From assembly GCA_947478005.1 (NCBI GenBank), contig CANJVG010000004.1, positions 3,092 to 67,091 of the forward strand: 64,000 bases of DNA, given 5' to 3'. The notes beneath the pieces were generated by a model. The model did not search any database. It was not told where the DNA came from and saw only the letters and a program-made list of their open reading frames with translations. This document shows positions 1-64,000 of the stretch, piece by piece. Positions within the stretch are counted from its first letter, which is position 1. The number at the start of each line of letters is the position of its first letter. The translations under genes were made by a program, and so were the position numbers. This DNA is from Bacteroidota bacterium (GTDB lineage Bacteria > Bacteroidota > Bacteroidia > Chitinophagales > LD1).

Positions 1-1
1 A

Positions 2-490
2 AATCTTTCTCCCGAACAATTAAATTGGAAACCTGCTGCCGAAAAATGGAGCATTGCTCAATGCCTTGATCATTTGATCGTTTCCAACAACACTTATTAT
101 CCTCAGTTCAACGAATTGATTTCGGGCAAACACCGGAATTCATTTTGTCAAAACATTGGGTTCATTTCCAAATTCTTTGGCGGCTATCTGATTAAAGAAA
201 CCGGGCCTGTAGTGGCCAAGCCAATGAAAAGTCCTCCGGCTTTTGCTCCGTCACAAAGTGCCATTGCGGCAAGCATCTTAAGTGATTTCGAAAAGCATCA
301 AAATGAATTTACTATTTGCATTCGGCAACTGGATAAGGTTGATTTAGATGAGACCATTCTTTCTTCTCCTGCTCTCAAAATCATAACTTATACTTTAACT
401 GACTTGCTCATCATTCTTGGCGGCCACGAACAAAGACATTTGAATCAGGCGAAGAATGTTCTTGCCCATTCGGGATTTCCTTCCAAGTAA
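2..490 (+). CDS. DinB-family protein, 5' end cut by window edge
   Basis: The frame is open from nt 2 (NLSPEQLNWKPAAEKWSIAQCLDHLIVSNN...), so the TTG at 74 is internal. The C-terminal GGHEQRHLNQAKN His-containing helix is typical of DinB four-helix-bundle proteins. Confidence 0.65.
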   Translation, partial: NLSPEQLNWKPAAEKWSIAQCLDHLIVSNNTYYPQFNELISGKHRNSFCQNIGFISKFFGGYLIKETGPVVAKPMKSPPAFAPSQSAIAASILSDFEKHQNEFTICIRQLDKVDLDETILSSPALKIITYTLTDLLIILGGHEQRHLNQAKNVLAHSGFPSK

Positions 491-517
491 TCCTCAGAAC
501 CGATTATCATTGCCCCT

Positions 518-1723
518 ATGAATTTATTCCCTATTCCTATTGACGGACAGAGCAATTATCGAATGGTTGCCAAAACTATTTTCGGTTTGGAGGAACTATG
601 CAAGGAAGAACTAAGAAAACTGGGTGCCGAGAATTTGGAAATTCACAACCGTGCAGTTAGTTTCGATGGCAATATTGGCATAATGTACAAGGCCAATTTG
701 CTTTTGCGCACTGCTCTTCGTGTATTGGTTCAGTTTGCCGAGTTTGAAGTAACGAGCGAGAACGAATTGTATGATGCCGTAAAAAGCATTGCCTGGGAGA
801 ATTTGATTAAAGTAGATGATACCCTTGCTATTGACACTGTATTGAACACCGAAGTCTTCAACCACTCACAATACATTTCGCAGAAAACAAAAGATGCTAT
901 CTGCGACCGGTTCAGAGAGATATGTGATGATAAACGCCCTTCGGTTGATTTAGATAATCCAACCCTTCGGTTGCACTTGCATGTATCCCGAAATCGTTGT
1001 GTCATTGCTTTGGATAGTTCGGGCGATTCATTACACAAGCGCGGTTATCGTGAGAAAACAAATTTGGCTCCAATCAATGAAGTATTGGCTGCGGGTTTGG
1101 TGCAGTTGAGTGAGTGGGACAGGCGCAGCACTTTCGTTGATCCCATGTGTGGCTCGGCAACTATACTGATTGAAGCGGCTATGTTGGCCGCTAATATTCC
1201 TGCAGGTTATTTCCGCGAAAACTTTGGGTTTATGAACTGGAAACAATTCCTCCCTTTCAACGAAGAACTTTGGCAAACCATTCATGAAGCGGCCATAGAC
1301 AAGATTTCTACAGCTGATTTGATTTTGTATGGCATTGAGATTTCTCCGCATGTGGCCCGCAAAGGAAAAGAGAACGTGAAACGCTCGAAAACCGAAGATA
1401 TGATTCGGATTCGTTGTGCCGATTTTATGGAAAGCGATGCCCCGCCTACCGTTGGCAAAGGAATCCTGCTGATGAACCCGCCTTATGGCGAGCGAATGGA
1501 TAAAGACGAAGACATTATTGGCATGTACCACGCCATGGGCGACACCTTCAAAAAGAAATATGCCGGCTACGACTGCTGGATTATCTCTTCCAACCAGGCT
1601 GCTTTAAAAAATGTCGGTCTTGCCACTTCCAAGCGCTACACCGTCTACAACGGACAGTTAGAATGTCGTTTCTTTCGCTACAGCATCTATGCCGGAACGA
1701 AGAAAAAGAAGGTAGAAGAGTAA
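518..1723 (+). CDS. THUMP-domain class I SAM-dependent RNA methyltransferase (RlmL/COG0116-like)
   Basis: 401 aa. N-terminal THUMP-like region, then VDPMCGSATILIEAA (SAM motif I) and LLMNPPYGERM (NPPY catalytic motif). Confidence 0.8.
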   Translation: MNLFPIPIDGQSNYRMVAKTIFGLEELCKEELRKLGAENLEIHNRAVSFDGNIGIMYKANLLLRTALRVLVQFAEFEVTSENELYDAVKSIAWENLIKVDDTLAIDTVLNTEVFNHSQYISQKTKDAICDRFREICDDKRPSVDLDNPTLRLHLHVSRNRCVIALDSSGDSLHKRGYREKTNLAPINEVLAAGLVQLSEWDRRSTFVDPMCGSATILIEAAMLAANIPAGYFRENFGFMNWKQFLPFNEELWQTIHEAAIDKISTADLILYGIEISPHVARKGKENVKRSKTEDMIRIRCADFMESDAPPTVGKGILLMNPPYGERMDKDEDIIGMYHAMGDTFKKKYAGYDCWIISSNQAALKNVGLATSKRYTVYNGQLECRFFRYSIYAGTKKKKVEE

Positions 1724-1803
1724 CTTATTGACTAAAATTCGATGCTTCTTACTAAACCCCAAATACGTTTGCAGGCAAACCTTCAAAATTTTATTATTGC
1801 GCT

Positions 1804-3030
1804 ATGAATCGTGTGGTTATTACGGGCATTGGCATTTGGTCTTGTATTGGAAAAAATACGGAAGAAGTAAAAGACTCGCTTTATCGCGGTAAATCGGGAA
1901 TTATTCTCGACCCTGCCCGAAAGGAATTCGGTTATCGTTCGGGCTTGACCGGTGTTTGTGAAAAACCTCAATTGAAAGGATTGCTCGACAGGCGTGCCCG
2001 CATTATGCTTTCCGAGCCGGGGGAATATGCTTACATGGCTACCTTGCAGGCCTTGGAACAGGCCAAGATGGACCAGGATTTCCTTGACCACCATGAAACA
2101 GGCATTATTTATGGCAATGACAGCACTGCCCAAGCAGTGGTGGAATCTACCGACATCATGCGCGAGAAGAAAAATACTCAGTTTGCCGGTAGCGGAGCCG
2201 TATTCCAAACCATGAACAGCACAGTGAACATGAACCTGGCTACTATTTTCAAGCTAAAGGGAATCAACTTTACCGTAAGTGCAGCTTGTGCCAGCGGTTC
2301 ACATTCCATTGGTTTGGGCGCTTTCCTAATTCGTCATGGCTATCAGGATAGAGTAGTTTGTGGCGGAGCACAGGAGTTGAACATCTTCTCCATGGGAACC
2401 TTCGATGCACTCGCAGCTTTTTCGGTTCGCGAAAATGAGCCCACCAAAGCATCGCGCCCTTTTGATAAGGATAGAGACGGATTAATTCCAAGTGGTGGCG
2501 CGGCTACCGTCATTATAGAATCCCTTGCAAGCGCACAGAAGCGTGGCGCTACTATTCTGGGCGAACTAATCGGTTACGGGTTTTCTTCCAATGGCGGTCA
2601 TATATCTAATCCTACAGTAGATGGTCCCGTTCGTTCGCTAATGACCTGTTTAAATGATGCAAACATAAAGCCTGATGAAATTGATTACATCAACGCTCAT
2701 GCTACTTCTACACCCCAGGGTGATGCCAGTGAAGCACAGGCTTTGGCTGCAGTATTTGGTTCTTATCAACCTCTGGTTAGCTCTACCAAATCAATGACCG
2801 GCCATGAGTGTTGGATGGCGGGTGCCAGTGAAATTGTCTATTCCCTCTTGATGATGCACAATAATTTTGTAGCCCCGAATATCAACTTCGAGAACCCTGA
2901 CGAGTATTCTGCAAAATTGAATATTGCCAAAACTGTTAAAGAGAAGAATATTGATGTATTTTTGTCCAACTCTTTCGGCTTTGGCGGCACCAACTCATCG
3001 TTGATTGTTAGAAAGTGGAAGTATAATTAA
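1804..3030 (+). CDS. beta-ketoacyl-ACP synthase (KAS I/II family)
   Basis: 408 aa. Cys-His-His triad contexts are present: SAACASGSHSIG, NAHATSTPQGD, MTGHECWMAGA. C-terminal FGFGGTNSSLIV. Confidence 0.85.
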   Translation: MNRVVITGIGIWSCIGKNTEEVKDSLYRGKSGIILDPARKEFGYRSGLTGVCEKPQLKGLLDRRARIMLSEPGEYAYMATLQALEQAKMDQDFLDHHETGIIYGNDSTAQAVVESTDIMREKKNTQFAGSGAVFQTMNSTVNMNLATIFKLKGINFTVSAACASGSHSIGLGAFLIRHGYQDRVVCGGAQELNIFSMGTFDALAAFSVRENEPTKASRPFDKDRDGLIPSGGAATVIIESLASAQKRGATILGELIGYGFSSNGGHISNPTVDGPVRSLMTCLNDANIKPDEIDYINAHATSTPQGDASEAQALAAVFGSYQPLVSSTKSMTGHECWMAGASEIVYSLLMMHNNFVAPNINFENPDEYSAKLNIAKTVKEKNIDVFLSNSFGFGGTNSSLIVRKWKYN

Positions 3031-3042
3031 CCCATTATTGTT

Positions 3043-3294
3043 ATGACAAACGAAGAAATAATTTCTAAAATAAACGGGTTCCTGACCGAGGAATTTGAAG
3101 TTGATGAATCAATCATTTCGCCAGATGCAACCCTTAAAGAAACCCTTGAACTGGATTCACTGGATTATGTAGACCTTGTGGTTATTATTGAAGGCAACTT
3201 TGGTATAAAAGTAAAACAGGAGGATTTCACCGGTATTCGCACCTTCCAAAATTTATACGATTACGTTATCAGTAAATTAGCGCAGAAGGCTTAA
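3043..3294 (+). CDS. acyl carrier protein
   Basis: 83 aa. LELDSLDYVDLVV carries the DSL phosphopantetheine attachment motif. It starts 13 nt after the KS. Confidence 0.85.
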   Translation: MTNEEIISKINGFLTEEFEVDESIISPDATLKETLELDSLDYVDLVVIIEGNFGIKVKQEDFTGIRTFQNLYDYVISKLAQKA

Positions 3295-3297
3295 GCA

Positions 3298-4173
3298 ATG
3301 GCGGAGTGGAAAGGTAAATCGCGTGGAAACACCGTTGGCTACGCCATCTTCATCTTCATCTTCAAAAACTTCGGAGTTCGTCCCGCCTATTTGATCCTTC
3401 TCTTTGTAGCTCTTTATTACTTCTTCTTTTCGTTCGAAACATCTAAGCATATCTACCATTACTTCAACCAGCGCATTGGTTACGGCAGGGTTAAATCGTT
3501 CTTCAAAATCTACGAAAGCTACTATCGTCTGGGGCAAATGCTCATTGACAAAACCATGATAATGTCAGGCATGGGAGATCAATTTACTTCCGAATCCTTC
3601 GGTGCCGAAAATATGCGAGCCATTGTGGCAGGAAACAGAGGAGGAATTCTTTTGGGCGCGCATTTGGGAAATTGGGAAATTGCCGGTCACTATCTCATGA
3701 ACTATGGCGACACCATCAATATTCTGGTGTATGACCGCGAACATGAAGCCATCAAAAACTATATGGACCAGGTAACCGGAGGTAGAAAATTCAAACTCAT
3801 CCCTATTAAAGATGACCTTTCACATATTTACGAAATAGGCGAGGCGCTCGAACGCAACGAAATAATAGCCACCACAGCTGACCGTTTTTTGAATGATGGG
3901 AAAACCCGTAGCCTGAAATTTTTAGGGGAGGAAGCGAGGTTTCCTATAGGCATTTTTCAAATTATCAAAACTTTCAGAGCCAATTACACGTTTGTATACG
4001 GGGTAAAGCGAAGTGCAACTCATTATAACTTCTATTGTCGCCCCCACAGAACCGTTACCAAAGAAACAACACTGGATATGATTATGGAAGATTATGTTCA
4101 CGACTTGGAAGGAATGGTGAAAGAAAACCCCGAGCAATGGTTTAACTATTACGATTTCTGGAAAAAAGTATAA
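3298..4173 (+). CDS. LpxL/HtrB-type lysophospholipid (lipid A-like) acyltransferase
   Basis: 291 aa. N-terminal TM segments, the GAHLGNWE motif (H-x-x-N-W-E of the LpxL family) and a C-terminal PEQWFNYY. Confidence 0.7.
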   Translation: MAEWKGKSRGNTVGYAIFIFIFKNFGVRPAYLILLFVALYYFFFSFETSKHIYHYFNQRIGYGRVKSFFKIYESYYRLGQMLIDKTMIMSGMGDQFTSESFGAENMRAIVAGNRGGILLGAHLGNWEIAGHYLMNYGDTINILVYDREHEAIKNYMDQVTGGRKFKLIPIKDDLSHIYEIGEALERNEIIATTADRFLNDGKTRSLKFLGEEARFPIGIFQIIKTFRANYTFVYGVKRSATHYNFYCRPHRTVTKETTLDMIMEDYVHDLEGMVKENPEQWFNYYDFWKKV

Positions 4174-4626
4174 ATGAAATTACCTATCAGCGGACAAGAC
4201 TTAATAAACCTTATTCCTCAAAAGCCGCCTTTTGTACTTATCAGTTCGTTGCAGCAGATTAGCGAAACTCACGCAATCACAACTTTTATATTTAGTGACG
4301 ACCACCCGCTATCTAACCATGGAAAACTAACGGTGGCCGGACTTATGGAAAACATCGCTCAGACAGCAGCGGCAAAAATGGGTTATGAATGCGATTTGCT
4401 GGGCAAAAAAATACCTATTGGTTTTATTGGCGATGTGCGCGATTTCGCTTTCACACAACTTCCTTTGGTGGGAGAAGAAATAGAAACGGAAATTGTTATT
4501 ACCAATCAGATTTTTGATGTCAGCATTATATCCGGCTCAGTAAAACTTAACGGAACTGAGATTGCCCACGGAAAGATGAAGATATTTGTAGAACCGGAGA
4601 ATAAAGCAACCGAACAGCCCGAATGA
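4174..4626 (+). CDS. hotdog-fold 3-hydroxyacyl-ACP dehydratase-like protein (ApeI/FabZ-like)
   Basis: 150 aa. N-terminal LIPQKPPFVLISSL resembles the LPHRxPxLLVD entry motif of FabA/FabZ/ApeI-like dehydratases. The start abuts the upstream stop. Confidence 0.55.
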   Translation: MKLPISGQDLINLIPQKPPFVLISSLQQISETHAITTFIFSDDHPLSNHGKLTVAGLMENIAQTAAAKMGYECDLLGKKIPIGFIGDVRDFAFTQLPLVGEEIETEIVITNQIFDVSIISGSVKLNGTEIAHGKMKIFVEPENKATEQPE

Positions 4627-5057
4627 GCAATAAACACGCATCCTCGCTATTGGCTGTTGCCCGAATCGAAATTCGCTTTAATGAATGCGACCCGCTGGGC
4701 ATTGTATGGCATGGCAACTATGTCAATTATTTTCAGGAAGGGAGAGAAGCATTCGGCAAGAAGTATCACCTTGATTATATGGAGATGTATAACAAAGGCT
4801 TTGCAACGCCCATTGTCCATCTCTCTACCGATTTTAAACGCACACTTCAGTATAAAGACATTGCGCTGGTAGAAACTACCATGAGAATTACCCCCGCTGC
4901 AAAACTGATTTTTGATTACATTATTCGCAACGAAAAGAACGGTGAACTGGTTTGTAAAGGAACCACCACGCAGGTTTTCGTTTCAGGCAAGGCTATGGAA
5001 CTTTCGATGGTAGTTCCAGAAGTATTTGCCGACTGGAAAAAACTAAACGGATTGTAA
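4623..5057 (+). CDS. 4HBT/YbgC-type acyl-CoA (acyl-ACP) thioesterase
   Basis: 144 aa. RIEIRFNECDPLGIVWHGNYVNYF matches the 4HBT active-site Asp context. It overlaps the upstream gene by 4 nt. Confidence 0.7.
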   Translation: MSNKHASSLLAVARIEIRFNECDPLGIVWHGNYVNYFQEGREAFGKKYHLDYMEMYNKGFATPIVHLSTDFKRTLQYKDIALVETTMRITPAAKLIFDYIIRNEKNGELVCKGTTTQVFVSGKAMELSMVVPEVFADWKKLNGL

Positions 5058-6175
5058 TGCCCCCTGTTTACGTAGCAGCCGACAATATCACCTCGCCTTT
5101 AGGAAACTCCACCACAGAGAATTTCGAAAAGGTAACGAACGGGCTATCTACAATCCGTCAAATTACAGACAGTTCGCTTTCTCCTGAGGCTTTTTATGCT
5201 TCCATGTTTGAGCAGATAAATTGCGAAGATGGTTTTACCCGTTTCGAAACTATTTCCATCGCTTCCATCCAAAATTCTTTAGCACAAACAGAGATAAAAC
5301 TCTCGTCTGCCGACACACTCTTTATTCTTTCCACTACCAAAGGAAATATTGAACTGATAGAAGGCAAAGACATGAACGAAGAACTGAGAAGCCGCGTTTC
5401 ATTATTCAATACGGCTAAACTAATTGCCGAACATTTCGGCTCAACGAACAAACCCTTGGTTGTTTCCAATGCCTGCATCTCGGGTGTGCTCTCTGTAATC
5501 ATTGCCAGGCGCTTATTGCAATCGGGTAAATACAAACATGCGGTTATCTGCGGTGCCGATGTGCTTTCAAAGTTTATCATCAGCGGCTTTCAATCCTTGA
5601 ATGCCATGAGTAAGAATCCCTGCAAACCATTTGACAGCAGCCGCGATGGAATTAATTTGGGCGAGTGCGCTGCTACCATTGTTTTGACTACCGACAAATC
5701 GCTTTCAAAAAATATTTTAGTAAATGGCGGAGCCAGCAGCAACGATGCTAATCACATTTCGGGCCCATCACGAACTGGTTTGGAATTATCTTTTGCAATA
5801 AACAAAGCTATGATGGATAGTGGAGTTACTGCCGATGCTTTATCCTTTATCTCCGCCCACGGCACAGCCACCCTTTTCAATGATGAAATGGAAGCAAAGG
5901 CATTTAATCATGCCGCCCTTGCGCAGGTTCCTTTGCATAGTCTTAAAGCGCACTTCGGGCATACACTAGGTGCAGCAGGAGTGCTCGAATCTATCTTTAC
6001 CTATCAGTCGTTATTAGAAGGAATTATACTTCCCAGTAAGAACTTCCACACTTTGGGTGTTTCGGAAAACGTTACGGTCAATAGGGAACTAACAAAAAGC
6101 ATTAAAACACATGCATTAAAAACAGCCTCCGGATTTGGTGGCTGCAATGCTGCCATTGTATATTCGCACGCTTAA
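5057..6175 (+). CDS. beta-ketoacyl synthase (second KS of the cluster)
   Basis: 372 aa. SNACISGV (Cys), ISAHGTATLFND (His), HFGHTLGAAG (His), and a C-terminal SGFGGCNAAIV. Confidence 0.8.
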   Translation: MPPVYVAADNITSPLGNSTTENFEKVTNGLSTIRQITDSSLSPEAFYASMFEQINCEDGFTRFETISIASIQNSLAQTEIKLSSADTLFILSTTKGNIELIEGKDMNEELRSRVSLFNTAKLIAEHFGSTNKPLVVSNACISGVLSVIIARRLLQSGKYKHAVICGADVLSKFIISGFQSLNAMSKNPCKPFDSSRDGINLGECAATIVLTTDKSLSKNILVNGGASSNDANHISGPSRTGLELSFAINKAMMDSGVTADALSFISAHGTATLFNDEMEAKAFNHAALAQVPLHSLKAHFGHTLGAAGVLESIFTYQSLLEGIILPSKNFHTLGVSENVTVNRELTKSIKTHALKTASGFGGCNAAIVYSHA

Positions 6176-6187
6176 ATTATTCAACCA

Positions 6188-7459
6188 ATGAGCACAGAAA
6201 AAGTTGACGTATTAGTAATAGGTGCAGGTCCTGCGGGCACTGTGGCCGCTTCTATAATCAATAAAGCAGGATTCAAAGTAAAGATTGTAGAAAAGGAAAA
6301 ATTCCCTCGCTTTGTTATTGGCGAAAGTTTACTGCCGCGCTGCATGGAAGCTTTAGATGATGCCGGTTTTCTTCCCGTGCTCAAGGAGCAGGGCTACCAG
6401 GAAAAGTTTGGGGCTAAGTTCACCCATGGCGACAACGGCATTATGGACTTTAATTTCAGCGACCAGTTTACCAAAGGCTGGAGCTGGACCTGGCAGGTAC
6501 CGCGCGCTCACTTCGATAATGTACTGGCCACCGAAGTGCAACGGATGGGAGTGGAGGTAGCTTTCGAAACAACCGTTACCGATATTAAATTTGAAGGAAC
6601 CAACTCCACCACCACGGTGGTCGACAAAAGCGGAGTGGAGAGCAAAATTGAAGCCCGGTTTATTGTAGATGGCTCCGGCTATGGCCGCGTTATTCCGCGC
6701 TTGTTCAAACTCGATAGACCTTCCAATCTTCCTCCGCGCAAAACTTTATTCACCCATATCCGCGATACCCGCAGAAACGACTATGTAGAGCCCAACCGCA
6801 TTTTGATAGTCGACCACAAGCCGGGTGTCTGGGCCTGGTGCATTCCTTTCAGCAATGGCATTACCAGTTGCGGTTTTGTAAGCGAACCCGGCTTCTTCGA
6901 TGCCTTCCCGGGCGAACCCGAAAAACAATTGCGCGATATTATTGCCAGCGACTGGAGCATCGCTCCGCGCTTCAAAGACTGCGAGTTCCTGTTCGAACCA
7001 CGCGTCTTGCAGGCCTGGTCTGTCAGCACCGACCGTTTCTTTGGCGATGGCTATGTCCTCACCGGCAACGTCACCGAATTCCTCGACCCTGTTTTCTCTT
7101 CGGGCGTTACACTGGCTACTGCCTCCTCCCAAATAGCGAGCAAACTGGTAGTGCGCCAACTGCAGGGCGAAACCGTGGACTGGCAAAAAGAATATACCGA
7201 TGTGATGATGCAGGGCGTAGATACCTTCCGCTCCTATGTGCTGGCCTGGTACGAAGGCAGCCTGCAAAAAATATTCTTTGCCGAAGTGCGCAACGAAGAA
7301 GTCATTCGCCAGATCTGCTCTGTACTGGCCGGCTACGTATGGGATACCGACAACCCCTATGTAAAAAACCACAGCACCTACCTCAAACGCATGGTGCGCT
7401 TAATAGCCGTAGGCAAAAAGCTCAAAGATTTAGAAGAGAGCGAGATGGAAGGGAATTAA
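6188..7459 (+). CDS. FAD-dependent oxidoreductase with flavin-dependent halogenase motifs
   Basis: 423 aa. VLVIGAGPAGTVAA (GxGxxG), RFVIGESLLP, WAWCIPF (WxWxIP) and FLDPVFSSG (FxxPxxSxG). Confidence 0.65.
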   Translation: MSTEKVDVLVIGAGPAGTVAASIINKAGFKVKIVEKEKFPRFVIGESLLPRCMEALDDAGFLPVLKEQGYQEKFGAKFTHGDNGIMDFNFSDQFTKGWSWTWQVPRAHFDNVLATEVQRMGVEVAFETTVTDIKFEGTNSTTTVVDKSGVESKIEARFIVDGSGYGRVIPRLFKLDRPSNLPPRKTLFTHIRDTRRNDYVEPNRILIVDHKPGVWAWCIPFSNGITSCGFVSEPGFFDAFPGEPEKQLRDIIASDWSIAPRFKDCEFLFEPRVLQAWSVSTDRFFGDGYVLTGNVTEFLDPVFSSGVTLATASSQIASKLVVRQLQGETVDWQKEYTDVMMQGVDTFRSYVLAWYEGSLQKIFFAEVRNEEVIRQICSVLAGYVWDTDNPYVKNHSTYLKRMVRLIAVGKKLKDLEESEMEGN

Positions 7460-7587
7460 CACCCGCCTCGTCATCTACACTTTTGAAAAGATAGCCGGCT
7501 GTTTGTCCCATTATAAATAAGTGAAACGGGATGGGCGGCTGGCTGTTTGTCCTCCTCTCGGAGGAGGTGCCCGAAGGGCGGAGGAGG

Positions 7588-7676
7588 AGGCTGTTTGTCT
7601 TCATTCGGAGAGCCTGTTCCGATTCAAAGTCGGGAAGGTGGCTCGCGGCTCTGCGCGAGACGGAGGAGGAAAAAAC
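7588..7676 (+). repeat. REP-like dispersed element (GGCTGTTTGTCTTCATT...GCGAGACGGAGGAGGAAAAAAC)
   Basis: A reverse-complement copy lies at 26049-26114. GGCTGTTTGTC occurs three times in 7528-7600. A perfect hairpin CCTCCTC-tcg-GAGGAGG lies at 7551-7567. Confidence 0.6.
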
Positions 7677-7742
7677 AAAAAAACAAAATCCTATCGAGAT
7701 GATATAGGTTTTTAGATTCGTGAGGTGAAGCGGTAAGTTAGC
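7671..7742 (+). repeat. P repeat copy 1 (cassette leader element)
   Basis: Contains the core ATAGGTTTTTAGATTCGTGAGGTGAAGCGGTAAGTTAGC, preceded by an A-rich run. It ends 10 nt before the ATG at 7753. Confidence 0.85.
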
Positions 7743-7752
7743 ACTAGCTACT

Positions 7753-8490
7753 ATGAACAAGGTATTCTTGATTTTCTTTACTTTATTTTTATCAAATACT
7801 TTGCTTAGCCAAAGTAACCTGTCGCGCAAAAGAATCGAGAGAACTTTAACGTGTAATAACCTCAATACTGACTCACTAAATGCATATTATAACCCAAAAG
7901 GAGGTTTGATTGATGTATACCAGGATTTATACTGGGAATTAGAAGAAGTCGCGTTTTACAATGACCATGTAGCCTCGCTAATGCCCGAAATGACAATTGT
8001 AACAGTGTTGACATTCCTAGAGGATAGTTTGATTAAAGGCACTTATCTGTTTCACAATAAAGAAGTTTCAATCCAGCATTACGACATTAAGAAAGAATAT
8101 AGACTTGAGATAATTAAAACTATTGGGGAAAGAGTTAAGAAAATTGGATTTCAATTTTCTGACATTAATAAAAGGGAGATAGAAATATACTTTGACTCGG
8201 ACACTTCTGATGTAACCAAGCCTGATGGAAGACATTTTGGTCGACTTGACTATGGTCAAACGTTAATTAACCACACTATAAAAATCTGTAAATTCAAACC
8301 TAACCTTATTGTTTATTCAGAATTTTCGCAAAGAGGGCAACTGATTAAAGAGGGTAGTTATCAATATGTGTCTTCTGCAACGGATACTATTACACAGATA
8401 AATCCCTTTACTCTGGAAGAGGAAGAGATAGCAAGAACATATCCGGTTTATGAGAAAGCAAATGATTGGAAATATTATCTGCCAAAGTGA
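7753..8490 (+). CDS. cassette 1: hypothetical secreted protein
   Basis: 245 aa. Signal-peptide-like MNKVFLIFFTLFLSNTLLSQ. The C-terminal G-x-L-x-K-E-G-x-Y and W-K-Y-Y segments weakly resemble MORN/YwqK-type repeats. Confidence 0.6.
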   Translation: MNKVFLIFFTLFLSNTLLSQSNLSRKRIERTLTCNNLNTDSLNAYYNPKGGLIDVYQDLYWELEEVAFYNDHVASLMPEMTIVTVLTFLEDSLIKGTYLFHNKEVSIQHYDIKKEYRLEIIKTIGERVKKIGFQFSDINKREIEIYFDSDTSDVTKPDGRHFGRLDYGQTLINHTIKICKFKPNLIVYSEFSQRGQLIKEGSYQYVSSATDTITQINPFTLEEEEIARTYPVYEKANDWKYYLPK

Positions 8491-8530
8491 GATTCAACAG
8501 TCTTGATCCTGCCTCTCCTGTCTTTAAGCA

Positions 8531-8610
8531 CCAACCACCCCCCAAAAAAAATAAAATCCCATCGGGATGATATAGGTTTTTAGATTCGTGAGGTGAAAGC
8601 AATAAGTTTA
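8531..8610 (+). repeat. P repeat copy 2
   Basis: ACCAACCACCCCCCAAAAAAAATAAAATCCCATCGGGATGATATAGGTTTTTAGATTCGTGAGGTGAAAGCAATAAGTTTA. Confidence 0.9.
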
Positions 8611-8619
8611 AATTTACTG

Positions 8620-9270
8620 ATGAAGCCAATTCTAAGTTTAATATTCTCTCTCTTGTGTTTGCCGATATTTTCTCAAACGATTGAGGAAACAAAAGTAATA
8701 GCTAACTCTGCTTTAATTAGCATTGTGGGTCGGCCATTTTTTGAAACTGCCTTTAGATATAATTGCACTAAAAGCGCGACAAGAATCGCTTATACTCGTT
8801 GGCCTGACTGTAACAAAAAGACGGTTAAACAGAAAAGGCTTTTTGCAAAAGAAAACCAACAGTCGAAATCGAAATCATTTGAGATAGTATATGACTGCCT
8901 GTTACTTGATACCATAGAAGGGCTTGTGGAAATTCATTTGGATGAAAAAGGCAACGTTAAACGTTTTATTGGCATCAAACCCAGTGATAGCTCCAGTTTG
9001 CTTTCTACTCTTTCTATTACTAAAATAGAAGCCATTGCCATTGCCGTTAAATCTGGCTTTAAGCTTGGCTTTAGTCCCTGGGAAGTAAGCTTGACCTACC
9101 AAAAACCAACAAGCAATCAAGGTGACGAGAAATACTATTGGGAGATAAAAAACACTTTAGTCCCAGTTGATAAAACCCAATGGAACTCTGAAGGGGAGAT
9201 ATTTCGTGTTGATGCTTCAAATGGTGTTGTTTCCGGCAAAATAACTTGGGTAAAACAAATGGAATACTAA
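8620..9270 (+). CDS. cassette 2: hypothetical secreted protein
   Basis: The start was moved from the GTG at 8593 (inside the P repeat) to the in-frame ATG at 8620, giving MKPILSLIFSLLCLPIFSQ. A PepSY-like segment is possible (ITKIEAIAIAVKSGF...YYWEIKN). Confidence 0.6.
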   Translation: MKPILSLIFSLLCLPIFSQTIEETKVIANSALISIVGRPFFETAFRYNCTKSATRIAYTRWPDCNKKTVKQKRLFAKENQQSKSKSFEIVYDCLLLDTIEGLVEIHLDEKGNVKRFIGIKPSDSSSLLSTLSITKIEAIAIAVKSGFKLGFSPWEVSLTYQKPTSNQGDEKYYWEIKNTLVPVDKTQWNSEGEIFRVDASNGVVSGKITWVKQMEY

Positions 9271-9272
9271 TC

Positions 9273-9340
9273 ACCCCAAAAATAAAATCCCATCGGATGA
9301 TATAGGTTTTTAGATTCGTGAGGCGAAGCGATAAGTTATA
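9273..9340 (+). repeat. P repeat copy 3
   Basis: CACCCCAAAAATAAAATCCCATCGGATGATATAGGTTTTTAGATTCGTGAGGCGAAGCGATAAGTTATA. It starts 3 nt after the cassette 2 stop. Confidence 0.9.
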
Positions 9341-9384
9341 CCCTCTTTTTAGTGCCTGGTTAATATTAACCTCTATAAATTCTA

Positions 9385-9891
9385 ATGAGCAATAAAACCA
9401 AATACATACTGACAATTATTTTGACGGTTTGCGGTCTTTTGGTTTATCGCTTTTTGACTAATCCCTATCGTTTTACTAAAGATGATTTTAAACAGGTTTA
9501 TAAAAATGGTGACGCAGCAACACAAGAAAATTATATAGCGCAATGTAAAGCAGAATTTGAGGGCAATCTATTTTTTCCGTTGGGTGATGTAAGTAAAGCA
9601 GTATTTTGCAAAGGATTCTTCTCACTAGACAAGACTTTGGATTCCAACAAAGCAAAAAGGTTAGTAACAATACTTAATGACACAGCCAGTTATATTTGGG
9701 GAGAATCTGGAACATTTCTTCCTGATAGAGCTATAGTGTTTTACGACAAGAACAACAATCCAATTGGCATAACAGAACTTGAAGAAGACGGACGACAAAC
9801 CTATTCTCATCCATATCTAAAGCGAACCAAATGGGGGGCACTTAAAGATAACGCTGTGAATGAAATTAATATGCTGACCACAAGCTTTTGA
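9385..9891 (+). CDS. cassette 3: hypothetical membrane-anchored protein
   Basis: 168 aa with an N-terminal TM helix (YILTIILTVCGLLVYRF). I recognise no family motif. Confidence 0.55.
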   Translation: MSNKTKYILTIILTVCGLLVYRFLTNPYRFTKDDFKQVYKNGDAATQENYIAQCKAEFEGNLFFPLGDVSKAVFCKGFFSLDKTLDSNKAKRLVTILNDTASYIWGESGTFLPDRAIVFYDKNNNPIGITELEEDGRQTYSHPYLKRTKWGALKDNAVNEINMLTTSF

Positions 9892-9896
9892 AATTC

Positions 9897-9946
9897 CGTC
9901 CCCGCAGGCTTTCCACCTCGGAACCCTGCGCGAGTTAAGGGCTAAG
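9897..9946 (+). repeat. C repeat (hairpin CGCAGG...CCTGCG) copy
   Basis: CGTCCCCGCAGGCTTTCCACCTCGGAACCCTGCGCGAGTTAAGGGCTAAG. The same 50-nt element also occurs at 11388, 11641 and 12512, with an expanded copy at 10697. Confidence 0.8.
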
Positions 9947-9950
9947 CCCA

Positions 9951-10020
9951 TCCCCAAAAAATAAAATCCCATCGGGATGATATAGGTTTTTAGATTCGTG
10001 AGGTGAAGCAATAAGCTAGC
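9951..10020 (+). repeat. P repeat copy 4
   Basis: TCCCCAAAAAATAAAATCCCATCGGGATGATATAGGTTTTTAGATTCGTGAGGTGAAGCAATAAGCTAGC. It ends 9 nt before the ATG at 10030. Confidence 0.9.
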
Positions 10021-10029
10021 GGCAAGTTT

Positions 10030-10668
10030 ATGAAACAGACACTTTATATATTCGCAATATTGGTTTGGTTGATGAGTTGTAATAATTCATCAACCAAACC
10101 GACAGAAACAGTTCAAACAAAATTGTTGACTTTGTCCGACTTGAAAAAGGACTTCAAATTTTCGAATCTGACAGAATTTCAAATTGACACATTTAGTTGG
10201 GAAACAAGACCAGGAAAATATAATGAACTTGACAGTTCGACATTTTATATGGTTTGGCAAGACCATAAGAGAACTTTTGCTGGTCAAGGTTACGACAGAG
10301 ATTATTTATTTTCTTGGCAAAATAGGGATTCAAATTTTATAGAGTTTACAATTCTAACTCAGGACGAAAGCGACTACTGCAGCAACATTACTTATTGCAT
10401 TTGCGATAAGGCGGGCAAAGCAATTGACAAATTTGTTGCAAGTTCATCTTGCGGTGACGGTGGTTGGGTATTTGTAGCGTTTGGGAAATTCATTGACAAC
10501 CGGACTTATGAGAAACTTTGTATCGAATCTGAAATGGCTGGAACAGACACACTTGACAACAAAGACTTTCACGAAGGAGATTCAACACTTATTCATTTTA
10601 TTATCGGAGCCAATGGAAAGGTTACTCAGAAAGAGATTTATAAAAAACACTTTACTGACAAATGGTAA
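10030..10668 (+). CDS. cassette 4: hypothetical lipoprotein
   Basis: 212 aa. Lipobox-like ILVWLMSC at the end of a signal peptide. No recognisable family. Confidence 0.6.
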   Translation: MKQTLYIFAILVWLMSCNNSSTKPTETVQTKLLTLSDLKKDFKFSNLTEFQIDTFSWETRPGKYNELDSSTFYMVWQDHKRTFAGQGYDRDYLFSWQNRDSNFIEFTILTQDESDYCSNITYCICDKAGKAIDKFVASSSCGDGGWVFVAFGKFIDNRTYEKLCIESEMAGTDTLDNKDFHEGDSTLIHFIIGANGKVTQKEIYKKHFTDKW

Positions 10669-10696
10669 GAAACCCAGCCTCTAACAGTGGGTTTTG

Positions 10697-10757
10697 TTCC
10701 CCGCAGGCACTCCGCTCCCGAAGCATCGGGAGGCACCCTTCGCGAGTGAAGGGCTAA
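10697..10757 (+). repeat. C repeat copy with internal extra hairpin
   Basis: TTCCCCGCAGGCAC...CGCGAGTGAAGGGCTAA, with an inserted perfect hairpin CTCCCGA-agca-TCGGGAG. Confidence 0.7.
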
Positions 10758-10760
10758 TAA

Positions 10761-10846
10761 ACCAACCAACCACCCCCCAAAAAAAAATAAAATCCCGTCC
10801 GAATGCTATAGGTTTTTAGATTCGTGAGGTGAAGTGATAAGTTAGC
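10761..10846 (+). repeat. P repeat copy 5 (most diverged in 5' half)
   Basis: ACCAACCAACCACCCCCCAAAAAAAAATAAAATCCCGTCCGAATGCTATAGGTTTTTAGATTCGTGAGGTGAAGTGATAAGTTAGC. Confidence 0.85.
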
Positions 10847-10869
10847 GACAAGTTTAAAGACAGACAGCA

Positions 10870-11376
10870 ATGGCAATGACAGAGTTAAACAAACGGCACT
10901 TAATTTCAGACCGTCAACTTATAGACAGTTTAGTAAATCAGTTTTCAGTTGTAAGTAGCGACAGCGAGAATTGGACAAAGACATTTCTTGACAAGACAAC
11001 TAACCAGAATTGGATAAGCTACTATGTTGACACGGCACAGCACGGTGGCGGACACAATGTTCTTGGACGACTTCCCCTTCCTTCGACAGACAAATTAATT
11101 GACATAGCAATTCACTCAGAAAACGAGGATGAAGTATTTGCTGCTTGTCTGACTTTGACAGACAATGAAGAGTTAAGAAAACAAGATTTTCGTATAGCAC
11201 TTATTGACAAACTTGAAGTCTTACAAGACAAAGACAGACAGAAAAAAGTAGTTGAACTTACAGGACTTTCTTCACTCCTAAACAGACAAGATATTTTAGG
11301 AAAGAATTCCGGTCAAATAGAAACTGATGCTTATTATTACAAGCAAATTGCTGACCGAGCGGCCAAATTAAAATGA
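10870..11376 (+). CDS. cassette 5: hypothetical cytoplasmic protein, immunity-protein-like
   Basis: 168 aa, no signal peptide. The motif ENWTKTFLDKTTNQNWISYYVDTAQHGGGHNVLGRLPLP resembles conserved cores of polymorphic-toxin immunity families. This is from memory, not a search. Confidence 0.55.
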   Translation: MAMTELNKRHLISDRQLIDSLVNQFSVVSSDSENWTKTFLDKTTNQNWISYYVDTAQHGGGHNVLGRLPLPSTDKLIDIAIHSENEDEVFAACLTLTDNEELRKQDFRIALIDKLEVLQDKDRQKKVVELTGLSSLLNRQDILGKNSGQIETDAYYYKQIADRAAKLK

Positions 11377-11387
11377 TAATGACTCCT

Positions 11388-11437
11388 CTTCCCCGCAGGC
11401 TCTCCACCTCGGCACCCTGCGCGAGTGAAGGGCTAAG
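11388..11437 (+). repeat. C repeat copy
   Basis: CTTCCCCGCAGGCTCTCCACCTCGGCACCCTGCGCGAGTGAAGGGCTAAG. Confidence 0.8.
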
Positions 11438-11538
11438 TTTTGCCTTTGTTGTTTAGTCCCCCCTCTGCTGCACCTCCCCAACAACCCAAGCGATGAGAAG
11501 ACAGCAGTTTGCCTTTAAGCCCTGAAAGGGCGCCATCC
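11438..11538 (+). repeat. A repeat copy 1 (101 nt)
   Basis: Near-identical to 12562-12662. Internal inverted repeats CTGCTG...CAGCAG and GCCCT-gaa-AGGGC. Confidence 0.85.
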
Positions 11539-11640
11539 CCCTGTTCTTCAAAGTCTTCCGGCTCTGCGGATGACTTCGAAGTTCTTATGAAAGTTCAAAG
11601 TCTGTGACTTTGAAAAGCCACAGCGAAACAGGCCTAGCTT
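11539..11640 (+). repeat. B repeat copy 1 (~102 nt)
   Basis: Near-identical to 12410-12511. Contains a perfect hairpin TTCAAAGTC-tgt-GACTTTGAA. Confidence 0.85.
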
Positions 11641-11690
11641 CGTCCCCGCAGGTTCTCCGCCTCGGCACCCAGCGCGAGTGAAAGGCTAAG
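11641..11690 (+). repeat. C repeat copy
   Basis: CGTCCCCGCAGGTTCTCCGCCTCGGCACCCAGCGCGAGTGAAAGGCTAAG. Confidence 0.8.
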
Positions 11691-11702
11691 AAGTCAACCT
11701 CT

Positions 11703-11764
11703 CCCCCCAAAAAAAAACAAAATCCCATCGGGATGATATAGGTTTTTAGATTCGTGAGGTGAAG
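11703..11764 (+). repeat. P repeat copy 6
   Basis: CCCCCCAAAAAAAAACAAAATCCCATCGGGATGATATAGGTTTTTAGATTCGTGAGGTGAAG. The 3' tail after GAAG diverges from the other copies. Confidence 0.85.
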
Positions 11765-11822
11765 ACGACCATATTAAGTAGATTTGTCTCATACTTTTAG
11801 CCAAAGCTAATAGTTATGCGTC

Positions 11823-12404
11823 ATGCTAATGAAGACAACAGTAATAATATGGACATTTATGACCGCTTTCAGTTGCAATACTGCATTTGGACAGACGACT
11901 TATGAATTAAGGGGCAAGTTGACAGACTGTTTAGACAGTAAACCACTTATTCTCGGACACATGTTTCTCAAGCAAGGTGATAGCCTTGTTCAGACCGTTC
12001 CAATTGACGATAAAGGACAATTTAATTTTAAAGAACTCAGCCCTGGGAACTATCAATTGGAAACCTATTATTTTTATTATCCAATCAAAGGACAAGATAT
12101 TGCAGTTCCCAGCGACACCACAGTTGCTATTTGCGTCTCGGAAGGAAATCCAGACAGTCTTTTAAACACATATAAGCTCAGACACAGTTACACAATTTTT
12201 GATTATGGACTTTCCGCTTATTCAGATGAAGACCTAAATACAGTTGGTCAACAATATGGTGTTAAGTGGCAAAATCTGGGTTGTGTTTCTGATGACAGGT
12301 TTGACAAATACAATAAAGTAATTGAGAAAATACTTGCTTATAGAAATGGGAAAGATTGGAAGAATAAGTTTTGGAATGAAGTAAAGCAAAAGTATGGTAA
12401 TTGA
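11823..12404 (+). CDS. cassette 6: hypothetical secreted protein with carboxypeptidase-regulatory-like N-domain
   Basis: 193 aa. Signal peptide (TVIIWTFMTAFSCNTAFGQ), then a beta-sandwich-like stretch YELRGKLTD...GQFNFKELSPGNYQLETYY. An alternative ATG is at 11829. Confidence 0.6.
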   Translation: MLMKTTVIIWTFMTAFSCNTAFGQTTYELRGKLTDCLDSKPLILGHMFLKQGDSLVQTVPIDDKGQFNFKELSPGNYQLETYYFYYPIKGQDIAVPSDTTVAICVSEGNPDSLLNTYKLRHSYTIFDYGLSAYSDEDLNTVGQQYGVKWQNLGCVSDDRFDKYNKVIEKILAYRNGKDWKNKFWNEVKQKYGN

Positions 12405-12409
12405 GAAAG

Positions 12410-12511
12410 CCCTGTTCTTCAAAGTCTTCCGGCTCTGCGGATGACTTCGAAGTTCTTATGAAAGTTCAAAGTCTGTGACTTTGAAAAGCCAAAGCGAAAC
12501 AGGCATAGCTT
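12410..12511 (+). repeat. B repeat copy 2
   Basis: Matches 11539-11640 with only a few substitutions. It starts 6 nt after the cassette 6 stop. Confidence 0.85.
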
Positions 12512-12561
12512 CGTCCCCGCAGCCTCTCCGCCTCTGCACTCTGCGCGAGTGAAGAGTTACG
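12512..12561 (+). repeat. C repeat copy
   Basis: CGTCCCCGCAGCCTCTCCGCCTCTGCACTCTGCGCGAGTGAAGAGTTACG. Confidence 0.75.
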
Positions 12562-12662
12562 TTTTGCCCTTGTTGTTTAGTCCCCATTCTGCTGCACCTC
12601 CCCAACAACCCAAGCGATGAGAAGACGGCAGTTTGCTTTCAAGCCCTGAAAGGGCGCCATCC
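12562..12662 (+). repeat. A repeat copy 2
   Basis: Matches 11438-11538. It is followed by the hairpin AACAGGGC-gca-GCCCTGTT. Confidence 0.85.
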
Positions 12663-12760
12663 ACTAACACAGGGCGCAGCCCTGTTAAAACCACGCCTTT
12701 TCCTGTTAAATTCACCAATTCCACTGCAAAACCTCATTCACCCTTCCCAAAAGTAAAAAA

Positions 12761-13020
12761 GGAGCTCTCTGGGTAAGAGTGGGAAGACGCTGGGTAAGAC
12801 CGGGAGCTCCTTGGGTAAGAGCGGGAAGGCGCTGGGTATGAGCGGGAGCTCGCTGGGTAAGGGCGGGAAGGCGTTGGGTATGAGCGGGAGCTCACTGGGT
12901 AAGGGCGGGAAGACCCTGGATATGAGCGGGAGCTCAATGGGTAAAGGCGGCAAGGCGCTGGGTATGAGCGGGAGCTCTCTGGGTAAAGGCGGGAAGACGC
13001 TGGGTAAGACCGGTTGTGCA
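12761..13020. repeat. 21-bp (alternating 42-bp) tandem repeat, 12 units
   Basis: Units CTGGGTAAGGGCGGGAAGGCG and CTGGGTATGAGCGGGAGCTCG alternate from 12769 to 13020. Several frames on both strands are open, which explains ORF-track entries 12734-13031 and the 5' part of 12811-13587. Confidence 0.9.
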
Positions 13021-13227
13021 ATGGCTAACACAGAAAAACTCCTCCATAAACACCATCACCTTCACTTCATAATCAAACCATCAAACCCTCAAACGTCAAA
13101 CTCTCCCTTCATCATCAAATCATCAAATCACCAAATTATCAAATCCTCCCCACCCTCATTTCGCCATTTCAAATTCTTGATTTATTTTAGCCATACCAAT
13201 GAATATACCCCCCTAAACGCCACTGTT

Positions 13228-13587
13228 ATGGGAAAACACAAAAAGCCCGCGACCCTCCGAAACCTCTTTAAATGCGCCAATGTCATAGGCGGACAAGCCT
13301 TTGGCATCGAACCAATGGTTCGTGATAAACGTTCTGTCCGCGAAGTCCTCAACGCCACCTTAGCATTTGTGGGTGCTGCAAAATCACTCGAAAAAAATCA
13401 AGCAGAACCCATCGCTCGAAAACACCTCATCACCTATCTCAACCAGCTTTCCGAACTCGAAAACAAATCTCCCGAATTCGAAAATTTCATAGCTGAAACC
13501 CGGAAAAAAATCCCTCAGTTCAACCTCAAGCAAATCAACAATGCCCTCTACCATTTAGAGCAGTTTGAGTATCTCCTCAAGCACTGA
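13228..13587 (+). CDS. hypothetical protein (119 aa)
   Basis: The ORF 12811-13587 is trimmed to the first ATG after the tandem and low-complexity repeats (MGKHKKPATLRNLF...). Helical and charged. No family recognised. Confidence 0.45.
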   Translation: MGKHKKPATLRNLFKCANVIGGQAFGIEPMVRDKRSVREVLNATLAFVGAAKSLEKNQAEPIARKHLITYLNQLSELENKSPEFENFIAETRKKIPQFNLKQINNALYHLEQFEYLLKH

Positions 13588-13706
13588 ACTTTCTTCGTCA
13601 AAAAATATTTTTACCTCGCCTCTTGACAAATACCCTACCCCACTCCGCAATATTTGTCCATGTTTTTTTTCAAATCATAATTTCTAAAAATTAAAAACGA
13701 AAAATC

Positions 13707-14954
13707 ATGAAACAAACTCAAATCAACCAACTGACCGCAGCAGAAACCACCGTTAGCTTCTGCGAAACAGCTCCCTCGGTAGCTGCCACATCTTCTATCA
13801 CCAATTTTGCGCCTACGGTAGCGCTCATCAAGAGTAAGATAGTGATAGTGAAAAACTACATTATACTCGGTGATAAACCCATTAAAGGGATTACGCTGAA
13901 TGTAAAAGACATTCGGGCTTCGATGATAGAGCATACCTATGCTTTGGCGAGTGCCATCGTAGCCTTTGCGGCTTCTTCTACTCCGGTAGATAAAGACCTG
14001 ATTGACCAGGCTAAATTTTCGAAAAGCTACCTCGAAGATTTATCGAAAACAAAATGCGCGACTGAATGCGACCGCATCCGCCAATTGGCTTCGGCCAATG
14101 CTGCGGGTATCCTTGGTTTCGGGGTGTCGGCTACCGATATAACCGATACAGGCGCCTTGGTTACTCTTTACCTCACCGGCATAAACGACCCTCGCGCAGC
14201 GATAGTGTCACGAACAAGCGCCAAGAAGCAGGCAAACCTCACGCTTAAAGATATTATGGATAATCTTTTGGCTTTGCAATTGGATACAATGGCTAATACT
14301 CTTCGTTTTAAAAACGCAGAATGGTGGGGACAATATCACCAAAGCAGAGAAGTGATTGACCTCGGCAAAACATTTACCAAGCTGCGCGCCACCATCACCG
14401 ACCAATTAGGTGCTCCGGTAAAGAACGCTGTGGCTTCCTTGTTGCAGTTGGGTGTGGTGATGTATAAAAAGAAGACCGATATAGAAGGCAAAGTATCTAT
14501 CATCAAAATTAAACCCGGCAACTACGATTTGAAGGTAGAGAAAACCAATTATGTAACGCAAGACATCCTCGACCTGCACTTTGCCCCCGGCAGCGAAAAA
14601 ATTTATCCGGTTACCCTGCCTGCCAAAACCAGCGGCACTACACCCGTTGACCCTCCGGGTTTTGTAATGCAGGATTTCAATATTCCTTCAGGCGGCTCGG
14701 TTACGGTTCCTATCGATGGCGCACCTCCTATTCCGGGCACTATGCAGATATACCTCTATTGCGGCAATGGCACTGCGGATGTTTGCACCACCAATATGCC
14801 GGCCAGCCCTTGCACTGTGGGGTTTTCATTAGTTCAAGGGGTTGCCTACTTAGGCACCACGGGTGGCCTTGGGCTCGACCTTACCAAAACCCATCTTCAG
14901 TTCACCAACAATGGCCCTGCTGAAATCACAGTAAGAGTCGGAGCGCTGCCATAG
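13707..14954 (+). CDS. hypothetical protein with carboxypeptidase-regulatory-like beta-sandwich domain
   Basis: 415 aa. An N-terminal helical region, then TDIEGKVSIIKIKPGNYDLKVEKTNYVTQ (CarboxypepD_reg-like) and a Pro/Gly-rich C-terminus. No signal peptide is evident. Confidence 0.55.
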   Translation: MKQTQINQLTAAETTVSFCETAPSVAATSSITNFAPTVALIKSKIVIVKNYIILGDKPIKGITLNVKDIRASMIEHTYALASAIVAFAASSTPVDKDLIDQAKFSKSYLEDLSKTKCATECDRIRQLASANAAGILGFGVSATDITDTGALVTLYLTGINDPRAAIVSRTSAKKQANLTLKDIMDNLLALQLDTMANTLRFKNAEWWGQYHQSREVIDLGKTFTKLRATITDQLGAPVKNAVASLLQLGVVMYKKKTDIEGKVSIIKIKPGNYDLKVEKTNYVTQDILDLHFAPGSEKIYPVTLPAKTSGTTPVDPPGFVMQDFNIPSGGSVTVPIDGAPPIPGTMQIYLYCGNGTADVCTTNMPASPCTVGFSLVQGVAYLGTTGGLGLDLTKTHLQFTNNGPAEITVRVGALP

Positions 14955-15128
14955 CCATCTCAGGCCGCGCCACTACCAATACCCTTGCAACAAAGCGGGC
15001 AGCGCCCTTGTTGCAGGGGTATTAAACAACCCCAATCCCCTTAGTTTTCAAGCTGTTTGTCTCCCTGCCTTTTTATCTCCCGATAACTAATCGCAGGCTT
15101 ATTTACATTTGCCCTACAATCTTACAGC

Positions 15129-16310
15129 ATGAAACTGACCTTCCCACCCGATTTCGTTTTCGGCACCTCCACAGCCGCCTATCAAATTGAAACAGCTTTT
15201 GAGCACGAATGGTTGGGAGTAAAATCCAAAGACGGTCATATTTTCGACCGCACTTGCGACCATGAAAAAAGATTCGTAGAAGATGCAGCCATCATCGCCC
15301 ACTGCGCCCCGGCCTATCGCATGAGCCTGATGTGGAGCAAACTCCAGCGCGCCCCCTTCGCCCCCTTGCATCCCGAAACTGTGCAGGAATACAAAGAGTT
15401 CTTGGAGGATTTGAAGAGGAGAGGAGTGAAGATTATGATGGTGCTCCATCACTTCACCAATCCCCTCTGGTTTGCCGCTAAAGGAAACTGGGAACAAAAA
15501 GAAAACATAGCCATGTGGGTCGATTTTGCCAAGAAGGTAGTAGATGAGTTTGGCGATTATGTCAGTTGGTGGAACACCTTCAATGAACCCAATGTATATA
15601 CCAGCGGAGCCTATCTGCTGGGCGAGTTTCCTCCTTTTAAACAAAACCTATGGAAGGCGTTTAAAGTCATTGATAACCTCGGTGCCGCCCACCATCTTAT
15701 GTACGATTATATCAAGCAGAAATACCCTACCCAACCGGTCGGCATCAGTCACAACACGGTTCTTTTCGCCCACGAAAATCTGCTCGGCATTCTCCCCGAA
15801 AAAATATCCGATTGGTGGTTCATGGAGCGATGCTTAAAACCCTTTGCGGCCAAGCTCGATTTCTTCGGCATGAGTTACTATTGCAAAATGTCCCACGACC
15901 CTTTCCCCATAAATTATATGGACACGCCCGAAAAGTTTGCCAGGTACAACAAACCCCATGACGATATGTGGGAATACTATCCCGCTGGCTTAGGCGAAAT
16001 AATGGAACGCTATTGGAATCAGTTCCATCTGCCCATGATTATTACCGAAAGCGGTGTTTGCACCACCAACGATAAACAGCGCATTGGCGCTATGAAAGAT
16101 TACGTCCAGGTAGTGAACGACTGCATGCAAAAAGGAATGGATGTGCGCGGCTATTATTGGTGGAGCACCTTCGACAACTTCGAGTGGCATCTGGGGCCCA
16201 CCTATCGTTTCGGCCTCTATGAAACCGACATTGAAACCAAGAACCGAACCAAGCGACCAAGTGCCGATGTTTACCATCAATTAGCCTACAACAAGACAAT
16301 CGAACTTTAG
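15129..16310 (+). CDS. glycoside hydrolase family 1 (beta-glucosidase-like), short form
   Basis: 393 aa. FPPDFVFGTSTAAYQIE, TFNEPNVY (acid/base Glu), MIITESG (nucleophile Glu) and WSTFDNFEWHLGPTYRFGLY. Confidence 0.8.
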   Translation: MKLTFPPDFVFGTSTAAYQIETAFEHEWLGVKSKDGHIFDRTCDHEKRFVEDAAIIAHCAPAYRMSLMWSKLQRAPFAPLHPETVQEYKEFLEDLKRRGVKIMMVLHHFTNPLWFAAKGNWEQKENIAMWVDFAKKVVDEFGDYVSWWNTFNEPNVYTSGAYLLGEFPPFKQNLWKAFKVIDNLGAAHHLMYDYIKQKYPTQPVGISHNTVLFAHENLLGILPEKISDWWFMERCLKPFAAKLDFFGMSYYCKMSHDPFPINYMDTPEKFARYNKPHDDMWEYYPAGLGEIMERYWNQFHLPMIITESGVCTTNDKQRIGAMKDYVQVVNDCMQKGMDVRGYYWWSTFDNFEWHLGPTYRFGLYETDIETKNRTKRPSADVYHQLAYNKTIEL

Positions 16311-16324
16311 AACGGCAACTTTCT

Positions 16325-16549
16325 CTATTGCTCTTCCAAACTGCGTAGATACATCTCCTCCACTTTTTTGCGCGCCCAGGGCGTTTTGCGTAGAAACACG
16401 AGGCTTGACTTTATACTCGGGTCCAACACAAAACAGCGGATATTCACCTCACGTCCCATTTCCTCCCAACCAAGCTGTTCGACCAAATGGCGCAGTATAT
16501 TTTCGAGCGTAATGCCGTGCAAAGGATTATTGGGTTGCGGTTTTTCCAT
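16325..16549 (-). CDS. DUF2132 / VF530-family small DNA-binding-like protein
   Basis: 74 aa. [25 protein letters not shown]...[17 protein letters not shown] matches my recollection of the VF530 family. Confidence 0.6.
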
Positions 16550-16639
16550 GAGTTACTTTTCTTGGATTCGAAGATACGAACAAGCCTTGTAAAAAGAAGT
16601 CTAATCACACTTCAAATTTAGGTAGACCCCTGTGGGCAT

Positions 16640-16677
16640 AAAAAAAAGCGCCTCGAATTCGAAGCGCCTTTTTTATT
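16640..16677. terminator. bidirectional rho-independent terminator (downstream of secDF)
   Basis: A8-GCGCCTCGAATTCGAAGCGC-T6: a hairpin with one mismatch, flanked by A and T runs, 20 nt past the secDF stop. Confidence 0.75.
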
Positions 16678-16696
16678 TATAATCTCCTGCTATCTC

Positions 16697-19600
16697 TTAG
16701 CTGTTAGCCTTCTTACTTCTGTCCATCAAATCAACCATGATTGGTGATGCGATGAAGATAGAAGAATAAGTTCCTACCACTAAACCAATCAAAAGGGCGA
16801 ATGCAAATCCTCTGATCGGGCTTCCACCGAATAAGAAGAGAATCAATGCTACCAAGAACACGGTTACTACCGTCATAATGGTTCGGCTCAATGTTTGGTT
16901 GATAGAATCATTTGTGTTTTGAGTAAGGGTGCGTGTAGGGTGCAATCCAACCGATTCACGAATACGGTCAAATACCACCACAGTATCGTTCACCGAGTAA
17001 CCGATAAGGGTAAGTACCGCTGCAACGATGTTCTGGTCAATTTCCAGAGAGAATGGTAACACGTGACGGAAAAGCGAGAAAATACCCAATACTAATACAG
17101 GATCGTGAATCAAAGCCACAATAGCACCGGTAGCATACTGCCATTTTCTGAATCGCACAAAAATGTAAAGGAACACACCTCCTAAACTGAATACAATCGC
17201 CCATATAGCACTCTTACGAATATCATCTGCGATAGTAGCTTCAATCTTAACCGAGCTCTTTACATTCTTCACACGGAACTCTTCAATAGATGGAGCTTGA
17301 GCAAACAAAGGTTTAACGCCTTCGTAAATTCTTGCTTCAACAATACTGTCTGTCACAGGTCCTGCTGAATCTACCAGGAAGGCTGTAGTTACAGAAACCT
17401 GATTATTACTACCGTAAGTCTTAACTTGCGGAGCACCTGCTAACGGTCCTTCCAATGATTTGGAAACTCCTTCGGTAGTTACATCTTTATCAAACTGAAT
17501 CACATAACTACGACCGCCTTTAAAGTCAACACCTAAATCGAAACCATAAAATACCATCGAAGCAAAAGATACCGCGAAGATGATAGTAGAAATAGTGTAC
17601 GTCAGTTTTCTTTTTCCAATGAAATCGAAGTTGATGTGCTTGAATAAATCCATCGTGTATTTGTTGCCGAATGTCACATTCCAGTTGCGGTTGAATGCAG
17701 AGTCGAAGAAAATTCGAGATACTAATACCGCAGTGAACATGGAAGTTATAAGACCCCAAACCAACACATAGCCGAAGCCCTGTACGGCACCAATACCGAA
17801 GATAGTCAGTACAATACCAATAATCATGGTAGTTAAGTTACCGTCAATGATGGCGCTGTAAGAGTGGCTGTAACCTTCATCAACTGCCAAGCGTATTCCT
17901 TTACCACGTGCAATTTCTTCGCGCACACGCTCGTTGATGATTACGTTCGCATCTACCGCCATTGCAAGCGTAAGGAGGATACCCGCCATTGCCGGAAGAG
18001 TGAAGGATGCACCATGAGCAACCATGTAGCTAACAAGGAAGAATAAGTTCAGGAACATCGCAATGTTGGCAATAGCTCCTGAGCGGCTGTAATACATCAC
18101 CATGAAAATGAACACCATTAAAAATCCAAGTAACAGAGAGATTAAACCGGCCTTAATAGATTCAGCACCCAGGGATGGTCCTATTACCTGCTCTTCAATC
18201 ACTACAGTTTTAGCTTCGAGCTTACCGCTCTTTAATATGTTTGCTAAGTCAACTGCTTCTTCTAGGTTATCAATACCGGTAATATTAGAATGACCACCTG
18301 ATATTTTCTGTTGCACACGAGGTGCTGAGAATACACGGTTATCCAAAACGATAGCAATGCATTTCTTAACGGTCTTTCCGCCAGCATTACCGTTTACCGC
18401 AGCTTCAGTCATTTTCTCCCATTTAGCAGAACCAAGCGCATTCATAGCAATGTCAACTTCAGGGGTTCCAAATTGGTCGAATGACTGGTAAGCATCGGTA
18501 ATTACATCTCCACCAAGCGGTGCTTCAGGTGTTGCGGGATTTGCCTGTATAGCATACAAACCATAAACACTTCCATCTTTTACAATAGAGTGTGCACTCC
18601 AAAGCAATTTTAAATTACGAGGTAAAGCTGTACGTACAATTTCTCTTGCCAACAAGCGATTTATTTTTGCTGTATCTTTTCCTAAGGCACGACCAACCAT
18701 TGGGCCATCTCCTGCATCTTTCCCGTCTTGGGTAATGTTAGGGTAAAGTACTTCCCATAATGGGTTAGAGTTTTTGTCTGAAGTATCTGTTTTTGCTTTT
18801 TCATCCTTCTTGTTAGAAGCTAAAGTAGTATCGTTGAATAGAACAGAGCCAGTGTTAGTAGTATCAACAGCAGCACCACCTAAAGAATCAGCAGCTACCT
18901 TTTTAGCAGCACGTTCAGCGCGCAAAGCAGTGTTTGCATCGCCAAGGTAGTTCAATACCTCTTTGGTTTCATAAGTATCCCAAAATTCCAATTGAGCAGT
19001 TTGTTGTAACAATTTACGAACACGTGCAGGGTCATCTACACCCGGCAATTCGAGTATGATACGACCGGTGTTTTCCTGTAAAGAAATATTTGGAGAAGCT
19101 ACACCAAACTGGTCGATACGGGTTTTTAATACGTTGAACGTATTGTGGATAGCACCGTCAAAATCTTTGCGTAATACTGTAATAACCTCTGCATTAGAAG
19201 AGTTGATATTTATTTTCCCTTGGTAAGATTCGATAGGTGCAAACACTGCAGCCAGTTTGGCATCCTTGTTCAACTTTTCAAATTCCTGTTGGAAAAGGGT
19301 TAAGAAATCAGCCTGTGAGTTAGCCTGTTCCTTTTTAGCATTCACCAAGGCTTGATTAAACTGAGGATTACGGGTGCCATAAGCTAATCTACGCAATACA
19401 TCATCTTCCGAAATTTCCATTATCAAACTCATACCGCCTTTTAAGTCAAGACCTAAAGAAAGAGCATGCTCGCGGCAGAACTTGTAAGTAAAGAAGTCCT
19501 TCAATCCCGGAACATTCACTACCGGAATCCCTGAAACGGAGTCCAGATAATTTCTGCGATATTGTTTAGCTACAATATCTACTGAATCGCGAAAGGCTAC

Positions 19601-19771
19601 TTCTTGTGCCGGAGTTAAACCTGTTGGAACTGTTTTGTTAACCATGGTTGCTCCGTAAGCATCTGCTTTACGCTCTACCCAGCCAGCCAGGAAAGTGTAA
19701 GACAACTGATAAAGACAGGCAAACACTAACACAATAGTCAAGGCCTTAATGACTCCTCTTAAATTCTGCAT
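16697..19771 (-). CDS. secDF: protein translocase subunit SecDF (fused)
   Basis: 1024 aa. An N-terminal TM helix plus a large periplasmic domain, then two 6-TM SecD/SecF-like blocks (GPSLGAESI..., DANVIINERVREE, NDTVVVFDRIRE). Confidence 0.9.
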   Translation of the reverse strand: MQNLRGVIKALTIVLVFACLYQLSYTFLAGWVERKADAYGATMVNKTVPTGLTPAQEVAFRDSVDIVAKQYRRNYLDSVSGIPVVNVPGLKDFFTYKFCREHALSLGLDLKGGMSLIMEISEDDVLRRLAYGTRNPQFNQALVNAKKEQANSQADFLTLFQQEFEKLNKDAKLAAVFAPIESYQGKININSSNAEVITVLRKDFDGAIHNTFNVLKTRIDQFGVASPNISLQENTGRIILELPGVDDPARVRKLLQQTAQLEFWDTYETKEVLNYLGDANTALRAERAAKKVAADSLGGAAVDTTNTGSVLFNDTTLASNKKDEKAKTDTSDKNSNPLWEVLYPNITQDGKDAGDGPMVGRALGKDTAKINRLLAREIVRTALPRNLKLLWSAHSIVKDGSVYGLYAIQANPATPEAPLGGDVITDAYQSFDQFGTPEVDIAMNALGSAKWEKMTEAAVNGNAGGKTVKKCIAIVLDNRVFSAPRVQQKISGGHSNITGIDNLEEAVDLANILKSGKLEAKTVVIEEQVIGPSLGAESIKAGLISLLLGFLMVFIFMVMYYSRSGAIANIAMFLNLFFLVSYMVAHGASFTLPAMAGILLTLAMAVDANVIINERVREEIARGKGIRLAVDEGYSHSYSAIIDGNLTTMIIGIVLTIFGIGAVQGFGYVLVWGLITSMFTAVLVSRIFFDSAFNRNWNVTFGNKYTMDLFKHINFDFIGKRKLTYTISTIIFAVSFASMVFYGFDLGVDFKGGRSYVIQFDKDVTTEGVSKSLEGPLAGAPQVKTYGSNNQVSVTTAFLVDSAGPVTDSIVEARIYEGVKPLFAQAPSIEEFRVKNVKSSVKIEATIADDIRKSAIWAIVFSLGGVFLYIFVRFRKWQYATGAIVALIHDPVLVLGIFSLFRHVLPFSLEIDQNIVAAVLTLIGYSVNDTVVVFDRIRESVGLHPTRTLTQNTNDSINQTLSRTIMTVVTVFLVALILFLFGGSPIRGFAFALLIGLVVGTYSSIFIASPIMVDLMDRSKKANS

Positions 19772-19923
19772 TTTTATTTATGTTTTTACTTAAAAATAAA
19801 CTCTGGTTTAAAACAGAGCGGGCGCAAATATAGAAGAATGAGTGTAATATGAAAGCGGTGGAAACTGCCCCCGAAAATTCGCGAAAATAATTGAAGAAAG
19901 GCACGAATCACTATTATTGCTTC

Positions 19924-20904
19924 ATGAGTGAATTAAGATGGAATCCTTTGCTTGATACCTGGACGATGGTAGCCCCCAACCGGCAGCATCGTCCCCACAT
20001 GCCCAAAGACTATTGCCCATTTTGCCCTTCGCAAAACAAAGCGCTGCCGAAGTATGATGTGATGATGTATGAGAATGATTTTCCGGTAATGACTTTGGAA
20101 AAGATCAAAGATCAAAGACCAAAGACCAAAGAAAATACGATTTTCAGAAGTGCTGAAGCTGTTGGCAAGTGCGAGGTAATTTTGTATTCCCCTGACCACA
20201 ATAAGAAACTGTATCAGTTGAGCATTCAGCATGTTTGCAAGATTGTGCTTTTGTGGCATCAGCGTTTTTCGGAATTGTCAAAAGACAAACGCATTAAATA
20301 CATCTTTCCATTTGAGAATAAGGGAGAGGAAGTAGGTGTAACCATGCCTCACCCCCACGGACAGCTCTATGCCTATTCGTATGTTCCGGCAAAGATTCGT
20401 GAGGAGTTGAAGAATGCCAAGAAATATTATCAGCAAAACGGCAAAAGCATTTTTGCGGATTTGAACAAGGCGGAGATTAAATATATGAAGCGGGTGGTGT
20501 ATGAAAATGACAGCTTTATTGCCTATATTCCTTACTTTACTGATTATCCTTTTGGTGTTTATGTGGTTGGCAAGAAATTGATTGCCGGGTTGCATAAGTT
20601 CCGTTTGTCTGAAACACTTGATTTAGCTGATATGCTGCGTAAACTTACTGCAGCTTTCGATAAGGTTTACGACCGACCCTTTCCTTACATGATGTGTCTT
20701 TATCAGGCCCCGGTAAATGATAAGGCTTATGAAGATGCTGAAAAGTATTATCCATTCCATATCAAATTCTTTCCTCCTCTTCGTGCTAAGGATAAAGTAA
20801 AGTGGTACGCTGGCAGCGAAATGGGTGCCGGAGCAGCAGCCAATCCATTAGATGTAGATGCCTGTGCTGAGATTTTGCGAAGTAAAATAAGCAAGAAGAA
20901 GTGA
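19924..20904 (+). CDS. galT: galactose-1-phosphate uridylyltransferase
   Basis: CPFCP zinc motif and the HPHGQ active site. The start was moved from the TTG at 19891 to the ATG at 19924 (MSELRWNPLL). Confidence 0.85.
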   Translation: MSELRWNPLLDTWTMVAPNRQHRPHMPKDYCPFCPSQNKALPKYDVMMYENDFPVMTLEKIKDQRPKTKENTIFRSAEAVGKCEVILYSPDHNKKLYQLSIQHVCKIVLLWHQRFSELSKDKRIKYIFPFENKGEEVGVTMPHPHGQLYAYSYVPAKIREELKNAKKYYQQNGKSIFADLNKAEIKYMKRVVYENDSFIAYIPYFTDYPFGVYVVGKKLIAGLHKFRLSETLDLADMLRKLTAAFDKVYDRPFPYMMCLYQAPVNDKAYEDAEKYYPFHIKFFPPLRAKDKVKWYAGSEMGAGAAANPLDVDACAEILRSKISKKK

Positions 20905-21998
20905 AGCAGTATTTTGCCCCCGGCCGCGTAAACTTAATAGGCGAACACTTAGATTACAATGGTGGCTTAGTTCTTCCTGCTGCTTTAACTATAGGAGTTA
21001 CCGCTACTTTCATTCCACGAAATGATAACCGGATTGTTCTTCGTTCAGCTACTCATAGCTTTAGCAAAGAAGTTTCTTTGGATGATGAAATTGTGTTTGA
21101 TGCAAAGAACGACTGGACGAATTATCCATTAGGAATCATCGCCCAACTCCTAAAGGAGAATCATTCTGTGCCGGCTTGCGAAATAGTTTATGAAAGCAAT
21201 TTGCCCGAAGGTTCGGGTCTTTCCTCTTCGGCTGCTGTGGAAGTATTGACTGCTTATGCTTTGCTGTCGCAAGCAGAATCGAATGTCAATTTGGTTTGGC
21301 TGGCGAACTTTTGCAAACAAGTGGAGAATGATTTCATAGGTGTGAAGTGCGGAATCATGGATCAATACGCGGTGGCCTTGGGAAAGAAAGACCATGCTTT
21401 GCTGCTCGACTGTAATAAAGTTCGGCACGAATACATTCCTTTTGAACTGGGTGATTATAAACTGATGGTGATGAATACGATGAAGCCCCGTTCGTTGATT
21501 CATTCTAAATACAACGAACGAAAAAGTGAATGCGAAGCTGCTTTGCACATTATCCAAACCACTAAGTCGGAAATAGAAAATCTTTGCGAGGCAGATATGT
21601 TTTGGCTCGATGTGTTGACCGATGAGGTACTTCGCAAACGTGCCCGCCATGTTATAAGTGAAAACCTCCGGGTAAAAGAGGCGGCCAAGGTTTTGGAATG
21701 GAACGACCTTTCTACTTTTGGCCGGTTAATGAATGCTTCGCATACTTCGTTGAAGAATGATTATGAAGTTACAGGTATTGAACTGGATACACTTGCAGAG
21801 ACCGCACAAGAGCAGAAAGGATGTTTGGGTGCACGAATGACAGGAGCTGGTTTTGGTGGCTGTGCTATTGCGATTGTACATCAATCGGCAGTCGAGGAAT
21901 TTAAAAATAAGGTGCAGGAGAAATACTTATTGGTTACCGGACTGCATTGCGAAATCTATGAAACACAAATAGGTGATGGAGTTCACCAAATCAACTAA
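20901..21998 (+). CDS. galK: galactokinase
   Basis: GRVNLIGEHLDYNGG galactokinase signature, PEGSGLSSSAA GHMP motif and GAGFGGC. It overlaps the galT stop by 4 nt. Confidence 0.9.
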   Translation: MKQYFAPGRVNLIGEHLDYNGGLVLPAALTIGVTATFIPRNDNRIVLRSATHSFSKEVSLDDEIVFDAKNDWTNYPLGIIAQLLKENHSVPACEIVYESNLPEGSGLSSSAAVEVLTAYALLSQAESNVNLVWLANFCKQVENDFIGVKCGIMDQYAVALGKKDHALLLDCNKVRHEYIPFELGDYKLMVMNTMKPRSLIHSKYNERKSECEAALHIIQTTKSEIENLCEADMFWLDVLTDEVLRKRARHVISENLRVKEAAKVLEWNDLSTFGRLMNASHTSLKNDYEVTGIELDTLAETAQEQKGCLGARMTGAGFGGCAIAIVHQSAVEEFKNKVQEKYLLVTGLHCEIYETQIGDGVHQIN

Positions 21999-22011
21999 AC
22001 TAAACTGAACT

Positions 22012-22593
22012 ATGCTTGGCTTGAAATTACCGACCGACCCGCGCTGGGCCAACCTGGCTGGAAAATCAATTGAGGAAATTCTTACGGACCATGCGTACTG
22101 TGAGCAAAAGGCTACCTCCACCGCTATTTCTTTAATTCAAAACTATCCTGATTTTGAAGCGATGGTAGAGGCTGTTTCGCCAATTGTGAAAGAAGAATGG
22201 GGGCACTTTGAATTGGTGATGGAGCATCTGAAAAAACGGGGTTTGAAACTGGGGCGGCAGCGTAAGGATAAATATGTAAGCGAGTTGCTTACCTACATAC
22301 GCCATGGCGACTCGCGAGGAAATGGACTGGTGGAGAAACTATTGTTTTCGGCTTTGATAGAAGCTCGCAGTTGTGAGCGGTTTAAGTTGCTTTCTAAAAA
22401 TATTGAGGATAAGGAACTGAAATCATTCTATAAAAATCTGATGGTGAGCGAAGCGGGTCACTACCGTTTATTTCTCGATTTGGCTTGCCAAATAGGAGAG
22501 AAGGAAGGGGTGCTGAACCGATGGGAGGAGTGGCTGGAATTTGAAGCAGGTGTAATGCAGCGCCTGGATGTTAGAGGCGACAGGATTCATTAG
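22012..22593 (+). CDS. miaE: tRNA-(ms2io6A37)-hydroxylase MiaE-like diiron protein
   Basis: 193 aa. Ferritin-like ExxH pairs (EEWGHFE, SEAGHY) plus CEQKA and EARSCERF contexts typical of MiaE. Confidence 0.7.
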   Translation: MLGLKLPTDPRWANLAGKSIEEILTDHAYCEQKATSTAISLIQNYPDFEAMVEAVSPIVKEEWGHFELVMEHLKKRGLKLGRQRKDKYVSELLTYIRHGDSRGNGLVEKLLFSALIEARSCERFKLLSKNIEDKELKSFYKNLMVSEAGHYRLFLDLACQIGEKEGVLNRWEEWLEFEAGVMQRLDVRGDRIH

Positions 22594-22630
22594 GAGGCTA
22601 CAATAGACTGAAGGCGTTTACGGAAAAGAT

Positions 22631-22686
22631 CATACAAAAAACAAAGAGCCTAAGGAGATCCTTAGGCTCTTTGTTTTTTGTATGAG
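22631..22686. terminator. bidirectional terminator between convergent genes
   Basis: Long, near-perfect inverted repeat CATACAAAAAACAAAGAGCCTAAGGA-ga-TCCTTAGGCTCTTTGTTTTTTGTATG. Confidence 0.85.
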
Positions 22687-22697
22687 TACAGATGTTT

Positions 22698-24305
22698 TTA
22701 CATCTTTATCAATCTTCTCTTAATGCTCACTTCTCCAGTTTTAAATTCGGCTATGTAAACACCACTTGCCATTTGGCTGATGTCGATGGTTTTATTTTGA
22801 ACTTGCTTGGTTTGGCTTACTAAGCTTCCGTTAGTTTCATAAATGTTCACTTGATCCACAGCGGCACCATTTGTTTCGATAAATAGTTGGCTCGTTGCCG
22901 GGTTAGGGTAAACATTAAGTGCAATCGAGCTTTCTGTTTCCGCAATACCAGTTGCTGTAGCTTCACCTAATTTTACAACCCAAAACTCTGGATGTAGGGC
23001 ACTCCCGTGGTGACCTGTAACATCGCCATCAATAGAGTACGATTTACCTGCCATAGCGAATCCGCCATCTGTTGTTTTAGCAATTGAGTAAGCTAAGTCC
23101 TGACCGCTTCCTCCTAATGATTTCTGCCAAGCGATTACACCTGTGCTTCTCAATTTAACCACCCAGTAGTCGTATAGACCATGATTTTCTGTTACATCTC
23201 CATCATTAGAGTTTGAATAACCTGTTATCGCAAATCCACCATCTGCTGTTTGAACGATAGAAGTAGCTTCATCGCCTCCGCTTCCACCATACGATTTTTG
23301 CCATTGAATTGTTGCTGTGCTGCTCAATTTCACTACCCAGTAATCGCGGTTACCGTGATTCGCTGTCAAATCACCATCAGTAGAGCTTGATTGACCGGCA
23401 ATAGCGTAGCCTCCATCAGTTGTTTGAATAATACCGTAAGCGTTGTCATAATCGCTTCCGCCTAAAGACTTCTGCCATTCCAATGAACCTGTGCTGCTAA
23501 TTTTTACTAACCAGGCATCCACGTTCCAATCCAAACCATGGTTCCCGGTTACATCGCCATCAGTAGAGGCAGAAACACCTGCCAGAGCATATCCACCATC
23601 AGCTGTTTGAATGATTGAATAAGCTTCATCGGTGCTGGTTCCGCCTAATGATTTTTCCCAATCTAAATCGCCATTGCTCTTTAGTTTTACTACCCATATA
23701 TCATTGCTGCCGTGATTAGCTGTAATGTCCCCGTCTGTAGAACGAGAAAGACCTGCTACTGCATAACCACCATCCAATGTTTGAATGACAGAATAAGCCT
23801 GGTCAACATCTGAGCCCCCTAATGATTTTGACCATTCAATAGCCCCTGAACTGTTTAGTTTAACTACCCAGTAATCGCTGCTACCGTGGTTTCCTGAAAC
23901 ATCGCCATTGTTGCTGTCTGAATTTCCGGCAATTACAAAACCGCCATCCGTTGTTTGAACTACTGAATAGGCCCAGTCATATCCATCGCCTCCAAGCGAT
24001 CTTTGCCATTCAATAGCTCCAGCGCTGTTTCTTTTTGCTAGCCAGTAATCAGTACCTCCATGGTTTCCGCTAACTTCTCCACTTGTAGAGTCAGAGTTAC
24101 CGGTTACAGCATAACCTCCATCTGTGGTTTGAATAATGGAGTAGGCTTCGTCATTGCCGCTGCCTCCCATTGGTTTTTCCCATTGTATAACGGGCGATTG
24201 TGCCTTAGCAGCGAAGGTGAATGCTGCTGTAGCGAATAGCATAAGTAACACTTTGCTCATTCTGCTTTTTTCCATTTTAAGGAGTTTTTTGTTATTCGAA
24301 TTCAT
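22698..24305 (-). CDS. T9SS C-terminal-sorting-domain protein with ~9 propeller-like repeats
   Basis: 535 aa. The unit SLGGxxxDxAYSxxQTxDGGYxxAGxSxSxDGDVxxNHGxxDYWVVKLxxxGxxxWxK is repeated about 9 times. C-terminal LNVYPNPATSQLFIE...GVYIAEF. The true start may be an internal Met (MSKVLLMLF). Confidence 0.8.
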   Translation of the reverse strand: MNSNNKKLLKMEKSRMSKVLLMLFATAAFTFAAKAQSPVIQWEKPMGGSGNDEAYSIIQTTDGGYAVTGNSDSTSGEVSGNHGGTDYWLAKRNSAGAIEWQRSLGGDGYDWAYSVVQTTDGGFVIAGNSDSNNGDVSGNHGSSDYWVVKLNSSGAIEWSKSLGGSDVDQAYSVIQTLDGGYAVAGLSRSTDGDITANHGSNDIWVVKLKSNGDLDWEKSLGGTSTDEAYSIIQTADGGYALAGVSASTDGDVTGNHGLDWNVDAWLVKISSTGSLEWQKSLGGSDYDNAYGIIQTTDGGYAIAGQSSSTDGDLTANHGNRDYWVVKLSSTATIQWQKSYGGSGGDEATSIVQTADGGFAITGYSNSNDGDVTENHGLYDYWVVKLRSTGVIAWQKSLGGSGQDLAYSIAKTTDGGFAMAGKSYSIDGDVTGHHGSALHPEFWVVKLGEATATGIAETESSIALNVYPNPATSQLFIETNGAAVDQVNIYETNGSLVSQTKQVQNKTIDISQMASGVYIAEFKTGEVSIKRRLIKM

Positions 24306-24946
24306 GTTGGTTTGTTTTTGTGCCTACTCGTATTTCAGCTTTTCGGCTTACGCTGTTTTTTGTTTCTTATACCGCGAATCGTAAATACATGTTACAGTTT
24401 GTTTCGGTTTCCTTACATTGAAAAACTTGTATCGTAAATGAAAATCTGCGTAGGGTAAAACAAGCTTGGGGTTTTAGTTGCTCTATCATGGGACTCTGTA
24501 GTGAACAGGCAGGTAGCGAATCTCTAGAAGCCTTTGATATATATTGGCTTCTCTACTAAGCATAGAACATAAGTTAATATATGCAAATTGCCTTAGAATT
24601 GGCTCTTTTATAGATATTGTTAAAGCATAGCTTTAATGGGTGATCGCGAAACCATGCTATTAATATAACTTTGGGATTTCACTTATGCGGCTATTGGTTT
24701 TTGATAATCTTTTCGATACCTAGAATATTTCCGTAGAAAATGTCCATAGAATCAATACAAATTTGTTTCAGGTTGGTTGCAGATGCTGGATAGCTTGGCT
24801 ACTTAGCTGGCTCTGTTCTAGGTTACGGAGGTTGTAATATCTTCTAAGACCGAAAAGTATTAACACCGCCAATTCAATTATTTTAGATTTGCATCATTGA
24901 AACCCGTTTTTATTGTATAAAGCGACCAAAACGAAACGTATAATTA

Positions 24947-25609
24947 ATGAGTAACAGTACCCCGGAAGCTATTAGCCGAATTTCTTCGGATAGAAAAAGA
25001 ACGAACCTTTTAAGACATTTAGAGCAGCCGACCATTGCTTTCCTGTGTAGGATAATGCCTCCTTTTATCAGCCCGAATATGCTCACTGCATTTTCGTTAC
25101 TGGCAAGTTTTCTGATTTTTTATGGATTTTGGCTTGGGAAAGACGACTCATATGCACTTTCTATTTCTATTTTGGGCCTTGCGCTTCAGTGGTTTGGCGA
25201 TTCGCTGGATGGTAGAATTGCTTATTACAGAAACATACCGCGTAAATGGTATGGATTTTCGCTTGATATGTATATGGATTGGCTCTCGGTTGTGCTGATG
25301 ACACTCGGCTTTTATTTTTACATGGAGGATGGCTATAAAGTGCTGTCTTTTTTGTTCGTTGCTTGCTATGCAGGCATTATGATTCTTACTTTGTTGAAGT
25401 ATAAAATAGCCAACGTGTATGCCATTGATTCTGGGTTGTTTGGCCCTACTGAATTGCGGATAGGCATTTGTCTGGTTTTGCTTGCGTCTATGTTTTATCC
25501 TTCTGTGCTTACTTATTTTGCCATTATAATTGTTGTCTTTTTATTTGTCATCAATATAGTGGAGTTCAGGAATGTTCTTCGATTGGGAGATGAGCGCGAC
25601 CGCGAATAG
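24947..25609 (+). CDS. CDP-alcohol phosphatidyltransferase family protein
   Basis: 220 aa, polytopic. The GDSLDGRIA...D motif region is partially canonical. Confidence 0.65.
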   Translation: MSNSTPEAISRISSDRKRTNLLRHLEQPTIAFLCRIMPPFISPNMLTAFSLLASFLIFYGFWLGKDDSYALSISILGLALQWFGDSLDGRIAYYRNIPRKWYGFSLDMYMDWLSVVLMTLGFYFYMEDGYKVLSFLFVACYAGIMILTLLKYKIANVYAIDSGLFGPTELRIGICLVLLASMFYPSVLTYFAIIIVVFLFVINIVEFRNVLRLGDERDRE

Positions 25610-25610
25610 A

Positions 25611-26018
25611 ATGGTAAATAGCAAGGAGGAAAAAACACACTGGTTCTATACCTTTTCCAAAGCTCAGTTTTCGGCCTTTACTGGTGGAATGTTTGATTAC
25701 ATGGTGATGATTCTGTTGACGGAGTATGGCAGTATCTTCTATGCCAAATCTATTATAATAAGTGGTTTGCTAGGAGCGGTAGTCAACTTTTCATTGAACC
25801 GTTACTGGACATTTAAAAAGAGGGATGTTTCGAAATTTCGTCAGCTTCGTAAGTTTATCGTGGTCGTGGCAGGGAGTATTGCACTGAAGACTTCGGGGAC
25901 TTATTTGCTTACTGAATTGCTGCATTTAGATTACCGGATCAGCCGTTTGTGTGTAGATGCAGTGGTGTCTTTGGCTTTTAATTACACGCTGCAAAGGTAC
26001 TGGGTGTTTAAGAAATAG
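25611..26018 (+). CDS. GtrA-family membrane protein
   Basis: NFSLNRYWTF and NYTLQRYWVF GtrA hallmarks. The start was moved to the ATG at 25611, directly after the upstream stop. Confidence 0.7.
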   Translation: MVNSKEEKTHWFYTFSKAQFSAFTGGMFDYMVMILLTEYGSIFYAKSIIISGLLGAVVNFSLNRYWTFKKRDVSKFRQLRKFIVVVAGSIALKTSGTYLLTELLHLDYRISRLCVDAVVSLAFNYTLQRYWVFKK

Positions 26019-26048
26019 AGCAACACCTCGCGTCAAAACTCGCAAAGC

Positions 26049-26114
26049 GTTTTTATCCTCCTGCGTCTCGCAAGGAGCAGTGAGCCATCTCCCCCAAATG
26101 AAGACAAATAGCCG
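26049..26114 (-). repeat. REP-like dispersed element, inverted copy of 7588-7676
   Basis: The reverse complement reads CGGCTATTTGTCTTCATTTGGGGGAGATGGCTCACTGCTCCTTGCGAGACGCAGGAGGATAAAAAC. It aligns to 7588-7676 with one ~24-nt indel. Confidence 0.65.
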
Positions 26115-26148
26115 ATCTCTGATTGTATTTTTACTTTTTGACTTTGCC

Positions 26149-27024
26149 CTATAAGGTTGTTCTCAAAATAACGGCATAGTGGTCCGAGAGGTCTTTGTGC
26201 TTTTTGTTCCATTGCTGTTCGTAGCTCATTACGCTTCGCGTGGTGTTGATTGGTGTTACTCCGTTGCCTTTAAAAAACACATAGTCAATCAGGTTCCGCC
26301 TCTCGGGGTTGTAGGTATCCATATCATTTAATAAATGGTCGCTGGTACATTTTAGTTCGGTGCAGATATTGCCATCTTCCATTTGCAGACAGCTTATAAG
26401 TTTTGGATACAACAGCGTGTCCACGCGCTTGGTATTAAAATCGCCACAGGCGAACTGGGGAATTCCTTGTTGTTCGTGGCGCTTTAGTAATTCACCGGCT
26501 TCTACATACTGCGTTATCTTTAATTCCTTGCTTCCACCAGCTTCCATATGTGTGCCGAGCAGTTGAAATTTCTTGGCAGGATGTTCCACTTCCACCAGCA
26601 TAGCTCCCTTTCGTGCCAGTTTATCGATGCCTTCGAGGTGGGTGTATTTAATGCTCTCAATTTCCTTCATAGGATATTTGCTGAACATCAAAACCCCACC
26701 GGCTCTTTTGTATGTAATTACTTTACGGTTTTGATAGCCCTGATTGTAAGGATACATGGGTTTCAGTTTCCTGCGAAGCATACGAACGGCCTTGCCGTCA
26801 TACGATTCCTGAAATACAATAACATCGGGCGATTCTTTCATTAGCACACCGGGGATAATTCGCGCGCGAAGGATAGGGTGGTGGTCTAAAAACGTAGCTC
26901 CGCGTGGTAGCATTTTAATATTCCAGGTGAGTATGCTTATTTGATTGGAGGTAGTATCATTATTGGGGGCGCTGAAAGCCTTGCAGGAAAGGAGCAGAGC
27001 AAACAGGGGGAGGTAGTTTTTCAT
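26149..27024 (-). CDS. endonuclease/exonuclease/phosphatase family protein (sphingomyelinase-like)
   Basis: 291 aa. Signal peptide, ILTWNIKMLP near the N-terminus, GDFN and a C-terminal SDHYAV. Confidence 0.7.
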   Translation of the reverse strand: MKNYLPLFALLLSCKAFSAPNNDTTSNQISILTWNIKMLPRGATFLDHHPILRARIIPGVLMKESPDVIVFQESYDGKAVRMLRRKLKPMYPYNQGYQNRKVITYKRAGGVLMFSKYPMKEIESIKYTHLEGIDKLARKGAMLVEVEHPAKKFQLLGTHMEAGGSKELKITQYVEAGELLKRHEQQGIPQFACGDFNTKRVDTLLYPKLISCLQMEDGNICTELKCTSDHLLNDMDTYNPERRNLIDYVFFKGNGVTPINTTRSVMSYEQQWNKKHKDLSDHYAVILRTTL

Positions 27025-27195
27025 GGGGGGGGGTGTTTAAGGCTGCAAAGAAAAAGAATTGCGTGACTAAGCGGTAGAAAGCGGTTGGGGGCAGGGAAAT
27101 TTTGGGAGGATAGGTTGGGGTTTTTGTTGTTGCTTAGCATTGCAGAGCCGATGTTAAACAACAACAAAGGCGAAATAATTGCATCTTACCATTTC

Positions 27196-27876
27196 TTACT
27201 TGCAATATTTCTTTAGGGCCGTTTGAGCTGGTTTGTAACCCAAATCATTTGCCTTTTTAAAATCTGTACACGATTCTGACTTTTGGGGAGTATGAAGCTT
27301 TTCAATCCCACGGTTGTAATAGGCTGCGGCAAAAGCAGGGTTAATTTCAATGGCTTTTGTGAAATCGGCTATAGCACCTTTGCTGTCGCCTACCTTTGAT
27401 CTGGTCAAGCCACGGTTAAAATAAAGTTCGGCATCGAGGGAGTCGATTTTTAATGTTTTGCTGAATTCTGAAATGCCTTTGCTGCAATAGTCCACGGCAT
27501 AGCGTGGGTTGATTTCGATGGCTTTGCTGTAATCGGCAATTCCACCTTTATAGTCATGCAAATAATTTTTGGCAATTCCGCGGTTGCAATAGGCTGCCGC
27601 ATATTTAGGATTCAGATTGATGGCCTTGCTGTAGTCGTCAATGGCCCCTTTGTAATCCTGCAAATAATCTTTGGCAATGCCGCGGTTGTAATAGGCGTCT
27701 ACATAGTCGGGCTTTAATTCTATTGCTTTGTCGTAATCGACCACCGCACCTTTGTAGTCCTGATGGGAATATTTAACGTTGCCACTGTTATAATATTCAA
27801 GAGCCGATTGGGCGAAACAATCAGTAGTTGTGCCATTTGCGAGTAAAAGCATGAACAGGATTGCTACCGTTTTCAT
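27196..27876 (-). CDS. tetratricopeptide repeat protein (secreted)
   Basis: 226 aa. Five to six tandem 34-aa units (AxxDYxKAIELxPxYAxAYxNRGIAK). Confidence 0.85.
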   Translation of the reverse strand: MKTVAILFMLLLANGTTTDCFAQSALEYYNSGNVKYSHQDYKGAVVDYDKAIELKPDYVDAYYNRGIAKDYLQDYKGAIDDYSKAINLNPKYAAAYCNRGIAKNYLHDYKGGIADYSKAIEINPRYAVDYCSKGISEFSKTLKIDSLDAELYFNRGLTRSKVGDSKGAIADFTKAIEINPAFAAAYYNRGIEKLHTPQKSESCTDFKKANDLGYKPAQTALKKYCK

Positions 27877-28020
27877 AATTGAAAGTGAAACTAAATCGGT
27901 TTATGTTACTTAAAGGACGAATAGTGCTTCGAATGTAAATCTAATATTGCAAACGAATGCTCATGGACTTTAAATAAGCAAGTAAAAAGAGGAAGTAACC
28001 GGATTGATGACGAATGTTGC

Positions 28021-29469
28021 TTACTTTATCATCAAAGCACAAAAGCCCCATTTGTTGTAGCGCTTGTTCATAGGTATAATGCCGTTGTTGACATACACAC
28101 CAAAAGGAAGCTCCTTCACGCTTTTATCAATTCTGCTTTTAATAAAATTGACCTTTCCTGTGTCATCAATGCTATAAAAATTGAACGGGAAGGTGCCATC
28201 ATCCACATTGTTTTCGCCATCATTTCTTCTGCGGTTGTCGCAGGTTAACAGAAGTTTGTTGTCGAGCATATACACGTTCATGCCACCCCAAATGGTTAAA
28301 TATTTTCGGCTGCGGTATAGCGATTTACTGTTCAGGAGGTTTCCGTTTTTGTCATAGACCCGAAGGATAATATTGTTGGTGCCTTCCATATCGCCCCTGT
28401 CGATGACGGTAGAACTTCGGTTATCGTGATGCACGAAGTTTTCCATAGCCGTATAGATGGCAAAGTTTCCATTGGCAAAAACTTCGGTGCCGGCTGTCTC
28501 TACACGAAATGTGTAATTCACTTCCTTCTTGAGGTTACCGGCATCTTTTAAGGAATCTATTTCATCGGGGTTCAGTTTAACAGCGAATTCGGATAATTTA
28601 TCCTGAACAAGATTGTAGGCTATTACCTTGGCAACGGGTTGTTTAAAATCGAGGTCCACAGTTGTGAATGGTTTTTCGTTGGGGTCGTTTTCGTCAAAAG
28701 TGATATACATGATGCTGTTGTTTGCATCGTAGGTTGTTTTTGGACAACAAAAACCTTTTGGATTGCCGATAGTTTTCTGCACATATTTTTTTGTCTTTAA
28801 GGGGTAGCATCCAATATTGGTATTAAAGCCATTGAAGTCAACTGAACTAATTATCAAATTGTCGTTGTTGTCGAGGTAGGTGCTGACCTTGTTTTCGGAA
28901 CTGTAAACCAGGTTTTCCTGGATTCCAATATCGCGGCTGGAAACCAGATTGAAAGCGGTGTCGTATTCAAATAGCTTGTAGGTGCCGGTAGTCAAAAGAG
29001 GGTCTTGCCAAAGCCGATACATTTTTTGCCGATTGGGGGGAGATAGGAAGAGTTGATAATTGGATAAACTGCTGAGCATATCCTTGGTGTAGTTTCCGGT
29101 TTCTGATTGAAATACTTTTTCGTCTGTTCCCTTTTCCAGGTTTACATAAATGAAATCGAGCCGTTTGTTTTCTTTGGAGAACTTGGTAATAATGCAGTAT
29201 AACGAGTTGCCCAGCACACAATCCGTTTGGTCGACTGCATCTTTGGAATAAGTCATGTTGGTGTACCTGATGAGGTTAAGGTCTTTGTCAACAATGTAAT
29301 AGCCATCGGCACGCCAGTTGGAAGGTATTGGCTTGTACAAAAAATATTTATCTCCCACCTGGGTGCACCGTTGCACCAAGGGCATTTCAACTGAGCGGTC
29401 GATGAAGGTGGCTTGTTGTGCAAAAATGGATTGGGTGCAAAGAAACAGTAGAATGAAAAGGTATCTCAT
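28021..29469 (-). CDS. hypothetical secreted protein
   Basis: 482 aa. Signal peptide MRYLFILLFLCTQSIFAQQ. No motif recognised. Confidence 0.6.
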   Translation of the reverse strand: MRYLFILLFLCTQSIFAQQATFIDRSVEMPLVQRCTQVGDKYFLYKPIPSNWRADGYYIVDKDLNLIRYTNMTYSKDAVDQTDCVLGNSLYCIITKFSKENKRLDFIYVNLEKGTDEKVFQSETGNYTKDMLSSLSNYQLFLSPPNRQKMYRLWQDPLLTTGTYKLFEYDTAFNLVSSRDIGIQENLVYSSENKVSTYLDNNDNLIISSVDFNGFNTNIGCYPLKTKKYVQKTIGNPKGFCCPKTTYDANNSIMYITFDENDPNEKPFTTVDLDFKQPVAKVIAYNLVQDKLSEFAVKLNPDEIDSLKDAGNLKKEVNYTFRVETAGTEVFANGNFAIYTAMENFVHHDNRSSTVIDRGDMEGTNNIILRVYDKNGNLLNSKSLYRSRKYLTIWGGMNVYMLDNKLLLTCDNRRRNDGENNVDDGTFPFNFYSIDDTGKVNFIKSRIDKSVKELPFGVYVNNGIIPMNKRYNKWGFCALMIK

Positions 29470-29585
29470 AGGTATTTAATTGGTTTTAAAAATACTTTTT
29501 AAAACCAAAGTCGGGTTTAAATGTTGATGATGCACAGATAAGCAAGGGCGAAAGATAAACGGCTTTAAATAGCCGGGATGTTCAT

Positions 29586-29986
29586 GTGTTAGAATGCTTC
29601 ATTCAAATGGAAGAAAGCGGTTGCCACATGCCGGAATGCTTCATCCACATGGGAAAAAATGGTTGCCATGTGTCGGAATGCGCATTTCATCCATTAAAAG
29701 GCACTCGCTACTTTTCAAAAGGCGTGTTTCATCCGTCAAAAGTCGCTCACGATATTTGTAAAGTCGTTCACGACCCGTCAAAAGGCGCTTTCCATCCATC
29801 AAAAGGCGTTCACGATGTGGCAGAAGGTGCAATTCATCCATCAAAAGGCGCTCATGACGTGCTAAAAGTTGTTCATGATGTGTCGAAAGGCGTTCACGAC
29901 CTTGTAAAAGGCGTTCACGATGTGTGAAAAGGCGTTCAGGACCTGTCAAAAGGATTCAATGACGTGTTAGAATGGACTATTTGACA
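29586..29986. repeat. 21-bp tandem repeat, ~19 degenerate units
   Basis: Units such as GTCAAAAGGCGTTCACGATGT and ATCAAAAGGCGCTCATGACGT stay in strict 21-nt register from 29609 to 29986. First and last units both begin GTGTTAGAATG. Open frames on both strands explain ORFs 29586-29927 and 29641-29949. Confidence 0.85.
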
Positions 29987-30057
29987 GTAAAAAGGTTGTG
30001 TTTGAGTGTTTATTTACTGAGTTTGGGGTTAAAAAGTATTTGCCGAATGGGCCAATC

Positions 30058-30102
30058 ATAAAGAACAAAACCACTGCTCCGGCAGTGGTTTTGTTCTTTA
30101 TA
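30058..30102. terminator. terminator downstream of TonB-dependent receptor
   Basis: Perfect inverted repeat ATAAAGAACAAAACCACTGC-tccg-GCAGTGGTTTTGTTCTTTAT. Confidence 0.8.
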
Positions 30103-30128
30103 ATGAATATCATACTATGTATAACGAA

Positions 30129-32363
30129 TTACCATTTAACTCTTGCGGTAACAAAGAAATTTCTGCCGGGGGCACTGATGCCGGAAGCGAAATGACGGTA
30201 ACGCAGGTCCATAAGATTGTCGCAGCCCAAATCGAATCCGAAATATTTGGTAGGTTGAAAACCAATGCGCGCATTGAGGGTAAACCATCCCGGCAAATCT
30301 GTTCCGGTACCTTGGGTGAAATTATCTTCGCCAAGCATGTTATATTCTTTGACCGCTTTCTTTCCGTTAAATACAGAGAAGAACTCTCCACGCACCCATT
30401 TGTATTTTGCCCGGAAACCGGCACGACCATAAATGGGAGCAATATGGTCGAGCGGGTAAGGGGTGGTATCGGTTAAAATACGTCCGTAAGTGTATGTGAA
30501 TGAAGCCATCAAACTCAGCCAATCGGTTACATCGGCTTCAGCTGTGGCGGTGGCACCGGCTATAAAGGCTTTGTTTTTGTTCACCAACATCACCACTTTA
30601 CTCAGGCTGCCGTTGTAGGTTAAGGTGTCCTGCCCTTTGTAGGTGGCTTTATCGGTGGTGATGGCATTGATAAAGTAAGTGTAGAAACCGGTAGCGCTAA
30701 GGCGATAATGTTCGGCAAATGTTTTTTCTAAAGTCAATTCACCATTCACGGTGTATTCAGGCTTTAGTTGACTGTTTGGAACCACCACTGTGCCCGGAGA
30801 AGGGTCAAAAATCTTGCTCATATCATCGACATTGGGCGCACGGAATCCGGTGCTGAACAAAGCCGCTATACGAAAGCCTTTGCCGGGCAAAGCTACCATG
30901 CCCAGATTGCCCGAAACAGCATTATGCAGGTTTTTAAGTTCGCTGTAAGGAAGTGGGTAGAAGGTTTGACTGGCAGGGGTAAGGGTGGAGTTCATGGTAA
31001 TGAGATTGTAACGAATGCCGGAATTCAGTATGACCTTAGGAGAAACCACCCAATTGTGGGTTAAATACAGGGCTATATAGTTCATGCTGTTTTTGCCATC
31101 GGGGTAGCGGCTACTGTTGGCTCTGGTGGTGTCTACATTTATGTTTCTATCGAGGCCGGAAGATTTAAGCATATTGAATTGCCCTTCGAGGCCAAAATTA
31201 AGGGTGTGGTTTTTGATTTTCTTTCTGAAATCGGCATGGAAACCAACGATATTTACCTTCTCGGTCCTTTCGGTTCTGAATGTTTTTCCAAAACCGCGGT
31301 TATTTCTGCTCTCCAATACGTTTTGATAGTTTAGACCTACACTTACAAGGTCTAAAGGTCCGGCATTTTTCCAGTTAAAATCATAGATAGCCAATAGACG
31401 TTGCTGCGGGCCATAGTACCATTCGGCATCTTTCAGGAGAGTGGAAGCGGAGGTCACTGCCAGGCGGTCGTAGCGGGGCACATTGGAAGAATTAGAGAAC
31501 TGCACATTCACTAGATGCGAGATGTTTTCCGATTGCTGAAACAAAAACTTTTGCAAAATGTCATATTGATAATAACCGCTGCCTGCCTGCACATTGTTGG
31601 CTTTGTTCAACACAGCCGTATCCTTTTGACCGGTAACTCTTCCCAGGGAATCGAAGACATTGGTTCTAGCCTGATAGTAATCGCGGGTCCAAAGACCGGC
31701 AGTTTCGTTAGTAACATAATTGCCCATCCTTAAATCGCCAAAACGGGAAAAAGTAGCAGAAGTAAGAGAAGCAAATTTTTTGCCACCTAAACTTATATCG
31801 AGATGGCCGGTTAGTTCATTGTTTACGCTGCCATAACGAAACATGCCGCTGCCCGTTGTAAGGAATTTTTTATCGCCCGACAGCGTAGGGTTTTTGGTAC
31901 GCATGTGCACCACACCACCGAGGGCATCACTGCCATAAACGGTCGAGGATGGACCATAGAGCACTTCGATTCGGTCCAGGATGTTATTATCAACGGTTAT
32001 GATGTTCTGGAGGTGACCGGCACGGTAAAGAATATTGTTCATGCGCACACCGTCTACCACCATCAGCACCCGGCTGGCTTCGAAACCGCGCAAAACAACA
32101 CTACCTCCGCCTTGCTGGCTCATTTGCACAAAAGCAGCTCCACTTGTCATTAGAGCTTCACCGGTCTTTTGAGCGTTCAGACGCTCTAAGTCTTTGGCCG
32201 CAAGCACGAAGGTTTGTTGGGCAGCATTGCTCCTTAAGCCTTCAAATTTACTGTCTACGATTACTACTTCATGTAGGTTTACTTCCTTATCGGTAGAGTC
32301 AATTTGACTGAACGAATGAAGTATGGGGAATAGGAATAAATATAGAATAAATGATTTTTTCAT
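30129..32363 (-). CDS. TonB-dependent receptor
   Basis: 744 aa. Signal peptide, plug domain (VLRGFEASRVLMVVDGVRMNN), STGFRAPNVDD and a terminal aromatic residue (ARVKW). Confidence 0.9.
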   Translation of the reverse strand: MKKSFILYLFLFPILHSFSQIDSTDKEVNLHEVVIVDSKFEGLRSNAAQQTFVLAAKDLERLNAQKTGEALMTSGAAFVQMSQQGGGSVVLRGFEASRVLMVVDGVRMNNILYRAGHLQNIITVDNNILDRIEVLYGPSSTVYGSDALGGVVHMRTKNPTLSGDKKFLTTGSGMFRYGSVNNELTGHLDISLGGKKFASLTSATFSRFGDLRMGNYVTNETAGLWTRDYYQARTNVFDSLGRVTGQKDTAVLNKANNVQAGSGYYQYDILQKFLFQQSENISHLVNVQFSNSSNVPRYDRLAVTSASTLLKDAEWYYGPQQRLLAIYDFNWKNAGPLDLVSVGLNYQNVLESRNNRGFGKTFRTERTEKVNIVGFHADFRKKIKNHTLNFGLEGQFNMLKSSGLDRNINVDTTRANSSRYPDGKNSMNYIALYLTHNWVVSPKVILNSGIRYNLITMNSTLTPASQTFYPLPYSELKNLHNAVSGNLGMVALPGKGFRIAALFSTGFRAPNVDDMSKIFDPSPGTVVVPNSQLKPEYTVNGELTLEKTFAEHYRLSATGFYTYFINAITTDKATYKGQDTLTYNGSLSKVVMLVNKNKAFIAGATATAEADVTDWLSLMASFTYTYGRILTDTTPYPLDHIAPIYGRAGFRAKYKWVRGEFFSVFNGKKAVKEYNMLGEDNFTQGTGTDLPGWFTLNARIGFQPTKYFGFDLGCDNLMDLRYRHFASGISAPGRNFFVTARVKW

Positions 32364-32444
32364 GGTTGAGTTTTTGGATATTAAAACGATATACCGATTA
32401 CAGCGTAATAGAAATTACCTCTATAAATGGGTTAGCAGAAAGTA

Positions 32445-32957
32445 TTAAGACCAAAAACAATCGGGAGGAGGAGATTGCCCGATGGAAACAAAAGAAGTTG
32501 GAGCACATTCCTTTGTTAGAAATGAGCTAATGCTTAATGAAGGAGAATAGGAAGAGGCTGATGATGTAGCGATAAACTCCTGCATAAAATGTTGGAGCCT
32601 AATTTTAACAGGAGAGGAGTTTGCGGTCTTGTCGGATGAAAGATGGAAGGCAGAGATGAACTTATCTATTAGGATTGTTTCATAATTATCCTCTTCAACC
32701 AGGAGATTTACACTTGTAGCTGTGATTTCAATGCTTGTAACGTCATACAACTTTCCGTTAAAGCGCATTTCTTTTTTGTTGTGGAGCCAAACCAGCTTTG
32801 CATATTCAGCTTTTGATAAGCTTAGCGTTTGTCCGGTGCCTCTATGCGAAAACATTTCCTTCTGTATCTCCATTTGCTCTAGTGTAAATGCAAAATAGAA
32901 CCCGAATAAGTTCAGCAAGATGAGTGAAAAAAGAAAAAGCGATTTAGTGGTACGCAT
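32445..32957 (-). CDS. hypothetical membrane-anchored protein, upstream in receptor operon
   Basis: 170 aa with a single N-terminal TM helix (LFLFSLILLNLFGFYFAF). Same strand as the receptor, 81 nt upstream. Confidence 0.5.
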   Translation of the reverse strand: MRTTKSLFLFSLILLNLFGFYFAFTLEQMEIQKEMFSHRGTGQTLSLSKAEYAKLVWLHNKKEMRFNGKLYDVTSIEITATSVNLLVEEDNYETILIDKFISAFHLSSDKTANSSPVKIRLQHFMQEFIATSSASSYSPSLSISSFLTKECAPTSFVSIGQSPPPDCFWS

Positions 32958-33023
32958 TGACGCGGCTAATGTAATAATGGATTGGTAATTACAAGCTGCG
33001 TTATTTTTCCGATTTATGCGGCC

Positions 33024-34598
33024 ATGAAAATATTGGTTCGTTTTGCTCTTCTTAACCTCTTTTTGTCAATTCAGATCTTAGCCTTTGCAGGCAAAGGGAA
33101 ACATAACCATACCGTTACCGCTAAAGTTAAAACTCAATATCCCGATAATATTTTTGTAGATTCTATTTATGCTCCTTTTATTTATGGAGTGGCCTCTGGT
33201 GACCCGCTCAAAGACCGTGTGATTATCTGGACCAGAGTAGAGCCTTCTGATCCTACTGACATTAATCCCATCACCTTAAAATGGCAAATATCCAACGATT
33301 CATCCATGCTGCCGGTTATTCAAAGCGGGGAGGCAATCGCCTATCGAAAGGACGACTTCACCTGTAAGGTGGATGTAGATAATCTCGAAGCAGGGCATCG
33401 GTATTTCTACAGGTTTGCCACCAACGGTCGAAAGGTTTCACAAACGGGTATTGCCAATACATTGCCTGATGATTCTGTTAGTCATTTCAAACTTGCGGTG
33501 GTTTCTTGTTCGAGTATTTGGGCCGGTTACTTTAATGCTTACAGAAGAATAGCTGAACGAAAGGATATTGATTTTGTGGTGCATTTGGGCGACTATGTAT
33601 ATGACTATGCCGACAGCAAGCAGCAAAACAGAATGCCTGCCGAAACCGTGGTGGATTGTGCATCGCTTGATGACTGGCGGCATCGGCACAAGTATTACTT
33701 AATGGACCCTGATTTAAGAGCTGCAAGGCAAAACAAAACATGGATAGCGGAATGGGATAATCATGATACAAATGTGGAAGCACCTGGTAAACAATCCGAG
33801 GGCATTCAGGCTTTCTATGAGTATCTGCCTATTCGCATGCCCGACACCTCGCATCCCGAAAAGGTATATCGAAAGTTTCAGTTCGGTCAATTAGCCGACC
33901 TGAACATGATTGATATGTATATGTTCCGGGCTAAAGAGGAATATGCTGCGGGAAAGAAGTCGGTGCTTGGCAATGAACAGGATGCCTGGTTGAAGAATAA
34001 TTTAAAAACCTCTGCAACCCAATGGCATTTGTTAGGCAATCAGGAAATGATGACCGATTGGTTAAGCGAAGGCGCACCAAAGTTTATCACCAAAAAGCGC
34101 GGAAACGGCCATGTGTTTGATTCAGGCAATTGGAACGGTTTCCCGGAAGACCGTCAAAGGCTTTATGATTTCATCGACACCAATCATTTGAAAAACATCG
34201 TGGTGCTGACCGGTGATATTCACATGAGTTTCGTGATGGACATGACAGGTTCGCCTAAGGACAAAACAAAATATAACCACAAGACAGGTGAAGGTGCAGT
34301 GGGAGTGGAGCTGACCGGCCCAAGCATTAGCCGCATCAACATGAAAGAAGCAGGTGTGCCCGGAGGACTTATCCCTATGATTCAGAGTTTAAGCCGTGGT
34401 TGGAATCCACATCATATCTGGTGCCAGTTCTCGAAACACGGTTATTTTACGATAGATGTAAATAAAGAACGTGCATTGGCAGAATTCTGGTATTCTAAAA
34501 TCAATAAGAAGACTAGTAAGGAAAACTTCGGCAAGGGCTTTACCGTAAAGAATGGAATAAGCCATTGGGAACGAAAGAAAAACAATAAGCCGAACTAA
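33024..34598 (+). CDS. alkaline phosphatase D (PhoD) family metallophosphatase
   Basis: VHLGDYVYDY, EWDNHD and LTGDIHMSF metallophosphatase motifs. The start was moved to the ATG at 33024 (MKILVRFALLNLF signal). Confidence 0.75.
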   Translation: MKILVRFALLNLFLSIQILAFAGKGKHNHTVTAKVKTQYPDNIFVDSIYAPFIYGVASGDPLKDRVIIWTRVEPSDPTDINPITLKWQISNDSSMLPVIQSGEAIAYRKDDFTCKVDVDNLEAGHRYFYRFATNGRKVSQTGIANTLPDDSVSHFKLAVVSCSSIWAGYFNAYRRIAERKDIDFVVHLGDYVYDYADSKQQNRMPAETVVDCASLDDWRHRHKYYLMDPDLRAARQNKTWIAEWDNHDTNVEAPGKQSEGIQAFYEYLPIRMPDTSHPEKVYRKFQFGQLADLNMIDMYMFRAKEEYAAGKKSVLGNEQDAWLKNNLKTSATQWHLLGNQEMMTDWLSEGAPKFITKKRGNGHVFDSGNWNGFPEDRQRLYDFIDTNHLKNIVVLTGDIHMSFVMDMTGSPKDKTKYNHKTGEGAVGVELTGPSISRINMKEAGVPGGLIPMIQSLSRGWNPHHIWCQFSKHGYFTIDVNKERALAEFWYSKINKKTSKENFGKGFTVKNGISHWERKKNNKPN

Positions 34599-34706
34599 TC
34601 CTTTCATAAGGCTATTTGTCAACAATTTCTGCACCCCGGCTATTAGCTTTTGCGGAAAACTCTATTTTGCACCCGGTCACTCAAACAGTTTCTTATTTCT
34701 TAGTTC

Positions 34707-35759
34707 ATGGATATTTCAGTTTACATCGCGGAGTTGCTTTACGAGCATGATTGTGTCATCGTCACAGGTTTTGGTGGGTTCATTTGTAATTACAAACCGG
34801 CCTACATACATCCGGTACTTCATACTGTATCTCCTCCTTCAAAAGCTATTTCCTTCAATCGTCATTTAAGATCGAACGATGGATTGTTGATGAGCCTGAT
34901 TGCTGAACGCAATGGTGTTTCCTTTAATGAGGCTTCTGAAATGATTCAGGGCTGGGTAAATTCTTCGGCTGCTATGCTCAAAAAAGGAGAGCAGATTATT
35001 CTTCCTAAAATCGGAAAGTTTCAGAATGATATTGAACGCAATCTGCAATTTGAGCCTGATACGAATATCAATTATCTCAAGCAGTCTTTTGGTTTGCGAA
35101 CGATTATTGCTGAGCCTATTCTACGAGGTCAGGGTATCAGTTTTACAGAGAAGTTCCGCGATGAAACAAAGCATGTTTTGGTGGAGCGTAAAATCTGGAG
35201 AATGGCTGCTGCTGTTTTTCTCGTTGCTGCTTTGACTGTTTTGGCTCAACTTATGTTCTCGGGTGTTCAAATTCAACAATTGAATCTGGATGAAGCCAGT
35301 GTTTTTAATTGTGTCAATCATGTTTTCAAGGCGCAAGAGCCGGAAATGAAATTGCTTCCTGTGGAACTAAACAGTACTGCTCCTTTGGTAGTTGATTCGA
35401 CAAACGCTTCAAATGCCGACTTGATAGATTCAGCAATTACGGCTACTATTTCTGTTATTAGTCAACAACCAGCTGTAGTGCAAAGCACCATTCCAGCACA
35501 GGAAGAAAAGACTTTGCCGGTTGCTTCTTCTTCTGAACATAACTACTACATCATTGTAGGCGCTTTTGCAGAAGATAAAAACGTGGAAGCTGCCAAGCAA
35601 CGCGTGCACGAGAAGTTTCCGAATGCAGAAATTCTAATTGAAAGGAAAAACGGATTGACCAAATTGGGCTATTTGGCCGGCAGTAATTATACTTCAGCCA
35701 AGGAACAATTAAAGAAGGCACAGCAAGATGATGCTTCTTTTTGGTTAATGAAGAAGTAA
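34707..35759 (+). CDS. HU-like N-domain / SPOR-domain protein
   Basis: 350 aa. N-terminal ELLYEHDCVIVTGFGGF (HU-CCDC81-like), a central TM helix and a C-terminal SPOR-like YYIIVGAFAEDKNVEAAKQRV. Confidence 0.65.
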   Translation: MDISVYIAELLYEHDCVIVTGFGGFICNYKPAYIHPVLHTVSPPSKAISFNRHLRSNDGLLMSLIAERNGVSFNEASEMIQGWVNSSAAMLKKGEQIILPKIGKFQNDIERNLQFEPDTNINYLKQSFGLRTIIAEPILRGQGISFTEKFRDETKHVLVERKIWRMAAAVFLVAALTVLAQLMFSGVQIQQLNLDEASVFNCVNHVFKAQEPEMKLLPVELNSTAPLVVDSTNASNADLIDSAITATISVISQQPAVVQSTIPAQEEKTLPVASSSEHNYYIIVGAFAEDKNVEAAKQRVHEKFPNAEILIERKNGLTKLGYLAGSNYTSAKEQLKKAQQDDASFWLMKK

Positions 35760-35820
35760 TCTTACTTGCTTTGTATTTCTTTTTGCTTGATACAAAATTT
35801 GCACGCTTAATTAAAAACTT

Positions 35821-36927
35821 ATGGCTATTACAAACGAAGATATTCTCAACGCCCTGCGTCATGTGGACGACCCCGATATCAAAAAGGATTTAGTGTCGCT
35901 GAACATGATTAGCAACATCGCTGTGGATGGGAACAAGGTGAGTTTCAAATTGACTTTAACCACCCCTGCCTGTCCTCTCAAGGAAAAAATAAAGAATGAT
36001 TGCATCAATGCTATTCATGAATATGTCGGAAAGGATTTGCAGGTTGAAATCGATATAGATTCGAACGTTACCACCTTGCGAAAGGAAAACGTAAATGTGT
36101 TGCCAAGCGTAAAGAATATCATTTGTGTGGCTTCGGGCAAAGGGGGCGTTGGCAAATCAACGGTGGCTGTTAACCTGGCTTTGAGCCTTGCTCGAACCGG
36201 TGCTAAGGTTGGTCTAATTGATGCCGATATTTATGGGCCATCTATTCCTATGATGCTGGGTGTAAAAGGTAGAAAGCCTGAAGTACGTCTGATAAAGGAT
36301 AAGCACTACATGGTGCCTTTAGAAGCCGAGGGTATTAAGATTCTTTCTATTGGTTTATTGATAGATGACCGCCAGGCGGTGGTTTGGCGCGGACCCATGG
36401 TTACCTCTGCCTTGCGCCAGTTTGTTACGGATTGTATTTGGGGTAAACTTGATTATATGGTAGTGGATATGCCTCCGGGTACAGGTGATATTCATATAAC
36501 AGTAGCCCAAACGCTCAATGTTACGGGTGCTGTAATCGTTACCACCCCGCAGGATGTTGCCTTGGCGGATGCCCGCAAGGCGCTCTCCATGTTTCGTTTA
36601 GAAAATATTAATGTACCTGTCTTGGGTGTGGTAGAGAACATGGCCTACTTTACTCCGGAGGAATTGCCGAACAACAAGTATTACATCTTTGGAAAAGACG
36701 GTGGTCAAAAGCTGGCGGAGGAATATGAGGTGCCTTTCTTAGGTCAAATTCCGTTGGTGCAAAGCATTCGCGAAGGTGGCGATAACGGTAAACCGGTAAG
36801 CACTTATGGACGCGATAATGAACTAGTGGCAAAAGCCTTTGACGATATTGCCAATAACGTGGCAAGGCAGGTTGCCATAAAGAATGCTAACTTGCAGCCC
36901 GAACAAACAGACCTCGTATTATCATGA
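35821..36927 (+). CDS. Mrp/NBP35 (ApbC-type) iron-sulfur cluster carrier ATPase
   Basis: N-terminal DUF59-like domain, Walker A VASGKGGVGKSTVAVNLA, and the C-terminal VVENM context. Confidence 0.85.
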   Translation: MAITNEDILNALRHVDDPDIKKDLVSLNMISNIAVDGNKVSFKLTLTTPACPLKEKIKNDCINAIHEYVGKDLQVEIDIDSNVTTLRKENVNVLPSVKNIICVASGKGGVGKSTVAVNLALSLARTGAKVGLIDADIYGPSIPMMLGVKGRKPEVRLIKDKHYMVPLEAEGIKILSIGLLIDDRQAVVWRGPMVTSALRQFVTDCIWGKLDYMVVDMPPGTGDIHITVAQTLNVTGAVIVTTPQDVALADARKALSMFRLENINVPVLGVVENMAYFTPEELPNNKYYIFGKDGGQKLAEEYEVPFLGQIPLVQSIREGGDNGKPVSTYGRDNELVAKAFDDIANNVARQVAIKNANLQPEQTDLVLS

Positions 36928-37184
36928 CTTTAACCCACTCTGAAGAATTGCTTAAAAAAGTGGAGGAATCGCTCGACACCATGCGACCGTATCTGAACGA
37001 TGACGGAGGCAATGTAGAGGTAGTGGAAATAACCGATGATATGATAGTGCGTGTAAGATTGATGGGAGCTTGCAGCACCTGCCCTCAAAGTTTCATGACC
37101 ATGAAAGCAGGAATCGAAGAAGCTGTAAGACGCTCTGTCCCCGAAATAAAGGGAGTAATAGCCATCAATTTGAAGCCGGAATAG
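36924..37184 (+). CDS. NifU C-terminal-domain-like Fe-S assembly protein
   Basis: 86 aa. RPYLNDDGGNVEVVEI...GACSTCPQS (CxxC). Overlaps the upstream gene by 4 nt. Confidence 0.8.
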   Translation: MTLTHSEELLKKVEESLDTMRPYLNDDGGNVEVVEITDDMIVRVRLMGACSTCPQSFMTMKAGIEEAVRRSVPEIKGVIAINLKPE

Positions 37185-37226
37185 AACTATTTCGTGTTAG
37201 AATCTTAATCAGTTTGCCTTCTATAA

Positions 37227-38057
37227 ATGGCTGTCCCTAAAACCCCTATATCGAACTCACGATTAATTAGGCAGTATATGCGTTGGTTGCCTGATAAACT
37301 CGGGCTCGTCAACCACGGGGCTTTTATGTTGCAGATAAACGAAGTCAGGCCGGACGATACCTTTATTGTTTCCTACCCTAAATCAGGCAATACATGGGTG
37401 CGTTTTATACTGGCGCAAATTTTATCGGGACAAACCCGTCAACTCAGTTTTAATGAAGTAGAAGATATTGTTCCTGATGTTTATCGGTCGAAAGATGCCA
37501 TTGACAAGATGCCCTCTCCACGGTTCATCAAAACCCATGATGTCTTGTTTCGTTATTACCCCAAAACGATTTACGTAGTACGCGACTATCGCGATGTTTT
37601 GGTTTCCTTCTATCATTACAAACTGGCGCTCAAGGAATACGAAGGTGACTTCTCTTCATTTATCCGCAGTGCAGATGTCAGGGAGCCTTTTGGTTCCTGG
37701 AAGGACCATGTTTCGAAAGCCCTTGCTGCATCCAAAGAAGAGCATCCATCGTTGATATTGTTTCGCTATGAAGATATTAAATCGGATTTTGAAAAGACAG
37801 TTAGAGAGATGACCTTGTTTTGTGGCATTCAATCCATCAACACCGAGGAGCTAAAGGAAATTACCCGTTTTGATAAATTGCGAAAGGTAGAAAACGAATC
37901 GGGCAGTGAGTTTTTGACTCGGAGCAAACAGAATTTCTTTAGAGAAGGTCAGTCGGGCGTTTGGCAAAGCTACTTTGGTCAAAGCGATTTGGATTATCTG
38001 TACAGTGACCATGAACTGGTTACCCTTATGAATCAATTCGGCTATTTCACTGGCTAA
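37227..38057 (+). CDS. sulfotransferase-domain protein
   Basis: YPKSGNTWVRF (5'-PSB loop) and VRDYRDVLVSFYH (3'-PB motif). Confidence 0.75.
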   Translation: MAVPKTPISNSRLIRQYMRWLPDKLGLVNHGAFMLQINEVRPDDTFIVSYPKSGNTWVRFILAQILSGQTRQLSFNEVEDIVPDVYRSKDAIDKMPSPRFIKTHDVLFRYYPKTIYVVRDYRDVLVSFYHYKLALKEYEGDFSSFIRSADVREPFGSWKDHVSKALAASKEEHPSLILFRYEDIKSDFEKTVREMTLFCGIQSINTEELKEITRFDKLRKVENESGSEFLTRSKQNFFREGQSGVWQSYFGQSDLDYLYSDHELVTLMNQFGYFTG

Positions 38058-38105
38058 TGGAATAGTTGGTTCGATTCTTATTTTTGAAACCCAAAATTAA
38101 GCAAC

Positions 38106-39626
38106 ATGAAACACAAACTACTTTACTTATTTATTTGCTGTTCCACTTTAGCAACGGCACAGACTTATCCATTTGCCGATGGATTTCAATCGTATTCTAA
38201 TTTTTCAACCTTAGGTACCCAGGGAGGCTATATGAGCGATATGAGCGTGTACCAAACGCACGGTATGGGCAACAGCGATAAAGGACTTCTTTCGCAAATG
38301 AATAACTTCAATACAAAGGACTCAACTATTTCTCCGCTTATCGGGCCGCTAACTGCCAGTTCGCAGTTATCATTTTATTATAGAATTATGAACCCCGCTC
38401 CTCAATATCCATTCGTTCCAGCCACCATAGGCACGGGTGATGTGGTGGAGGTTTATTTGGGCATTCAAACGCTTTCTATTTATCAATTGGCCTATACCAT
38501 TAACAGCACCAACAACGTGGCCGATACTTCCTTCAAAAAGATTACCATTACCGTGCCCGGCTCTTTTGCCAATCAAAGCGGAAATGTAAAGTTTATAGTT
38601 CGCCATCCGGCAAACGGCAACGATTATAATGTGGATATAGATTCCTTAGTGGTGCGCGATTCGATATCATTATCCATTCCTTTGACAATAGCCGCTGTGC
38701 CTATCAATGTAAATTGTCATGGTATATGCGATGGTAGCGCACAAGTTACGGCCTCAGGCGGTACAGGCCCTTATACTTTTGCATGGGGTGATACCAGTTT
38801 AACAGCCGGTAGCAGAACGAACTTATGTGCTGGCACCTACACCGCTACGGTTACCGACAATTTATCGGCTACTGCTTCTACCTCTTTCACCATTACCGAA
38901 CCCGATGCTCTTGTGCTAACCGACAGCGTGACCCATGTAACCTGCCATGGTGGTGCAGATGGTTGCATAAACCTGATTGTAACCGGAGGCATTACCCCTT
39001 ATTTTTATACCTGGAGTAGTGGTACAAACACTGAAGATACTTGTACGATAGCGGCTGGAAATTATGCCGTTACAGTAATAGATGGAAATAATTGTTACGC
39101 TACCATATCTATAGCGGTTTCTGAGCCCACACCGCTTACCTTTACAACAACTTTTACAAATCCTACTGCTATCCATCTTACTGATGGAACCATACAGTTT
39201 AGCGCTTCGGGCAGTACTCCGGGTTATTCTTTTTCTATTGATAGCGGAAGCAGCTATTCCAATTTATCGACATTTAACGGACTGGGCGAAAACTGCTACC
39301 ATGTATTTGTAAAAGACACCAACAACTGTGTGGCAGGTCCCGACACGGTTTGCCTTACTGACCCTACGACAGGTATCCTGGATGTAGCTAATGAAACCAT
39401 GACTGTTTACCCGAACCCGGCCACCGATTATATAATGGTTAAAACAAACCGCGTGTCACCAGGTGAACTATCCTTGATAAACTCTGTTGGCGAAATGGTG
39501 TTCAATATGAATGTAACCGATAAAGAAACGCGCTTGAATCTTTCAGCACTAAGCAAAGGCAACTATATGCTGAATCTGAAAACAGCCACCGGTAATCAGC
39601 GGAAACTTATAACCCTTGTGCGTTAA
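38106..39626 (+). CDS. SprB-repeat protein with T9SS C-terminal sorting domain
   Basis: CHGICDGSAQVTASGGTGPYTFAW and CHGGADGCINLIVTGGITPYFYTW repeats. C-terminal MTVYPNPATDYIMV...GNYMLNLKT. Confidence 0.8.
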   Translation: MKHKLLYLFICCSTLATAQTYPFADGFQSYSNFSTLGTQGGYMSDMSVYQTHGMGNSDKGLLSQMNNFNTKDSTISPLIGPLTASSQLSFYYRIMNPAPQYPFVPATIGTGDVVEVYLGIQTLSIYQLAYTINSTNNVADTSFKKITITVPGSFANQSGNVKFIVRHPANGNDYNVDIDSLVVRDSISLSIPLTIAAVPINVNCHGICDGSAQVTASGGTGPYTFAWGDTSLTAGSRTNLCAGTYTATVTDNLSATASTSFTITEPDALVLTDSVTHVTCHGGADGCINLIVTGGITPYFYTWSSGTNTEDTCTIAAGNYAVTVIDGNNCYATISIAVSEPTPLTFTTTFTNPTAIHLTDGTIQFSASGSTPGYSFSIDSGSSYSNLSTFNGLGENCYHVFVKDTNNCVAGPDTVCLTDPTTGILDVANETMTVYPNPATDYIMVKTNRVSPGELSLINSVGEMVFNMNVTDKETRLNLSALSKGNYMLNLKTATGNQRKLITLVR

Positions 39627-39734
39627 AAGCTATTGCGAAAACGAGTTAAGGAAAGTTAATGATTTGGCTATGAAAATTTAGAGTACGTCATTAGCATTTC
39701 AATAATTTCACTAACAAACAAAAAAACTAAAACA

Positions 39735-40133
39735 ATGAAACTAATCAAAAATCTAGCGCTTATGTTGGTGGCAGCTGCCATCACCCTGAATGTGAATGCA
39801 CAGGCTGCAAAAACAAGTGCTAAGCAGGAATCTAAAGCCAAAACCGAAACCAAGGTATCAAGCAAAACCGAAAAATCGGAAGCGCATAAAGGTGCTTCTG
39901 GCGAGGTGAAAAAGGAAAGCAAATCTACCTCGAAGGCTGAACCAAAGGCAAGCGAAACCAAAGAGACAAAGAAAGAAACCTCGACCGAAAAGAAACCGAG
40001 AGATGGCAGAACAAAAACAGGCGACCCTGTAAACCGCGAAAAGAAAGGCCCTAAAGGCGAAACAGTTTATTCGGGCCCTAAAGGCGGCAACTACTACCTC
40101 GATAAAAAAGAAAACAAAGTTTACATCAAGTAA
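39735..40133 (+). CDS. Lys/Glu/Thr-rich secreted low-complexity protein with basic C-terminal motif
   Basis: Signal peptide MKLIKNLALMLVAAAITLNVNAQ. The C-terminal YSGPKGGNYYLDKKENKVYI resembles the PBCV-type basic adaptor motif (from memory). Confidence 0.55.
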   Translation: MKLIKNLALMLVAAAITLNVNAQAAKTSAKQESKAKTETKVSSKTEKSEAHKGASGEVKKESKSTSKAEPKASETKETKKETSTEKKPRDGRTKTGDPVNREKKGPKGETVYSGPKGGNYYLDKKENKVYIK

Positions 40134-40157
40134 TACCTTCGTTTTTCGCTTATTCAG

Positions 40158-40192
40158 AAATCCTCCCAACCACAATTGGGGGGATTTTTTTT
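40158..40192 (+). terminator. rho-independent terminator
   Basis: AAATCCTCCCAA-ccacaa-TTGGGGGGATTT followed by a T run. Confidence 0.75.
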
Positions 40193-40339
40193 GCCCGCAA
40201 TTTTGTGCTTTGCACGCACTGTACTATCACCGCTATTCACCTGGGCTGTTCAGTATTTGTCTTGTGTTGATTGTAAAAAGTCTTTTAGTCTGACTTGGCT
40301 GTTTAATCCGAAATCCGAAATCCGCATTCCGAAATCTCA

Positions 40340-41977
40340 TCACTCCTTCACAACCTGCCTCACACTACAACCCTCCTTAGTCCCCACCTCCACAAAATAA
40401 ACCCCATTAGGCAGATAACTCAAATCAAGCACCTTAGTATAACCCGCTGCCAGGTTGCTCTCCTCGCGCTTATAAATAAGCTGCCCCATAGCATTAGTAA
40501 TAGCGAAACTGGCCTCATGTATATCATCTACTTTCAAAACGATAGATAAATCACTACAAAAGGGATTAGGCCAAGCCTGCATTTGTATTCCACTATGGTC
40601 TATGGTCTGTGGTCTATCATCTACCCCCACCTCATCTCCAATACAAAACTTCACCACAAAATAATCATAGCTGCTATCCCATGCCGCCTGTGTTTTATAG
40701 CCATCTATGCCGGCACTGCTAGTATTCGCTACTGCATAACAACCGTCCGAAGTTTGAACAGAATATCCTCCCTTATCACTTCCTGTAGTAAATATGGTTT
40801 TATCCCATTGCTTATGTCCCAAAGAATCCAACTTTATAACCCACGAATTACTTTCTCCTAAGCAGTCATCTGTTCTATCAACAGAGGGATACACCAAAAA
40901 ATCGCTTCTGGTTGATTCTCCAGAATACATATAGCCGTCATCGTTCGTTTTTATCAGCGAAGACATCCCTCCTCCATCGTAAACTACTTGCCAAATTATT
41001 GTTCCCGTTCCGTCAAGTTTTATCAACCAGGCACCTCGCTTAAAACATGTCTTATCTCCGGTAATTGTACTATCCGCTGAACCTCCTCCGAGAAGGTAAC
41101 CATCATCTCTTGTTGATAAAACGACATGTAATTCATCTAATAACTCGGAGCCAAACCGTTTATCCCATTCCTTGTTACCGAGCGAATCAATCTTTACTAT
41201 CCAATAATCTCTACCGCCCCAACTTGGTTGTGTTTTATCCCAGCTACTGTCAGAATTTGACCATCCACCTAAAATATACCCCCCATCTTTAGTTTGTTTT
41301 ACAGACCACAAAAAATCATCCTTATTACCTCCAAATCGTTTATCCCATTCTTTGTTCCCATCTGAATCAATTTTTACCACCCAGTAATCAAAATAAAAGC
41401 CGGCTCCTCCGCGACAGTCTTCTGTTTTATCTCCTCCTATTCCGGACGCTGATGTTCCGCCTAAAATAAAGCCTCCGTCCTTACATGTATCTAGTGTCCA
41501 AAGTAAATCTTCCCCGGTGCCGCCAAATCGCTTATCCCATTCTTTATTTCCTGCGTCATCTACTTTCACCACCCAGTAATCATAACTGCCCCTACTGGCT
41601 TCTGTTTTATCTCCTGTAGCAGGCCCACCGGCATAGCCACCTAAAATATAGCTCTTGTCTTTGCATATCTGTAAAGCAGTCATAGCTGCACCTTGTGTTG
41701 GTCCAAATCGTTTATCCCATTCCTTGTTACCGGCTAAATCGAGTTTTACCACCCAAAAATCCTCCACTCCCCAACAGGCTTGTGTTTTATCTCCGCTTAT
41801 ACCCGATGTTGAACTGCCACCCACAATACAGCCTCCGTCTAATGTTGATTTAAAAGACGGCCAATATTCATCCTTGGTTCCACCTAATGTTCTATCCCAC
41901 TGCTTGGTAAATGTATATTGTGCAGATACAACATTAGCGACACAGAAGCACATAAGGAAAAATACCCGGTTTTTCAT
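40340..41977 (-). CDS. T9SS C-terminal-sorting-domain protein with propeller-like repeats (paralog class of 22698-24305)
   Basis: 545 aa. The unit GNKEWDKRFGGxxxDxxxxxxxTxDGGYILGGxSxSxxxGDKTxxxxGxxDYWVVKxD is repeated about 8 times. C-terminal AWPNPFCSDLSI...GVYFVEV. Confidence 0.8.
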   Translation of the reverse strand: MKNRVFFLMCFCVANVVSAQYTFTKQWDRTLGGTKDEYWPSFKSTLDGGCIVGGSSTSGISGDKTQACWGVEDFWVVKLDLAGNKEWDKRFGPTQGAAMTALQICKDKSYILGGYAGGPATGDKTEASRGSYDYWVVKVDDAGNKEWDKRFGGTGEDLLWTLDTCKDGGFILGGTSASGIGGDKTEDCRGGAGFYFDYWVVKIDSDGNKEWDKRFGGNKDDFLWSVKQTKDGGYILGGWSNSDSSWDKTQPSWGGRDYWIVKIDSLGNKEWDKRFGSELLDELHVVLSTRDDGYLLGGGSADSTITGDKTCFKRGAWLIKLDGTGTIIWQVVYDGGGMSSLIKTNDDGYMYSGESTRSDFLVYPSVDRTDDCLGESNSWVIKLDSLGHKQWDKTIFTTGSDKGGYSVQTSDGCYAVANTSSAGIDGYKTQAAWDSSYDYFVVKFCIGDEVGVDDRPQTIDHSGIQMQAWPNPFCSDLSIVLKVDDIHEASFAITNAMGQLIYKREESNLAAGYTKVLDLSYLPNGVYFVEVGTKEGCSVRQVVKE

Positions 41978-42220
41978 GGCCTATAGTTTTACTAATTTAC
42001 TTGCCTTAACTTGGTCTTGTTTACTTTAATACTGTAAATATAAACAACGGCATTAATATTCTTTGCCCCGCATATCCAAGTCACCCTGCACAAGTGGAAG
42101 AACGCGATATTGTGGTATTCTAATTCAGCAATCCAATTAGAACAAAGGTTTTGATTTCCCAAAACCTGTTTTGTTGATGTTAAAACCATCAATTTCGGGG
42201 CAATAACACAGTCTAAATCT

Positions 42221-42570
42221 GAAATGGTTATGATAGATGCTATCATAATGATGTTACGAAGTGAAATGGTTACGATAGATGCTATCGTAATGATGTTAGG
42301 AAGTGAAATGGTTACGATAGATGCTATCGTAATGATGTTACGAAGTGAAATGGTTATGATAGATGCTATCGTAATGATGTTACGAAGTGAAATGGTTATG
42401 ATCGATGCTATCGTAATGATGTTACGAAGTGAAATGGTTACGATCGATGCTATCGTAATGATGTTAGGAAGTGAAATGGTTACGATCGATGCTATCGTAA
42501 TGATGTTAGGAAGTGAAATGGTTACGATCGATGCTATCGTAATGATGTTACGAAGTGAAATGGTTATTTC
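42221..42570. repeat. 42-bp tandem repeat, 8 full units plus a partial
   Basis: The unit GAAATGGTTACGATAGATGCTATCGTAATGATGTTA(C/G)GAAGT holds exact 42-nt register from 42221. Each unit holds a perfect hairpin TTACGATAG-atg-CTATCGTAA. Both strands are open (ORFs 41992-42630 and 42224-42589). Confidence 0.9.
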
Positions 42571-42967
42571 GGATGGAAATGAGAATTGAAGCAGTAAAAC
42601 CATGTTCTTTTTACAAAAAGAAAAGGTCAAGATTTAGCAAATTAAGGTCTTTTTGTGGTTAATCGAGACCATTTCTCTCCAAATCGTAAGGATAATTTGT
42701 TGAATCGAGATCATTCTGAAATGTGGCACCCTGAATTGCTTGTTAACTCAGAGCTTAAGCATAAATAGCGACCGCTTTTTAGAAGACTAAACGGCTAACC
42801 GGTTAGTCGTTACAATAGAGCCGAGTCCTCCTCGTGCTCATTTGCACCCAAAAGGTTCGATTTTAACGGCACAGTTTATCCAAACCCTTGTATTTCCGTT
42901 GTGATGAATATAGGGTTGTGATTTAACCCAGCTTGGCTATCTAAGCAAACACCATAGGCCTACCAAC

Positions 42968-43969
42968 CTACAAATAATACCTCGCCAGCGGCTCTATATC
43001 CTGGCTTGCAAACTCCTTATTCAGAAATTTATAATGAGCAGCCATGGCAATCATGGCGGCATTATCAGTGCAGTATTCAAACTTAGGGATATAAGCTGCC
43101 CAACCATTCTTCTTGCCCAGTTCTTCAAACCTTCTCCGCAGCTCGCTGTTAGCCGACACTCCGCCAGCCAGCGCTATCTCTTTTATGTTCAGCTTCTTGG
43201 TGGCCTTCTCGAGTTTCTTAAGCAAAATATCGACAATCGTCTTTTGGATAGAAGCACAAAGGTCGTTCAGATTCTCTTGCACAAAATCGGGATTTTTCTT
43301 CACCTCGCGTTGCAGAAAATACAAAACCGAAGTTTTGAACCCGCTGAACGAAAAATTAAAATCGGCAATCTGCGGTTCGGGGAAAATGAACTTATCGGGA
43401 TTGCCCTCTTTTGCGCGTTTATCCATCAGAGGTCCGCCCGGATAGGGCAAACCGAGCATCTTAGCAGTCTTATCAAAAGCCTCACCGGCTGCATCATCCA
43501 GCGTTTCGCCCACCACTTCCATTTCTAAATAATTCTTAACAAGCACTATTTGTGTATGCCCGCCCGAAACCGTTAAACACAAAAAAGGAAAGCTCGGTTT
43601 GCTATCGATAAAGTGCGAAAGAATATGCGCCTGCATGTGGTTCACTTCTATCAAGGGCAGGTTTCGCGCGAGCGCAAATGCCTTGGCAAAGCTAACGCCC
43701 ACCAATAGAGAACCGATTAAACCGGGGCCGCGCGTAAAGGCCACCGCACTGATTTCATCCTTCGAAATGCCCGATTGTTTGAGGGCGGCATCCACCACCG
43801 GCACTATGTTTTGCTGATGGGCACGTGAGGCTAATTCGGGCACCACACCGCCCCATAGTTCATGAACCTTTTGTCCGGCAATGACATTGGCAAGAATTTT
43901 GGCATCTTTGCTCACAGCAGCAGAAGTATCATCGCAGGATGATTCAATGGCCAGAATGATTATACTCAT
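42968..43969 (-). CDS. tsaD: tRNA N6-adenosine threonylcarbamoyltransferase
   Basis: 333 aa. ILAIESSCDDTSAAV, VNHMQAHI (His pair), SGGHT and GGVSAN. Confidence 0.9.
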   Translation of the reverse strand: MSIIILAIESSCDDTSAAVSKDAKILANVIAGQKVHELWGGVVPELASRAHQQNIVPVVDAALKQSGISKDEISAVAFTRGPGLIGSLLVGVSFAKAFALARNLPLIEVNHMQAHILSHFIDSKPSFPFLCLTVSGGHTQIVLVKNYLEMEVVGETLDDAAGEAFDKTAKMLGLPYPGGPLMDKRAKEGNPDKFIFPEPQIADFNFSFSGFKTSVLYFLQREVKKNPDFVQENLNDLCASIQKTIVDILLKKLEKATKKLNIKEIALAGGVSANSELRRRFEELGKKNGWAAYIPKFEYCTDNAAMIAMAAHYKFLNKEFASQDIEPLARYYL

Positions 43970-44025
43970 GCGGTGAAAATCAGAATATTTTTTGTTTTCC
44001 GCGTTGATGTTTTAAAGAAGAACGA

Positions 44026-47000
44026 TTGATTAAAAAGGTTTTTAGAATATTTCTTATTGTCTTGCTGGTGCTGTTTGTGCTCTTAGGCGCCTTCTTGTTT
44101 GCGTTGCGCTATCCCACGGTGCAAACCTATATTGCCCAGCGCTTTGCGCTTATTCTTTCCAAATCTTTAGAAACCAAAGTGTCTATCGACCGCGTGGAGA
44201 TTTCCTTTTTCAACAAGGCCGATTTGGTCAATTTCTATTTAGAAGACCACAACAAAGATACCCTCATCAGTGCCCGGGAATTAAAGATAGAGTTTAAAGT
44301 TTTTGATTTATGGAATCAGAAAATAAACGTCAGCCGGATTCTTTTGGATGGAGGAACCGTACACCTGCACCTCGACTCTACCGGTAAGAAGATGAACCTG
44401 ACCGAACTCTTCAAGAAGTTCGGCACCACCAAAACAAAAACTGATACGGCAAAAACTGCCTTCAAATGGAATTTGGATTTGAAGGAATTGGAGTTGCGGG
44501 AGATTGATTTTCGCTATTTGGATGATAAGTCCCACACCGATATCAAGGTATTGGTTCCGTCAGGTTTAATGGCCATGAACAGTGTTTCTTTAGCTAAGAA
44601 AATCATCGATATTAAATCCATCCATCTGGATGGAATAGATGTGCGCATAGATTTGATGAAGCGCGAGAAAACGCCTGATGATGATTCTATCCTCCACGTT
44701 CATTTCATGACCGGTGGAATGCAGTTGAAGTTTGATGAACTGGCTATTACCCACACGAGGTTTCGGATGGATGACCACAATAGCGACACCATACTTCCAC
44801 AAGGAATGGACTTTAAGCATCTTGATGTTTCTGAAATTAATCTCCTGGCTCAAAACGGAAGTATCATAGCCGATACAATCCTGACAAGCGTAAAGAACCT
44901 TAGTGCCAAAGAGAGAAGCGGCTTTGAGCTCAATCATTTAATCACCGAAGCACGAGTGACTGCCAATGAAGTTACCCTGAACAAACTCGACCTTAAAACA
45001 TCCAACAGCTCGATAAGGGACTATCTCAGTTTTCGGTTTAGAGCTTACCACGATTTTAAAGATTTCCTGAATGCCATTCGCATAAAGGCCAACTTTGATG
45101 GAACTAAGTTTTCGCTCAAAGACTTAAACTACTTTGTGAGAAAGCTCGATAAGGTAGCACACAACACCGTTACGGTAAGTGGAGCTATCGATGGCCGAAT
45201 CAATAATCTGAAGGGCAGAGGTATTGAAATTAAGGCAGGTAACAATACTGTTTTCAAAGGCGATTTCTATACCCGTGGTTTGCCCAATATTTATGAAACA
45301 TCCCTCAATGTTCGGGTGAGCAGATTAGCTACTACCGTAGAAGATATTCATCGGTTTTATCCCGATATAAAGCTACCATCGAACCTTAGTACGCTTGGAT
45401 TGATTTATTATACCGGTTCGCTCGATGGTTTCTTAACCGACTTTGTATCGAACGGAAAACTGGTGACTGCTCTGGGTTCAGCTACCACCGATTTGAATTT
45501 TAAATATGATAAGAAGAAAAACAAGGCATCTTATAGCGGAGAACTGGCGTTGAACCAATTCGATTTAGGTAAGTATTTTCAGAATGAAGTAAACCTGGGT
45601 AAGGTTTCTCTTAATACGAGGATTAAAGGGGGTGGACTTACACTCGAAAGTTTGCATGCCGAACTCGATGGTAATATATCGAGCATTGTATTGCGGGGAT
45701 ACGATTACCGCGACATAAAAGTAAATGGGTTTGTTACGAAAAAGTCGTTTACAGGTTCCTTGAATATTCATGATGAGTTTTTAGATATGGATTTCAATGG
45801 CAATGCCGACCTATCGAAAGAAAAACCTGCATTTAAATTTGATGCGGATATCAGAAAGGCACAATTGAAGAACCTGAATCTTTCGAAAGTAAACTATGGC
45901 ATAGCCGGCAACGTGAAGTTAGATGTGGTAGGAGTAAAGGCCGATGACTTGATCGGTACGATTGATCTGCATGATATGACGATTACCCGCGACACGGTGG
46001 AAGCGCATATAAATTCATTCACGCTTAACGCCAAATTGTTGGCGGCAGACAAAAAGGAAATCACCATCAATTCCGACTTTATGGATGGCGAATTGCATGG
46101 TAATTTCAGTTTTCAGCAACTGCCAAAAGCCTTACTTAATTTTGCCCGCTATACCTACATGAAGGATTACGTTGACACCTCTTTGTTCACTACTCCTCAA
46201 AACTTCTCCCTCGATTTCGCGATTTATGAACCGGGTAATTTGACACAGATAATTCATCCGAGCTTTTACAAAATCCGCAATTCGCGAATTAAGGGTGACT
46301 TTAACAGCGTTGACCATAAGGTTAATCTCAACGTGTTTGTCCCCGAGTTGACTTTCGGTTCGTATAATGTTCTGCGAACAAACATTAATACCCATGCCGA
46401 TAACGGTATGCTTGATTTGCGCAGTTCTATTGACAAGGTATACAATGGCGACAGCTTGATGCTCGATACCGTGAATCTTTTGATAAAAACCCTGGATAAT
46501 AATAACGTTCGGTTTGATGTGTTGGTGGCTGATAAGAAGAAGTACAACTACGCTAATCTTACTGCTTTCCTTACTCCGCAGCATGGCAATGCCACAGTGC
46601 GCTTAGACCCTTCGGATGTGAAGTTGGGTAATTACAACTGGCATTTTGATGCCAATAATTCAATTTTTGTAGAAGGCAAAAAGATTGTCACCAACAATTT
46701 AGCCTTTCGTACCTATGACCAGACAATCTACATCAGCAGTTACTTAAAAGATGATACGTCTACCTGCTTTAAGCTAACCTTAGATAATACCGATGTTAGT
46801 GACTTTACCGGAATATTTACAAAGAAGATAAAGGACATGAGCGGAGCCATGAACGGTAAGCTGGTGGTGGAAGATATGTTCTATAAACCGAAAGTATTTG
46901 CCGATGTGGTGGTAAACGAATTTATGTTGGGCAAGGAATTGATTGGCGATATTGAGTTGCAGTCGCAGTTGGACGACAGCGGTAAAAAGATTCAGATACA

Positions 47001-48906
47001 TGCTTCGGTCAAGAGTATTAATAATTTGCTGGAGGCCAATGGTTCTGTTTCTATCGACCCCCTGCATCCCGATTTGAATATTGATGTTAAGGCACCGCAC
47101 CTCGGTCTTAGCTTTCTAAACTATAAATTTTTTGACCGGTATGTAAAGAATTGCAGGGGCTATGCAGAGGTGGATGCTACGGTAAGAGGTACACTTAAAA
47201 AGCCTTTGTTGGGCGGTTCGGTAACTTTGTTGAATGATACGGTAACGGTTTCTTTTCTGAATACCACTTATCGTATTCAAAAACACAAGGTGCTGTTGGA
47301 TGACCACGGTTTTAATATTGGCAATCTTACGATTTTCGATGTAAACAATAATCCTATTTATGGCACCGGAAGAATCAACCACGAAAGCTTCCGTTTGTTT
47401 GCATTAGATCTTGAGGTGAATACAGAAAACGGTCAGTTCATCAATACCACGGCTGCCCAGAGTCCTGGTTTTTATGGAATTGCCTTTGGTAAAGGCAGGA
47501 TTAGTTTCGATGGTGATATTAATAGCCCTACTATATCGGCTTATGCGCAAACAAAGCCCGGCACTCATTGTAAGCTTCCGATTAATTCTTCCTATGAAAT
47601 TAATAAGTATGGGTTTTACAGGTTTACGAATAATGAGGACAAGCGAAAGACGGCTGTTGTTATCAGCCCACAATTAAAACTTAGCGGTGTTCATTTTATT
47701 CTGGAACTGGATGCTACTCCTGATGCCCGTATGGACATTATTCTTGACCCGGCTTCGGGTGATATGCTGACCACCTATGGTAGCGGTTCTTTGCGTATTG
47801 AAATTCCGCGAAACGGTGCCACTACTATAACGGGCAATTATGAAATTGACAGAGGAAGTTATCTCTTTACCCTGCAGAACATTATCAATAAGAAGTTCGA
47901 TATTCAGCGGGGGAGCTCTATCTATTTTCCGGGAGAAGTTTATAAAGCGCAGTTGAATGTAAATGCTGTGTATCAATTGAGAAGTTCTGTAAGCGATTTA
48001 ATAGATGAGGATATTAAAAGTCAATCTACGACTTCAAACGGTACTCCCAACGCAAACAGTCCCGCTTCAGTGGCAGCCCGCAGCCGTATTCCTATCCAGT
48101 TGTGGTTAAATCTTACAGGGGTGCTTGAACGGCCCAATATTGCTTTTGATATAAAAGCCATTGACCCGGACCCTACGATTAAGAGTTATGTGGATCAGCG
48201 GTTGACCCAGTTGAAAGCAAATGAGTCGGATATGAATAAGCAAGTGTTTGGCTTGTTGTTGATGAATCGTTTTTTGCCTGCTAACGCCAGCGCTACTGAT
48301 TTAGTAAGCAAAGGCAACTATGCTGGCGGAACTGCTGCCAATACGGTGAGCGAGTTTCTGTCTTCTCAGCTTTCCAATTATCTCAGCAATTTGTTTGGCT
48401 ACACAGGCAACAGCGCCTTACAAAATCTGGACATTAATTTGGGTTACCGACAGTATGACCAATCCACTACTTACACCGACCCGAACAACACCGGCTCTCA
48501 AACCTCGCAGCAAACCTTAGATACCCGCAGAGAGTTACAGCTGGCCTTGCAGCAGCGATTGTTGAATAACCGCTTGACGATAAATGCCGGTGGCAATATT
48601 GATTTTGGGAACTCTACTAATTATGACGCTGGTACTGCCACTTCTAAAAGCACTGTGATACCCACGGGAGATTTTCAAATTCAATATGCTCTGACCCCCG
48701 ATGGAAGCTGGAGCGCCAAGGCTTTTAACCGAACTAATTACGATTACTTTAACTCGCGCAACACCAATCGCACAGGAGTAGGGCTTTCTTACCGAAGAGA
48801 GTTTGATAAGCCTTCGGAACTACTACCTAAGCGCAAACCAAAGGCACCTAAAAAGAAAAAAGGCAAAGATGATCTGCCTGCTGCCGAAATAGCACCGGCT
48901 AAATAG
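44026..48906 (+). CDS. TamB-like translocation and assembly module protein (DUF490 family)
   Basis: 1626 aa. A single N-terminal TM helix, a long beta-rich body, and a conserved C-terminal region. Divergent from tsaD. The TTG start is uncertain. Confidence 0.75.
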   Translation: MIKKVFRIFLIVLLVLFVLLGAFLFALRYPTVQTYIAQRFALILSKSLETKVSIDRVEISFFNKADLVNFYLEDHNKDTLISARELKIEFKVFDLWNQKINVSRILLDGGTVHLHLDSTGKKMNLTELFKKFGTTKTKTDTAKTAFKWNLDLKELELREIDFRYLDDKSHTDIKVLVPSGLMAMNSVSLAKKIIDIKSIHLDGIDVRIDLMKREKTPDDDSILHVHFMTGGMQLKFDELAITHTRFRMDDHNSDTILPQGMDFKHLDVSEINLLAQNGSIIADTILTSVKNLSAKERSGFELNHLITEARVTANEVTLNKLDLKTSNSSIRDYLSFRFRAYHDFKDFLNAIRIKANFDGTKFSLKDLNYFVRKLDKVAHNTVTVSGAIDGRINNLKGRGIEIKAGNNTVFKGDFYTRGLPNIYETSLNVRVSRLATTVEDIHRFYPDIKLPSNLSTLGLIYYTGSLDGFLTDFVSNGKLVTALGSATTDLNFKYDKKKNKASYSGELALNQFDLGKYFQNEVNLGKVSLNTRIKGGGLTLESLHAELDGNISSIVLRGYDYRDIKVNGFVTKKSFTGSLNIHDEFLDMDFNGNADLSKEKPAFKFDADIRKAQLKNLNLSKVNYGIAGNVKLDVVGVKADDLIGTIDLHDMTITRDTVEAHINSFTLNAKLLAADKKEITINSDFMDGELHGNFSFQQLPKALLNFARYTYMKDYVDTSLFTTPQNFSLDFAIYEPGNLTQIIHPSFYKIRNSRIKGDFNSVDHKVNLNVFVPELTFGSYNVLRTNINTHADNGMLDLRSSIDKVYNGDSLMLDTVNLLIKTLDNNNVRFDVLVADKKKYNYANLTAFLTPQHGNATVRLDPSDVKLGNYNWHFDANNSIFVEGKKIVTNNLAFRTYDQTIYISSYLKDDTSTCFKLTLDNTDVSDFTGIFTKKIKDMSGAMNGKLVVEDMFYKPKVFADVVVNEFMLGKELIGDIELQSQLDDSGKKIQIHASVKSINNLLEANGSVSIDPLHPDLNIDVKAPHLGLSFLNYKFFDRYVKNCRGYAEVDATVRGTLKKPLLGGSVTLLNDTVTVSFLNTTYRIQKHKVLLDDHGFNIGNLTIFDVNNNPIYGTGRINHESFRLFALDLEVNTENGQFINTTAAQSPGFYGIAFGKGRISFDGDINSPTISAYAQTKPGTHCKLPINSSYEINKYGFYRFTNNEDKRKTAVVISPQLKLSGVHFILELDATPDARMDIILDPASGDMLTTYGSGSLRIEIPRNGATTITGNYEIDRGSYLFTLQNIINKKFDIQRGSSIYFPGEVYKAQLNVNAVYQLRSSVSDLIDEDIKSQSTTSNGTPNANSPASVAARSRIPIQLWLNLTGVLERPNIAFDIKAIDPDPTIKSYVDQRLTQLKANESDMNKQVFGLLLMNRFLPANASATDLVSKGNYAGGTAANTVSEFLSSQLSNYLSNLFGYTGNSALQNLDINLGYRQYDQSTTYTDPNNTGSQTSQQTLDTRRELQLALQQRLLNNRLTINAGGNIDFGNSTNYDAGTATSKSTVIPTGDFQIQYALTPDGSWSAKAFNRTNYDYFNSRNTNRTGVGLSYRREFDKPSELLPKRKPKAPKKKKGKDDLPAAEIAPAK

Positions 48907-48958
48907 AGAGCCGTCAAAAGGCAGGCAAAATACAATTTACTGAAGGTAAATAAGGGGG

Positions 48959-49177
48959 CTACGGCATATTTACATGCGCTTGTCCCGTATAGATTGCCCA
49001 GGCAATTAAACCTACTATACCTACCATGATTACCCATGATATTTTGCTGGCAAAGTTCAAGGTCCAGCCGAAGATGGGAATCTGTTTAGGAACGATGATT
49101 CGCGGGTCGGCAGGGTCGTAGTAAAAGAGACCCCACTTCTTCCAGGGATTAGGTTCGTTTTTGTTTTCGGTAGCCAT
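48959..49177 (-). CDS. small membrane protein (DUF5808-like motif)
   Basis: 72 aa. FGWTLNFA followed by one TM helix (WVIMVGIVGLIAWAIY). The family call is from memory only. Confidence 0.4.
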   Translation of the reverse strand: MATENKNEPNPWKKWGLFYYDPADPRIIVPKQIPIFGWTLNFASKISWVIMVGIVGLIAWAIYTGQAHVNMP

Positions 49178-49869
49178 TCTGATTTGGTTTTGTATACCAA
49201 AGATATAAAAAGCACCCGAAGGTGTTATTCCCTTTGTAAACCTAAAAGTACGAGGAGCTTAGATATTTGACAAGGAAGATGGTGTTGCTATCATATTATG
49301 CATTCGAAAGTTTGGCTACGACCTTAAACATTGCAAATAAGCCGTTTATTCCGTGGGTTGGGCCTCTCATCCCATGGGGTGAGCTTCGTATTCTATGTAG
49401 TGAGACAATCAATGAATGGAATAAACATAAATTCAAGGTATTAGCTACTTAGGCTCAAATGGTCGGATTTGGGCTCGTTCTTGCCAAATCACAGATTTTT
49501 AGGTTGGCTATAAAGAATTTTTGCTCATACCTGAATGTGTGAATTTTGCAATTCTTCTTCAGAATTGTGTAATGGCGATGGTGCGCTCCGGCACACATTT
49601 GCACCCTTTCCGAGAGTTATGGATTTGGCCGTATTAAGCTAAAATTTTCGGCAGTTTAGCAAGGCCTATTGATGAATAAGAAACAAAACAAGTAACCAGT
49701 TTTTTTTCTGACAAAGAATATCATCAAAGGTGATTTTAATCATGCTATACTGTCTGTTAACGAAGGTTATTTGCTGTTGAAATTTATAGCGAAAGAAGAT
49801 GAATTTTTAGAGAAATTTTTTAAACGTCTTATCAAAATTTTAGTAACGATTTTTTCAAAAAACAACTTT

Positions 49870-51189
49870 ATGAAAAGAATTAAAAAGGGCTTTATCGCCA
49901 TCGCAGCCTCTGTAGGAATTATTCTATCCCTACCTTATTGCACCAGACATGATCAGGTGCTGGATACCACTCCACCGGTATTAGTTACTGATACTTTATA
50001 TTCTGTGCCCGGCACAGCTACTCTTCAGCCTCAGGGTCCCGGCCATGCATGGGATGGAAGTATTGAAAGTGTTTGGAACAATGCCCCAAAATTGCAGGTG
50101 AAGGCAGTAGTGCCTGATGTGCCTGTAGAATTTGATGGTTTTATCGGTAATTCTTCGGATGTAACTATCCAGTCATTATATGACGCTAACAATATTTACT
50201 ACTTAGTTGAATTTACCTCTCCAAGAGCTTATAATTCAAGCGCGCTTTGGTACTTTAACTCAACTACAAAACGTTGGGCTCAGGAAACAGGTGGCCCAGC
50301 CTTGAATACAGATGGCAGCTACCGTCCTCCTTTTCAACAAGACGGATTTACTTTTGCATGGAATATCGACCATTCTACACAGAAGTTTAACACATTAAGC
50401 TGCTACGCAACCTGTCATGAGAGAACAACCTGGGGAGCCGGCACAGCAACAGAAGGTGCTACCATGCACACCAACGGGCCAAACGAAAGATTGGACTGCT
50501 GGAGATGCCGCACTTTACAAGGAGGTGCGCTTAATCAGGCAAACGATGTTTGGATTGATGACGGAGCAGGTTCATATCCATCAGCAAGCGGTACTTTAGA
50601 TAAAAATCAATTCCACAACGATTGGCAAGAACGCAATGGAACAGCCTCTACAGTTCCTCCTGCACTTCGCTCACCGGGGTATGCTGCCGATGGTGGATTC
50701 ACCAATCGTCAATCGCTTCAATTAACAGGTACTACTGGTTCTACCAATAAAGTAAACGTTCCTATCTGGTTAGACCCTAATGGAAACTATACAGGCAGTC
50801 TGATTATGATATCAGATACTATGAGCAAATGCAAAAAAGTTACTGCTGTTGACACTTTTGGAGTACTTACTTTGGCTGATGGTTCAACCGTTGACCCTGC
50901 TACAGGAAGCGATTACAAACAAATCGGTTCTGGCAACGGTGCTAAATGTATTCCAAGCACCGTAGCCGATATTTACACCGGTAGCCGTGCTGATGTAACA
51001 ATGAATCAGTACTACACCGGTTCAAGTTGGAGAATGTTGTTTAAACGCGCCTTAAAAACTGCCGACACTCAAAATGATGTTGACTTCTCTCCCTTAGAAG
51101 ACTTGCCATTCGGTATTGGGGTGATGTTTATGGGTGCTAACGGACAGCATGCTATAGTTGCCGGTTTGACACAACACTTTAGAAAATAA
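49870..51189 (+). CDS. lipoprotein with EB_dh/DOMON-like (cytochrome c-552/DMSO-reductase gamma-like) heme-binding domain
   Basis: Start moved to the ATG at 49870. Lipobox LSLPYC. WDGSIESVWNNAPKLQV...DVTIQSLYDANNIYYLVEF...DGFTFAWN resembles the EB_dh domain pattern. Contains CYATCH. Confidence 0.45.
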   Translation: MKRIKKGFIAIAASVGIILSLPYCTRHDQVLDTTPPVLVTDTLYSVPGTATLQPQGPGHAWDGSIESVWNNAPKLQVKAVVPDVPVEFDGFIGNSSDVTIQSLYDANNIYYLVEFTSPRAYNSSALWYFNSTTKRWAQETGGPALNTDGSYRPPFQQDGFTFAWNIDHSTQKFNTLSCYATCHERTTWGAGTATEGATMHTNGPNERLDCWRCRTLQGGALNQANDVWIDDGAGSYPSASGTLDKNQFHNDWQERNGTASTVPPALRSPGYAADGGFTNRQSLQLTGTTGSTNKVNVPIWLDPNGNYTGSLIMISDTMSKCKKVTAVDTFGVLTLADGSTVDPATGSDYKQIGSGNGAKCIPSTVADIYTGSRADVTMNQYYTGSSWRMLFKRALKTADTQNDVDFSPLEDLPFGIGVMFMGANGQHAIVAGLTQHFRK

Positions 51190-51282
51190 GGAGGTTAACC
51201 ATTTGAAGATTTGAGGACCTGGTGCCTTAAATATGAAGGGGCAGAGGTCTTCAAATCTTCGAATCAAAACAACAACTTAATC

Positions 51283-51669
51283 ATGAGAAATATAAAAATA
51301 ACAGCGGTTATAATAGGCTTGTTGTTTATGGCAAGTTGTGTAAAAGACGACACGGTGATTATTCAGCCAGTGGTTACGAAAACAGTCTCTTTCAAAAAGG
51401 ACCTGGTTCCTCTTTTTACCAAAAACTGCGCTTTAGGTGGCTGTCATAATGATGGAGGTAAAGCACCGGTTTTAACCAGTGCTAAAGCTTATAATTCGTT
51501 GAAAGCCGATGCTGCCTATATCAATGTCAGCCATCCGGAAAACAGCGAACTATACCAGTTCTTAACCGGTAAGCTTAGCCCTGCAATGCCGATGGGAGCA
51601 AGTACTAACCCAGGTAACCTCAATGCCTATGTGCTGGCGTGGATAAAACAAGGTGCTAAAAACAATTAG
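51283..51669 (+). CDS. small lipoprotein with C-x4-CH motif
   Basis: Start moved to the ATG at 51283. Lipobox LFMASC. LVPLFTKNCALGGCHNDGG resembles planctomycete-type cytochrome-like (PSCyt) motifs, but the Cys spacing is x4, not x2. Confidence 0.4.
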   Translation: MRNIKITAVIIGLLFMASCVKDDTVIIQPVVTKTVSFKKDLVPLFTKNCALGGCHNDGGKAPVLTSAKAYNSLKADAAYINVSHPENSELYQFLTGKLSPAMPMGASTNPGNLNAYVLAWIKQGAKNN

Positions 51670-51695
51670 AATTCTAAACAACTAAAATCAGAAGT

Positions 51696-52643
51696 ATGAA
51701 AAATATGAAAATGAAAATGAGGCCACGCTTACAGCTTATGGCTATCTTTTTACTCCTTTCAGCGGGTGTGAACGGATTGTTGGCTGAGGGTGCGGTGGCT
51801 GATAGCACCGGAGCTAAACACTGTGGTAAGCTGATGGAGAAATTCCGGGCTATGAAACCCGTTAAATACACCTTTGACGACAACTATGTGTTGGACAATC
51901 AGAGTGTTATTGTAAACCGTAAAAAGTCTATCTCCTTCGACCTGCAACACCGGTTTGGTGTGGTTACTAATGGTTATAAAGATTTTCTGGGTATATTCAG
52001 TGCAGCCAATATACGTATTGGTATGAGCGGAGTGCCTTGCGATAATTTGGCCTTGGGTTGGGGATTTAATAAGTATAACCTGACTTGGGATTTTAACGGC
52101 AAATATGCGCTTATGCGTCAGTCGGAAAAAGGAAAAGGAATTTGGCCTTTGAGCATTACCGTGTTCGGAAATATAGCGGTAGATTCACGCAATAAGAAGA
52201 ACTTTGTTCGTGGGGTTGACCGTCTTTCCTACTTCGGACAGATTTTGATTGCCCGCAAGATAACAAAGCATTTCTCGCTACAGGTTGGAGCCGATGTTTC
52301 ATGGTTTAATAATGTAGAAGCCTACATCAATACCAAAGGTGAAATAATACCGAAGAGAAATAACGAGCACTTTGCTGTGTCTGTAATGGCGCGTTACAAA
52401 TTCACGGATAAGATTGGAATACTCATTAACTACGACCAACCGCTGACTAAGCACCTTACCGATAATCCTCACCCTAATTTAGGCATCGGTCTTGAGTTTG
52501 CTACAGCAGGCCACGACTTTCAGGTTACCTTCTCTAACTTCAGCTATTTAATTCCGCAGGTAAACAACTTCTATAATCAGAATGATTATAAGAAAGGGGC
52601 CTTCTGCATAGGGTTCAATATGTCGAGGTTGTGGTTATTGTAG
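51696..52643 (+). CDS. putative outer-membrane beta-barrel protein (DUF5777-like)
   Basis: 315 aa. Signal peptide, alternating hydrophobic beta-strand pattern, and a hydrophobic/aromatic-rich C-terminus (...MSRLWLL). The family name is from memory. Confidence 0.45.
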   Translation: MKNMKMKMRPRLQLMAIFLLLSAGVNGLLAEGAVADSTGAKHCGKLMEKFRAMKPVKYTFDDNYVLDNQSVIVNRKKSISFDLQHRFGVVTNGYKDFLGIFSAANIRIGMSGVPCDNLALGWGFNKYNLTWDFNGKYALMRQSEKGKGIWPLSITVFGNIAVDSRNKKNFVRGVDRLSYFGQILIARKITKHFSLQVGADVSWFNNVEAYINTKGEIIPKRNNEHFAVSVMARYKFTDKIGILINYDQPLTKHLTDNPHPNLGIGLEFATAGHDFQVTFSNFSYLIPQVNNFYNQNDYKKGAFCIGFNMSRLWLL

Positions 52644-52752
52644 TTTAAAAAGAGAATTCAGCCTCCGGCCATTGCTCTCAAAAGTTCCTCTCACAATCGG
52701 TGAGGGGGACTTTTAAGAACCTACCACCAATCACCTTTAAAAATCAGGTATC

Positions 52753-53691
52753 ATGGAATCAGATAAATTTTCACGGAAGGATTTTATAAAATTCACTGCT
52801 GTAACAAGTGCCATCACGGCTTTATACAGTTCACCGCTTGGAGTAGGAGCAGAAGGTGCTGCCAAGGCAGGTGAAAAAGTGAAAGTACTTACCATTGATG
52901 GAAAATTAATGGAAGTGGACAAAGCCTCTCTTACGCTTTCTACTCAATCTCTCAGCGAGCAAACCAACGTCAATAAATTGAAGGCAAGGGAAGGTGTGAA
53001 AGGACGTAAATGGGTAATGGTCATCGACCTAGCCCGTTGCAAACATGCTTTAGCTTGTCAACGGGCATGTAACAAACACCACGATATGCCTGAAGACCCT
53101 GCCTATTTGAATGTGTATGAAATGAAAGATGCCCCAGACACTGCCCCGTACTGGATGCCCAAAACATGCTTCCACTGTGACCGTCCGGCTTGTGTATCGG
53201 TTTGTCCTGTAGATGCCACCTTTAAGCGTGAGGATGGAATTGTGTTGATTGATAACGAACGGTGTATCGGTTGTCGGTTCTGTATGGCAGCCTGCCCTTA
53301 CTCTACCCGAGTATTTAACTGGAATGAACCCGAACAGAAAATAGATATACTAAACATGGCCTATGACCCCGAATTAGGCCTGCCGAGAAAAATGGGAACT
53401 GTAGAGAAATGTGATTTCTGTCCCGATATGCTTTCCATTGGCAAACTTACACCATGTGCAGAAGCCTGCCCTAACGGAGTTTATTTTGTAGGCGACAAGA
53501 ATGAAGATACTGTAACCAATGGAAGCGAAACTTTCCGTTTTTCTGAATTGGTTAAGAATAAAGCCGGATATCGCTATATGGAGGATTTGGGCACGGAACC
53601 CAGTGTGTATTATCTACCAGCAGTTGACAGAATGGTTCCGTTTAACGAAACCGATAAGCAACTGGATGAAAAGGTAGACGGCAAAAAATAA
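52753..53691 (+). CDS. Tat-exported 4Fe-4S ferredoxin-type subunit (NrfC/PsrB/DsrO-like)
   Basis: 312 aa. Tat-like SRKDFIKF plus a hydrophobic region. Cys groups: CKHALACQRAC, CFHCDRPACVSVCP, CIGCRFCMAACP, CDFCPDM...CAEACP. Confidence 0.8.
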   Translation: MESDKFSRKDFIKFTAVTSAITALYSSPLGVGAEGAAKAGEKVKVLTIDGKLMEVDKASLTLSTQSLSEQTNVNKLKAREGVKGRKWVMVIDLARCKHALACQRACNKHHDMPEDPAYLNVYEMKDAPDTAPYWMPKTCFHCDRPACVSVCPVDATFKREDGIVLIDNERCIGCRFCMAACPYSTRVFNWNEPEQKIDILNMAYDPELGLPRKMGTVEKCDFCPDMLSIGKLTPCAEACPNGVYFVGDKNEDTVTNGSETFRFSELVKNKAGYRYMEDLGTEPSVYYLPAVDRMVPFNETDKQLDEKVDGKK

Positions 53692-53709
53692 CATTAAATC
53701 TAAAATCAA

Positions 53710-55935
53710 ATGGAAGCCCAAATTAGCATAGAAGAGCTCACCAGAGATCTTCAGCCCAGAAAGTTCGGAATCAGCGGTCAGTTATGGACAGCACTTTTGT
53801 GTGTGGTCATTCTGAATGGATTGGTTTCGTATTATTTTCAGTTAAGAGATGGTCTTTGCATTACCGGCATGAGCAACTCGGTAAGTTGGGGTATTTATAT
53901 TTCGAATTTCGTGTTTTTCGTAGCCATCAGCCTTGTAGGCTCGCTTATTAGTGCCATTCTGAAACTGAGCAATGCTAAATGGAGTATTCCTCTTACCAGA
54001 ATTGCTGAAATAATCGCGGTTGCCAATATCGCCTTTGCCGGTCTTATTATCATTGTAGATATGGGCAGGCCTGACCGCATATTCAATCTCTTTACTCATG
54101 GTAGAATTCAGTCTCCAATTGTATGGGATGTATTGGTAGTAACCACTTATCTTGCTATCAGCACTCTTTTGTTATATATTCCTTTGCTTCCTGATTTGGC
54201 TATTCTTCGTGAAAATATGAAAGGATTACCTAAATGGCAGCACAGGTTGTACAGCATTCTCTCACTTGGATGGAAAGGCAGCGAAGAGCAATACGATATT
54301 TTACATAAATCGGTTAGAACCCTGGCCATTATTATCATACCGGTTGCTTTAGGTATTCACACAGTCACATCGTGGTTGTTTGCTTCTACACTTCGTGGAG
54401 GGTGGAACAGTACTAATTTTGGACCTTACTTCGTGGCTGGAGCGTTTGTTGTCGGGGCGGCATCGGTTATTTCACTGATGTTTGTGGCCAGAAGGCACTA
54501 TCAATTGGAAAAGTACATTACGGATGATTTGTTTGATAAAATGGGCAAATTGCTCGTTATGCTTTCCTTGATTTATACCTACTTTACTATTAACGAGTAC
54601 CTGACTCCGGCATTTAAGATGATGGGTGGAGAACGAGGCTTGATTGAAGATCTTTTTGTAGGAAATTTTGCACCGATGTTTTGGGGAGTACAGATATTCG
54701 GAGTACTTATTCCGGTAGTTGTTATGCTGTTCAAGAAAGGAAGAAAGCCATGGCCTTTATTTATAGTAGCTAATATGACTATAGTAGGCGCTTGGTTTAA
54801 GCGTTATCTGATTGTTATACCTACCTTGTTTCATCCTTATCTTCCAGCAGTTGAACGCAATGGCGTGCCGAAAGCAATTCAGTATATACCCACTTGGAAT
54901 GAATGGTCTATTACTCTTGCTTCACTGGCCGGCTCTCTGCTTATTATCACTATTCTATTCAGATATCTTCCCTTTATAAGTATGTGGGAAATTGCGGAAG
55001 AAGAAGGAATCGACCATGCACACATTAACCCTACTAAGATTAAATCCAGAACCGAAAAACTTATAAAAGTGGTACTCCTTCTGTTTCCGCTAACTATAGT
55101 AGGCAATACTTTGTTAGCGGCTGATAAGGCCTCGCCCAAATTGAGACTTACCTATATTAAGCATATGGGTGGTGCCTATGAAATCAAGGCTAAGGCTTTT
55201 GTGAAAAAGGGAAAGGAAATAACCCCTTGTGCAGGTGCTACCATTGGTTTTTATACGGATGCTGATTATGCAAATGTTTTTGGTAAACAAACCGCTGATG
55301 AGGAAGGACAGACTACATTGCTGATGGACGATAAAGATGCGAATAGATTTAAAGACTCTGCAGGTCATTATAAGTTTTATAGTCGAGTAGAGGAGGATAG
55401 CAAATATGAATCGCAGGAGGCAGATGTGTCTGCATTGAGCGCTGTCATCGATGTTAAACTTGAAAAAGAGAACGACTCCACAAAAACTGTCAAAGCTTCG
55501 GTAACATGTTTTGATGAATCTAACGGTAAGATGATTCCCGGGGTTAAAATACCTTTGAAATTCCTGGTAAAACGGGCAATAGGCTATCTCCCTTTTGGTG
55601 AGGAAATAAATTACACGAATGACTCCGGTCAGGTTGTTGTCAATTTCCCAAATGACATAAAGGGTGACAAAGATGGTAACCTGGTAATTGTAGTGAAGTT
55701 AGAGGAAGATGATAATTATGGTACGGTGCAAAATGAACAAATTATCGCATGGGGACAAAGAACTATGGCAGAAGATAATCCGATTGCAGCACGGTCACTG
55801 ATTGGATCTCGAAATAACGCACCTTGGTTTATGGTTATTGTTATAAACGCAATTTTGATTGGCATCTGGGGGTACCTGTGCTACATTGTTTATGGCTTAT
55901 TCAAAATCAAAAAACTGAGCAATATCAAAAGTTAG
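53710..55935 (+). CDS. NrfD/PsrC-family polytopic membrane subunit fused to ~300-aa C-terminal extension
   Basis: 741 aa. Roughly the first 440 aa are polytopic and NrfD-like. After that come an extra TM helix, two beta-sandwich-like soluble segments and a final TM helix (WFMVIVINAILIGIWGYLCYIVYGLF). Confidence 0.7.
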   Translation: MEAQISIEELTRDLQPRKFGISGQLWTALLCVVILNGLVSYYFQLRDGLCITGMSNSVSWGIYISNFVFFVAISLVGSLISAILKLSNAKWSIPLTRIAEIIAVANIAFAGLIIIVDMGRPDRIFNLFTHGRIQSPIVWDVLVVTTYLAISTLLLYIPLLPDLAILRENMKGLPKWQHRLYSILSLGWKGSEEQYDILHKSVRTLAIIIIPVALGIHTVTSWLFASTLRGGWNSTNFGPYFVAGAFVVGAASVISLMFVARRHYQLEKYITDDLFDKMGKLLVMLSLIYTYFTINEYLTPAFKMMGGERGLIEDLFVGNFAPMFWGVQIFGVLIPVVVMLFKKGRKPWPLFIVANMTIVGAWFKRYLIVIPTLFHPYLPAVERNGVPKAIQYIPTWNEWSITLASLAGSLLIITILFRYLPFISMWEIAEEEGIDHAHINPTKIKSRTEKLIKVVLLLFPLTIVGNTLLAADKASPKLRLTYIKHMGGAYEIKAKAFVKKGKEITPCAGATIGFYTDADYANVFGKQTADEEGQTTLLMDDKDANRFKDSAGHYKFYSRVEEDSKYESQEADVSALSAVIDVKLEKENDSTKTVKASVTCFDESNGKMIPGVKIPLKFLVKRAIGYLPFGEEINYTNDSGQVVVNFPNDIKGDKDGNLVIVVKLEEDDNYGTVQNEQIIAWGQRTMAEDNPIAARSLIGSRNNAPWFMVIVINAILIGIWGYLCYIVYGLFKIKKLSNIKS

Positions 55936-56041
55936 TAGTTTAAGAATCGCGTGCTTTGGTGGCACGATACTTGACTTAACTCTACGCTTTATTATATCCA
56001 TATAATTAAGACTATTTTCTAACTCAAAAACAATAAACAAA

Positions 56042-56452
56042 ATGAAAAAATCAATCAAAGTAATGGTAGTCTCCTTTTCAGGAGTAGTTGTATTAGGTCT
56101 TCTCTCTTTCTCTTATGCAGGAGGAGAATGGAAAGTGCCTGATACCGACAAGAACGTTAAGAATGCCGTGAAATCAGATAAGGCAAGTATAGATGCCGGT
56201 GCTGTTTTATATGCTAAGCATTGCAAATCTTGCCATGGTAAAACAGGGGAAGGAGATGGTCCCAAAGCAACAGAGTTAAAAGGCGAACTTAGTGATTTTA
56301 CGCAGAGTAAATTTCAAAGTCAAACGGATGGCGCACTTTTCTACAAGATTAATAAGGGAAGAGATGAAATGCCTTCCTTTGCCAAGAAAATAAGCGAGGA
56401 AGATGATGTTTGGAGCATCATTAACTATATGCGCACATTCGGAAAGAAATAA
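56042..56452 (+). CDS. class I monoheme cytochrome c
   Basis: 136 aa. Signal peptide, CKSCHG heme motif, and a distal Met context (GRDEMPSF). Confidence 0.85.
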   Translation: MKKSIKVMVVSFSGVVVLGLLSFSYAGGEWKVPDTDKNVKNAVKSDKASIDAGAVLYAKHCKSCHGKTGEGDGPKATELKGELSDFTQSKFQSQTDGALFYKINKGRDEMPSFAKKISEEDDVWSIINYMRTFGKK

Positions 56453-56467
56453 CCTTTCGATTTATTA

Positions 56468-56506
56468 AACGCCATCCCTTTTTATGGGGGATGGCGTTTG
56501 CTTTTT
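56468..56506 (+). terminator. rho-independent terminator closing the 49.9-56.5 kb gene group
   Basis: AACGCCATCCC-tttttat-GGGGATGGCGTT followed by TGCTTTTT. Confidence 0.8.
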
Positions 56507-56579
56507 ATAAGGACTATTGATTTTCAAATAGCTTTGTAACATTGCGTTGAGCAGAAATAATTCTGTTTAGTTGAACTCT

Positions 56580-57593
56580 ATGATTAAAAAGCTCTTCGTG
56601 CTTTTGTTTATTGCTGGTGTGGCGGGATTGGCATTCGCCTATTATGTATTGGTAAGCCCCAACATTAACGGCACTAAAAAGATATCGATTAAAATCCCTA
56701 CAGGTTCAAACTATGAATCTGTGCTTCGAATCCTGCGTGACAAACAAGTATTGAAGAACGACTTCAATTTTGATTTGGTCAGTAACTGGAAACATTACCC
56801 GACCAATATAAAGTCCGGCTACTATACCTTTAGTGCTGGTATGAACAATCGGCAAATCATAAACATGCTTCGTTTGGGTTGGCAAACACCGGTAACCTTG
56901 GTTATCTATAATATCAGAACCAAAGAGGAGTTTGCCGGATTGGTATCCAGAACTCTGGAACTCGATTCACAATCTATTATCGACCAACTGAATGATGAAA
57001 CGTTTTGTGCCAGGTATAAATCTGACACTGCCAAAATTCTTTCGCGCTTCATTGTAGATAATTATGAGTTTTATTGGAATATCGGTATTGATAATTTCTT
57101 TGACAAGATGCATGAAGCGTATACGAAATTTTGGAATGTAGAACGCCAGGAAAAAGCCCAAGCACTGCATCTTTCTCCAACGGAGGTTACTACGTTGGCT
57201 TCCATTACCGAGAAGGAAGTAATTCGGGATAAGGAATTGCCGACAGTTGCCGGAGTTTATTTGAATCGTTTAAAAATTGGTATGCCATTGCAAGCTGACC
57301 CTACGTTAGTATTTGCACTAAGAGATTTTGATGCAAAAAGGGTAACCTCTTACCACAAGAGTTTCGACACGCCTTATAACACTTATAAATATGCCGGGCT
57401 TCCTCCGGGCCCCATCTGCATGCCCCGCAAAAAATCGATAGATGCCGTGTTGAATTACGAAGTGCACGACTACTTATATTTCTGCGCCAATCCGGAGCTG
57501 AATGGATATTCATTGTTCTCAAAGTCCTATGAAGACCAAATGCGCGTGGCAGCTCAATACCGTAAAAAATTGGACGCACTAAATGTTCACTAA
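56580..57593 (+). CDS. mltG: endolytic murein transglycosylase MltG (YceG family)
   Basis: N-terminal TM helix, LASITEKEV catalytic-region motif, and YNTYKYAGLPPGPI. The start was moved to the ATG at 56580. Confidence 0.85.
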   Translation: MIKKLFVLLFIAGVAGLAFAYYVLVSPNINGTKKISIKIPTGSNYESVLRILRDKQVLKNDFNFDLVSNWKHYPTNIKSGYYTFSAGMNNRQIINMLRLGWQTPVTLVIYNIRTKEEFAGLVSRTLELDSQSIIDQLNDETFCARYKSDTAKILSRFIVDNYEFYWNIGIDNFFDKMHEAYTKFWNVERQEKAQALHLSPTEVTTLASITEKEVIRDKELPTVAGVYLNRLKIGMPLQADPTLVFALRDFDAKRVTSYHKSFDTPYNTYKYAGLPPGPICMPRKKSIDAVLNYEVHDYLYFCANPELNGYSLFSKSYEDQMRVAAQYRKKLDALNVH

Positions 57594-57594
57594 A

Positions 57595-57628
57595 GAAAAT
57601 AAAAAAAGCCTGCACAGAACGTGCAGGC
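57595..57628 (-). terminator. terminator for 57655-58035 (A-run/hairpin on + strand)
   Basis: GCCTGCAC-agaac-GTGCAGGC preceded by A13 on the plus strand, which is a T run on the minus strand. Confidence 0.7.
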
Positions 57629-57654
57629 TCCTGACACACTAACAAAGGAAGCCT

Positions 57655-58035
57655 TTATGAGGCTAAGGAGAGAAGTTTATTGACTTGGTATTTTAATGTA
57701 AAAATTGACTGTTCTGCTTTGCGCACCTTATCACGAATACGGTTATTTTGAATTATTTCTGAAAGTGTAATCAACTTCTTGTCTTCACGGTGCAAAAAGA
57801 TTTTGTTCCACTCCTGCACCTCATCACGCAATTTGGCCATAAGCCCGCTCTGCAATACGATTTGATTGCGATATTCAGTTAAACACTGTTGATAGTGCAA
57901 ATCAAGAGTGCTCTTTTGCAATTGCTTTGTAATGGCATCTATATGCAACAGTTCTTCCTCATAGGCACATAAACTCATAAGCCACTCGTTATGGAGTTTT
58001 TCTATACTGCTACAATCTGTTTTAACTTGATTCAT
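57655..58035 (-). CDS. hypothetical helical protein
   Basis: 126 aa, no signal peptide, coiled-coil-like composition. No motif recognised. Confidence 0.45.
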   Translation of the reverse strand: MNQVKTDCSSIEKLHNEWLMSLCAYEEELLHIDAITKQLQKSTLDLHYQQCLTEYRNQIVLQSGLMAKLRDEVQEWNKIFLHREDKKLITLSEIIQNNRIRDKVRKAEQSIFTLKYQVNKLLSLAS

Positions 58036-58114
58036 AACCGTCTGACTTAATCAGATAACGGCTGGTTTAGTCAAATAGTATCTGCGTTAGCATTTTTTTG
58101 GAATTATGACAATT

Positions 58115-58990
58115 CTATGACAATTGGTCGCTGCGCTTATGCTTCCATCGCTTATGGCTCCACAGCCAATCAGCAGGGTGTTGACGGATGTGTTGCTCCA
58201 GGATGCTGACATATCTTTTGGTCACTTCATGCTCCGGTAGTTCGTTAGGCGAATCGGTAATCTTAATCAACTCAGTAGAGTACCATCCCGGTTTTGTCTC
58301 CACTATTTTAGGATAAATAACCACACAGTTATGCAGTCGCGCATAGCGCTCTGCCCCGGTAAAGAAGGCTGTATCCTGATGCATAAATTCTGTCCAGCAA
58401 GCAGTTTTCAAATTGGTAGGTGATTGATCGCTGATAAGTATACTCATAGTCAATTCTTTCAGCTCCATTGCAAAAAACTCCTTGCTGTCGCGCTGCATTA
58501 TCAGGTGCATGCCAAACTTACCTCTGGACCTTTGAATCATGCGATTGAAATAAGGGTTGCTGACTAAGCTCACCACCGCACAGGTCTTATAGGGATAATA
58601 GAGACTTGCTTTGTAACCGCCATACTCCCAAGAGGCAATATGACCCACCATTAACACTACCTGCCTTCCGGCTTTATAGCAGTCGCTAATCATATCGGGA
58701 TTCTCAATATGAACCCTTGCCTGCACCTCTTCGGCAGTAATAGTAAAGCACTTCACTGTTTCTACAATACGATAAGCCAGGTGGCGATAACTTTGGGAGG
58801 CTATTTTATTTAATTCTGCTTCCGGTTTTTCAGGAAATGATTTTTGGAGGTTCCCCAGCACCACCTTTTCTCTGTAGTGAAGTATATGTTCGAGGAACCA
58901 GGCAATCCCCTCTGCCATACGATATAAAATAACTGAAGGCAAGTAGGAAAAAAAAAGAAGAATGGGAGCAAGTAGATAATAGCTGAGCAT
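58115..58990 (-). CDS. LpxL/HtrB-type lysophospholipid acyltransferase
   Basis: 291 aa. N-terminal TM helix, VGHIASWEYGG (H-x-x-x-W-E) and a C-terminal HPADWLWSHKRWK. Confidence 0.75.
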   Translation of the reverse strand: MLSYYLLAPILLFFSYLPSVILYRMAEGIAWFLEHILHYREKVVLGNLQKSFPEKPEAELNKIASQSYRHLAYRIVETVKCFTITAEEVQARVHIENPDMISDCYKAGRQVVLMVGHIASWEYGGYKASLYYPYKTCAVVSLVSNPYFNRMIQRSRGKFGMHLIMQRDSKEFFAMELKELTMSILISDQSPTNLKTACWTEFMHQDTAFFTGAERYARLHNCVVIYPKIVETKPGWYSTELIKITDSPNELPEHEVTKRYVSILEQHIRQHPADWLWSHKRWKHKRSDQLS

Positions 58991-58996
58991 GAAAAA

Positions 58997-60316
58997 TTAT
59001 TTTCTCATCATCTCTTTTTCATTCAGTACGACCGTTCTGCGTTTGTGTCCGCTTCTGCCGAAAATATCAATGGTCATATTGCGGTTGCCGGCTTCACCGC
59101 TAAAGGAGATTCTGCCAAAGTTTCTTTTGGCGTAGTCCGTTCCCTTTACCCTATACTCATTGTGATATGCTCCGAGCAATCTTCGCGGAAGGGGTGGAGT
59201 CGTCAGGGGAGAACAGGTTAAATCGTACATTGGATATCCCTTCCAGTCGCGTTTACTCAATTCGCTATAATGTTTGTCTCCTGTTAAAAAAATAACACCC
59301 TTTATATTGTTTCGAGCTATGAAATCGAGCAGGTCGTTTCGCTCGCGCGGATAAGTGGCATACGATTCTCCGAAATGATTATCGTTAATGACCTGCGAAC
59401 CAATGGCAATAAATTTGAAAGAAGCATCGCTCATCTGCAGTTTGTTCTTGAGCCATATCATCTGTTTTTCGCCTAAAAAGTCGCCTAATGAATCGCCATC
59501 AGGAGCGCGGGAATAACGATCATCGCACATAAAGAATTCGGCATCATAGTAACGGAAGTTGAAGTAGTTGCCTTTGAATTGATCGCCTTCCGGGTAGGTA
59601 TTGGGCCACATGCCCTTAAACACTTTGAGCGAGGAATCTTTTAGCGTGAATCGTCTGTCAGAGTTGTCTGGTCCATAATCGTGGTCATCCCAAATAGCGT
59701 ACTGGGGAGTGGTAGACAGGAAATCGCGATACTTGCGGAAGGTTTTGCGCAAGCGAATATTGTAGTTAAACATGCCATCAAAACTACTGTAGCTCTTTTT
59801 CCAGTAATAAACATCATCGCCCAGCCAAACCATAAAATCGCTTTGCTTTTTCTTCATCCGGGTATAAATCCAGGCCGCACCACCGGGGAAAACTGCACGG
59901 GTAATGCCCGGCATCATCAGTGCGCAGGAGCCGAGCAGAAAATTGAAATCCTTAACCACGGTGTCAGCTTGAGTTTTGAAATAGTATTTGGCATTAGCGC
60001 CCCATCCATCTATAGAGACTAATACATTGTAGGTATGGTCAGGTTTTAGACCTGTGAAATCCATCGTAAGGGCTACTTCGCCTTTTTTATTGGTAATATA
60101 GCTGAGGTTGGTGGGATAGTAAACCCGTTTTTCGGCAGTATCACCAAGAATCAGAACATTCTGTCCTTTGCCACTATAGGCAATCCAGACTTTAGCAGAG
60201 TTTTTAGTTACCGAACCTACTATAGGGCCGGTAATTAGTTTTGGTCGGGTTACAGTTTGCGAGAAAGTATAGACTGCTGACACGGCAAGCAGGATGAAGA
60301 GGGTTGCTTTTTTCAC
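58997..60316 (-). CDS. PhoD-like metallophosphatase
   Basis: 439 aa. Signal peptide, VWLGDDVYY, IWDDHDYGPDNSD and FLTGDKHYSE. Confidence 0.75.
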   Translation of the reverse strand: MKKATLFILLAVSAVYTFSQTVTRPKLITGPIVGSVTKNSAKVWIAYSGKGQNVLILGDTAEKRVYYPTNLSYITNKKGEVALTMDFTGLKPDHTYNVLVSIDGWGANAKYYFKTQADTVVKDFNFLLGSCALMMPGITRAVFPGGAAWIYTRMKKKQSDFMVWLGDDVYYWKKSYSSFDGMFNYNIRLRKTFRKYRDFLSTTPQYAIWDDHDYGPDNSDRRFTLKDSSLKVFKGMWPNTYPEGDQFKGNYFNFRYYDAEFFMCDDRYSRAPDGDSLGDFLGEKQMIWLKNKLQMSDASFKFIAIGSQVINDNHFGESYATYPRERNDLLDFIARNNIKGVIFLTGDKHYSELSKRDWKGYPMYDLTCSPLTTPPLPRRLLGAYHNEYRVKGTDYAKRNFGRISFSGEAGNRNMTIDIFGRSGHKRRTVVLNEKEMMRK

Positions 60317-60426
60317 GGGGTGAAATTAAAAAGTAATTATAGAAAGGATATAGCTGAATGTCGAGTAAGGTATTACAGGCCTTTATAACCCTGAAAGGTT
60401 ACATGACTCAAGAACCCTCTGACCGC

Positions 60427-61809
60427 TTATTCCTTACAAATCTTTTGGGTATAAGTTTTGTCGGCCAACTGTACTTTTACAAAATAGATGCCTCTGCTTA
60501 CCTGACTTAAATCTATATCGGTGTAGGAGGCAGAAAGGGTTTCATTCAAGTCATTAACTGTTTCGCCCAATAGGTTATAAACCGCTATTGATTGAACGTA
60601 ATGCCCGCTATTGTCACTATAATTTACTCTGAATTTTCCGTTCGTAGGATTTGGATAAACGAGCAGGTCGCTGTTATTAAAACCGGCATCCGGTATGGCG
60701 GTGGTAGTGCTGCAGTTCAACAACACATCTACAAATCCTGTATTGATATTGCTGTACACCGAAACCACGGCCAGGTCGGGTTTGCCATCCTTATTGAAAT
60801 CGGTGCTGATGATGGAGTTGGGAAAAGAATCTACATCCAACAGAGTGGGCGCGCCAAAACCACCCAAACCATCTCCGGGTATCAAGGACACAAAGGGTAC
60901 GGTATTGCCCCGTACAACAGCTAAGGCTAAATCTACATTTCCATCGCCATCAAAATCGGCACTGCAAAGGGCCCGCGGCACTACTGATGAATTGATAGAG
61001 TAGTTGGTAACCGTTGCAAAGCTGCCGGTACCCAACAATACCGAAATATTACCCGTGATATTATTCTTCATATTGCAGGTAACCAGGTCGGCCTTGCCAT
61101 CGTGGGTCAAATCGACACTGATGATGGATAGGGGAGAAGTGTCAATGGCAAAACTGTTGACCCCGCCAAAACCACCAAGGCCATTGCCCAAAAGAATGGC
61201 TACACTGGATGCGCCCACGGCCGCTAAATCGGGAATGGTGTCGCCATTAAAATCGGCTGTGGTAAGTGCCGAAACAGGACTGCCAACCGCAACGCTGAGC
61301 GGTGCCGCAAAGCCACCTGCCCCGTTTCCGAGAGCCACCTCCACCAGGCCATAATGCGTAACTGCTAAATCGGCATTGCCATCGCGGTTAAAATCGGCCG
61401 TAACCATGGCCTTCGGTGACGAAACACCAAAGGCGGAAGTATCGGTACCAAAACCACCTGCTCCGTTGCCGAAAATGACTGACACATCCCAGGGGCCAAG
61501 ATTGGCTGTGGCTAAATCGGTCAGGCTGTCGTTGTTGAAATCGGCAGCGGTAATAGAATAGGGCAGATAGCCCACCTGAAAGTAAGTAGAAGTATCGAAT
61601 ACGCCCGCCCCTTTGCCCAACAGCACAGAGACCGTGCCTGCACGGTTAGCCACTGCCAAATCGGTAATACTATCGCCATTAAAATCGGCATGACATAGCG
61701 AACTGGGGTTGGTGCCCACCGGATAGGCTACCCTGGGTTGAAAACAAAACTGAGCTACTAGGGGCTGAAGGCCGGCTAAAAACAGAAGAGTAAATAATCT
61801 GGATTTCAT
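60427..61809 (-). CDS. FG-GAP/VCBS-repeat protein with T9SS C-terminal sorting domain
   Basis: 460 aa. About 7 repeats of ADFNGDxxxDLAVxN...GNGxGGF. C-terminal LLVYPNPTNGKF...GIYFVKVQL. Confidence 0.85.
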   Translation of the reverse strand: MKSRLFTLLFLAGLQPLVAQFCFQPRVAYPVGTNPSSLCHADFNGDSITDLAVANRAGTVSVLLGKGAGVFDTSTYFQVGYLPYSITAADFNNDSLTDLATANLGPWDVSVIFGNGAGGFGTDTSAFGVSSPKAMVTADFNRDGNADLAVTHYGLVEVALGNGAGGFAAPLSVAVGSPVSALTTADFNGDTIPDLAAVGASSVAILLGNGLGGFGGVNSFAIDTSPLSIISVDLTHDGKADLVTCNMKNNITGNISVLLGTGSFATVTNYSINSSVVPRALCSADFDGDGNVDLALAVVRGNTVPFVSLIPGDGLGGFGAPTLLDVDSFPNSIISTDFNKDGKPDLAVVSVYSNINTGFVDVLLNCSTTTAIPDAGFNNSDLLVYPNPTNGKFRVNYSDNSGHYVQSIAVYNLLGETVNDLNETLSASYTDIDLSQVSRGIYFVKVQLADKTYTQKICKE

Positions 61810-61908
61810 GGTGTAGTTGGTTTAGCGGTTTGATAAAGGAGGTATTAATGCTTACAAATATGCTAATAATTGACGGAAATATGGATAGGGTGAGGACCCG
61901 ATATGATG

Positions 61909-61996
61909 ATGGTGGACCGCAACTATTATAATGGTTAGAACCAATTATGATAATGGTTACTTGCAACTATCATCATAGTTAGAACCAACTATGATA
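61909..61996. repeat. two tandem ~44-bp units
   Basis: GCAACTATTATAATGGTTAGAACCAATTATGATAATGGTTACTT followed by GCAACTATCATCATAGTTAGAACCAACTATGATAATAGTCGTGA. Lies 100-190 nt upstream of the FG-GAP gene start. Confidence 0.7.
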
Positions 61997-62268
61997 ATAG
62001 TCGTGATGAAAAGTGATAATGGTTTTGGGTTTTTATGGCCGATATTTAGTTAAAAGGAATGGGAAAGGGGTTGTTTTTGAATTGCCTTTTTCGAAAGCCT
62101 TTATTGTAGGTGGTTGAACGAACAGGTGGGTATAGAGCGATGGGAGTTGGGGTTAGAGGCAAAACTGAGGCCTTTGGGTGGCAGAATTAATGTTCAAGGT
62201 TAACAATTTGCGGAGCCAGAAGGAATGAATCTTAAGGAAATGCGGGTGTTTCTATGTAATAAATGCCA

Positions 62269-62288
62269 CTTTTCAGTATACTGAAAAG
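62269..62288. promoter_or_regulatory. perfect 20-bp palindrome, candidate operator of the adjacent HTH gene
   Basis: CTTTTCAGTATACTGAAAAG ends 7 nt before the ATG at 62296. Confidence 0.5.
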
Positions 62289-62295
62289 AAGAACC

Positions 62296-62544
62296 ATGAG
62301 TAATCTAACAGTTGTAGAAACTTTCGGGGAACCTACAAAGAGACTTCGCGAAGAAAAAATTGCACTTGACCTGATGGGTCACCCAATACTCATGACACAG
62401 GGTATGCTTGCAAACGAGTGTAACTGCTCGGTGGGCACTATCTCACGCATCGAGCGCGATGTTCAAAAAACCTACACCACTGGGCACCTTGCTTTGGCTG
62501 GAGTGTTTGGCACAACGGTTGAAGAACTACTGAAAAACCTGTAA
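62296..62544 (+). CDS. XRE-family helix-turn-helix transcriptional regulator
   Basis: 82 aa. MTQGMLANECNCSVGTISRIERDVQ fits the HTH_3/XRE pattern. The start was moved to the ATG at 62296. Confidence 0.7.
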   Translation: MSNLTVVETFGEPTKRLREEKIALDLMGHPILMTQGMLANECNCSVGTISRIERDVQKTYTTGHLALAGVFGTTVEELLKNL

Positions 62545-62720
62545 GCCCATACCCTTAATATTGAATGGCTCTATGCAAGAATTATTTTGCAGGTGGCGAA
62601 GCTATGGAAGGAAGGGAAGGGAAATATTATCAGACATACCTACGCTATAAAAATTATTTTAGTAGCGCATATTATAATGTGAGGGGCAACATTGTGCGAC
62701 AGCTTAAACTTTAAACAAAC

Positions 62721-63977
62721 ATGATGACAAATAGAGGAAATAGAAGAAACGGACAACCAATTTTAATTCGTGACGACAAGTCAAATGGACTTGAGCGTAT
62801 TGCCTTAGACGCTAAAGCATTTAACGAGGACTGGATACAAAAACTCATTCACAACAACCCCGACATTTTACCAATTAGCGAAATTGACACTGGCTTTACT
62901 CCTCCAATTTCCATCGGCAGAGAGATTTCCACGACAGTTGGTTACATTGACAATTTATTTATTTCGCCTGACGGTTACTTGACAATAGTTGAAACTAAAC
63001 TTTGGCGTAACCCAGAGGCAAGACGTGAAGTTGTCGGACAAATTCTTGATTACGCAAAGGAGTTAAACAAGTGGACTTACACCGACCTTGACAATGCAGT
63101 TAAACAGTATAACCAACTTTACAACAACAACTCTGACGGACTTTTAGCAACAGTTCGCAAGCACACAGAACTTGACGAGGCTGACGAAAGATTTTTTATT
63201 GACAACATAAGCAAGAACTTAAAGCGTGGACGATTTTTGCTCTTAATCGTTGGTGACGGCATTCGTGAAAGCGTTGAAGATATGGTTGAGTATCTAACAC
63301 AGACACCACAACTTTATTTCACGTTAGCATTAGTTGAGCTTCAGGTTTACAAACTCAACCAAACTGACAATTCGCTAGTTGTAATTCCGCAACTCGTAAC
63401 ACGGACAAGAGAAATTACAAGAGCAATTGTCAGAATTGAAGGCAACTATTCAGCGGACTTGAAAGTGAATATTGAAACGGACTTAGGAACAGAAACAAGT
63501 AAGCAACAAACGCAAGCACAAAAACGACTGACAATTACCGCACAAGATTTTGTTGAGCAACTTCAACAAAACACCAATAAAGAAACCGTTGACTTTGCAA
63601 AACAAATCATCAAAGACAGCGAGGACTTAGGACTTTACATTGAATGGAACTCTGGCAGTTTCAGTATCAAACTTCCCGACCCACAAGGTAGCGGTGTAAA
63701 AATTGGCATCGTAAATATTGACAGAGGCGGACTTTTTTATTTAGGTTTCTCAAGAGGACAGTTTGAGAAGTTGCAATTGCCAATGGACATCAGTTACAGT
63801 TTTGCAGCAGACACTGCTTCGTTACTTCCTGGCATCAAACAAAATCCTGACAAAAAACATATTTGGAATAAGTATTCAACACTTGGCGACTTGAAAAAAG
63901 TTTATCCGCAGTTTATGGACAGAGTAAAAAAATATATTGATGACATCATCAACGAAGGACAGAAAAGCAGCCGCTAA
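62721..63977 (+). CDS. NucS/RecB-like PD-(D/E)xK nuclease-domain protein with uncharacterised C-terminal region
   Basis: 418 aa. EDWIQKLIHNNPDILP...GYIDNLFISPDGYLTIVETKLWRNPEARREVVGQILDY carries D...E-x-K followed by a QxxxY-type motif. The remaining ~290 aa are unassigned. Confidence 0.6.
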   Translation: MMTNRGNRRNGQPILIRDDKSNGLERIALDAKAFNEDWIQKLIHNNPDILPISEIDTGFTPPISIGREISTTVGYIDNLFISPDGYLTIVETKLWRNPEARREVVGQILDYAKELNKWTYTDLDNAVKQYNQLYNNNSDGLLATVRKHTELDEADERFFIDNISKNLKRGRFLLLIVGDGIRESVEDMVEYLTQTPQLYFTLALVELQVYKLNQTDNSLVVIPQLVTRTREITRAIVRIEGNYSADLKVNIETDLGTETSKQQTQAQKRLTITAQDFVEQLQQNTNKETVDFAKQIIKDSEDLGLYIEWNSGSFSIKLPDPQGSGVKIGIVNIDRGGLFYLGFSRGQFEKLQLPMDISYSFAADTASLLPGIKQNPDKKHIWNKYSTLGDLKKVYPQFMDRVKKYIDDIINEGQKSSR

Positions 63978-64000
63978 AATTGAGTTTGCCATAGGTCTGG

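Follow-up and report, generated by a model that had tools for sequence, protein, structure and literature searches.

How did six unrelated small genes on the chromosome of a freshwater, uncultured Chitinophagales bacterium come to stand each behind a copy of the same short element, and what does this element, called P here, do for them? The genes are compactly arranged, all on the + strand and low in GC (34–38% vs 42–44%), and form a lineage-specific array within the 64-kb stretch of DNA analysed (the window). An earlier note, made from the sequence alone, had described one P copy before each gene, none after the last, and a biosynthetic operon directly upstream. This description holds, the 5' neighbour being a FAD halogenase of an aryl-polyene/flexirubin-type cluster with its stop at 7459. 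In the spacer that follows it are three copies of the GGCTGTTTGTC box and a number of GC-rich hairpins; it ends in the weakly D9-like CTCTGCGCGAGACGGAGGAGG (D9 is a repeat family discussed below) and is the same in contigs L001, L003 and L004; no counterpart was found in relatives. Cassette presence and order do not vary among the assemblies that hold the array, which counts against active shuffling, though all of them may represent one strain; the evidence on the array is that of a single genome.

Element P was searched for with the 27-mer ATAGGTTTTTAGATTCGTGAGGYGAAG, tolerating up to 3 mismatches and using 100 shuffles as control. Six matches were obtained in the window, all on the + strand, at 7704, 8572, 9302, 9982, 10808 and 11738, five of them exact and the remaining one with 1 mismatch, while the shuffles gave 0 (chance expectation 0). 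The core copies are thus confined to 7704–11764. A repeat search recovered the identical six copies as a 75-nt family (D5), and an nhmmer profile of P found no further copy in the remaining 59 kb of the window; about 1.6 Mb of related loci did not contain P either, and no second locus matched it in the public collections searched. The whole module measures about 75–90 nt. In its alignment the core is nearly invariant, with 2 substitutions in 6 × 27 nt (about 1%), compared with roughly 7%, counted from the alignment, in the ~20 nt directly 5' of it. The more variable 5' part comprises a C-run, then an A-run, then AAAATCCCATCGGGATG, and the 3' part, GCGATAAGTTAGC (about a dozen bases), is likewise variable. 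Homogenisation by itself would not leave just the core unchanged; the core therefore appears to be selected in each copy. The copies are regularly spaced (680–930 bp), and the gap between core end and ATG is 22, 21, 56, 21, 35 and 58 nt for P1 to P6, whereas the distance from P to the upstream stop codon is far more variable, from 31 to 361 nt. Folding P as RNA and as DNA gave nothing significant (z-scores of -1.6 to +1.2 vs shuffled sequence), and an Rfam search returned no match in P. Its 5-bp hairpin is disrupted in P1, P3 and P5 with no compensating changes. The lack of a fold and the broken hairpin agree with a linear element that binds protein, rather than with a folded site or structured RNA.

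Table 1. Features of the array and its borders (window positions).
Feature	Position	Strand	Description
Spacer, halogenase stop to P1	7460–7670	.	read from sequence
P1	7671–7743	+	core 7704–7730; R'-like box GTTAGCA 7737–7743
Cassette 1	7753–8490	+	245 aa, signal peptide, GC 34%
P2	8530–8612	+	ACCAACC, C-run, A-run; core 8572–8598; GTTTAAA 8606–8612
Cassette 2	8620–9270	+	216 aa, signal peptide
P3	9271–9341	+	core 9302–9328; GTTATAC 9335–9341; begins 1 nt past cassette 2 stop
Cassette 3	9385–9891	+	168 aa, N-terminal membrane anchor or lipobox
P4	9947–10021	+	core 9982–10008; GCTAGCG 10015–10021
Cassette 4	10030–10668	+	212-aa lipoprotein, Bacteroidota family of unknown function
attC 5' arm remnant	10671–10695	+	R''-like TCTAAC and L''-like AGTGGGTTTTG, directly 3' of cassette 4 stop
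P5	10760–10847	+	core 10808–10834; GTTAGCG 10841–10847
Cassette 5	10870–11376	+	168 aa, cytoplasmic, Imm27-family immunity protein
Repeats 3' of cassette 5	11387–11690	+	D9a-X1-Y1-D9b (families D9, D11, D12)
P6	11694–11786	+	core 11738–11764; without GTT box; perfect -7 box TAGATTTG 11779–11786
Cassette 6	11823–12404	+	193 aa, signal peptide or lipobox
Repeats 3' of cassette 6	12410–12686	+	Y2-D9c-X2; P absent
D9 repeat	9899–9946, 10711–10758, 11390–11437, 11643–11690, 12514–12561	+	repeat family D9

The six proteins are mutually unrelated, as the earlier note had said: no pair reached an E-value below 1 in an all-against-all blastp comparison, and the mixed N-termini, read from the translations, are of signal-peptide, lipobox or membrane-anchor type in five of the six. 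The start of ORF 2 was corrected to ATG 8620; GTG 8593 falls within P2. Concerning function, the immunity-like core seen in cassette 5 proved to be that of the Imm27 family, but profile searches for immunity families gave no signal in the other five proteins, so that the proposal of an array of immunity genes stands for one cassette only. Cassette 1, for which MORN/YwqK-like repeats had been proposed, is an orphan: such repeats were not detected, the homologue search was empty and Pfam gave nothing at E ≤ 1 save one irrelevant match at 0.07. No family match was found for cassettes 2 and 3. Cassettes 4 and 6 do not bear out as immunity genes either, the former having a confidently predicted beta-rich fold (pLDDT 86) with no match in the PDB, and the latter a prealbumin/CarboxypepD_reg-like domain followed by a C-terminal FEKKY domain.

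The relatives of cassettes 4 and 5 speak about origin. Their homologues on other Bacteroidota metagenome contigs (L088–L093) are bona fide integron cassettes adjoining canonical attC hairpins, and homologues occur either solitary or within canonical-attC arrays; those of cassette 5 are 48–89% identical. The homology begins, in the window, at the R'-type GTTAGCG/GCTAGCG box that closes P and corresponds to the G|TT crossover point of integrons: cassette 4 matches L093 from 10017 to 10687, and in local alignments the GTTAGCG of P5 is paired with GTTACCA, the canonical R' of L006 and L089. Boundaries could be checked against homologues for these two of the six cassettes, and for both the comparison of sequences establishes integron origin and boundary position. 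None of the homologues of cassettes 4 and 5 carries P. The element hence does not belong to the mobile cassette; it is an addition made in this lineage. In canonical arrays the distance from R' to ATG is just 30–50 nt, too little to accommodate a cassette's own promoter, so that one would have to be supplied.

Besides these cassettes, the array shares with integron arrays, CALIN and decayed chromosomal integrons its compact, co-oriented, unrelated and low-GC genes, with integron arrays the boundaries at a GTTRRRY-type box, and with Vibrio VCRs a junction sequence that is highly similar throughout one array. The integron-like layout proposed earlier is borne out to this extent, but canonical attC hairpins were not found in the array, P is unfolded and no integrase was seen: among the window's 44 largest ORFs, those of at least 150 aa, not one contains a recombinase domain. 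An HMM of attC 5' arms finds its best match in the whole window right after cassette 4, yet a weak one (E 0.85), and P gives no match to an HMM built on canonical attC 3' arms. Unlike integron arrays, the junction element is linear, has its conserved part on the 5' side of the crossover, lacks an R''/L'' partner, and stands ahead of the first gene and not past the last. For a CALIN, the definition calls for at least 2 attC sites (PMC9024848). Classification as an integron or CALIN by definition was rejected, attC hairpins being absent and P folding no better than shuffled sequence.

Other repeat families had been noticed around the block; these families (D9, X and Y) are present, but within the window they are all limited to the array itself. 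D9 is a GC-rich imperfect hairpin, without compensatory changes in the five copies read, and its first copy lies directly 5' of P4. The repeat block behind cassette 6 is a circularly permuted version of that behind cassette 5 and has at its end a double hairpin whose match to Acido-Lenti-1 is below threshold. Moreover, P6 and cassette 6 together are bracketed by 144-nt direct repeats, from which it follows that homologous recombination or gene conversion has occurred in the array; together with the permuted neighbouring repeats, they indicate that DNA rearrangement took place there.

We think, with a probability of about 45%, that the array consists of integron-derived cassettes, lacking integrase and attC, each fused at the crossover to a shared promoter/leader module. 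Six cassettes of integron origin would have lost their canonical attC hairpins and linked integrase, or never had them, and each would have been joined to P exactly at the G|TT of a GTTAGC-type R' box. P would provide a putative Bacteroidota-type promoter, with an A-tract followed by the tandem -7-like boxes TAGGTTTT and TAGATTCG, as well as the leader's initial ~20 nt. A shared expression module is the most likely role of P, to judge from its six copies on a single strand, each 21–58 nt 5' of a start codon. We infer promoter activity from two 7/8 matches to TAnnTTTG, 8 nt apart and 3' of the A-tract. One of them had already been recognised in the earlier note as one mismatch from this motif, which lies upstream of 8 of the 45 window genes, about 3 times the background rate. 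One possible route by which P spread is that a promoter-bearing junction was copied through homologous recombination or gene conversion.

Some observations count against a promoter. Neither -7-like box of P is a perfect TAnnTTTG, and no -33 TTTG/TTG was read at the expected spacing. A perfect TAGATTTG lies 3' of P6 and belongs to cassette 6 itself, so that P6 seems redundant as a promoter. The invariant 27 nt extend ~10 nt beyond any plausible transcription start, longer than a promoter requires, and the end of P coincides with the crossover box, where an IntI-binding site (attI/attC L' arm) is expected.

As the main alternative, P might be a recombination site, attI-like (double-stranded, non-hairpin) or a non-canonical equivalent of attC, served by an unlinked integron-type tyrosine recombinase; if so, the array would be a live cassette-capture platform of new design. 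We consider this unlikely, although a good deal is consistent with it. Sites of the attI type are linear, about 65 bp long, class-specific and end in GTTRRRY, and P is likewise linear, lies directly 5' of a cassette and terminates at a GTTRRRY-like box (GTTAGCA, GTTTAAA, GTTATAC, GCTAGCG, GTTAGCG), within a few nt of whose G|TT the cassette-specific homology begins; attI and Pc are, moreover, tied to cassette expression. The extended P in P2, P5 and P6 opens with an inverse-core-like (A/G)(C/T)CAAC, the core resembles a recombinase-binding region in size, and the direct and permuted repeats testify to rearrangement. An integrase from another locus can act in trans on attC clusters that lack one of their own. 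However, integrons possess one attI, beside intI, and no reaction is known that duplicates it, whereas P is repeated before each cassette with no intI in view. P has neither an inverted-repeat core nor a fold, its R''-like 5' end is missing in P1 and imperfect in P3 and P4, and P6 is devoid of the GTT box; the absence of a recombinase domain from the 44 largest ORFs, the uniform order and content in every assembly and the lack of a second P locus in the sequences searched point the same way. It is still less probable that P is without present function and, like D9, X and Y, a neutral or selfish repeat (REP/MITE-like or a decayed attC relic) whose copies are kept alike through local gene conversion, the genes being read through from upstream. 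D9, X and Y do occupy the same intergenic spaces and bear recombination footprints, the weak attC remnant is in line with decay, and decayed chromosomal integrons are reportedly found in Xanthomonas, for example. Yet P keeps strictly one orientation and a set position before the start codon in 6/6 cases, is restricted to the array, escapes the attC 3'-arm HMM, and has a core much more conserved than its flanks, for which conversion alone is no explanation.

The likeness to rAID-1 acquired interbacterial defence, in which a XerD-like recombinase gathers orphan immunity genes, was also part of the earlier note, and we regard it as very improbable. The hallmarks of rAID-1 are short, co-oriented, low-GC genes and repetitive intergenic motifs 'reminiscent of integrons' (10.1101/471110; PMC12247911). 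The array has such genes and motifs and at least one polymorphic-toxin immunity family, and a SUKH/SMI1_KNR4 cassette accompanies Imm27 homologues in integron arrays. Nevertheless, the likeness of the motifs is one of description, the recognisable immunity gene is one of six, and the cassette boundaries are integron-type. Membership was rejected: the 44 ORFs contain no XerD-like or other recombinase domain, a halogenase stands where the defining 5' recombinase should be, and the host is a freshwater member of the Chitinophagales, while close recombinase homologues are reported only from (gut) Bacteroidales. Tandem duplication of a single unit of P plus gene, followed by divergence, would account for the regular spacing and identical 5' elements, but is hardly credible; it is refuted by the all-against-all comparison, which detected no similarity among the proteins, and the homologues that two of these have in other genomes fall into families separate from each other.

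The reading that we prefer, a promoter/leader module shared by integron-derived cassettes, brings the array close to promoter-bearing integron cassettes and ORF-less promoter cassettes, where a local promoter (putative in P) frees the cassette from Pc. To our knowledge, the promoters of integron cassettes are individual, and one conserved module copied before all cassettes, as here, has not been described. The array looks like an apparently domesticated or unusual offshoot of integrons, in which every cassette, otherwise devoid of a promoter, would be transcribed independently of the integron Pc promoter, perhaps under common regulation.

P, the element of about 75–90 nt shared by the 5' sides of the six small cassette genes c1–c6, is built around a 27-nt core, ATAGGTTTTTAGATTCGTGAGGYGAAG, which occurs six times, always on the + strand, with one + strand ORF following each copy (see table). 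No match to the core with up to 3 mismatches appeared in 100 dinucleotide-preserving shuffles, and a repeat search of the window returned the same six copies as one 75-nt family, which bears out the earlier note's claim of one copy before each gene. The wider search it had proposed places the copies in the array only: an nhmmer profile of the whole element found no extra copy in the 64-kb window, and none in 97 fetched loci (~1.6 Mb) except in other assemblies of the same locus. An exact 21-mer of the core had 0 matches in genome, JGI metagenome and viral contig collections, among which the source assembly (ENA) is evidently not included. Searches of Rfam, PADLOC, PHROGs and plasmid/phage BLAST with P and the six proteins gave nothing relevant. 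The core ends 21–58 nt before the ATG, and the previous stop codon lies 31–361 nt away. Dispersed repeats of the REP or MITE type are scattered through the genome in many copies, in both orientations and unrelated to gene starts; P was rejected as one of them, its copies being confined to the array, to one strand and to the position before start codons over the 64 kb and the ~1.6 Mb of loci. Substitutions affect 2 of 162 core positions, and variation is several-fold higher in the 5' part of P (C-run, A-run and AAAATCCCATCGGGATG) and in its 3' part (GCGATAAGTTAGC). Because it is conserved above its flanks, keeps one orientation, lies near start codons and is unstructured, the core points to a linear element that would bind a protein and be needed at each gene.

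Homologues of c5 are found on four comparison contigs (L088, L089, L090 and L091, the last a Pedobacter MAG) within co-oriented arrays of small genes (L091 comes from this MAG), with a SUKH/SMI1_KNR4 immunity protein among their neighbours. The genes in these arrays are separated by repeats of 100–170 nt that are textbook integron attC sites: the R'' box ends in TAAC, the R' box is GTTA(G/T/C)(C/G), the L'' and L' arms are complementary with compensatory changes between arrays, and the bottom strand folds into the expected bulged hairpin, with arm-pair energies of −15 to −23 kcal/mol (L088, L089, L091). Their R''/R' helices are unusually long, AACACTGCTGGTAAC pairing with GTTACCAGCAATGTT, so that unrelated cassettes carry a conserved leader, GTTA-N4-CAAT-N-TTAAACGAC, at their 5' end. 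Besides, a c5 homologue with 88% identity stands alone as a cassette on the 590-kb contig L006 and retains its R' and R'' boxes, and a 79%-identical c4 homologue on contig L093 is a solitary gene with, by eye, a degenerate-looking attC. P is absent from the homologous cassettes elsewhere. A scan of the JGI metagenomes with c5 gave three loci, none of them informative. P0002, an Imm27 homologue with 89% identity on a contig of JGI 3300071358, shares 4 nt with a preceding 98-aa gene, which itself follows a 288-aa gene; this neighbourhood could be a toxin-immunity operon, and the two upstream genes carry no annotation.

These homologues allow the cassette boundaries to be mapped for c4 and c5. 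Nucleotide homology between c4 and L093 spans 10017–10687; its start is the TAGCGG within the GCTAGCG box at the end of P4, and it stops at an R''-like TCTAAC just past the stop codon. For c5, the homology to L006, L089 and L090 begins at 10852–10857 by BLAST, and optimal local alignments extend it, setting the window's AAGTTAGCGACAA-GTTTAAAGAC opposite AAGTTACCAGCAATGTTAAACGAC, so that the overall start lies at 10839–10857. GTTAGCG (10841–10847) is thereby aligned with the canonical R' box GTTACCA, in the same register for L006 and L089; the L089 alignment beats shuffles (p = 0.028) and the L006 alignment does not (p = 0.37). A MAFFT register with CGTGAGG of the core opposite the canonical CGTTACC was discarded, as the optimal local alignments put GTTAGCG opposite the R' box. 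P1, P2 and P3 end in GTTAGCA, GTTTAAA and GTTATAC, and P6 has no GTT box at its 3' end. Read from the homology starts of c4 and c5 and from the GTT boxes that end P1–P3, P is placed exactly 5' of the predicted integron crossover point G|TT, where a normal array has attI before its first cassette and, before each later one, the L' arm that belongs to the attC of the cassette ahead.

An attC site is an imperfect R''-L''...L'-R' hairpin of 57–141 nt at cassette junctions, and a CALIN needs at least two of them. P does not behave in this way. Whether taken alone or with the whole intergenic region, as RNA or DNA and on either strand, it folds no better than shuffles; its sole hairpin, ATCCC/GGGAT, is broken without compensation in P1, P3 and P5; and no inverted repeats were found across the junctions. 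Since the c2 stop codon immediately precedes P3, a 5' partner would not fit in between. An alignment of 17 canonical attC sites yielded 8 pairs in RNAalifold, since the central region is variable; in place of a covariance model, an AAC...GTT arm-pair folding scan and HMMs of the arms were used. The scan detects every true attC in the comparison loci, and its best hits in the window, at −8 to −11 kcal/mol, lie off the junctions and at background level. The HMM of canonical 3' arms has no match on P, and the best window match of the 5'-arm HMM is weak (10671–10695, right after the c4 stop, E 0.85). The 5' half of P was also considered as an L'-R' relic, CACCAAC...AAAATCCCATCGGGATG resembling by eye the CCCACCAACGCAAAGCCCCATTCGTTATG of L089, and was rejected in view of the 3'-arm result. 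The hairpin plus T-run on the minus strand of P was dismissed as a terminator, with a stem of 5 bp that is broken in three copies. GAGGTGA in the core was treated as a coincidence and not as a Shine-Dalgarno sequence: no start codon is closer to it than 24 nt, and Bacteroidota do not depend on such sequences.

The genes flanking the array are Bacteroidota housekeeping genes (SecDF, the galactose genes GalT and GalK, TamB) and type IX secretion substrates. Upstream there is an aryl-polyene/flexirubin-type cluster with its last stop at 7459, and the 5' neighbour of the array is its FAD halogenase, whose closest homologues (84–93% identity) come from uncultured freshwater Chitinophagales MAGs. 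As laid out in 1804–7459, the cluster comprises KS, ACP, acyltransferase, ApeP-like, thioesterase, KS and halogenase genes and stops at the halogenase. For synteny, 80 loci around halogenases 60–93% identical were fetched, and gene order departs right after this gene; P, each of the cassettes and the genes found downstream here are missing from all 80 related genomes. In some relatives (L013, L019), the pigment cluster runs on past the halogenase with another ketosynthase and further genes, so that it appears split at the array site here. The array therefore sits at a lineage-specific breakpoint. An invariant order, which had been put forward as evidence against assembly by recombination, was found as far as copies exist: a 58.5-kb scaffold of an ENA metagenome and a few short contigs, some covering only part of the array, share the same gene content and order. 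L002, one of these contigs, runs from within P4 into the D9 repeat that follows c5, where it ends; two further ones end just before the array or early in it. The metagenomes with the array are SAMN08331103, SAMN08331097, ERR3761215 and the run behind ERZ27263765.

The six proteins are mutually unrelated, and tandem duplication of one unit of P plus gene was rejected for that reason. The c5 protein matches Pfam Imm27 (PF15590) with 21.3 bits (E 2.6e-4), under the gathering cut-off of 27.3; it has some 27–28 homologues, of which all 24 aligned members match Imm27 (best E 2.1e-8) and 15 of 28 carry a precomputed Imm27 annotation. The c4 protein is a member of a Bacteroidota lipoprotein family; its predicted structure has a pLDDT of 86, and a fold search with this model gave no PDB match. 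A search of 5.8 billion proteins found no homologue of c1, the family libraries returned nothing for c2 and c3, and c6 combines a prealbumin-like domain with an FEKKY domain. Thus, the profile searches against immunity families that had been advised place c5 in Imm27 and return none for c1–c4 and c6, and the label of immunity array is shown to hold for one gene out of six.

As to known classes, the earlier note had described the array as integron- or rAID-like. No integrase or recombinase domain was found by Pfam in the 44 largest ORFs of the 64-kb window (at least 150 aa; nested and overlapping ORFs excluded). Within the window there is no adjacent gene for an IntI-type tyrosine recombinase, as a complete integron has, and the array junctions hold no attC sites; in both respects the array differs from integrons and CALINs. 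A cassette boundary at the G|TT of a GTTRRRY core, together with attC-linked homologues, was found for c4 and c5, the two cassettes whose boundaries were mapped against homologues, which upholds the integron side of the description for these two. We think that the array works like an integron cassette array and derives from one. The definition of rAID-1 requires, on the 5' side, a XerD-like tyrosine recombinase whose identity to BF9343_RS08045 exceeds 44%, and rAID-1 arrays share a conserved intergenic motif, shown in Fig. S4A (10.1101/471110). The six ORFs, with 34.0–37.9% GC against 42–44% in the rest of the window, agree with the gene content of rAID-1 (at least two co-directional downstream genes, GC at most 41%). 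Among the six proteins, one (Imm27) has an immunity family and the other five have none. Membership was rejected, since there is no XerD-like recombinase among the ORFs searched and the order of bacteria is a different one. To our knowledge, no array has been described in which one conserved linear module recurs at the crossover point before every cassette. So far the array has been seen in one genome, and its proposed function is putative.

Other repeats surround the cassettes (see table). D9 is a 48-nt GC-rich element directly 5' of P4, P5 and P6; a sequence that weakly resembles it precedes P1. Together with two longer units, X and Y, D9 forms the order D9-X-Y-D9-P6 after c5 and Y-D9-X after c6; from this circular permutation, P6 and c6 are bracketed by 144-nt direct repeats, 95% identical, a trace left by homologous recombination or tandem duplication in the array. 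D9 was rejected as an attC hairpin, with stem mismatches uncompensated among five copies and an alignment to the L093 attC that has no BLAST support beyond 10687; since compensatory changes are lacking, we do not read it as a functional hairpin. The Acido-Lenti-1-like site consists of two hairpins, GCCCTGAAAGGGC and ACAGGGCGCAGCCCTGT, the second enclosed by CTAAC...GTTAAAA as in an attC of miniature size; a single hairpin is retained in X1, the first copy of this repeat, and Y likewise opens with CCCTGTT. The three tandem-repeat arrays differ in their unit. In the spacer before P1, gene callers place a 58-aa ORF that is probably spurious.

Coordinates of the array and of other features in the window and comparison loci
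Feature	Coordinates	Strand	Remarks
P core, starts of P1–P6	7704, 8572, 9302, 9982, 10808, 11738	+	27 nt
c1	7753–8490	+	
c2	8620–9270	+	
c3	9385–9891	+	
c4	10030–10668	+	
c5	10870–11376	+	
c6	11823–12404	+	
Spacer, halogenase stop to P1	7460–7670		three GGCTGTTTGTC boxes ~48 nt apart, several GC-rich hairpins
Repeats after c5 and c6	11387–11690; 12410–12662		circular permutations of one unit (D9-X-Y-D9 vs Y-D9-X)
Rfam Acido-Lenti-1 (RF01687), sub-threshold match	12642–12686	−	31.1 bits vs gathering 37, E ~1e-4
Partial copy of Acido-Lenti-1-like site	11519–11536	−	
Tandem-repeat array, 21-bp period	12719–13054		adjoins cassette array, overlaps start of TTG-initiated ORF
Tandem-repeat array, 21-bp period	29675–29974		intergenic
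Tandem-repeat array, 42-bp period	42136–42639		inside ORF 41992–42630 (−)
Type IX secretion substrates (Por_Secre_tail)	22698–24305; 40340–41977	−; −	internal ~58–60-aa repeats, units related between both genes
Canonical attC arrays and solitary cassettes, with Imm27 and SUKH genes	L088, L089, L090, L091, L092; L006 9950–10560; L093 1100–1850		environmental Bacteroidota contigs

Regarding the function of P, we favour an expression module, to which we give a probability of about 45% on sequence features: P would supply expression to each cassette individually after the integron machinery was gone. Canonical cassettes are promoterless because only 30–50 nt separate R' from the ATG, and an array severed from any integron Pc promoter would need promoters to be supplied. 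Moreover, the array seems to be fixed, with no recombinase in the 44 largest ORFs. The Bacteroidota housekeeping promoter has a −7 box, TAnnTTTG, and a −33 TTTG/TTG located 19–21 nt upstream. TAnnTTTG lies upstream of 8 of the 45 window genes, an enrichment of ~3x, and P holds two 7/8 matches to it, TAGGTTTT and TAGATTCG, 8 nt apart and downstream of the A-tract. The promoter proposed earlier finds support in these matches; with no −33 element at the right spacing and no perfect −7 box, P may be called promoter-like only. The expression module also has against it that a promoter would not need so long an invariant stretch and that c6 has its own perfect TAGATTTG at 11779–11786.

A recombination site seems doubtful to us, even if P stops exactly at the predicted crossover box and has about the size of attI sites, which are linear and class-specific, given that the 44 largest ORFs hold no recombinase, that the assemblies do not vary and that P was found at no second locus; in addition, we know of no reaction that generates one attI per cassette. 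That P would be a linear attI-like site before every cassette, replacing the folded attC and served by an unlinked recombinase in an undescribed cassette-capture system of Chitinophagales, is in our opinion improbable. A functionless relic, with its copies kept similar by gene conversion, would fit the surrounding repeat debris but leaves the contrast in conservation between core and flanks unexplained, and we consider it improbable.

Integrons have been worked out in Proteobacteria, and the promoters and translation signals of Bacteroidota differ. If P is an expression module, it would represent a route by which promoterless integron cassettes get domesticated into a stable, individually transcribed gene set. 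If it belongs to a recombination-site system, there would be a second architecture for integron-like gene acquisition; such arrays would be invisible to attC-based integron finders, and cassette capture in Bacteroidota would be under-counted. Either way, the comparison loci are canonical attC arrays with Imm27 and SUKH cassettes in environmental Bacteroidota, and they link integron cassettes to interbacterial defence beyond the rAID of gut Bacteroidales.

Follow-up and report, generated by a model that had tools for sequence, protein, structure and literature searches.

A conserved Bacteroidota gene cluster that may link an ActC-like quinol module to outer-membrane heme lipoproteins

The reading that we favor, and hold to be reasonably probable, is that the genes at positions 49870–56452 of the window—by which we mean the whole 64,000-nucleotide stretch of DNA analyzed—constitute a conserved, undescribed respiratory side-branch of two cooperating modules, which branch would link menaquinol to hemes at the outer membrane; our literature searches found no description of such a cluster. 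Six plus-strand open reading frames occupy that interval, as had been claimed in the initial annotation, and the families to which it had assigned them—EB_dh, CX4CH lipoprotein, DUF5777 barrel, Tat ferredoxin, NrfD, and cytochrome c—were all matched, including in the profile searches that it had called for with PF09459, Fer4_11, and NrfD (PF03916). The features of the region are the following.

49178..49869, plus strand: long, non-coding leader upstream of g1, without an open reading frame giving a family match
49870..51189, plus strand: g1, EB_dh-fold lipoprotein, probable c-type cytochrome (PF09459, E = 1.5e-15)
51201..51264, plus strand: strong RNA hairpin between g1 and g2 (fold of 51190–51282)
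51283..51669, plus strand: g2, small monoheme lipoprotein, 128 aa, with CALGGCH (CX4CH) and a distal Met-Pro (motif conservation)
51696..52643, plus strand: g3, 12-stranded outer-membrane beta-barrel, DUF5777 (PF19089, E = 7e-62)
52680..52714, plus strand: hairpin in the g3–g4 gap, at the block boundary (15-bp stem, AAAAGUUCCUCUCAC-loop-GUGAGGGGGACUUUU)
52753..53691, plus strand: g4, Tat-exported four-cluster ferredoxin, NrfC/PsrB/DsrO-like (Fer4_11, E = 8.8e-18)
53710..55020, plus strand: g5, N-terminal part, NrfD-family ActC-like membrane quinone subunit (PF03916, E = 1.9e-34)
55021..55935, plus strand: g5, C-terminal part, "ext", ~300 aa, with a former signal peptide or transmembrane segment, two beta-sandwich domains, and a C-terminal transmembrane anchor
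56042..56452, plus strand: g6, monoheme class I cytochrome c with an N-terminal signal or anchor (CKSCH and MP motifs)
about 56466..56510, plus strand: intrinsic terminator at the cluster end (15-bp stem with 7 GC pairs, 5-nt loop, then CTTTTTATAA)

The set is kept together in ~40 loci from Chitinophagaceae, Mucilaginibacter, Sediminibacterium, Ferruginibacter, and other Bacteroidota MAGs, so that the neighborhood survey proposed in the initial annotation, once run, revealed a conserved unit. Among 65 genome loci seeded with g1, g2 was found in 50, g3 in 51, a cytochrome c in 38, NrfD/ext in 36, and NrfC in 35, any other gene cluster being present in at most 14; and searches seeded with DUF5777 and with ext recovered the same gene set. 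Designating the genes E (EB_dh), s (small cytochrome), B (barrel), C (NrfC), D (NrfD), x (ext), and c (cytochrome c), we distinguish two blocks, EsB and CDx, each of which is contiguous and of the same internal order in every Chitinophagales/Sphingobacteriales-type locus. The blocks themselves occur in at least six arrangements—CDx-EsB-c, CDxc-EsB, EsB-c-CDx, EsB-CDx-c, a convergent one in the closest relative (L001), and a divergent one in L074—with the g6-type cytochrome c changing its position relative to the two from genome to genome. Since the blocks remain adjacent throughout these arrangements, we consider them to be functionally linked but separable. Their boundary in all the other loci corresponds to the g3–g4 gap of the window, so that the caveat that the first three genes might form a separate transcription unit, with its junction at 52.7 kb, was well placed. 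The hairpin in that gap, which had been described as weak, in fact possesses a 15-bp stem (region MFE −28.9 kcal/mol, z = −3.4), and may act as a partial terminator or attenuator.

Separability goes further in certain genomes: L047 is the only locus that, with at least 8.6 kb on each side, carries EsB without CDx; the Bacteroidales loci carry the first block without NrfCD, their clusters including ResB/CcsA genes for heme attachment that are interposed between the EB_dh and small-cytochrome genes; and EB_dh homologs stand alone or without NrfCD in L020, L022, L047, L051–55, and L061–63. L047 and the Bacteroidales loci, the strong hairpin between the blocks, and the convergent and divergent orientations would all speak for two unrelated operons adjacent by chance, or for a first block dedicated to heme or iron acquisition. 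We deem either alternative very improbable, because an adjacency recurring in ~40 loci of several families and in six arrangements, with the cytochrome c moving between the blocks, argues for functional coupling and not chance—the two halves, whose failure ever to co-occur would have told against the initial annotation, are thus regular neighbors—and because genes for TonB-dependent receptors, ABC transporters, or heme degradation do not recur nearby, while the covalent heme motifs, together with the cluster-borne heme lyase, indicate cytochromes and not heme carriers.

No molybdopterin or multiheme gene lies within ~6 kb of the cluster in the window or recurs in the ~40 homologous loci, in agreement with the earlier proposal that a catalytic subunit is lacking, which proposal would have been refuted by such a gene in the conserved neighborhood. 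The flanks encode TamB, DUF5808, YceG/MltG, a lipid A acyltransferase, PhoD, and a T9SS cargo protein, with no redox-enzyme genes among them within the window. The single strong terminator claimed for the cluster end is present (−27.1 kcal/mol, z = −6.2, with a U-run after the stem). The g1–g2 gap likewise folds stably (−35.9 kcal/mol, z = −6.2, with none of 200 shuffles being as stable), though no U-run follows that hairpin, which could be a processing or stability element. In the ~690-bp leader we found neither an Rfam match at E ≤ 0.1 nor an FNR-box-like TTGAT-N4-ATCAA; the number of FNR-box-like sites across the whole window equaled that expected by chance, and that of sigma-70-like promoter matches the shuffle expectation. 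No RNA runs containing the stretch were found, the matching runs being lake DNA metagenomes only.

The second block encodes the inner-membrane components. The ferredoxin g4 (312 aa, FeS domains only; Fer4_11 score 64.8 bits) contains 15 Cys in four groups and belongs to the NrfC/PsrB type, with a Tat-like motif S-R-K-D-F-I that is an RK variant (SRRxFL in homologs) and, in the window as in most homologs, a first motif of three Cys (C-x5-C-x3-C), which suggests a [3Fe-4S] cluster. The best PDB matches were PsrB 2vpw_B (2e-25) and ArrB 6cz7_B, and the NCBIfam scores were 185.2 bits for DsrO (the best; cutoff 200), 131 for TtrB, 129 for QrcC, and 119.5 for NrfC (cutoff 377.6). Only 18 nt downstream of the end of g4 starts g5, whose NrfD domain (residues 52–373 of 741; 120.2 bits against a cutoff of 25.8) is therefore encoded beside its cognate FeS protein. 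Residues 14–434 matched ActC chains alone in the PDB (8k9e_C, 6f0k_C, 6lod_C, and 6btm_C; 1e-46 to 3e-45), and the NCBIfam models DsrP (134.9 bits, cutoff 350) and QrcD (66 bits) both scored under cutoff.

The remainder of g5, the ext part, has no Pfam match and gave only marginal hits (E ≥ 0.002) in a PDB sequence search. Elsewhere ext is a separate gene directly following NrfD—in 35 of 35 other loci and in L067–L075—with a stand-alone length of 201–347 aa, mostly 290–330, whereas the window has no stop codon after the ...EKL of NrfD. An assembly artefact was rejected, since contigs from four runs, belonging to two studies, share an identical NrfD–ext junction, and we argue from this natural fusion that NrfD and ext associate physically. 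Consequently, of the six-gene cluster first proposed, the six open reading frames stand, but the components number seven, g5 being a fusion of NrfD and ext in this lineage only. The last gene, g6, matched Cytochrome_CBB3 (E = 1.2e-12) and Cytochrom_C (E = 3.1e-10), and resembles cbb3 subunit III and carriers of the c6 and c551 types.

Among known systems, the alternative complex III (Flavobacterium johnsoniae, 6btm; Rhodothermus marinus, 6f0k) offers one of the closest comparisons, the g5 core matching only its ActC chains among solved structures. Both systems have a four-cluster FeS subunit on the periplasmic side, its first motif carrying three Cys, together with a monoheme cytochrome c and an additional small subunit anchored in the membrane. 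The present cluster, however, lacks the pentaheme ActA and the second NrfD-like subunit, ActF—neither the flanks within the window nor the recurrent neighbors of the 65 loci include a multiheme or second NrfD gene—and g4, at 312 aa, is without the pterin-like B1 domain of an ActB of about 950–1040 aa. Furthermore, g6 is not a lipoprotein, ext has neither a Pfam nor a PDB counterpart, and the module is accompanied by two cytochromes, one of the EB_dh and one of the CX4CH kind, and by an outer-membrane barrel. With the NrfCD, DsrOP, and QrcCD modules the cluster shares a Tat ferredoxin and a cofactor-less NrfD-family subunit, and DsrO and DsrP were its best NCBIfam models; yet all the equivalog scores fall under cutoff, and the NrfAB, DsrMKJ, and QrcAB genes are lacking. 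Neither a DsrMKJOP complex, with no DsrM-, DsrK-, or DsrJ-like genes nearby, nor an NrfABCD nitrite reductase, with no NrfA or NrfB pentaheme genes, is encoded here, and an ext subunit and outer-membrane partners are not known for those systems. The initial premise that FeS/NrfD pairs always need a molybdenum or multiheme partner proved too strong, modules without a bound catalytic subunit being already recognized (Duarte et al.), and NrfCD-type dimers may serve soluble periplasmic partners (PMC6303296). A group like the present cluster is not listed in the review of the NrfD family (PMC8076601).

The first block begins with g1, whose EB_dh fold is supported by both the Pfam score (58.3 bits, cutoff 33.3) and the Foldseek matches of an AF2 model (pLDDT 64), the best being NxrC 7b04_C (5e-9), EbdC 2ivf_C (about 3e-6), and CBM9. 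The lipobox Cys24 is followed by a conserved CT(K/R)xDQVL, and a heme motif, C178-X3-C182-H183 (CYATCH), recurs as CX3CH in 66 of 68 homologous open reading frames—the remaining 2 being cut by contig ends—and down to 24–29% identity. The universality of that motif in the homologs covering it, along with its occurrence in Dsui_0143 and NirB, makes g1 probably a covalently bound heme c protein rather than a heme b one, as judged from sequence. Therefore, of the earlier view of g1 as a copy of the heme-b gamma subunit of type II DMSO reductases, the fold is upheld and the heme b is improbable; nor is the context of a molybdenum alpha and an FeS beta partner present, no alpha subunit having been found in any locus. 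Most homologs have Met or His at residue 199, the choice differing between clades, and H427 is invariant in a 16-sequence alignment; since the model confidence is low around the heme motif (pLDDT <50 over residues 175–201), H183, M/H199, and H427 remain candidate axial ligands.

An EbdC-like heme b/c protein has been described beside a quinol dehydrogenase in Azospira, with a homolog, NirB, in a nitrite-reduction cluster of Pseudomonas stutzeri, and an atypical CX3CH-type motif was noted in both (PMC3884062). Like Azospira suillum Dsui_0143 and P. stutzeri NirB, g1 is a stand-alone EB_dh protein with that type of motif (CYATCH, against CWXXCH in the other two) whose gene is accompanied by those of a quinol dehydrogenase and small cytochromes, but not by a molybdoenzyme gene. 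By the published description, however, Dsui_0143 and NirB also carry a canonical CXXCH, while g1 has CX3CH only; their partner is a NapC/NirT-type tetraheme dehydrogenase in perchlorate- or nitrite-reduction clusters; and g1 differs in being a lipoprotein, in its 439 aa with a large insertion, and in having an outer-membrane barrel alongside.

This kinship bears on a rival explanation, according to which NrfC, NrfD, ext, and cytochrome c form a general, minimal quinol:cytochrome c oxidoreductase that feeds terminal enzymes encoded elsewhere—a cbb3 or caa3 oxidase, or a nitrite, NO, or N2O reductase, for example—with the EB_dh cytochrome being a periplasmic shuttle like the NirB c552 of P. stutzeri nirSTBM and the barrel a mere anchor or unrelated to electron flow. 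Such a scheme would fit ActC as the sole structural match of the NrfD core, the resemblance of g6 to cbb3 subunit III and to carriers of the c6 and c551 types, the presence of the CX3CH proteins Dsui_0143 and NirB in chains with NapC/NirT-type quinol dehydrogenases, and the regulators that flank homologous clusters, namely FNR-like proteins with an N-terminal four-Cys motif (in 7 loci), NarL-type two-component pairs, and an Rrf2 regulator, which regulators we count in favor of our own reading also. We nonetheless find it rather doubtful: nir, nor, nos, and oxidase genes recur in none of the ~40 neighborhoods; the small cytochrome and barrel always follow the EB_dh gene, which arrangement would be needless for a soluble shuttle; and extra pairs of those two genes are often duplicated, as a unit, next to the cluster.

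The EB_dh/CX3CH domains also serve as periplasmic input domains of histidine kinases, GGDEF proteins (diguanylate cyclases), and HD-GYP proteins, a use that implies ligand or redox sensing at the heme, so that the heme of g1 may bind a ligand and not merely pass electrons. A wide class of covalent-heme EB_dh domains, employed as sensor inputs too, is thereby indicated, the CX3CH EB_dh cytochromes having been noted only in passing in the literature as far as we found. If g1 were itself the catalytic or ligand-binding center, NrfCD and the cytochrome c would supply reducing power to a protein that, driven by quinol, reduces or detoxifies a small molecule such as NO, nitrite, peroxide, or chlorite, or else to a redox sensor; and the Met/His alternation at position 199 across clades, the solo EB_dh homologs directly downstream of FNR-like regulators (L052, L055), and the Rrf2 regulator with three Cys adjoining the Bacteroidales version would be in keeping with that role. 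The conservation of all three candidate ligands, with no demonstrable open coordination site, the lack of likeness to known heme-enzyme active sites, and the conserved small cytochrome and barrel, which would be left unexplained, render this possibility distinctly unlikely.

Profile matches of g2 were weak (cytochrome c, LIC11213), but a consensus over 58 homologs, taken at 90%/60%, retains both its C-x4-CH and a later MP motif, in a layout resembling the PSCyt1-type cytochrome c domain. Both g1 and g2 bear lipoprotein signals, and their heme motifs show little or no variation among homologs; heme attachment is predicted from these motifs and from the ResB/CcsA genes inside the Bacteroidales clusters. 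The surface-export signal (LES) of Bacteroidota consists of C-X-K-(D/E)2-X directly after the lipidated Cys (PMC5080379); the mature N-terminus of the window g2, CVKDD, fits, the strict motif being present in only 3 of 58 g2 homologs and a K at +3 in 58 of 58. The CTRHDQ of the window g1 does not fit, although some g1 homologs have CTKDDQ. The barrel g3 displays the DUF5777 profile (209 bits), 12 long strands in an AF2 model (pLDDT 85.5), and a C-terminal beta-signal, which in the family is a typical ...RLWNF and in the window RLWLL. Its best Foldseek match was NanC 2wjr (E = 1.2e-7, TMt 0.69), along with the 12-strand barrels COG4313, FapF, and NalP. The invariant H85 and H273 were considered as a bis-His heme site, which is made doubtful by strand alternation suggesting that both face outward at opposite rims. 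No fused cytochrome–barrel forms occur among the 120 DUF5777 homologs listed, and no literature mentioning DUF5777 was found.

Known outer-membrane conduits comprise MtrCAB, the Geobacter Pcc and Ext clusters, and the fused cytochrome–porin Cyc2, with barrels of 16 strands in Cyc2 and 26 in MtrB. As in those porin–cytochrome systems, the barrel gene here adjoins lipoprotein-cytochrome genes tied to an inner-membrane quinol dehydrogenase; but the NanC-like g3 barrel has 12 strands, and the cytochromes are monoheme and separate, with no multiheme wire, so that neither the 16–26 strands nor the multiheme or fused partners of such conduits are present. A 12-strand barrel being too narrow to house a cytochrome as MtrB does, transfer across the outer membrane is structurally unsupported; of the electron conduit to the periplasm or outer membrane proposed at the outset, then, reaching the outer membrane remains plausible.

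In the side-branch that we favor, the ActC-like NrfD subunit would exchange electrons and protons with menaquinone, paired with a Tat-exported ferredoxin probably containing one [3Fe-4S] and three [4Fe-4S] clusters, while ext, as a membrane-anchored periplasmic protein of two beta-sandwich domains, and the monoheme cytochrome c would belong to the same module. This inner-membrane module may be a stripped-down relative of the alternative complex III, that is, a quinol:cytochrome c oxidoreductase without the pterin-like or pentaheme subunit. The putative outer-membrane module would consist of the EB_dh lipoprotein with its CX3CH heme, the CX4CH monoheme lipoprotein, and the 12-strand DUF5777 barrel. 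Provided that the hemes are in place and the parts make contact, electrons would most likely flow from menaquinol to NrfD, the FeS clusters, and the cytochrome c, and thence to the outer-membrane heme lipoproteins and a presumptive acceptor at or near the outer membrane, though the reverse direction is possible. A bolder proposal, which we put forward tentatively as having a modest chance of being correct, is that the small cytochrome and the DUF5777 barrel make up a minimal two-piece electron gate in the outer membrane which, with g1 and the quinol module akin to the alternative complex III, would enable extracellular electron transfer of a new class, without multiheme cytochromes; the CX3CH EB_dh cytochrome might then be surface-exposed, the acceptors or donors being humics, iron, or a surface enzyme, and the hosts aerobic or microaerophilic Bacteroidota of freshwater and soil.

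In lakes, soils, and bogs, the Bacteroidota rank among the major degraders of carbon, and to our knowledge their respiratory chains are poorly mapped beyond the alternative complex III. The cluster presents a minimal ActC-type quinol module paired with three outer-membrane-directed proteins without a characterized counterpart, and the system is testable, since at least one carrier is a cultured strain (Mucilaginibacter frigoritolerans ATCC BAA-1854, L021). If the chain ends in the periplasm, it would still give the NrfCD module family a client and an accessory subunit that are both new; if it ends at the cell surface, these organisms would have a mode of extracellular electron transfer that escapes current marker-gene surveys, since multiheme cytochromes are what such surveys look for.

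All six forward-strand open reading frames described in the initial annotation were found in the window, with the family matches listed here, and the gene group is closed by a terminator.

Gene set and terminator in the window
49870-51189, + strand: g1, 439 aa, EB_dh lipoprotein (Pfam EB_dh match, E=1.5e-15)
51283-51669, + strand: g2, 128 aa, small lipoprotein with CALGGCH
51696-52643, + strand: g3, 315 aa, barrel (DUF5777 match, E=7e-62)
52753-53691, + strand: g4, 312 aa, four-cluster ferredoxin, NrfC-like
53710-55935, + strand: g5, 741 aa, NrfD domain at residues 52-373
56042-56452, + strand: g6, 136 aa, class I monoheme cytochrome c
56466-56510, + strand: terminator closing the gene group, 15-bp stem followed by a U-run

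The absence of a catalytic subunit was likewise borne out, no molybdopterin or multiheme gene being present within ~6 kb on either side; both flanks are occupied by housekeeping genes (TamB, a DUF5808 peptide, YceG/MltG, a lipid A acyltransferase, PhoD, and a T9SS cargo protein). The window originates from a freshwater lake metagenome. No regulator was found within it, and the 690-bp leader upstream of g1 (49178-49869) contained neither an FNR box nor an Rfam element; that leader does contain an ORF of 61 aa (49267-49452), which is unsupported.

A scan of a genome collection, seeded with an alignment of g1 homologs, yielded 65 loci, mostly from Chitinophagaceae, Mucilaginibacter, Pedobacter, Sediminibacterium, Ferruginibacter, and unclassified Bacteroidota MAGs, and including a cultured strain, Mucilaginibacter frigoritolerans ATCC BAA-1854. 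Homologs of the other genes were counted by tblastn with the window proteins and by clustering all locus ORFs against one another.

Loci, among 65, with a homolog of each component
g2: 50
g3: 51
cytochrome c: 38
NrfD/ext (ext being the C-terminal ~300-aa part of g5): 36
NrfC: 35
any further gene cluster: at most 14

Most of the loci devoid of NrfCD are truncated by contig ends, and only one of them (L047) has at least 8.6 kb of sequence on both sides. Independent seeds, DUF5777 and the ext part of g5, recovered the same genes in all the contexts inspected, so that the neighbourhood survey proposed with the initial annotation, with its three seeds in agreement, indicates that the set is conserved. 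In a library of 1.8 billion proteins clustered at 50%, g1 had as few as 162 representative relatives at E<=0.001 and 22 at E<=1e-30, and therefore constitutes a compact, mainly Bacteroidota family.

The genes fall into two blocks, E-s-B (EB_dh, small cytochrome, barrel) and C-D-x (NrfC, NrfD, ext), each of which has a constant order in all the Chitinophagales/Sphingobacteriales-type loci, while the blocks and the cytochrome c gene (c) occur in at least six arrangements.

Arrangements of the blocks and the cytochrome c gene
CDx-EsB-c
CDxc-EsB
EsB-c-CDx
EsB-CDx-c: the window
convergent: L001, the closest relative (82% identity)
divergent: L074

Because adjacency persists through so much rearrangement, gene order provides strong evidence for a functional coupling of the two blocks. 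These same arrangements show that the two blocks can be transcribed separately, as had been cautioned for the first three genes. The hairpin at 52.7 kb, previously judged weak, in fact has a 15-bp stem (52680-52714; region z=-3.4), and is located at the boundary between the EsB and CDx blocks of the window. A further, very stable hairpin lies between g1 and g2 (51201-51264; ~20 bp plus an inner stem, -35.9 kcal/mol, z=-6.2), with no U-run downstream; this structure may set the g1:g2 ratio through mRNA processing or stability. It overlaps a long TTG-started g2 ORF, which favours the ATG at 51283 as the real start of g2. The modules also duplicate as units: additional pairs of small cytochrome and DUF5777 genes without an EB_dh gene are located beside the main cluster in L013, L025, L033, L034, L036, L045, and L058, and two NrfC-NrfD-ext sets are present in each of L005, L016, L039, and L057.

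With respect to the putative heme lipoproteins, none of the 66 homologs complete in this region lacks the g1 motif C178-X3-C182-H183, even at identities of 24-29%; position 199 is occupied by Met in one clade and by His in most of the rest, and H427 is invariant in a 16-sequence alignment. The AF2 model (pLDDT 64) adopts an EB_dh fold, for which Foldseek ranked NxrC and EbdC highest, the heme region being poorly modelled. Judging from these residues, g1 is most likely a c-type cytochrome, rather than the heme-b protein initially annotated. The same atypical motif (CWXXCH) has been noted in two proteins: the EbdC-like Dsui_0143 of Azospira, whose gene adjoins that of a NapC-like quinol dehydrogenase, and P. 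stutzeri NirB, which is encoded within a nitrite-reduction gene cluster (PMC3884062). The g2 homologs (58 sequences) have at the consensus level a CX4CH followed by a later Met-Pro motif, as is characteristic of a monoheme cytochrome c domain.

Bacteroidales/Paludibacter MAGs (L061:9327-15894, L062, and L063) carry a variant of the cluster that lacks NrfCD, in the order Rrf2, EB_dh, ResB-like, CcsA-like, small CXXCH lipoprotein, DUF5777, YceI, and tRNA_anti-like OB-fold protein; the embedded ResB-like and CcsA-like pair means that this cluster has its own system II heme-attachment genes. Its EB_dh protein carries CX3CH. In other proteins (P0286, P0298, P0307, P0315, P0321, P0334, P0357, P0362, P0378, and P0383) the CX3CH EB_dh domain stands at the N-terminus as an input domain, presumably on the periplasmic side; these proteins comprise histidine kinases, a GGDEF diguanylate cyclase, an HD-GYP-type protein, and a DUF835 protein. 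These inputs look like a class of covalent-heme sensor domains, of which we found no description; and such wide use as a sensor input raises the possibility of small-ligand binding or catalysis at the g1 heme.

The g3 protein was modelled with high confidence as a 12-strand barrel (pLDDT 85.5) whose nearest structures are NanC and other 12-strand outer-membrane proteins, and the DUF5777 family has the typical aromatic beta-signal at the C-terminus. Since a barrel of 12 strands cannot enclose a cytochrome as in MtrB, a trans-outer-membrane conduit is structurally unsupported. Two invariant histidines, H85 and H273 (QHRFG and GHxFQ), are located in barrel strands 1 and 11, and from residue alternation appear to face outwards. 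The signal peptides of g1 and g2 are of the lipoprotein type. In Bacteroidota, surface export has an experimentally defined signal, C-X-K-(D/E)2-X (PMC5080379), which the start of g2 (CVKDD) matches exactly and that of g1 (CTRHDQ) does not; among the 58 g2 homologs the strict motif is present in 3, and Lys at +3 in all. Surface exposure is thus no more than a possibility.

As to the inner-membrane genes, the best NCBIfam models for g4 were DsrO (185 bits, cutoff 200), TtrB, QrcC, and NrfC, all under the cutoff. Three cysteines (C-x5-C-x3-C) make up the first Cys group of g4 in the window and in most homologs, which suggests that one of the predicted clusters is a [3Fe-4S]. The Tat motif (52753-52800) reads S-R-K-D-F-I in the window versus S-R-R-x-F-L in the homologs, and the signal peptide is followed by a conserved segment of ~50 aa (VKxLxxDGxxxExD) that PsrB lacks. 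The NrfD core of g5 is ActC-like by sequence, the ActC chains of alternative complex III being its only matches of solved structure (E=1e-46 to 3e-45).

The initial annotation had taken g5 as a single membrane subunit; it is a fusion. The ext part has a gene of its own in 35 of 35 other loci, and likewise in metagenome contexts, directly downstream of NrfD (434-490 aa); this gene encodes 201-347 aa, mostly 290-330 aa, starting with a signal peptide and ending in a membrane anchor, with two beta-sandwich-like domains in between. In the closest relatives NrfD stops at ...EKL* and the next gene begins, whereas the window sequence continues into the former signal peptide. An assembly error is ruled out by the junction (near 55020), which recurs unchanged in contigs assembled from four runs belonging to two studies; the fusion is restricted to the lineage of the window in a set of more than 40 loci. 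The fusion constitutes Rosetta-stone evidence for the association of both proteins, and the system accordingly has seven components. The former signal peptide retains an LLA-AD site, so that signal peptidase might still split the fusion product in two.

Crp/FNR-family regulators with an N-terminal C-x2-C-x4-C-x5-6-C motif are located beside homologous clusters in 7 loci, NarL-type response regulators with kinases flank others, and an Rrf2 regulator with three Cys flanks the Bacteroidales clusters. YceI-like lipoproteins recur in 10 loci (e.g., L034:5722-6510) and have in common with g1 an N-terminal motif of the mature protein, CT(H/K)xDQVL, which may be a sorting or docking motif. They also lie beside the cluster in L069, L070, and L074, in the first two of which the YceI gene is accompanied by two unannotated genes of ~453 and 201 aa. 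These regulators and neighbours are compatible with a redox-, oxygen-, or NO-responsive respiratory function.

The best-supported reading is a two-module electron chain, in which the ActC-like NrfD, its FeS partner, and ext would exchange electrons with menaquinone, and the monoheme cytochrome c would relay the electrons to g1 and g2, the presumed outer-membrane-anchored heme proteins, themselves putatively associated with the DUF5777 barrel. Menaquinol oxidation seems the more likely direction, given the analogy with alternative complex III and the FNR-type regulation. The premise that an FeS/NrfD pair always works with a molybdopterin or multiheme partner was too strong, Duarte et al. stating that the dimer may act alone towards soluble periplasmic proteins (PMC6303296); the initial interpretation of an orphan quinone module is thus upheld in part, but not with regard to that premise, the NrfD fusion, the type of heme in g1, and the strength of the hairpin. 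The inner-membrane half represents a minimal module of the ACIII/DsrOP/NrfCD type, although it falls outside ACIII, DsrMKJOP, and NrfABCD when tested for membership; the outer-membrane half has no characterised counterpart, and our literature search found no paper mentioning DUF5777. The cluster is a real, conserved, and hitherto undescribed respiratory gene set.
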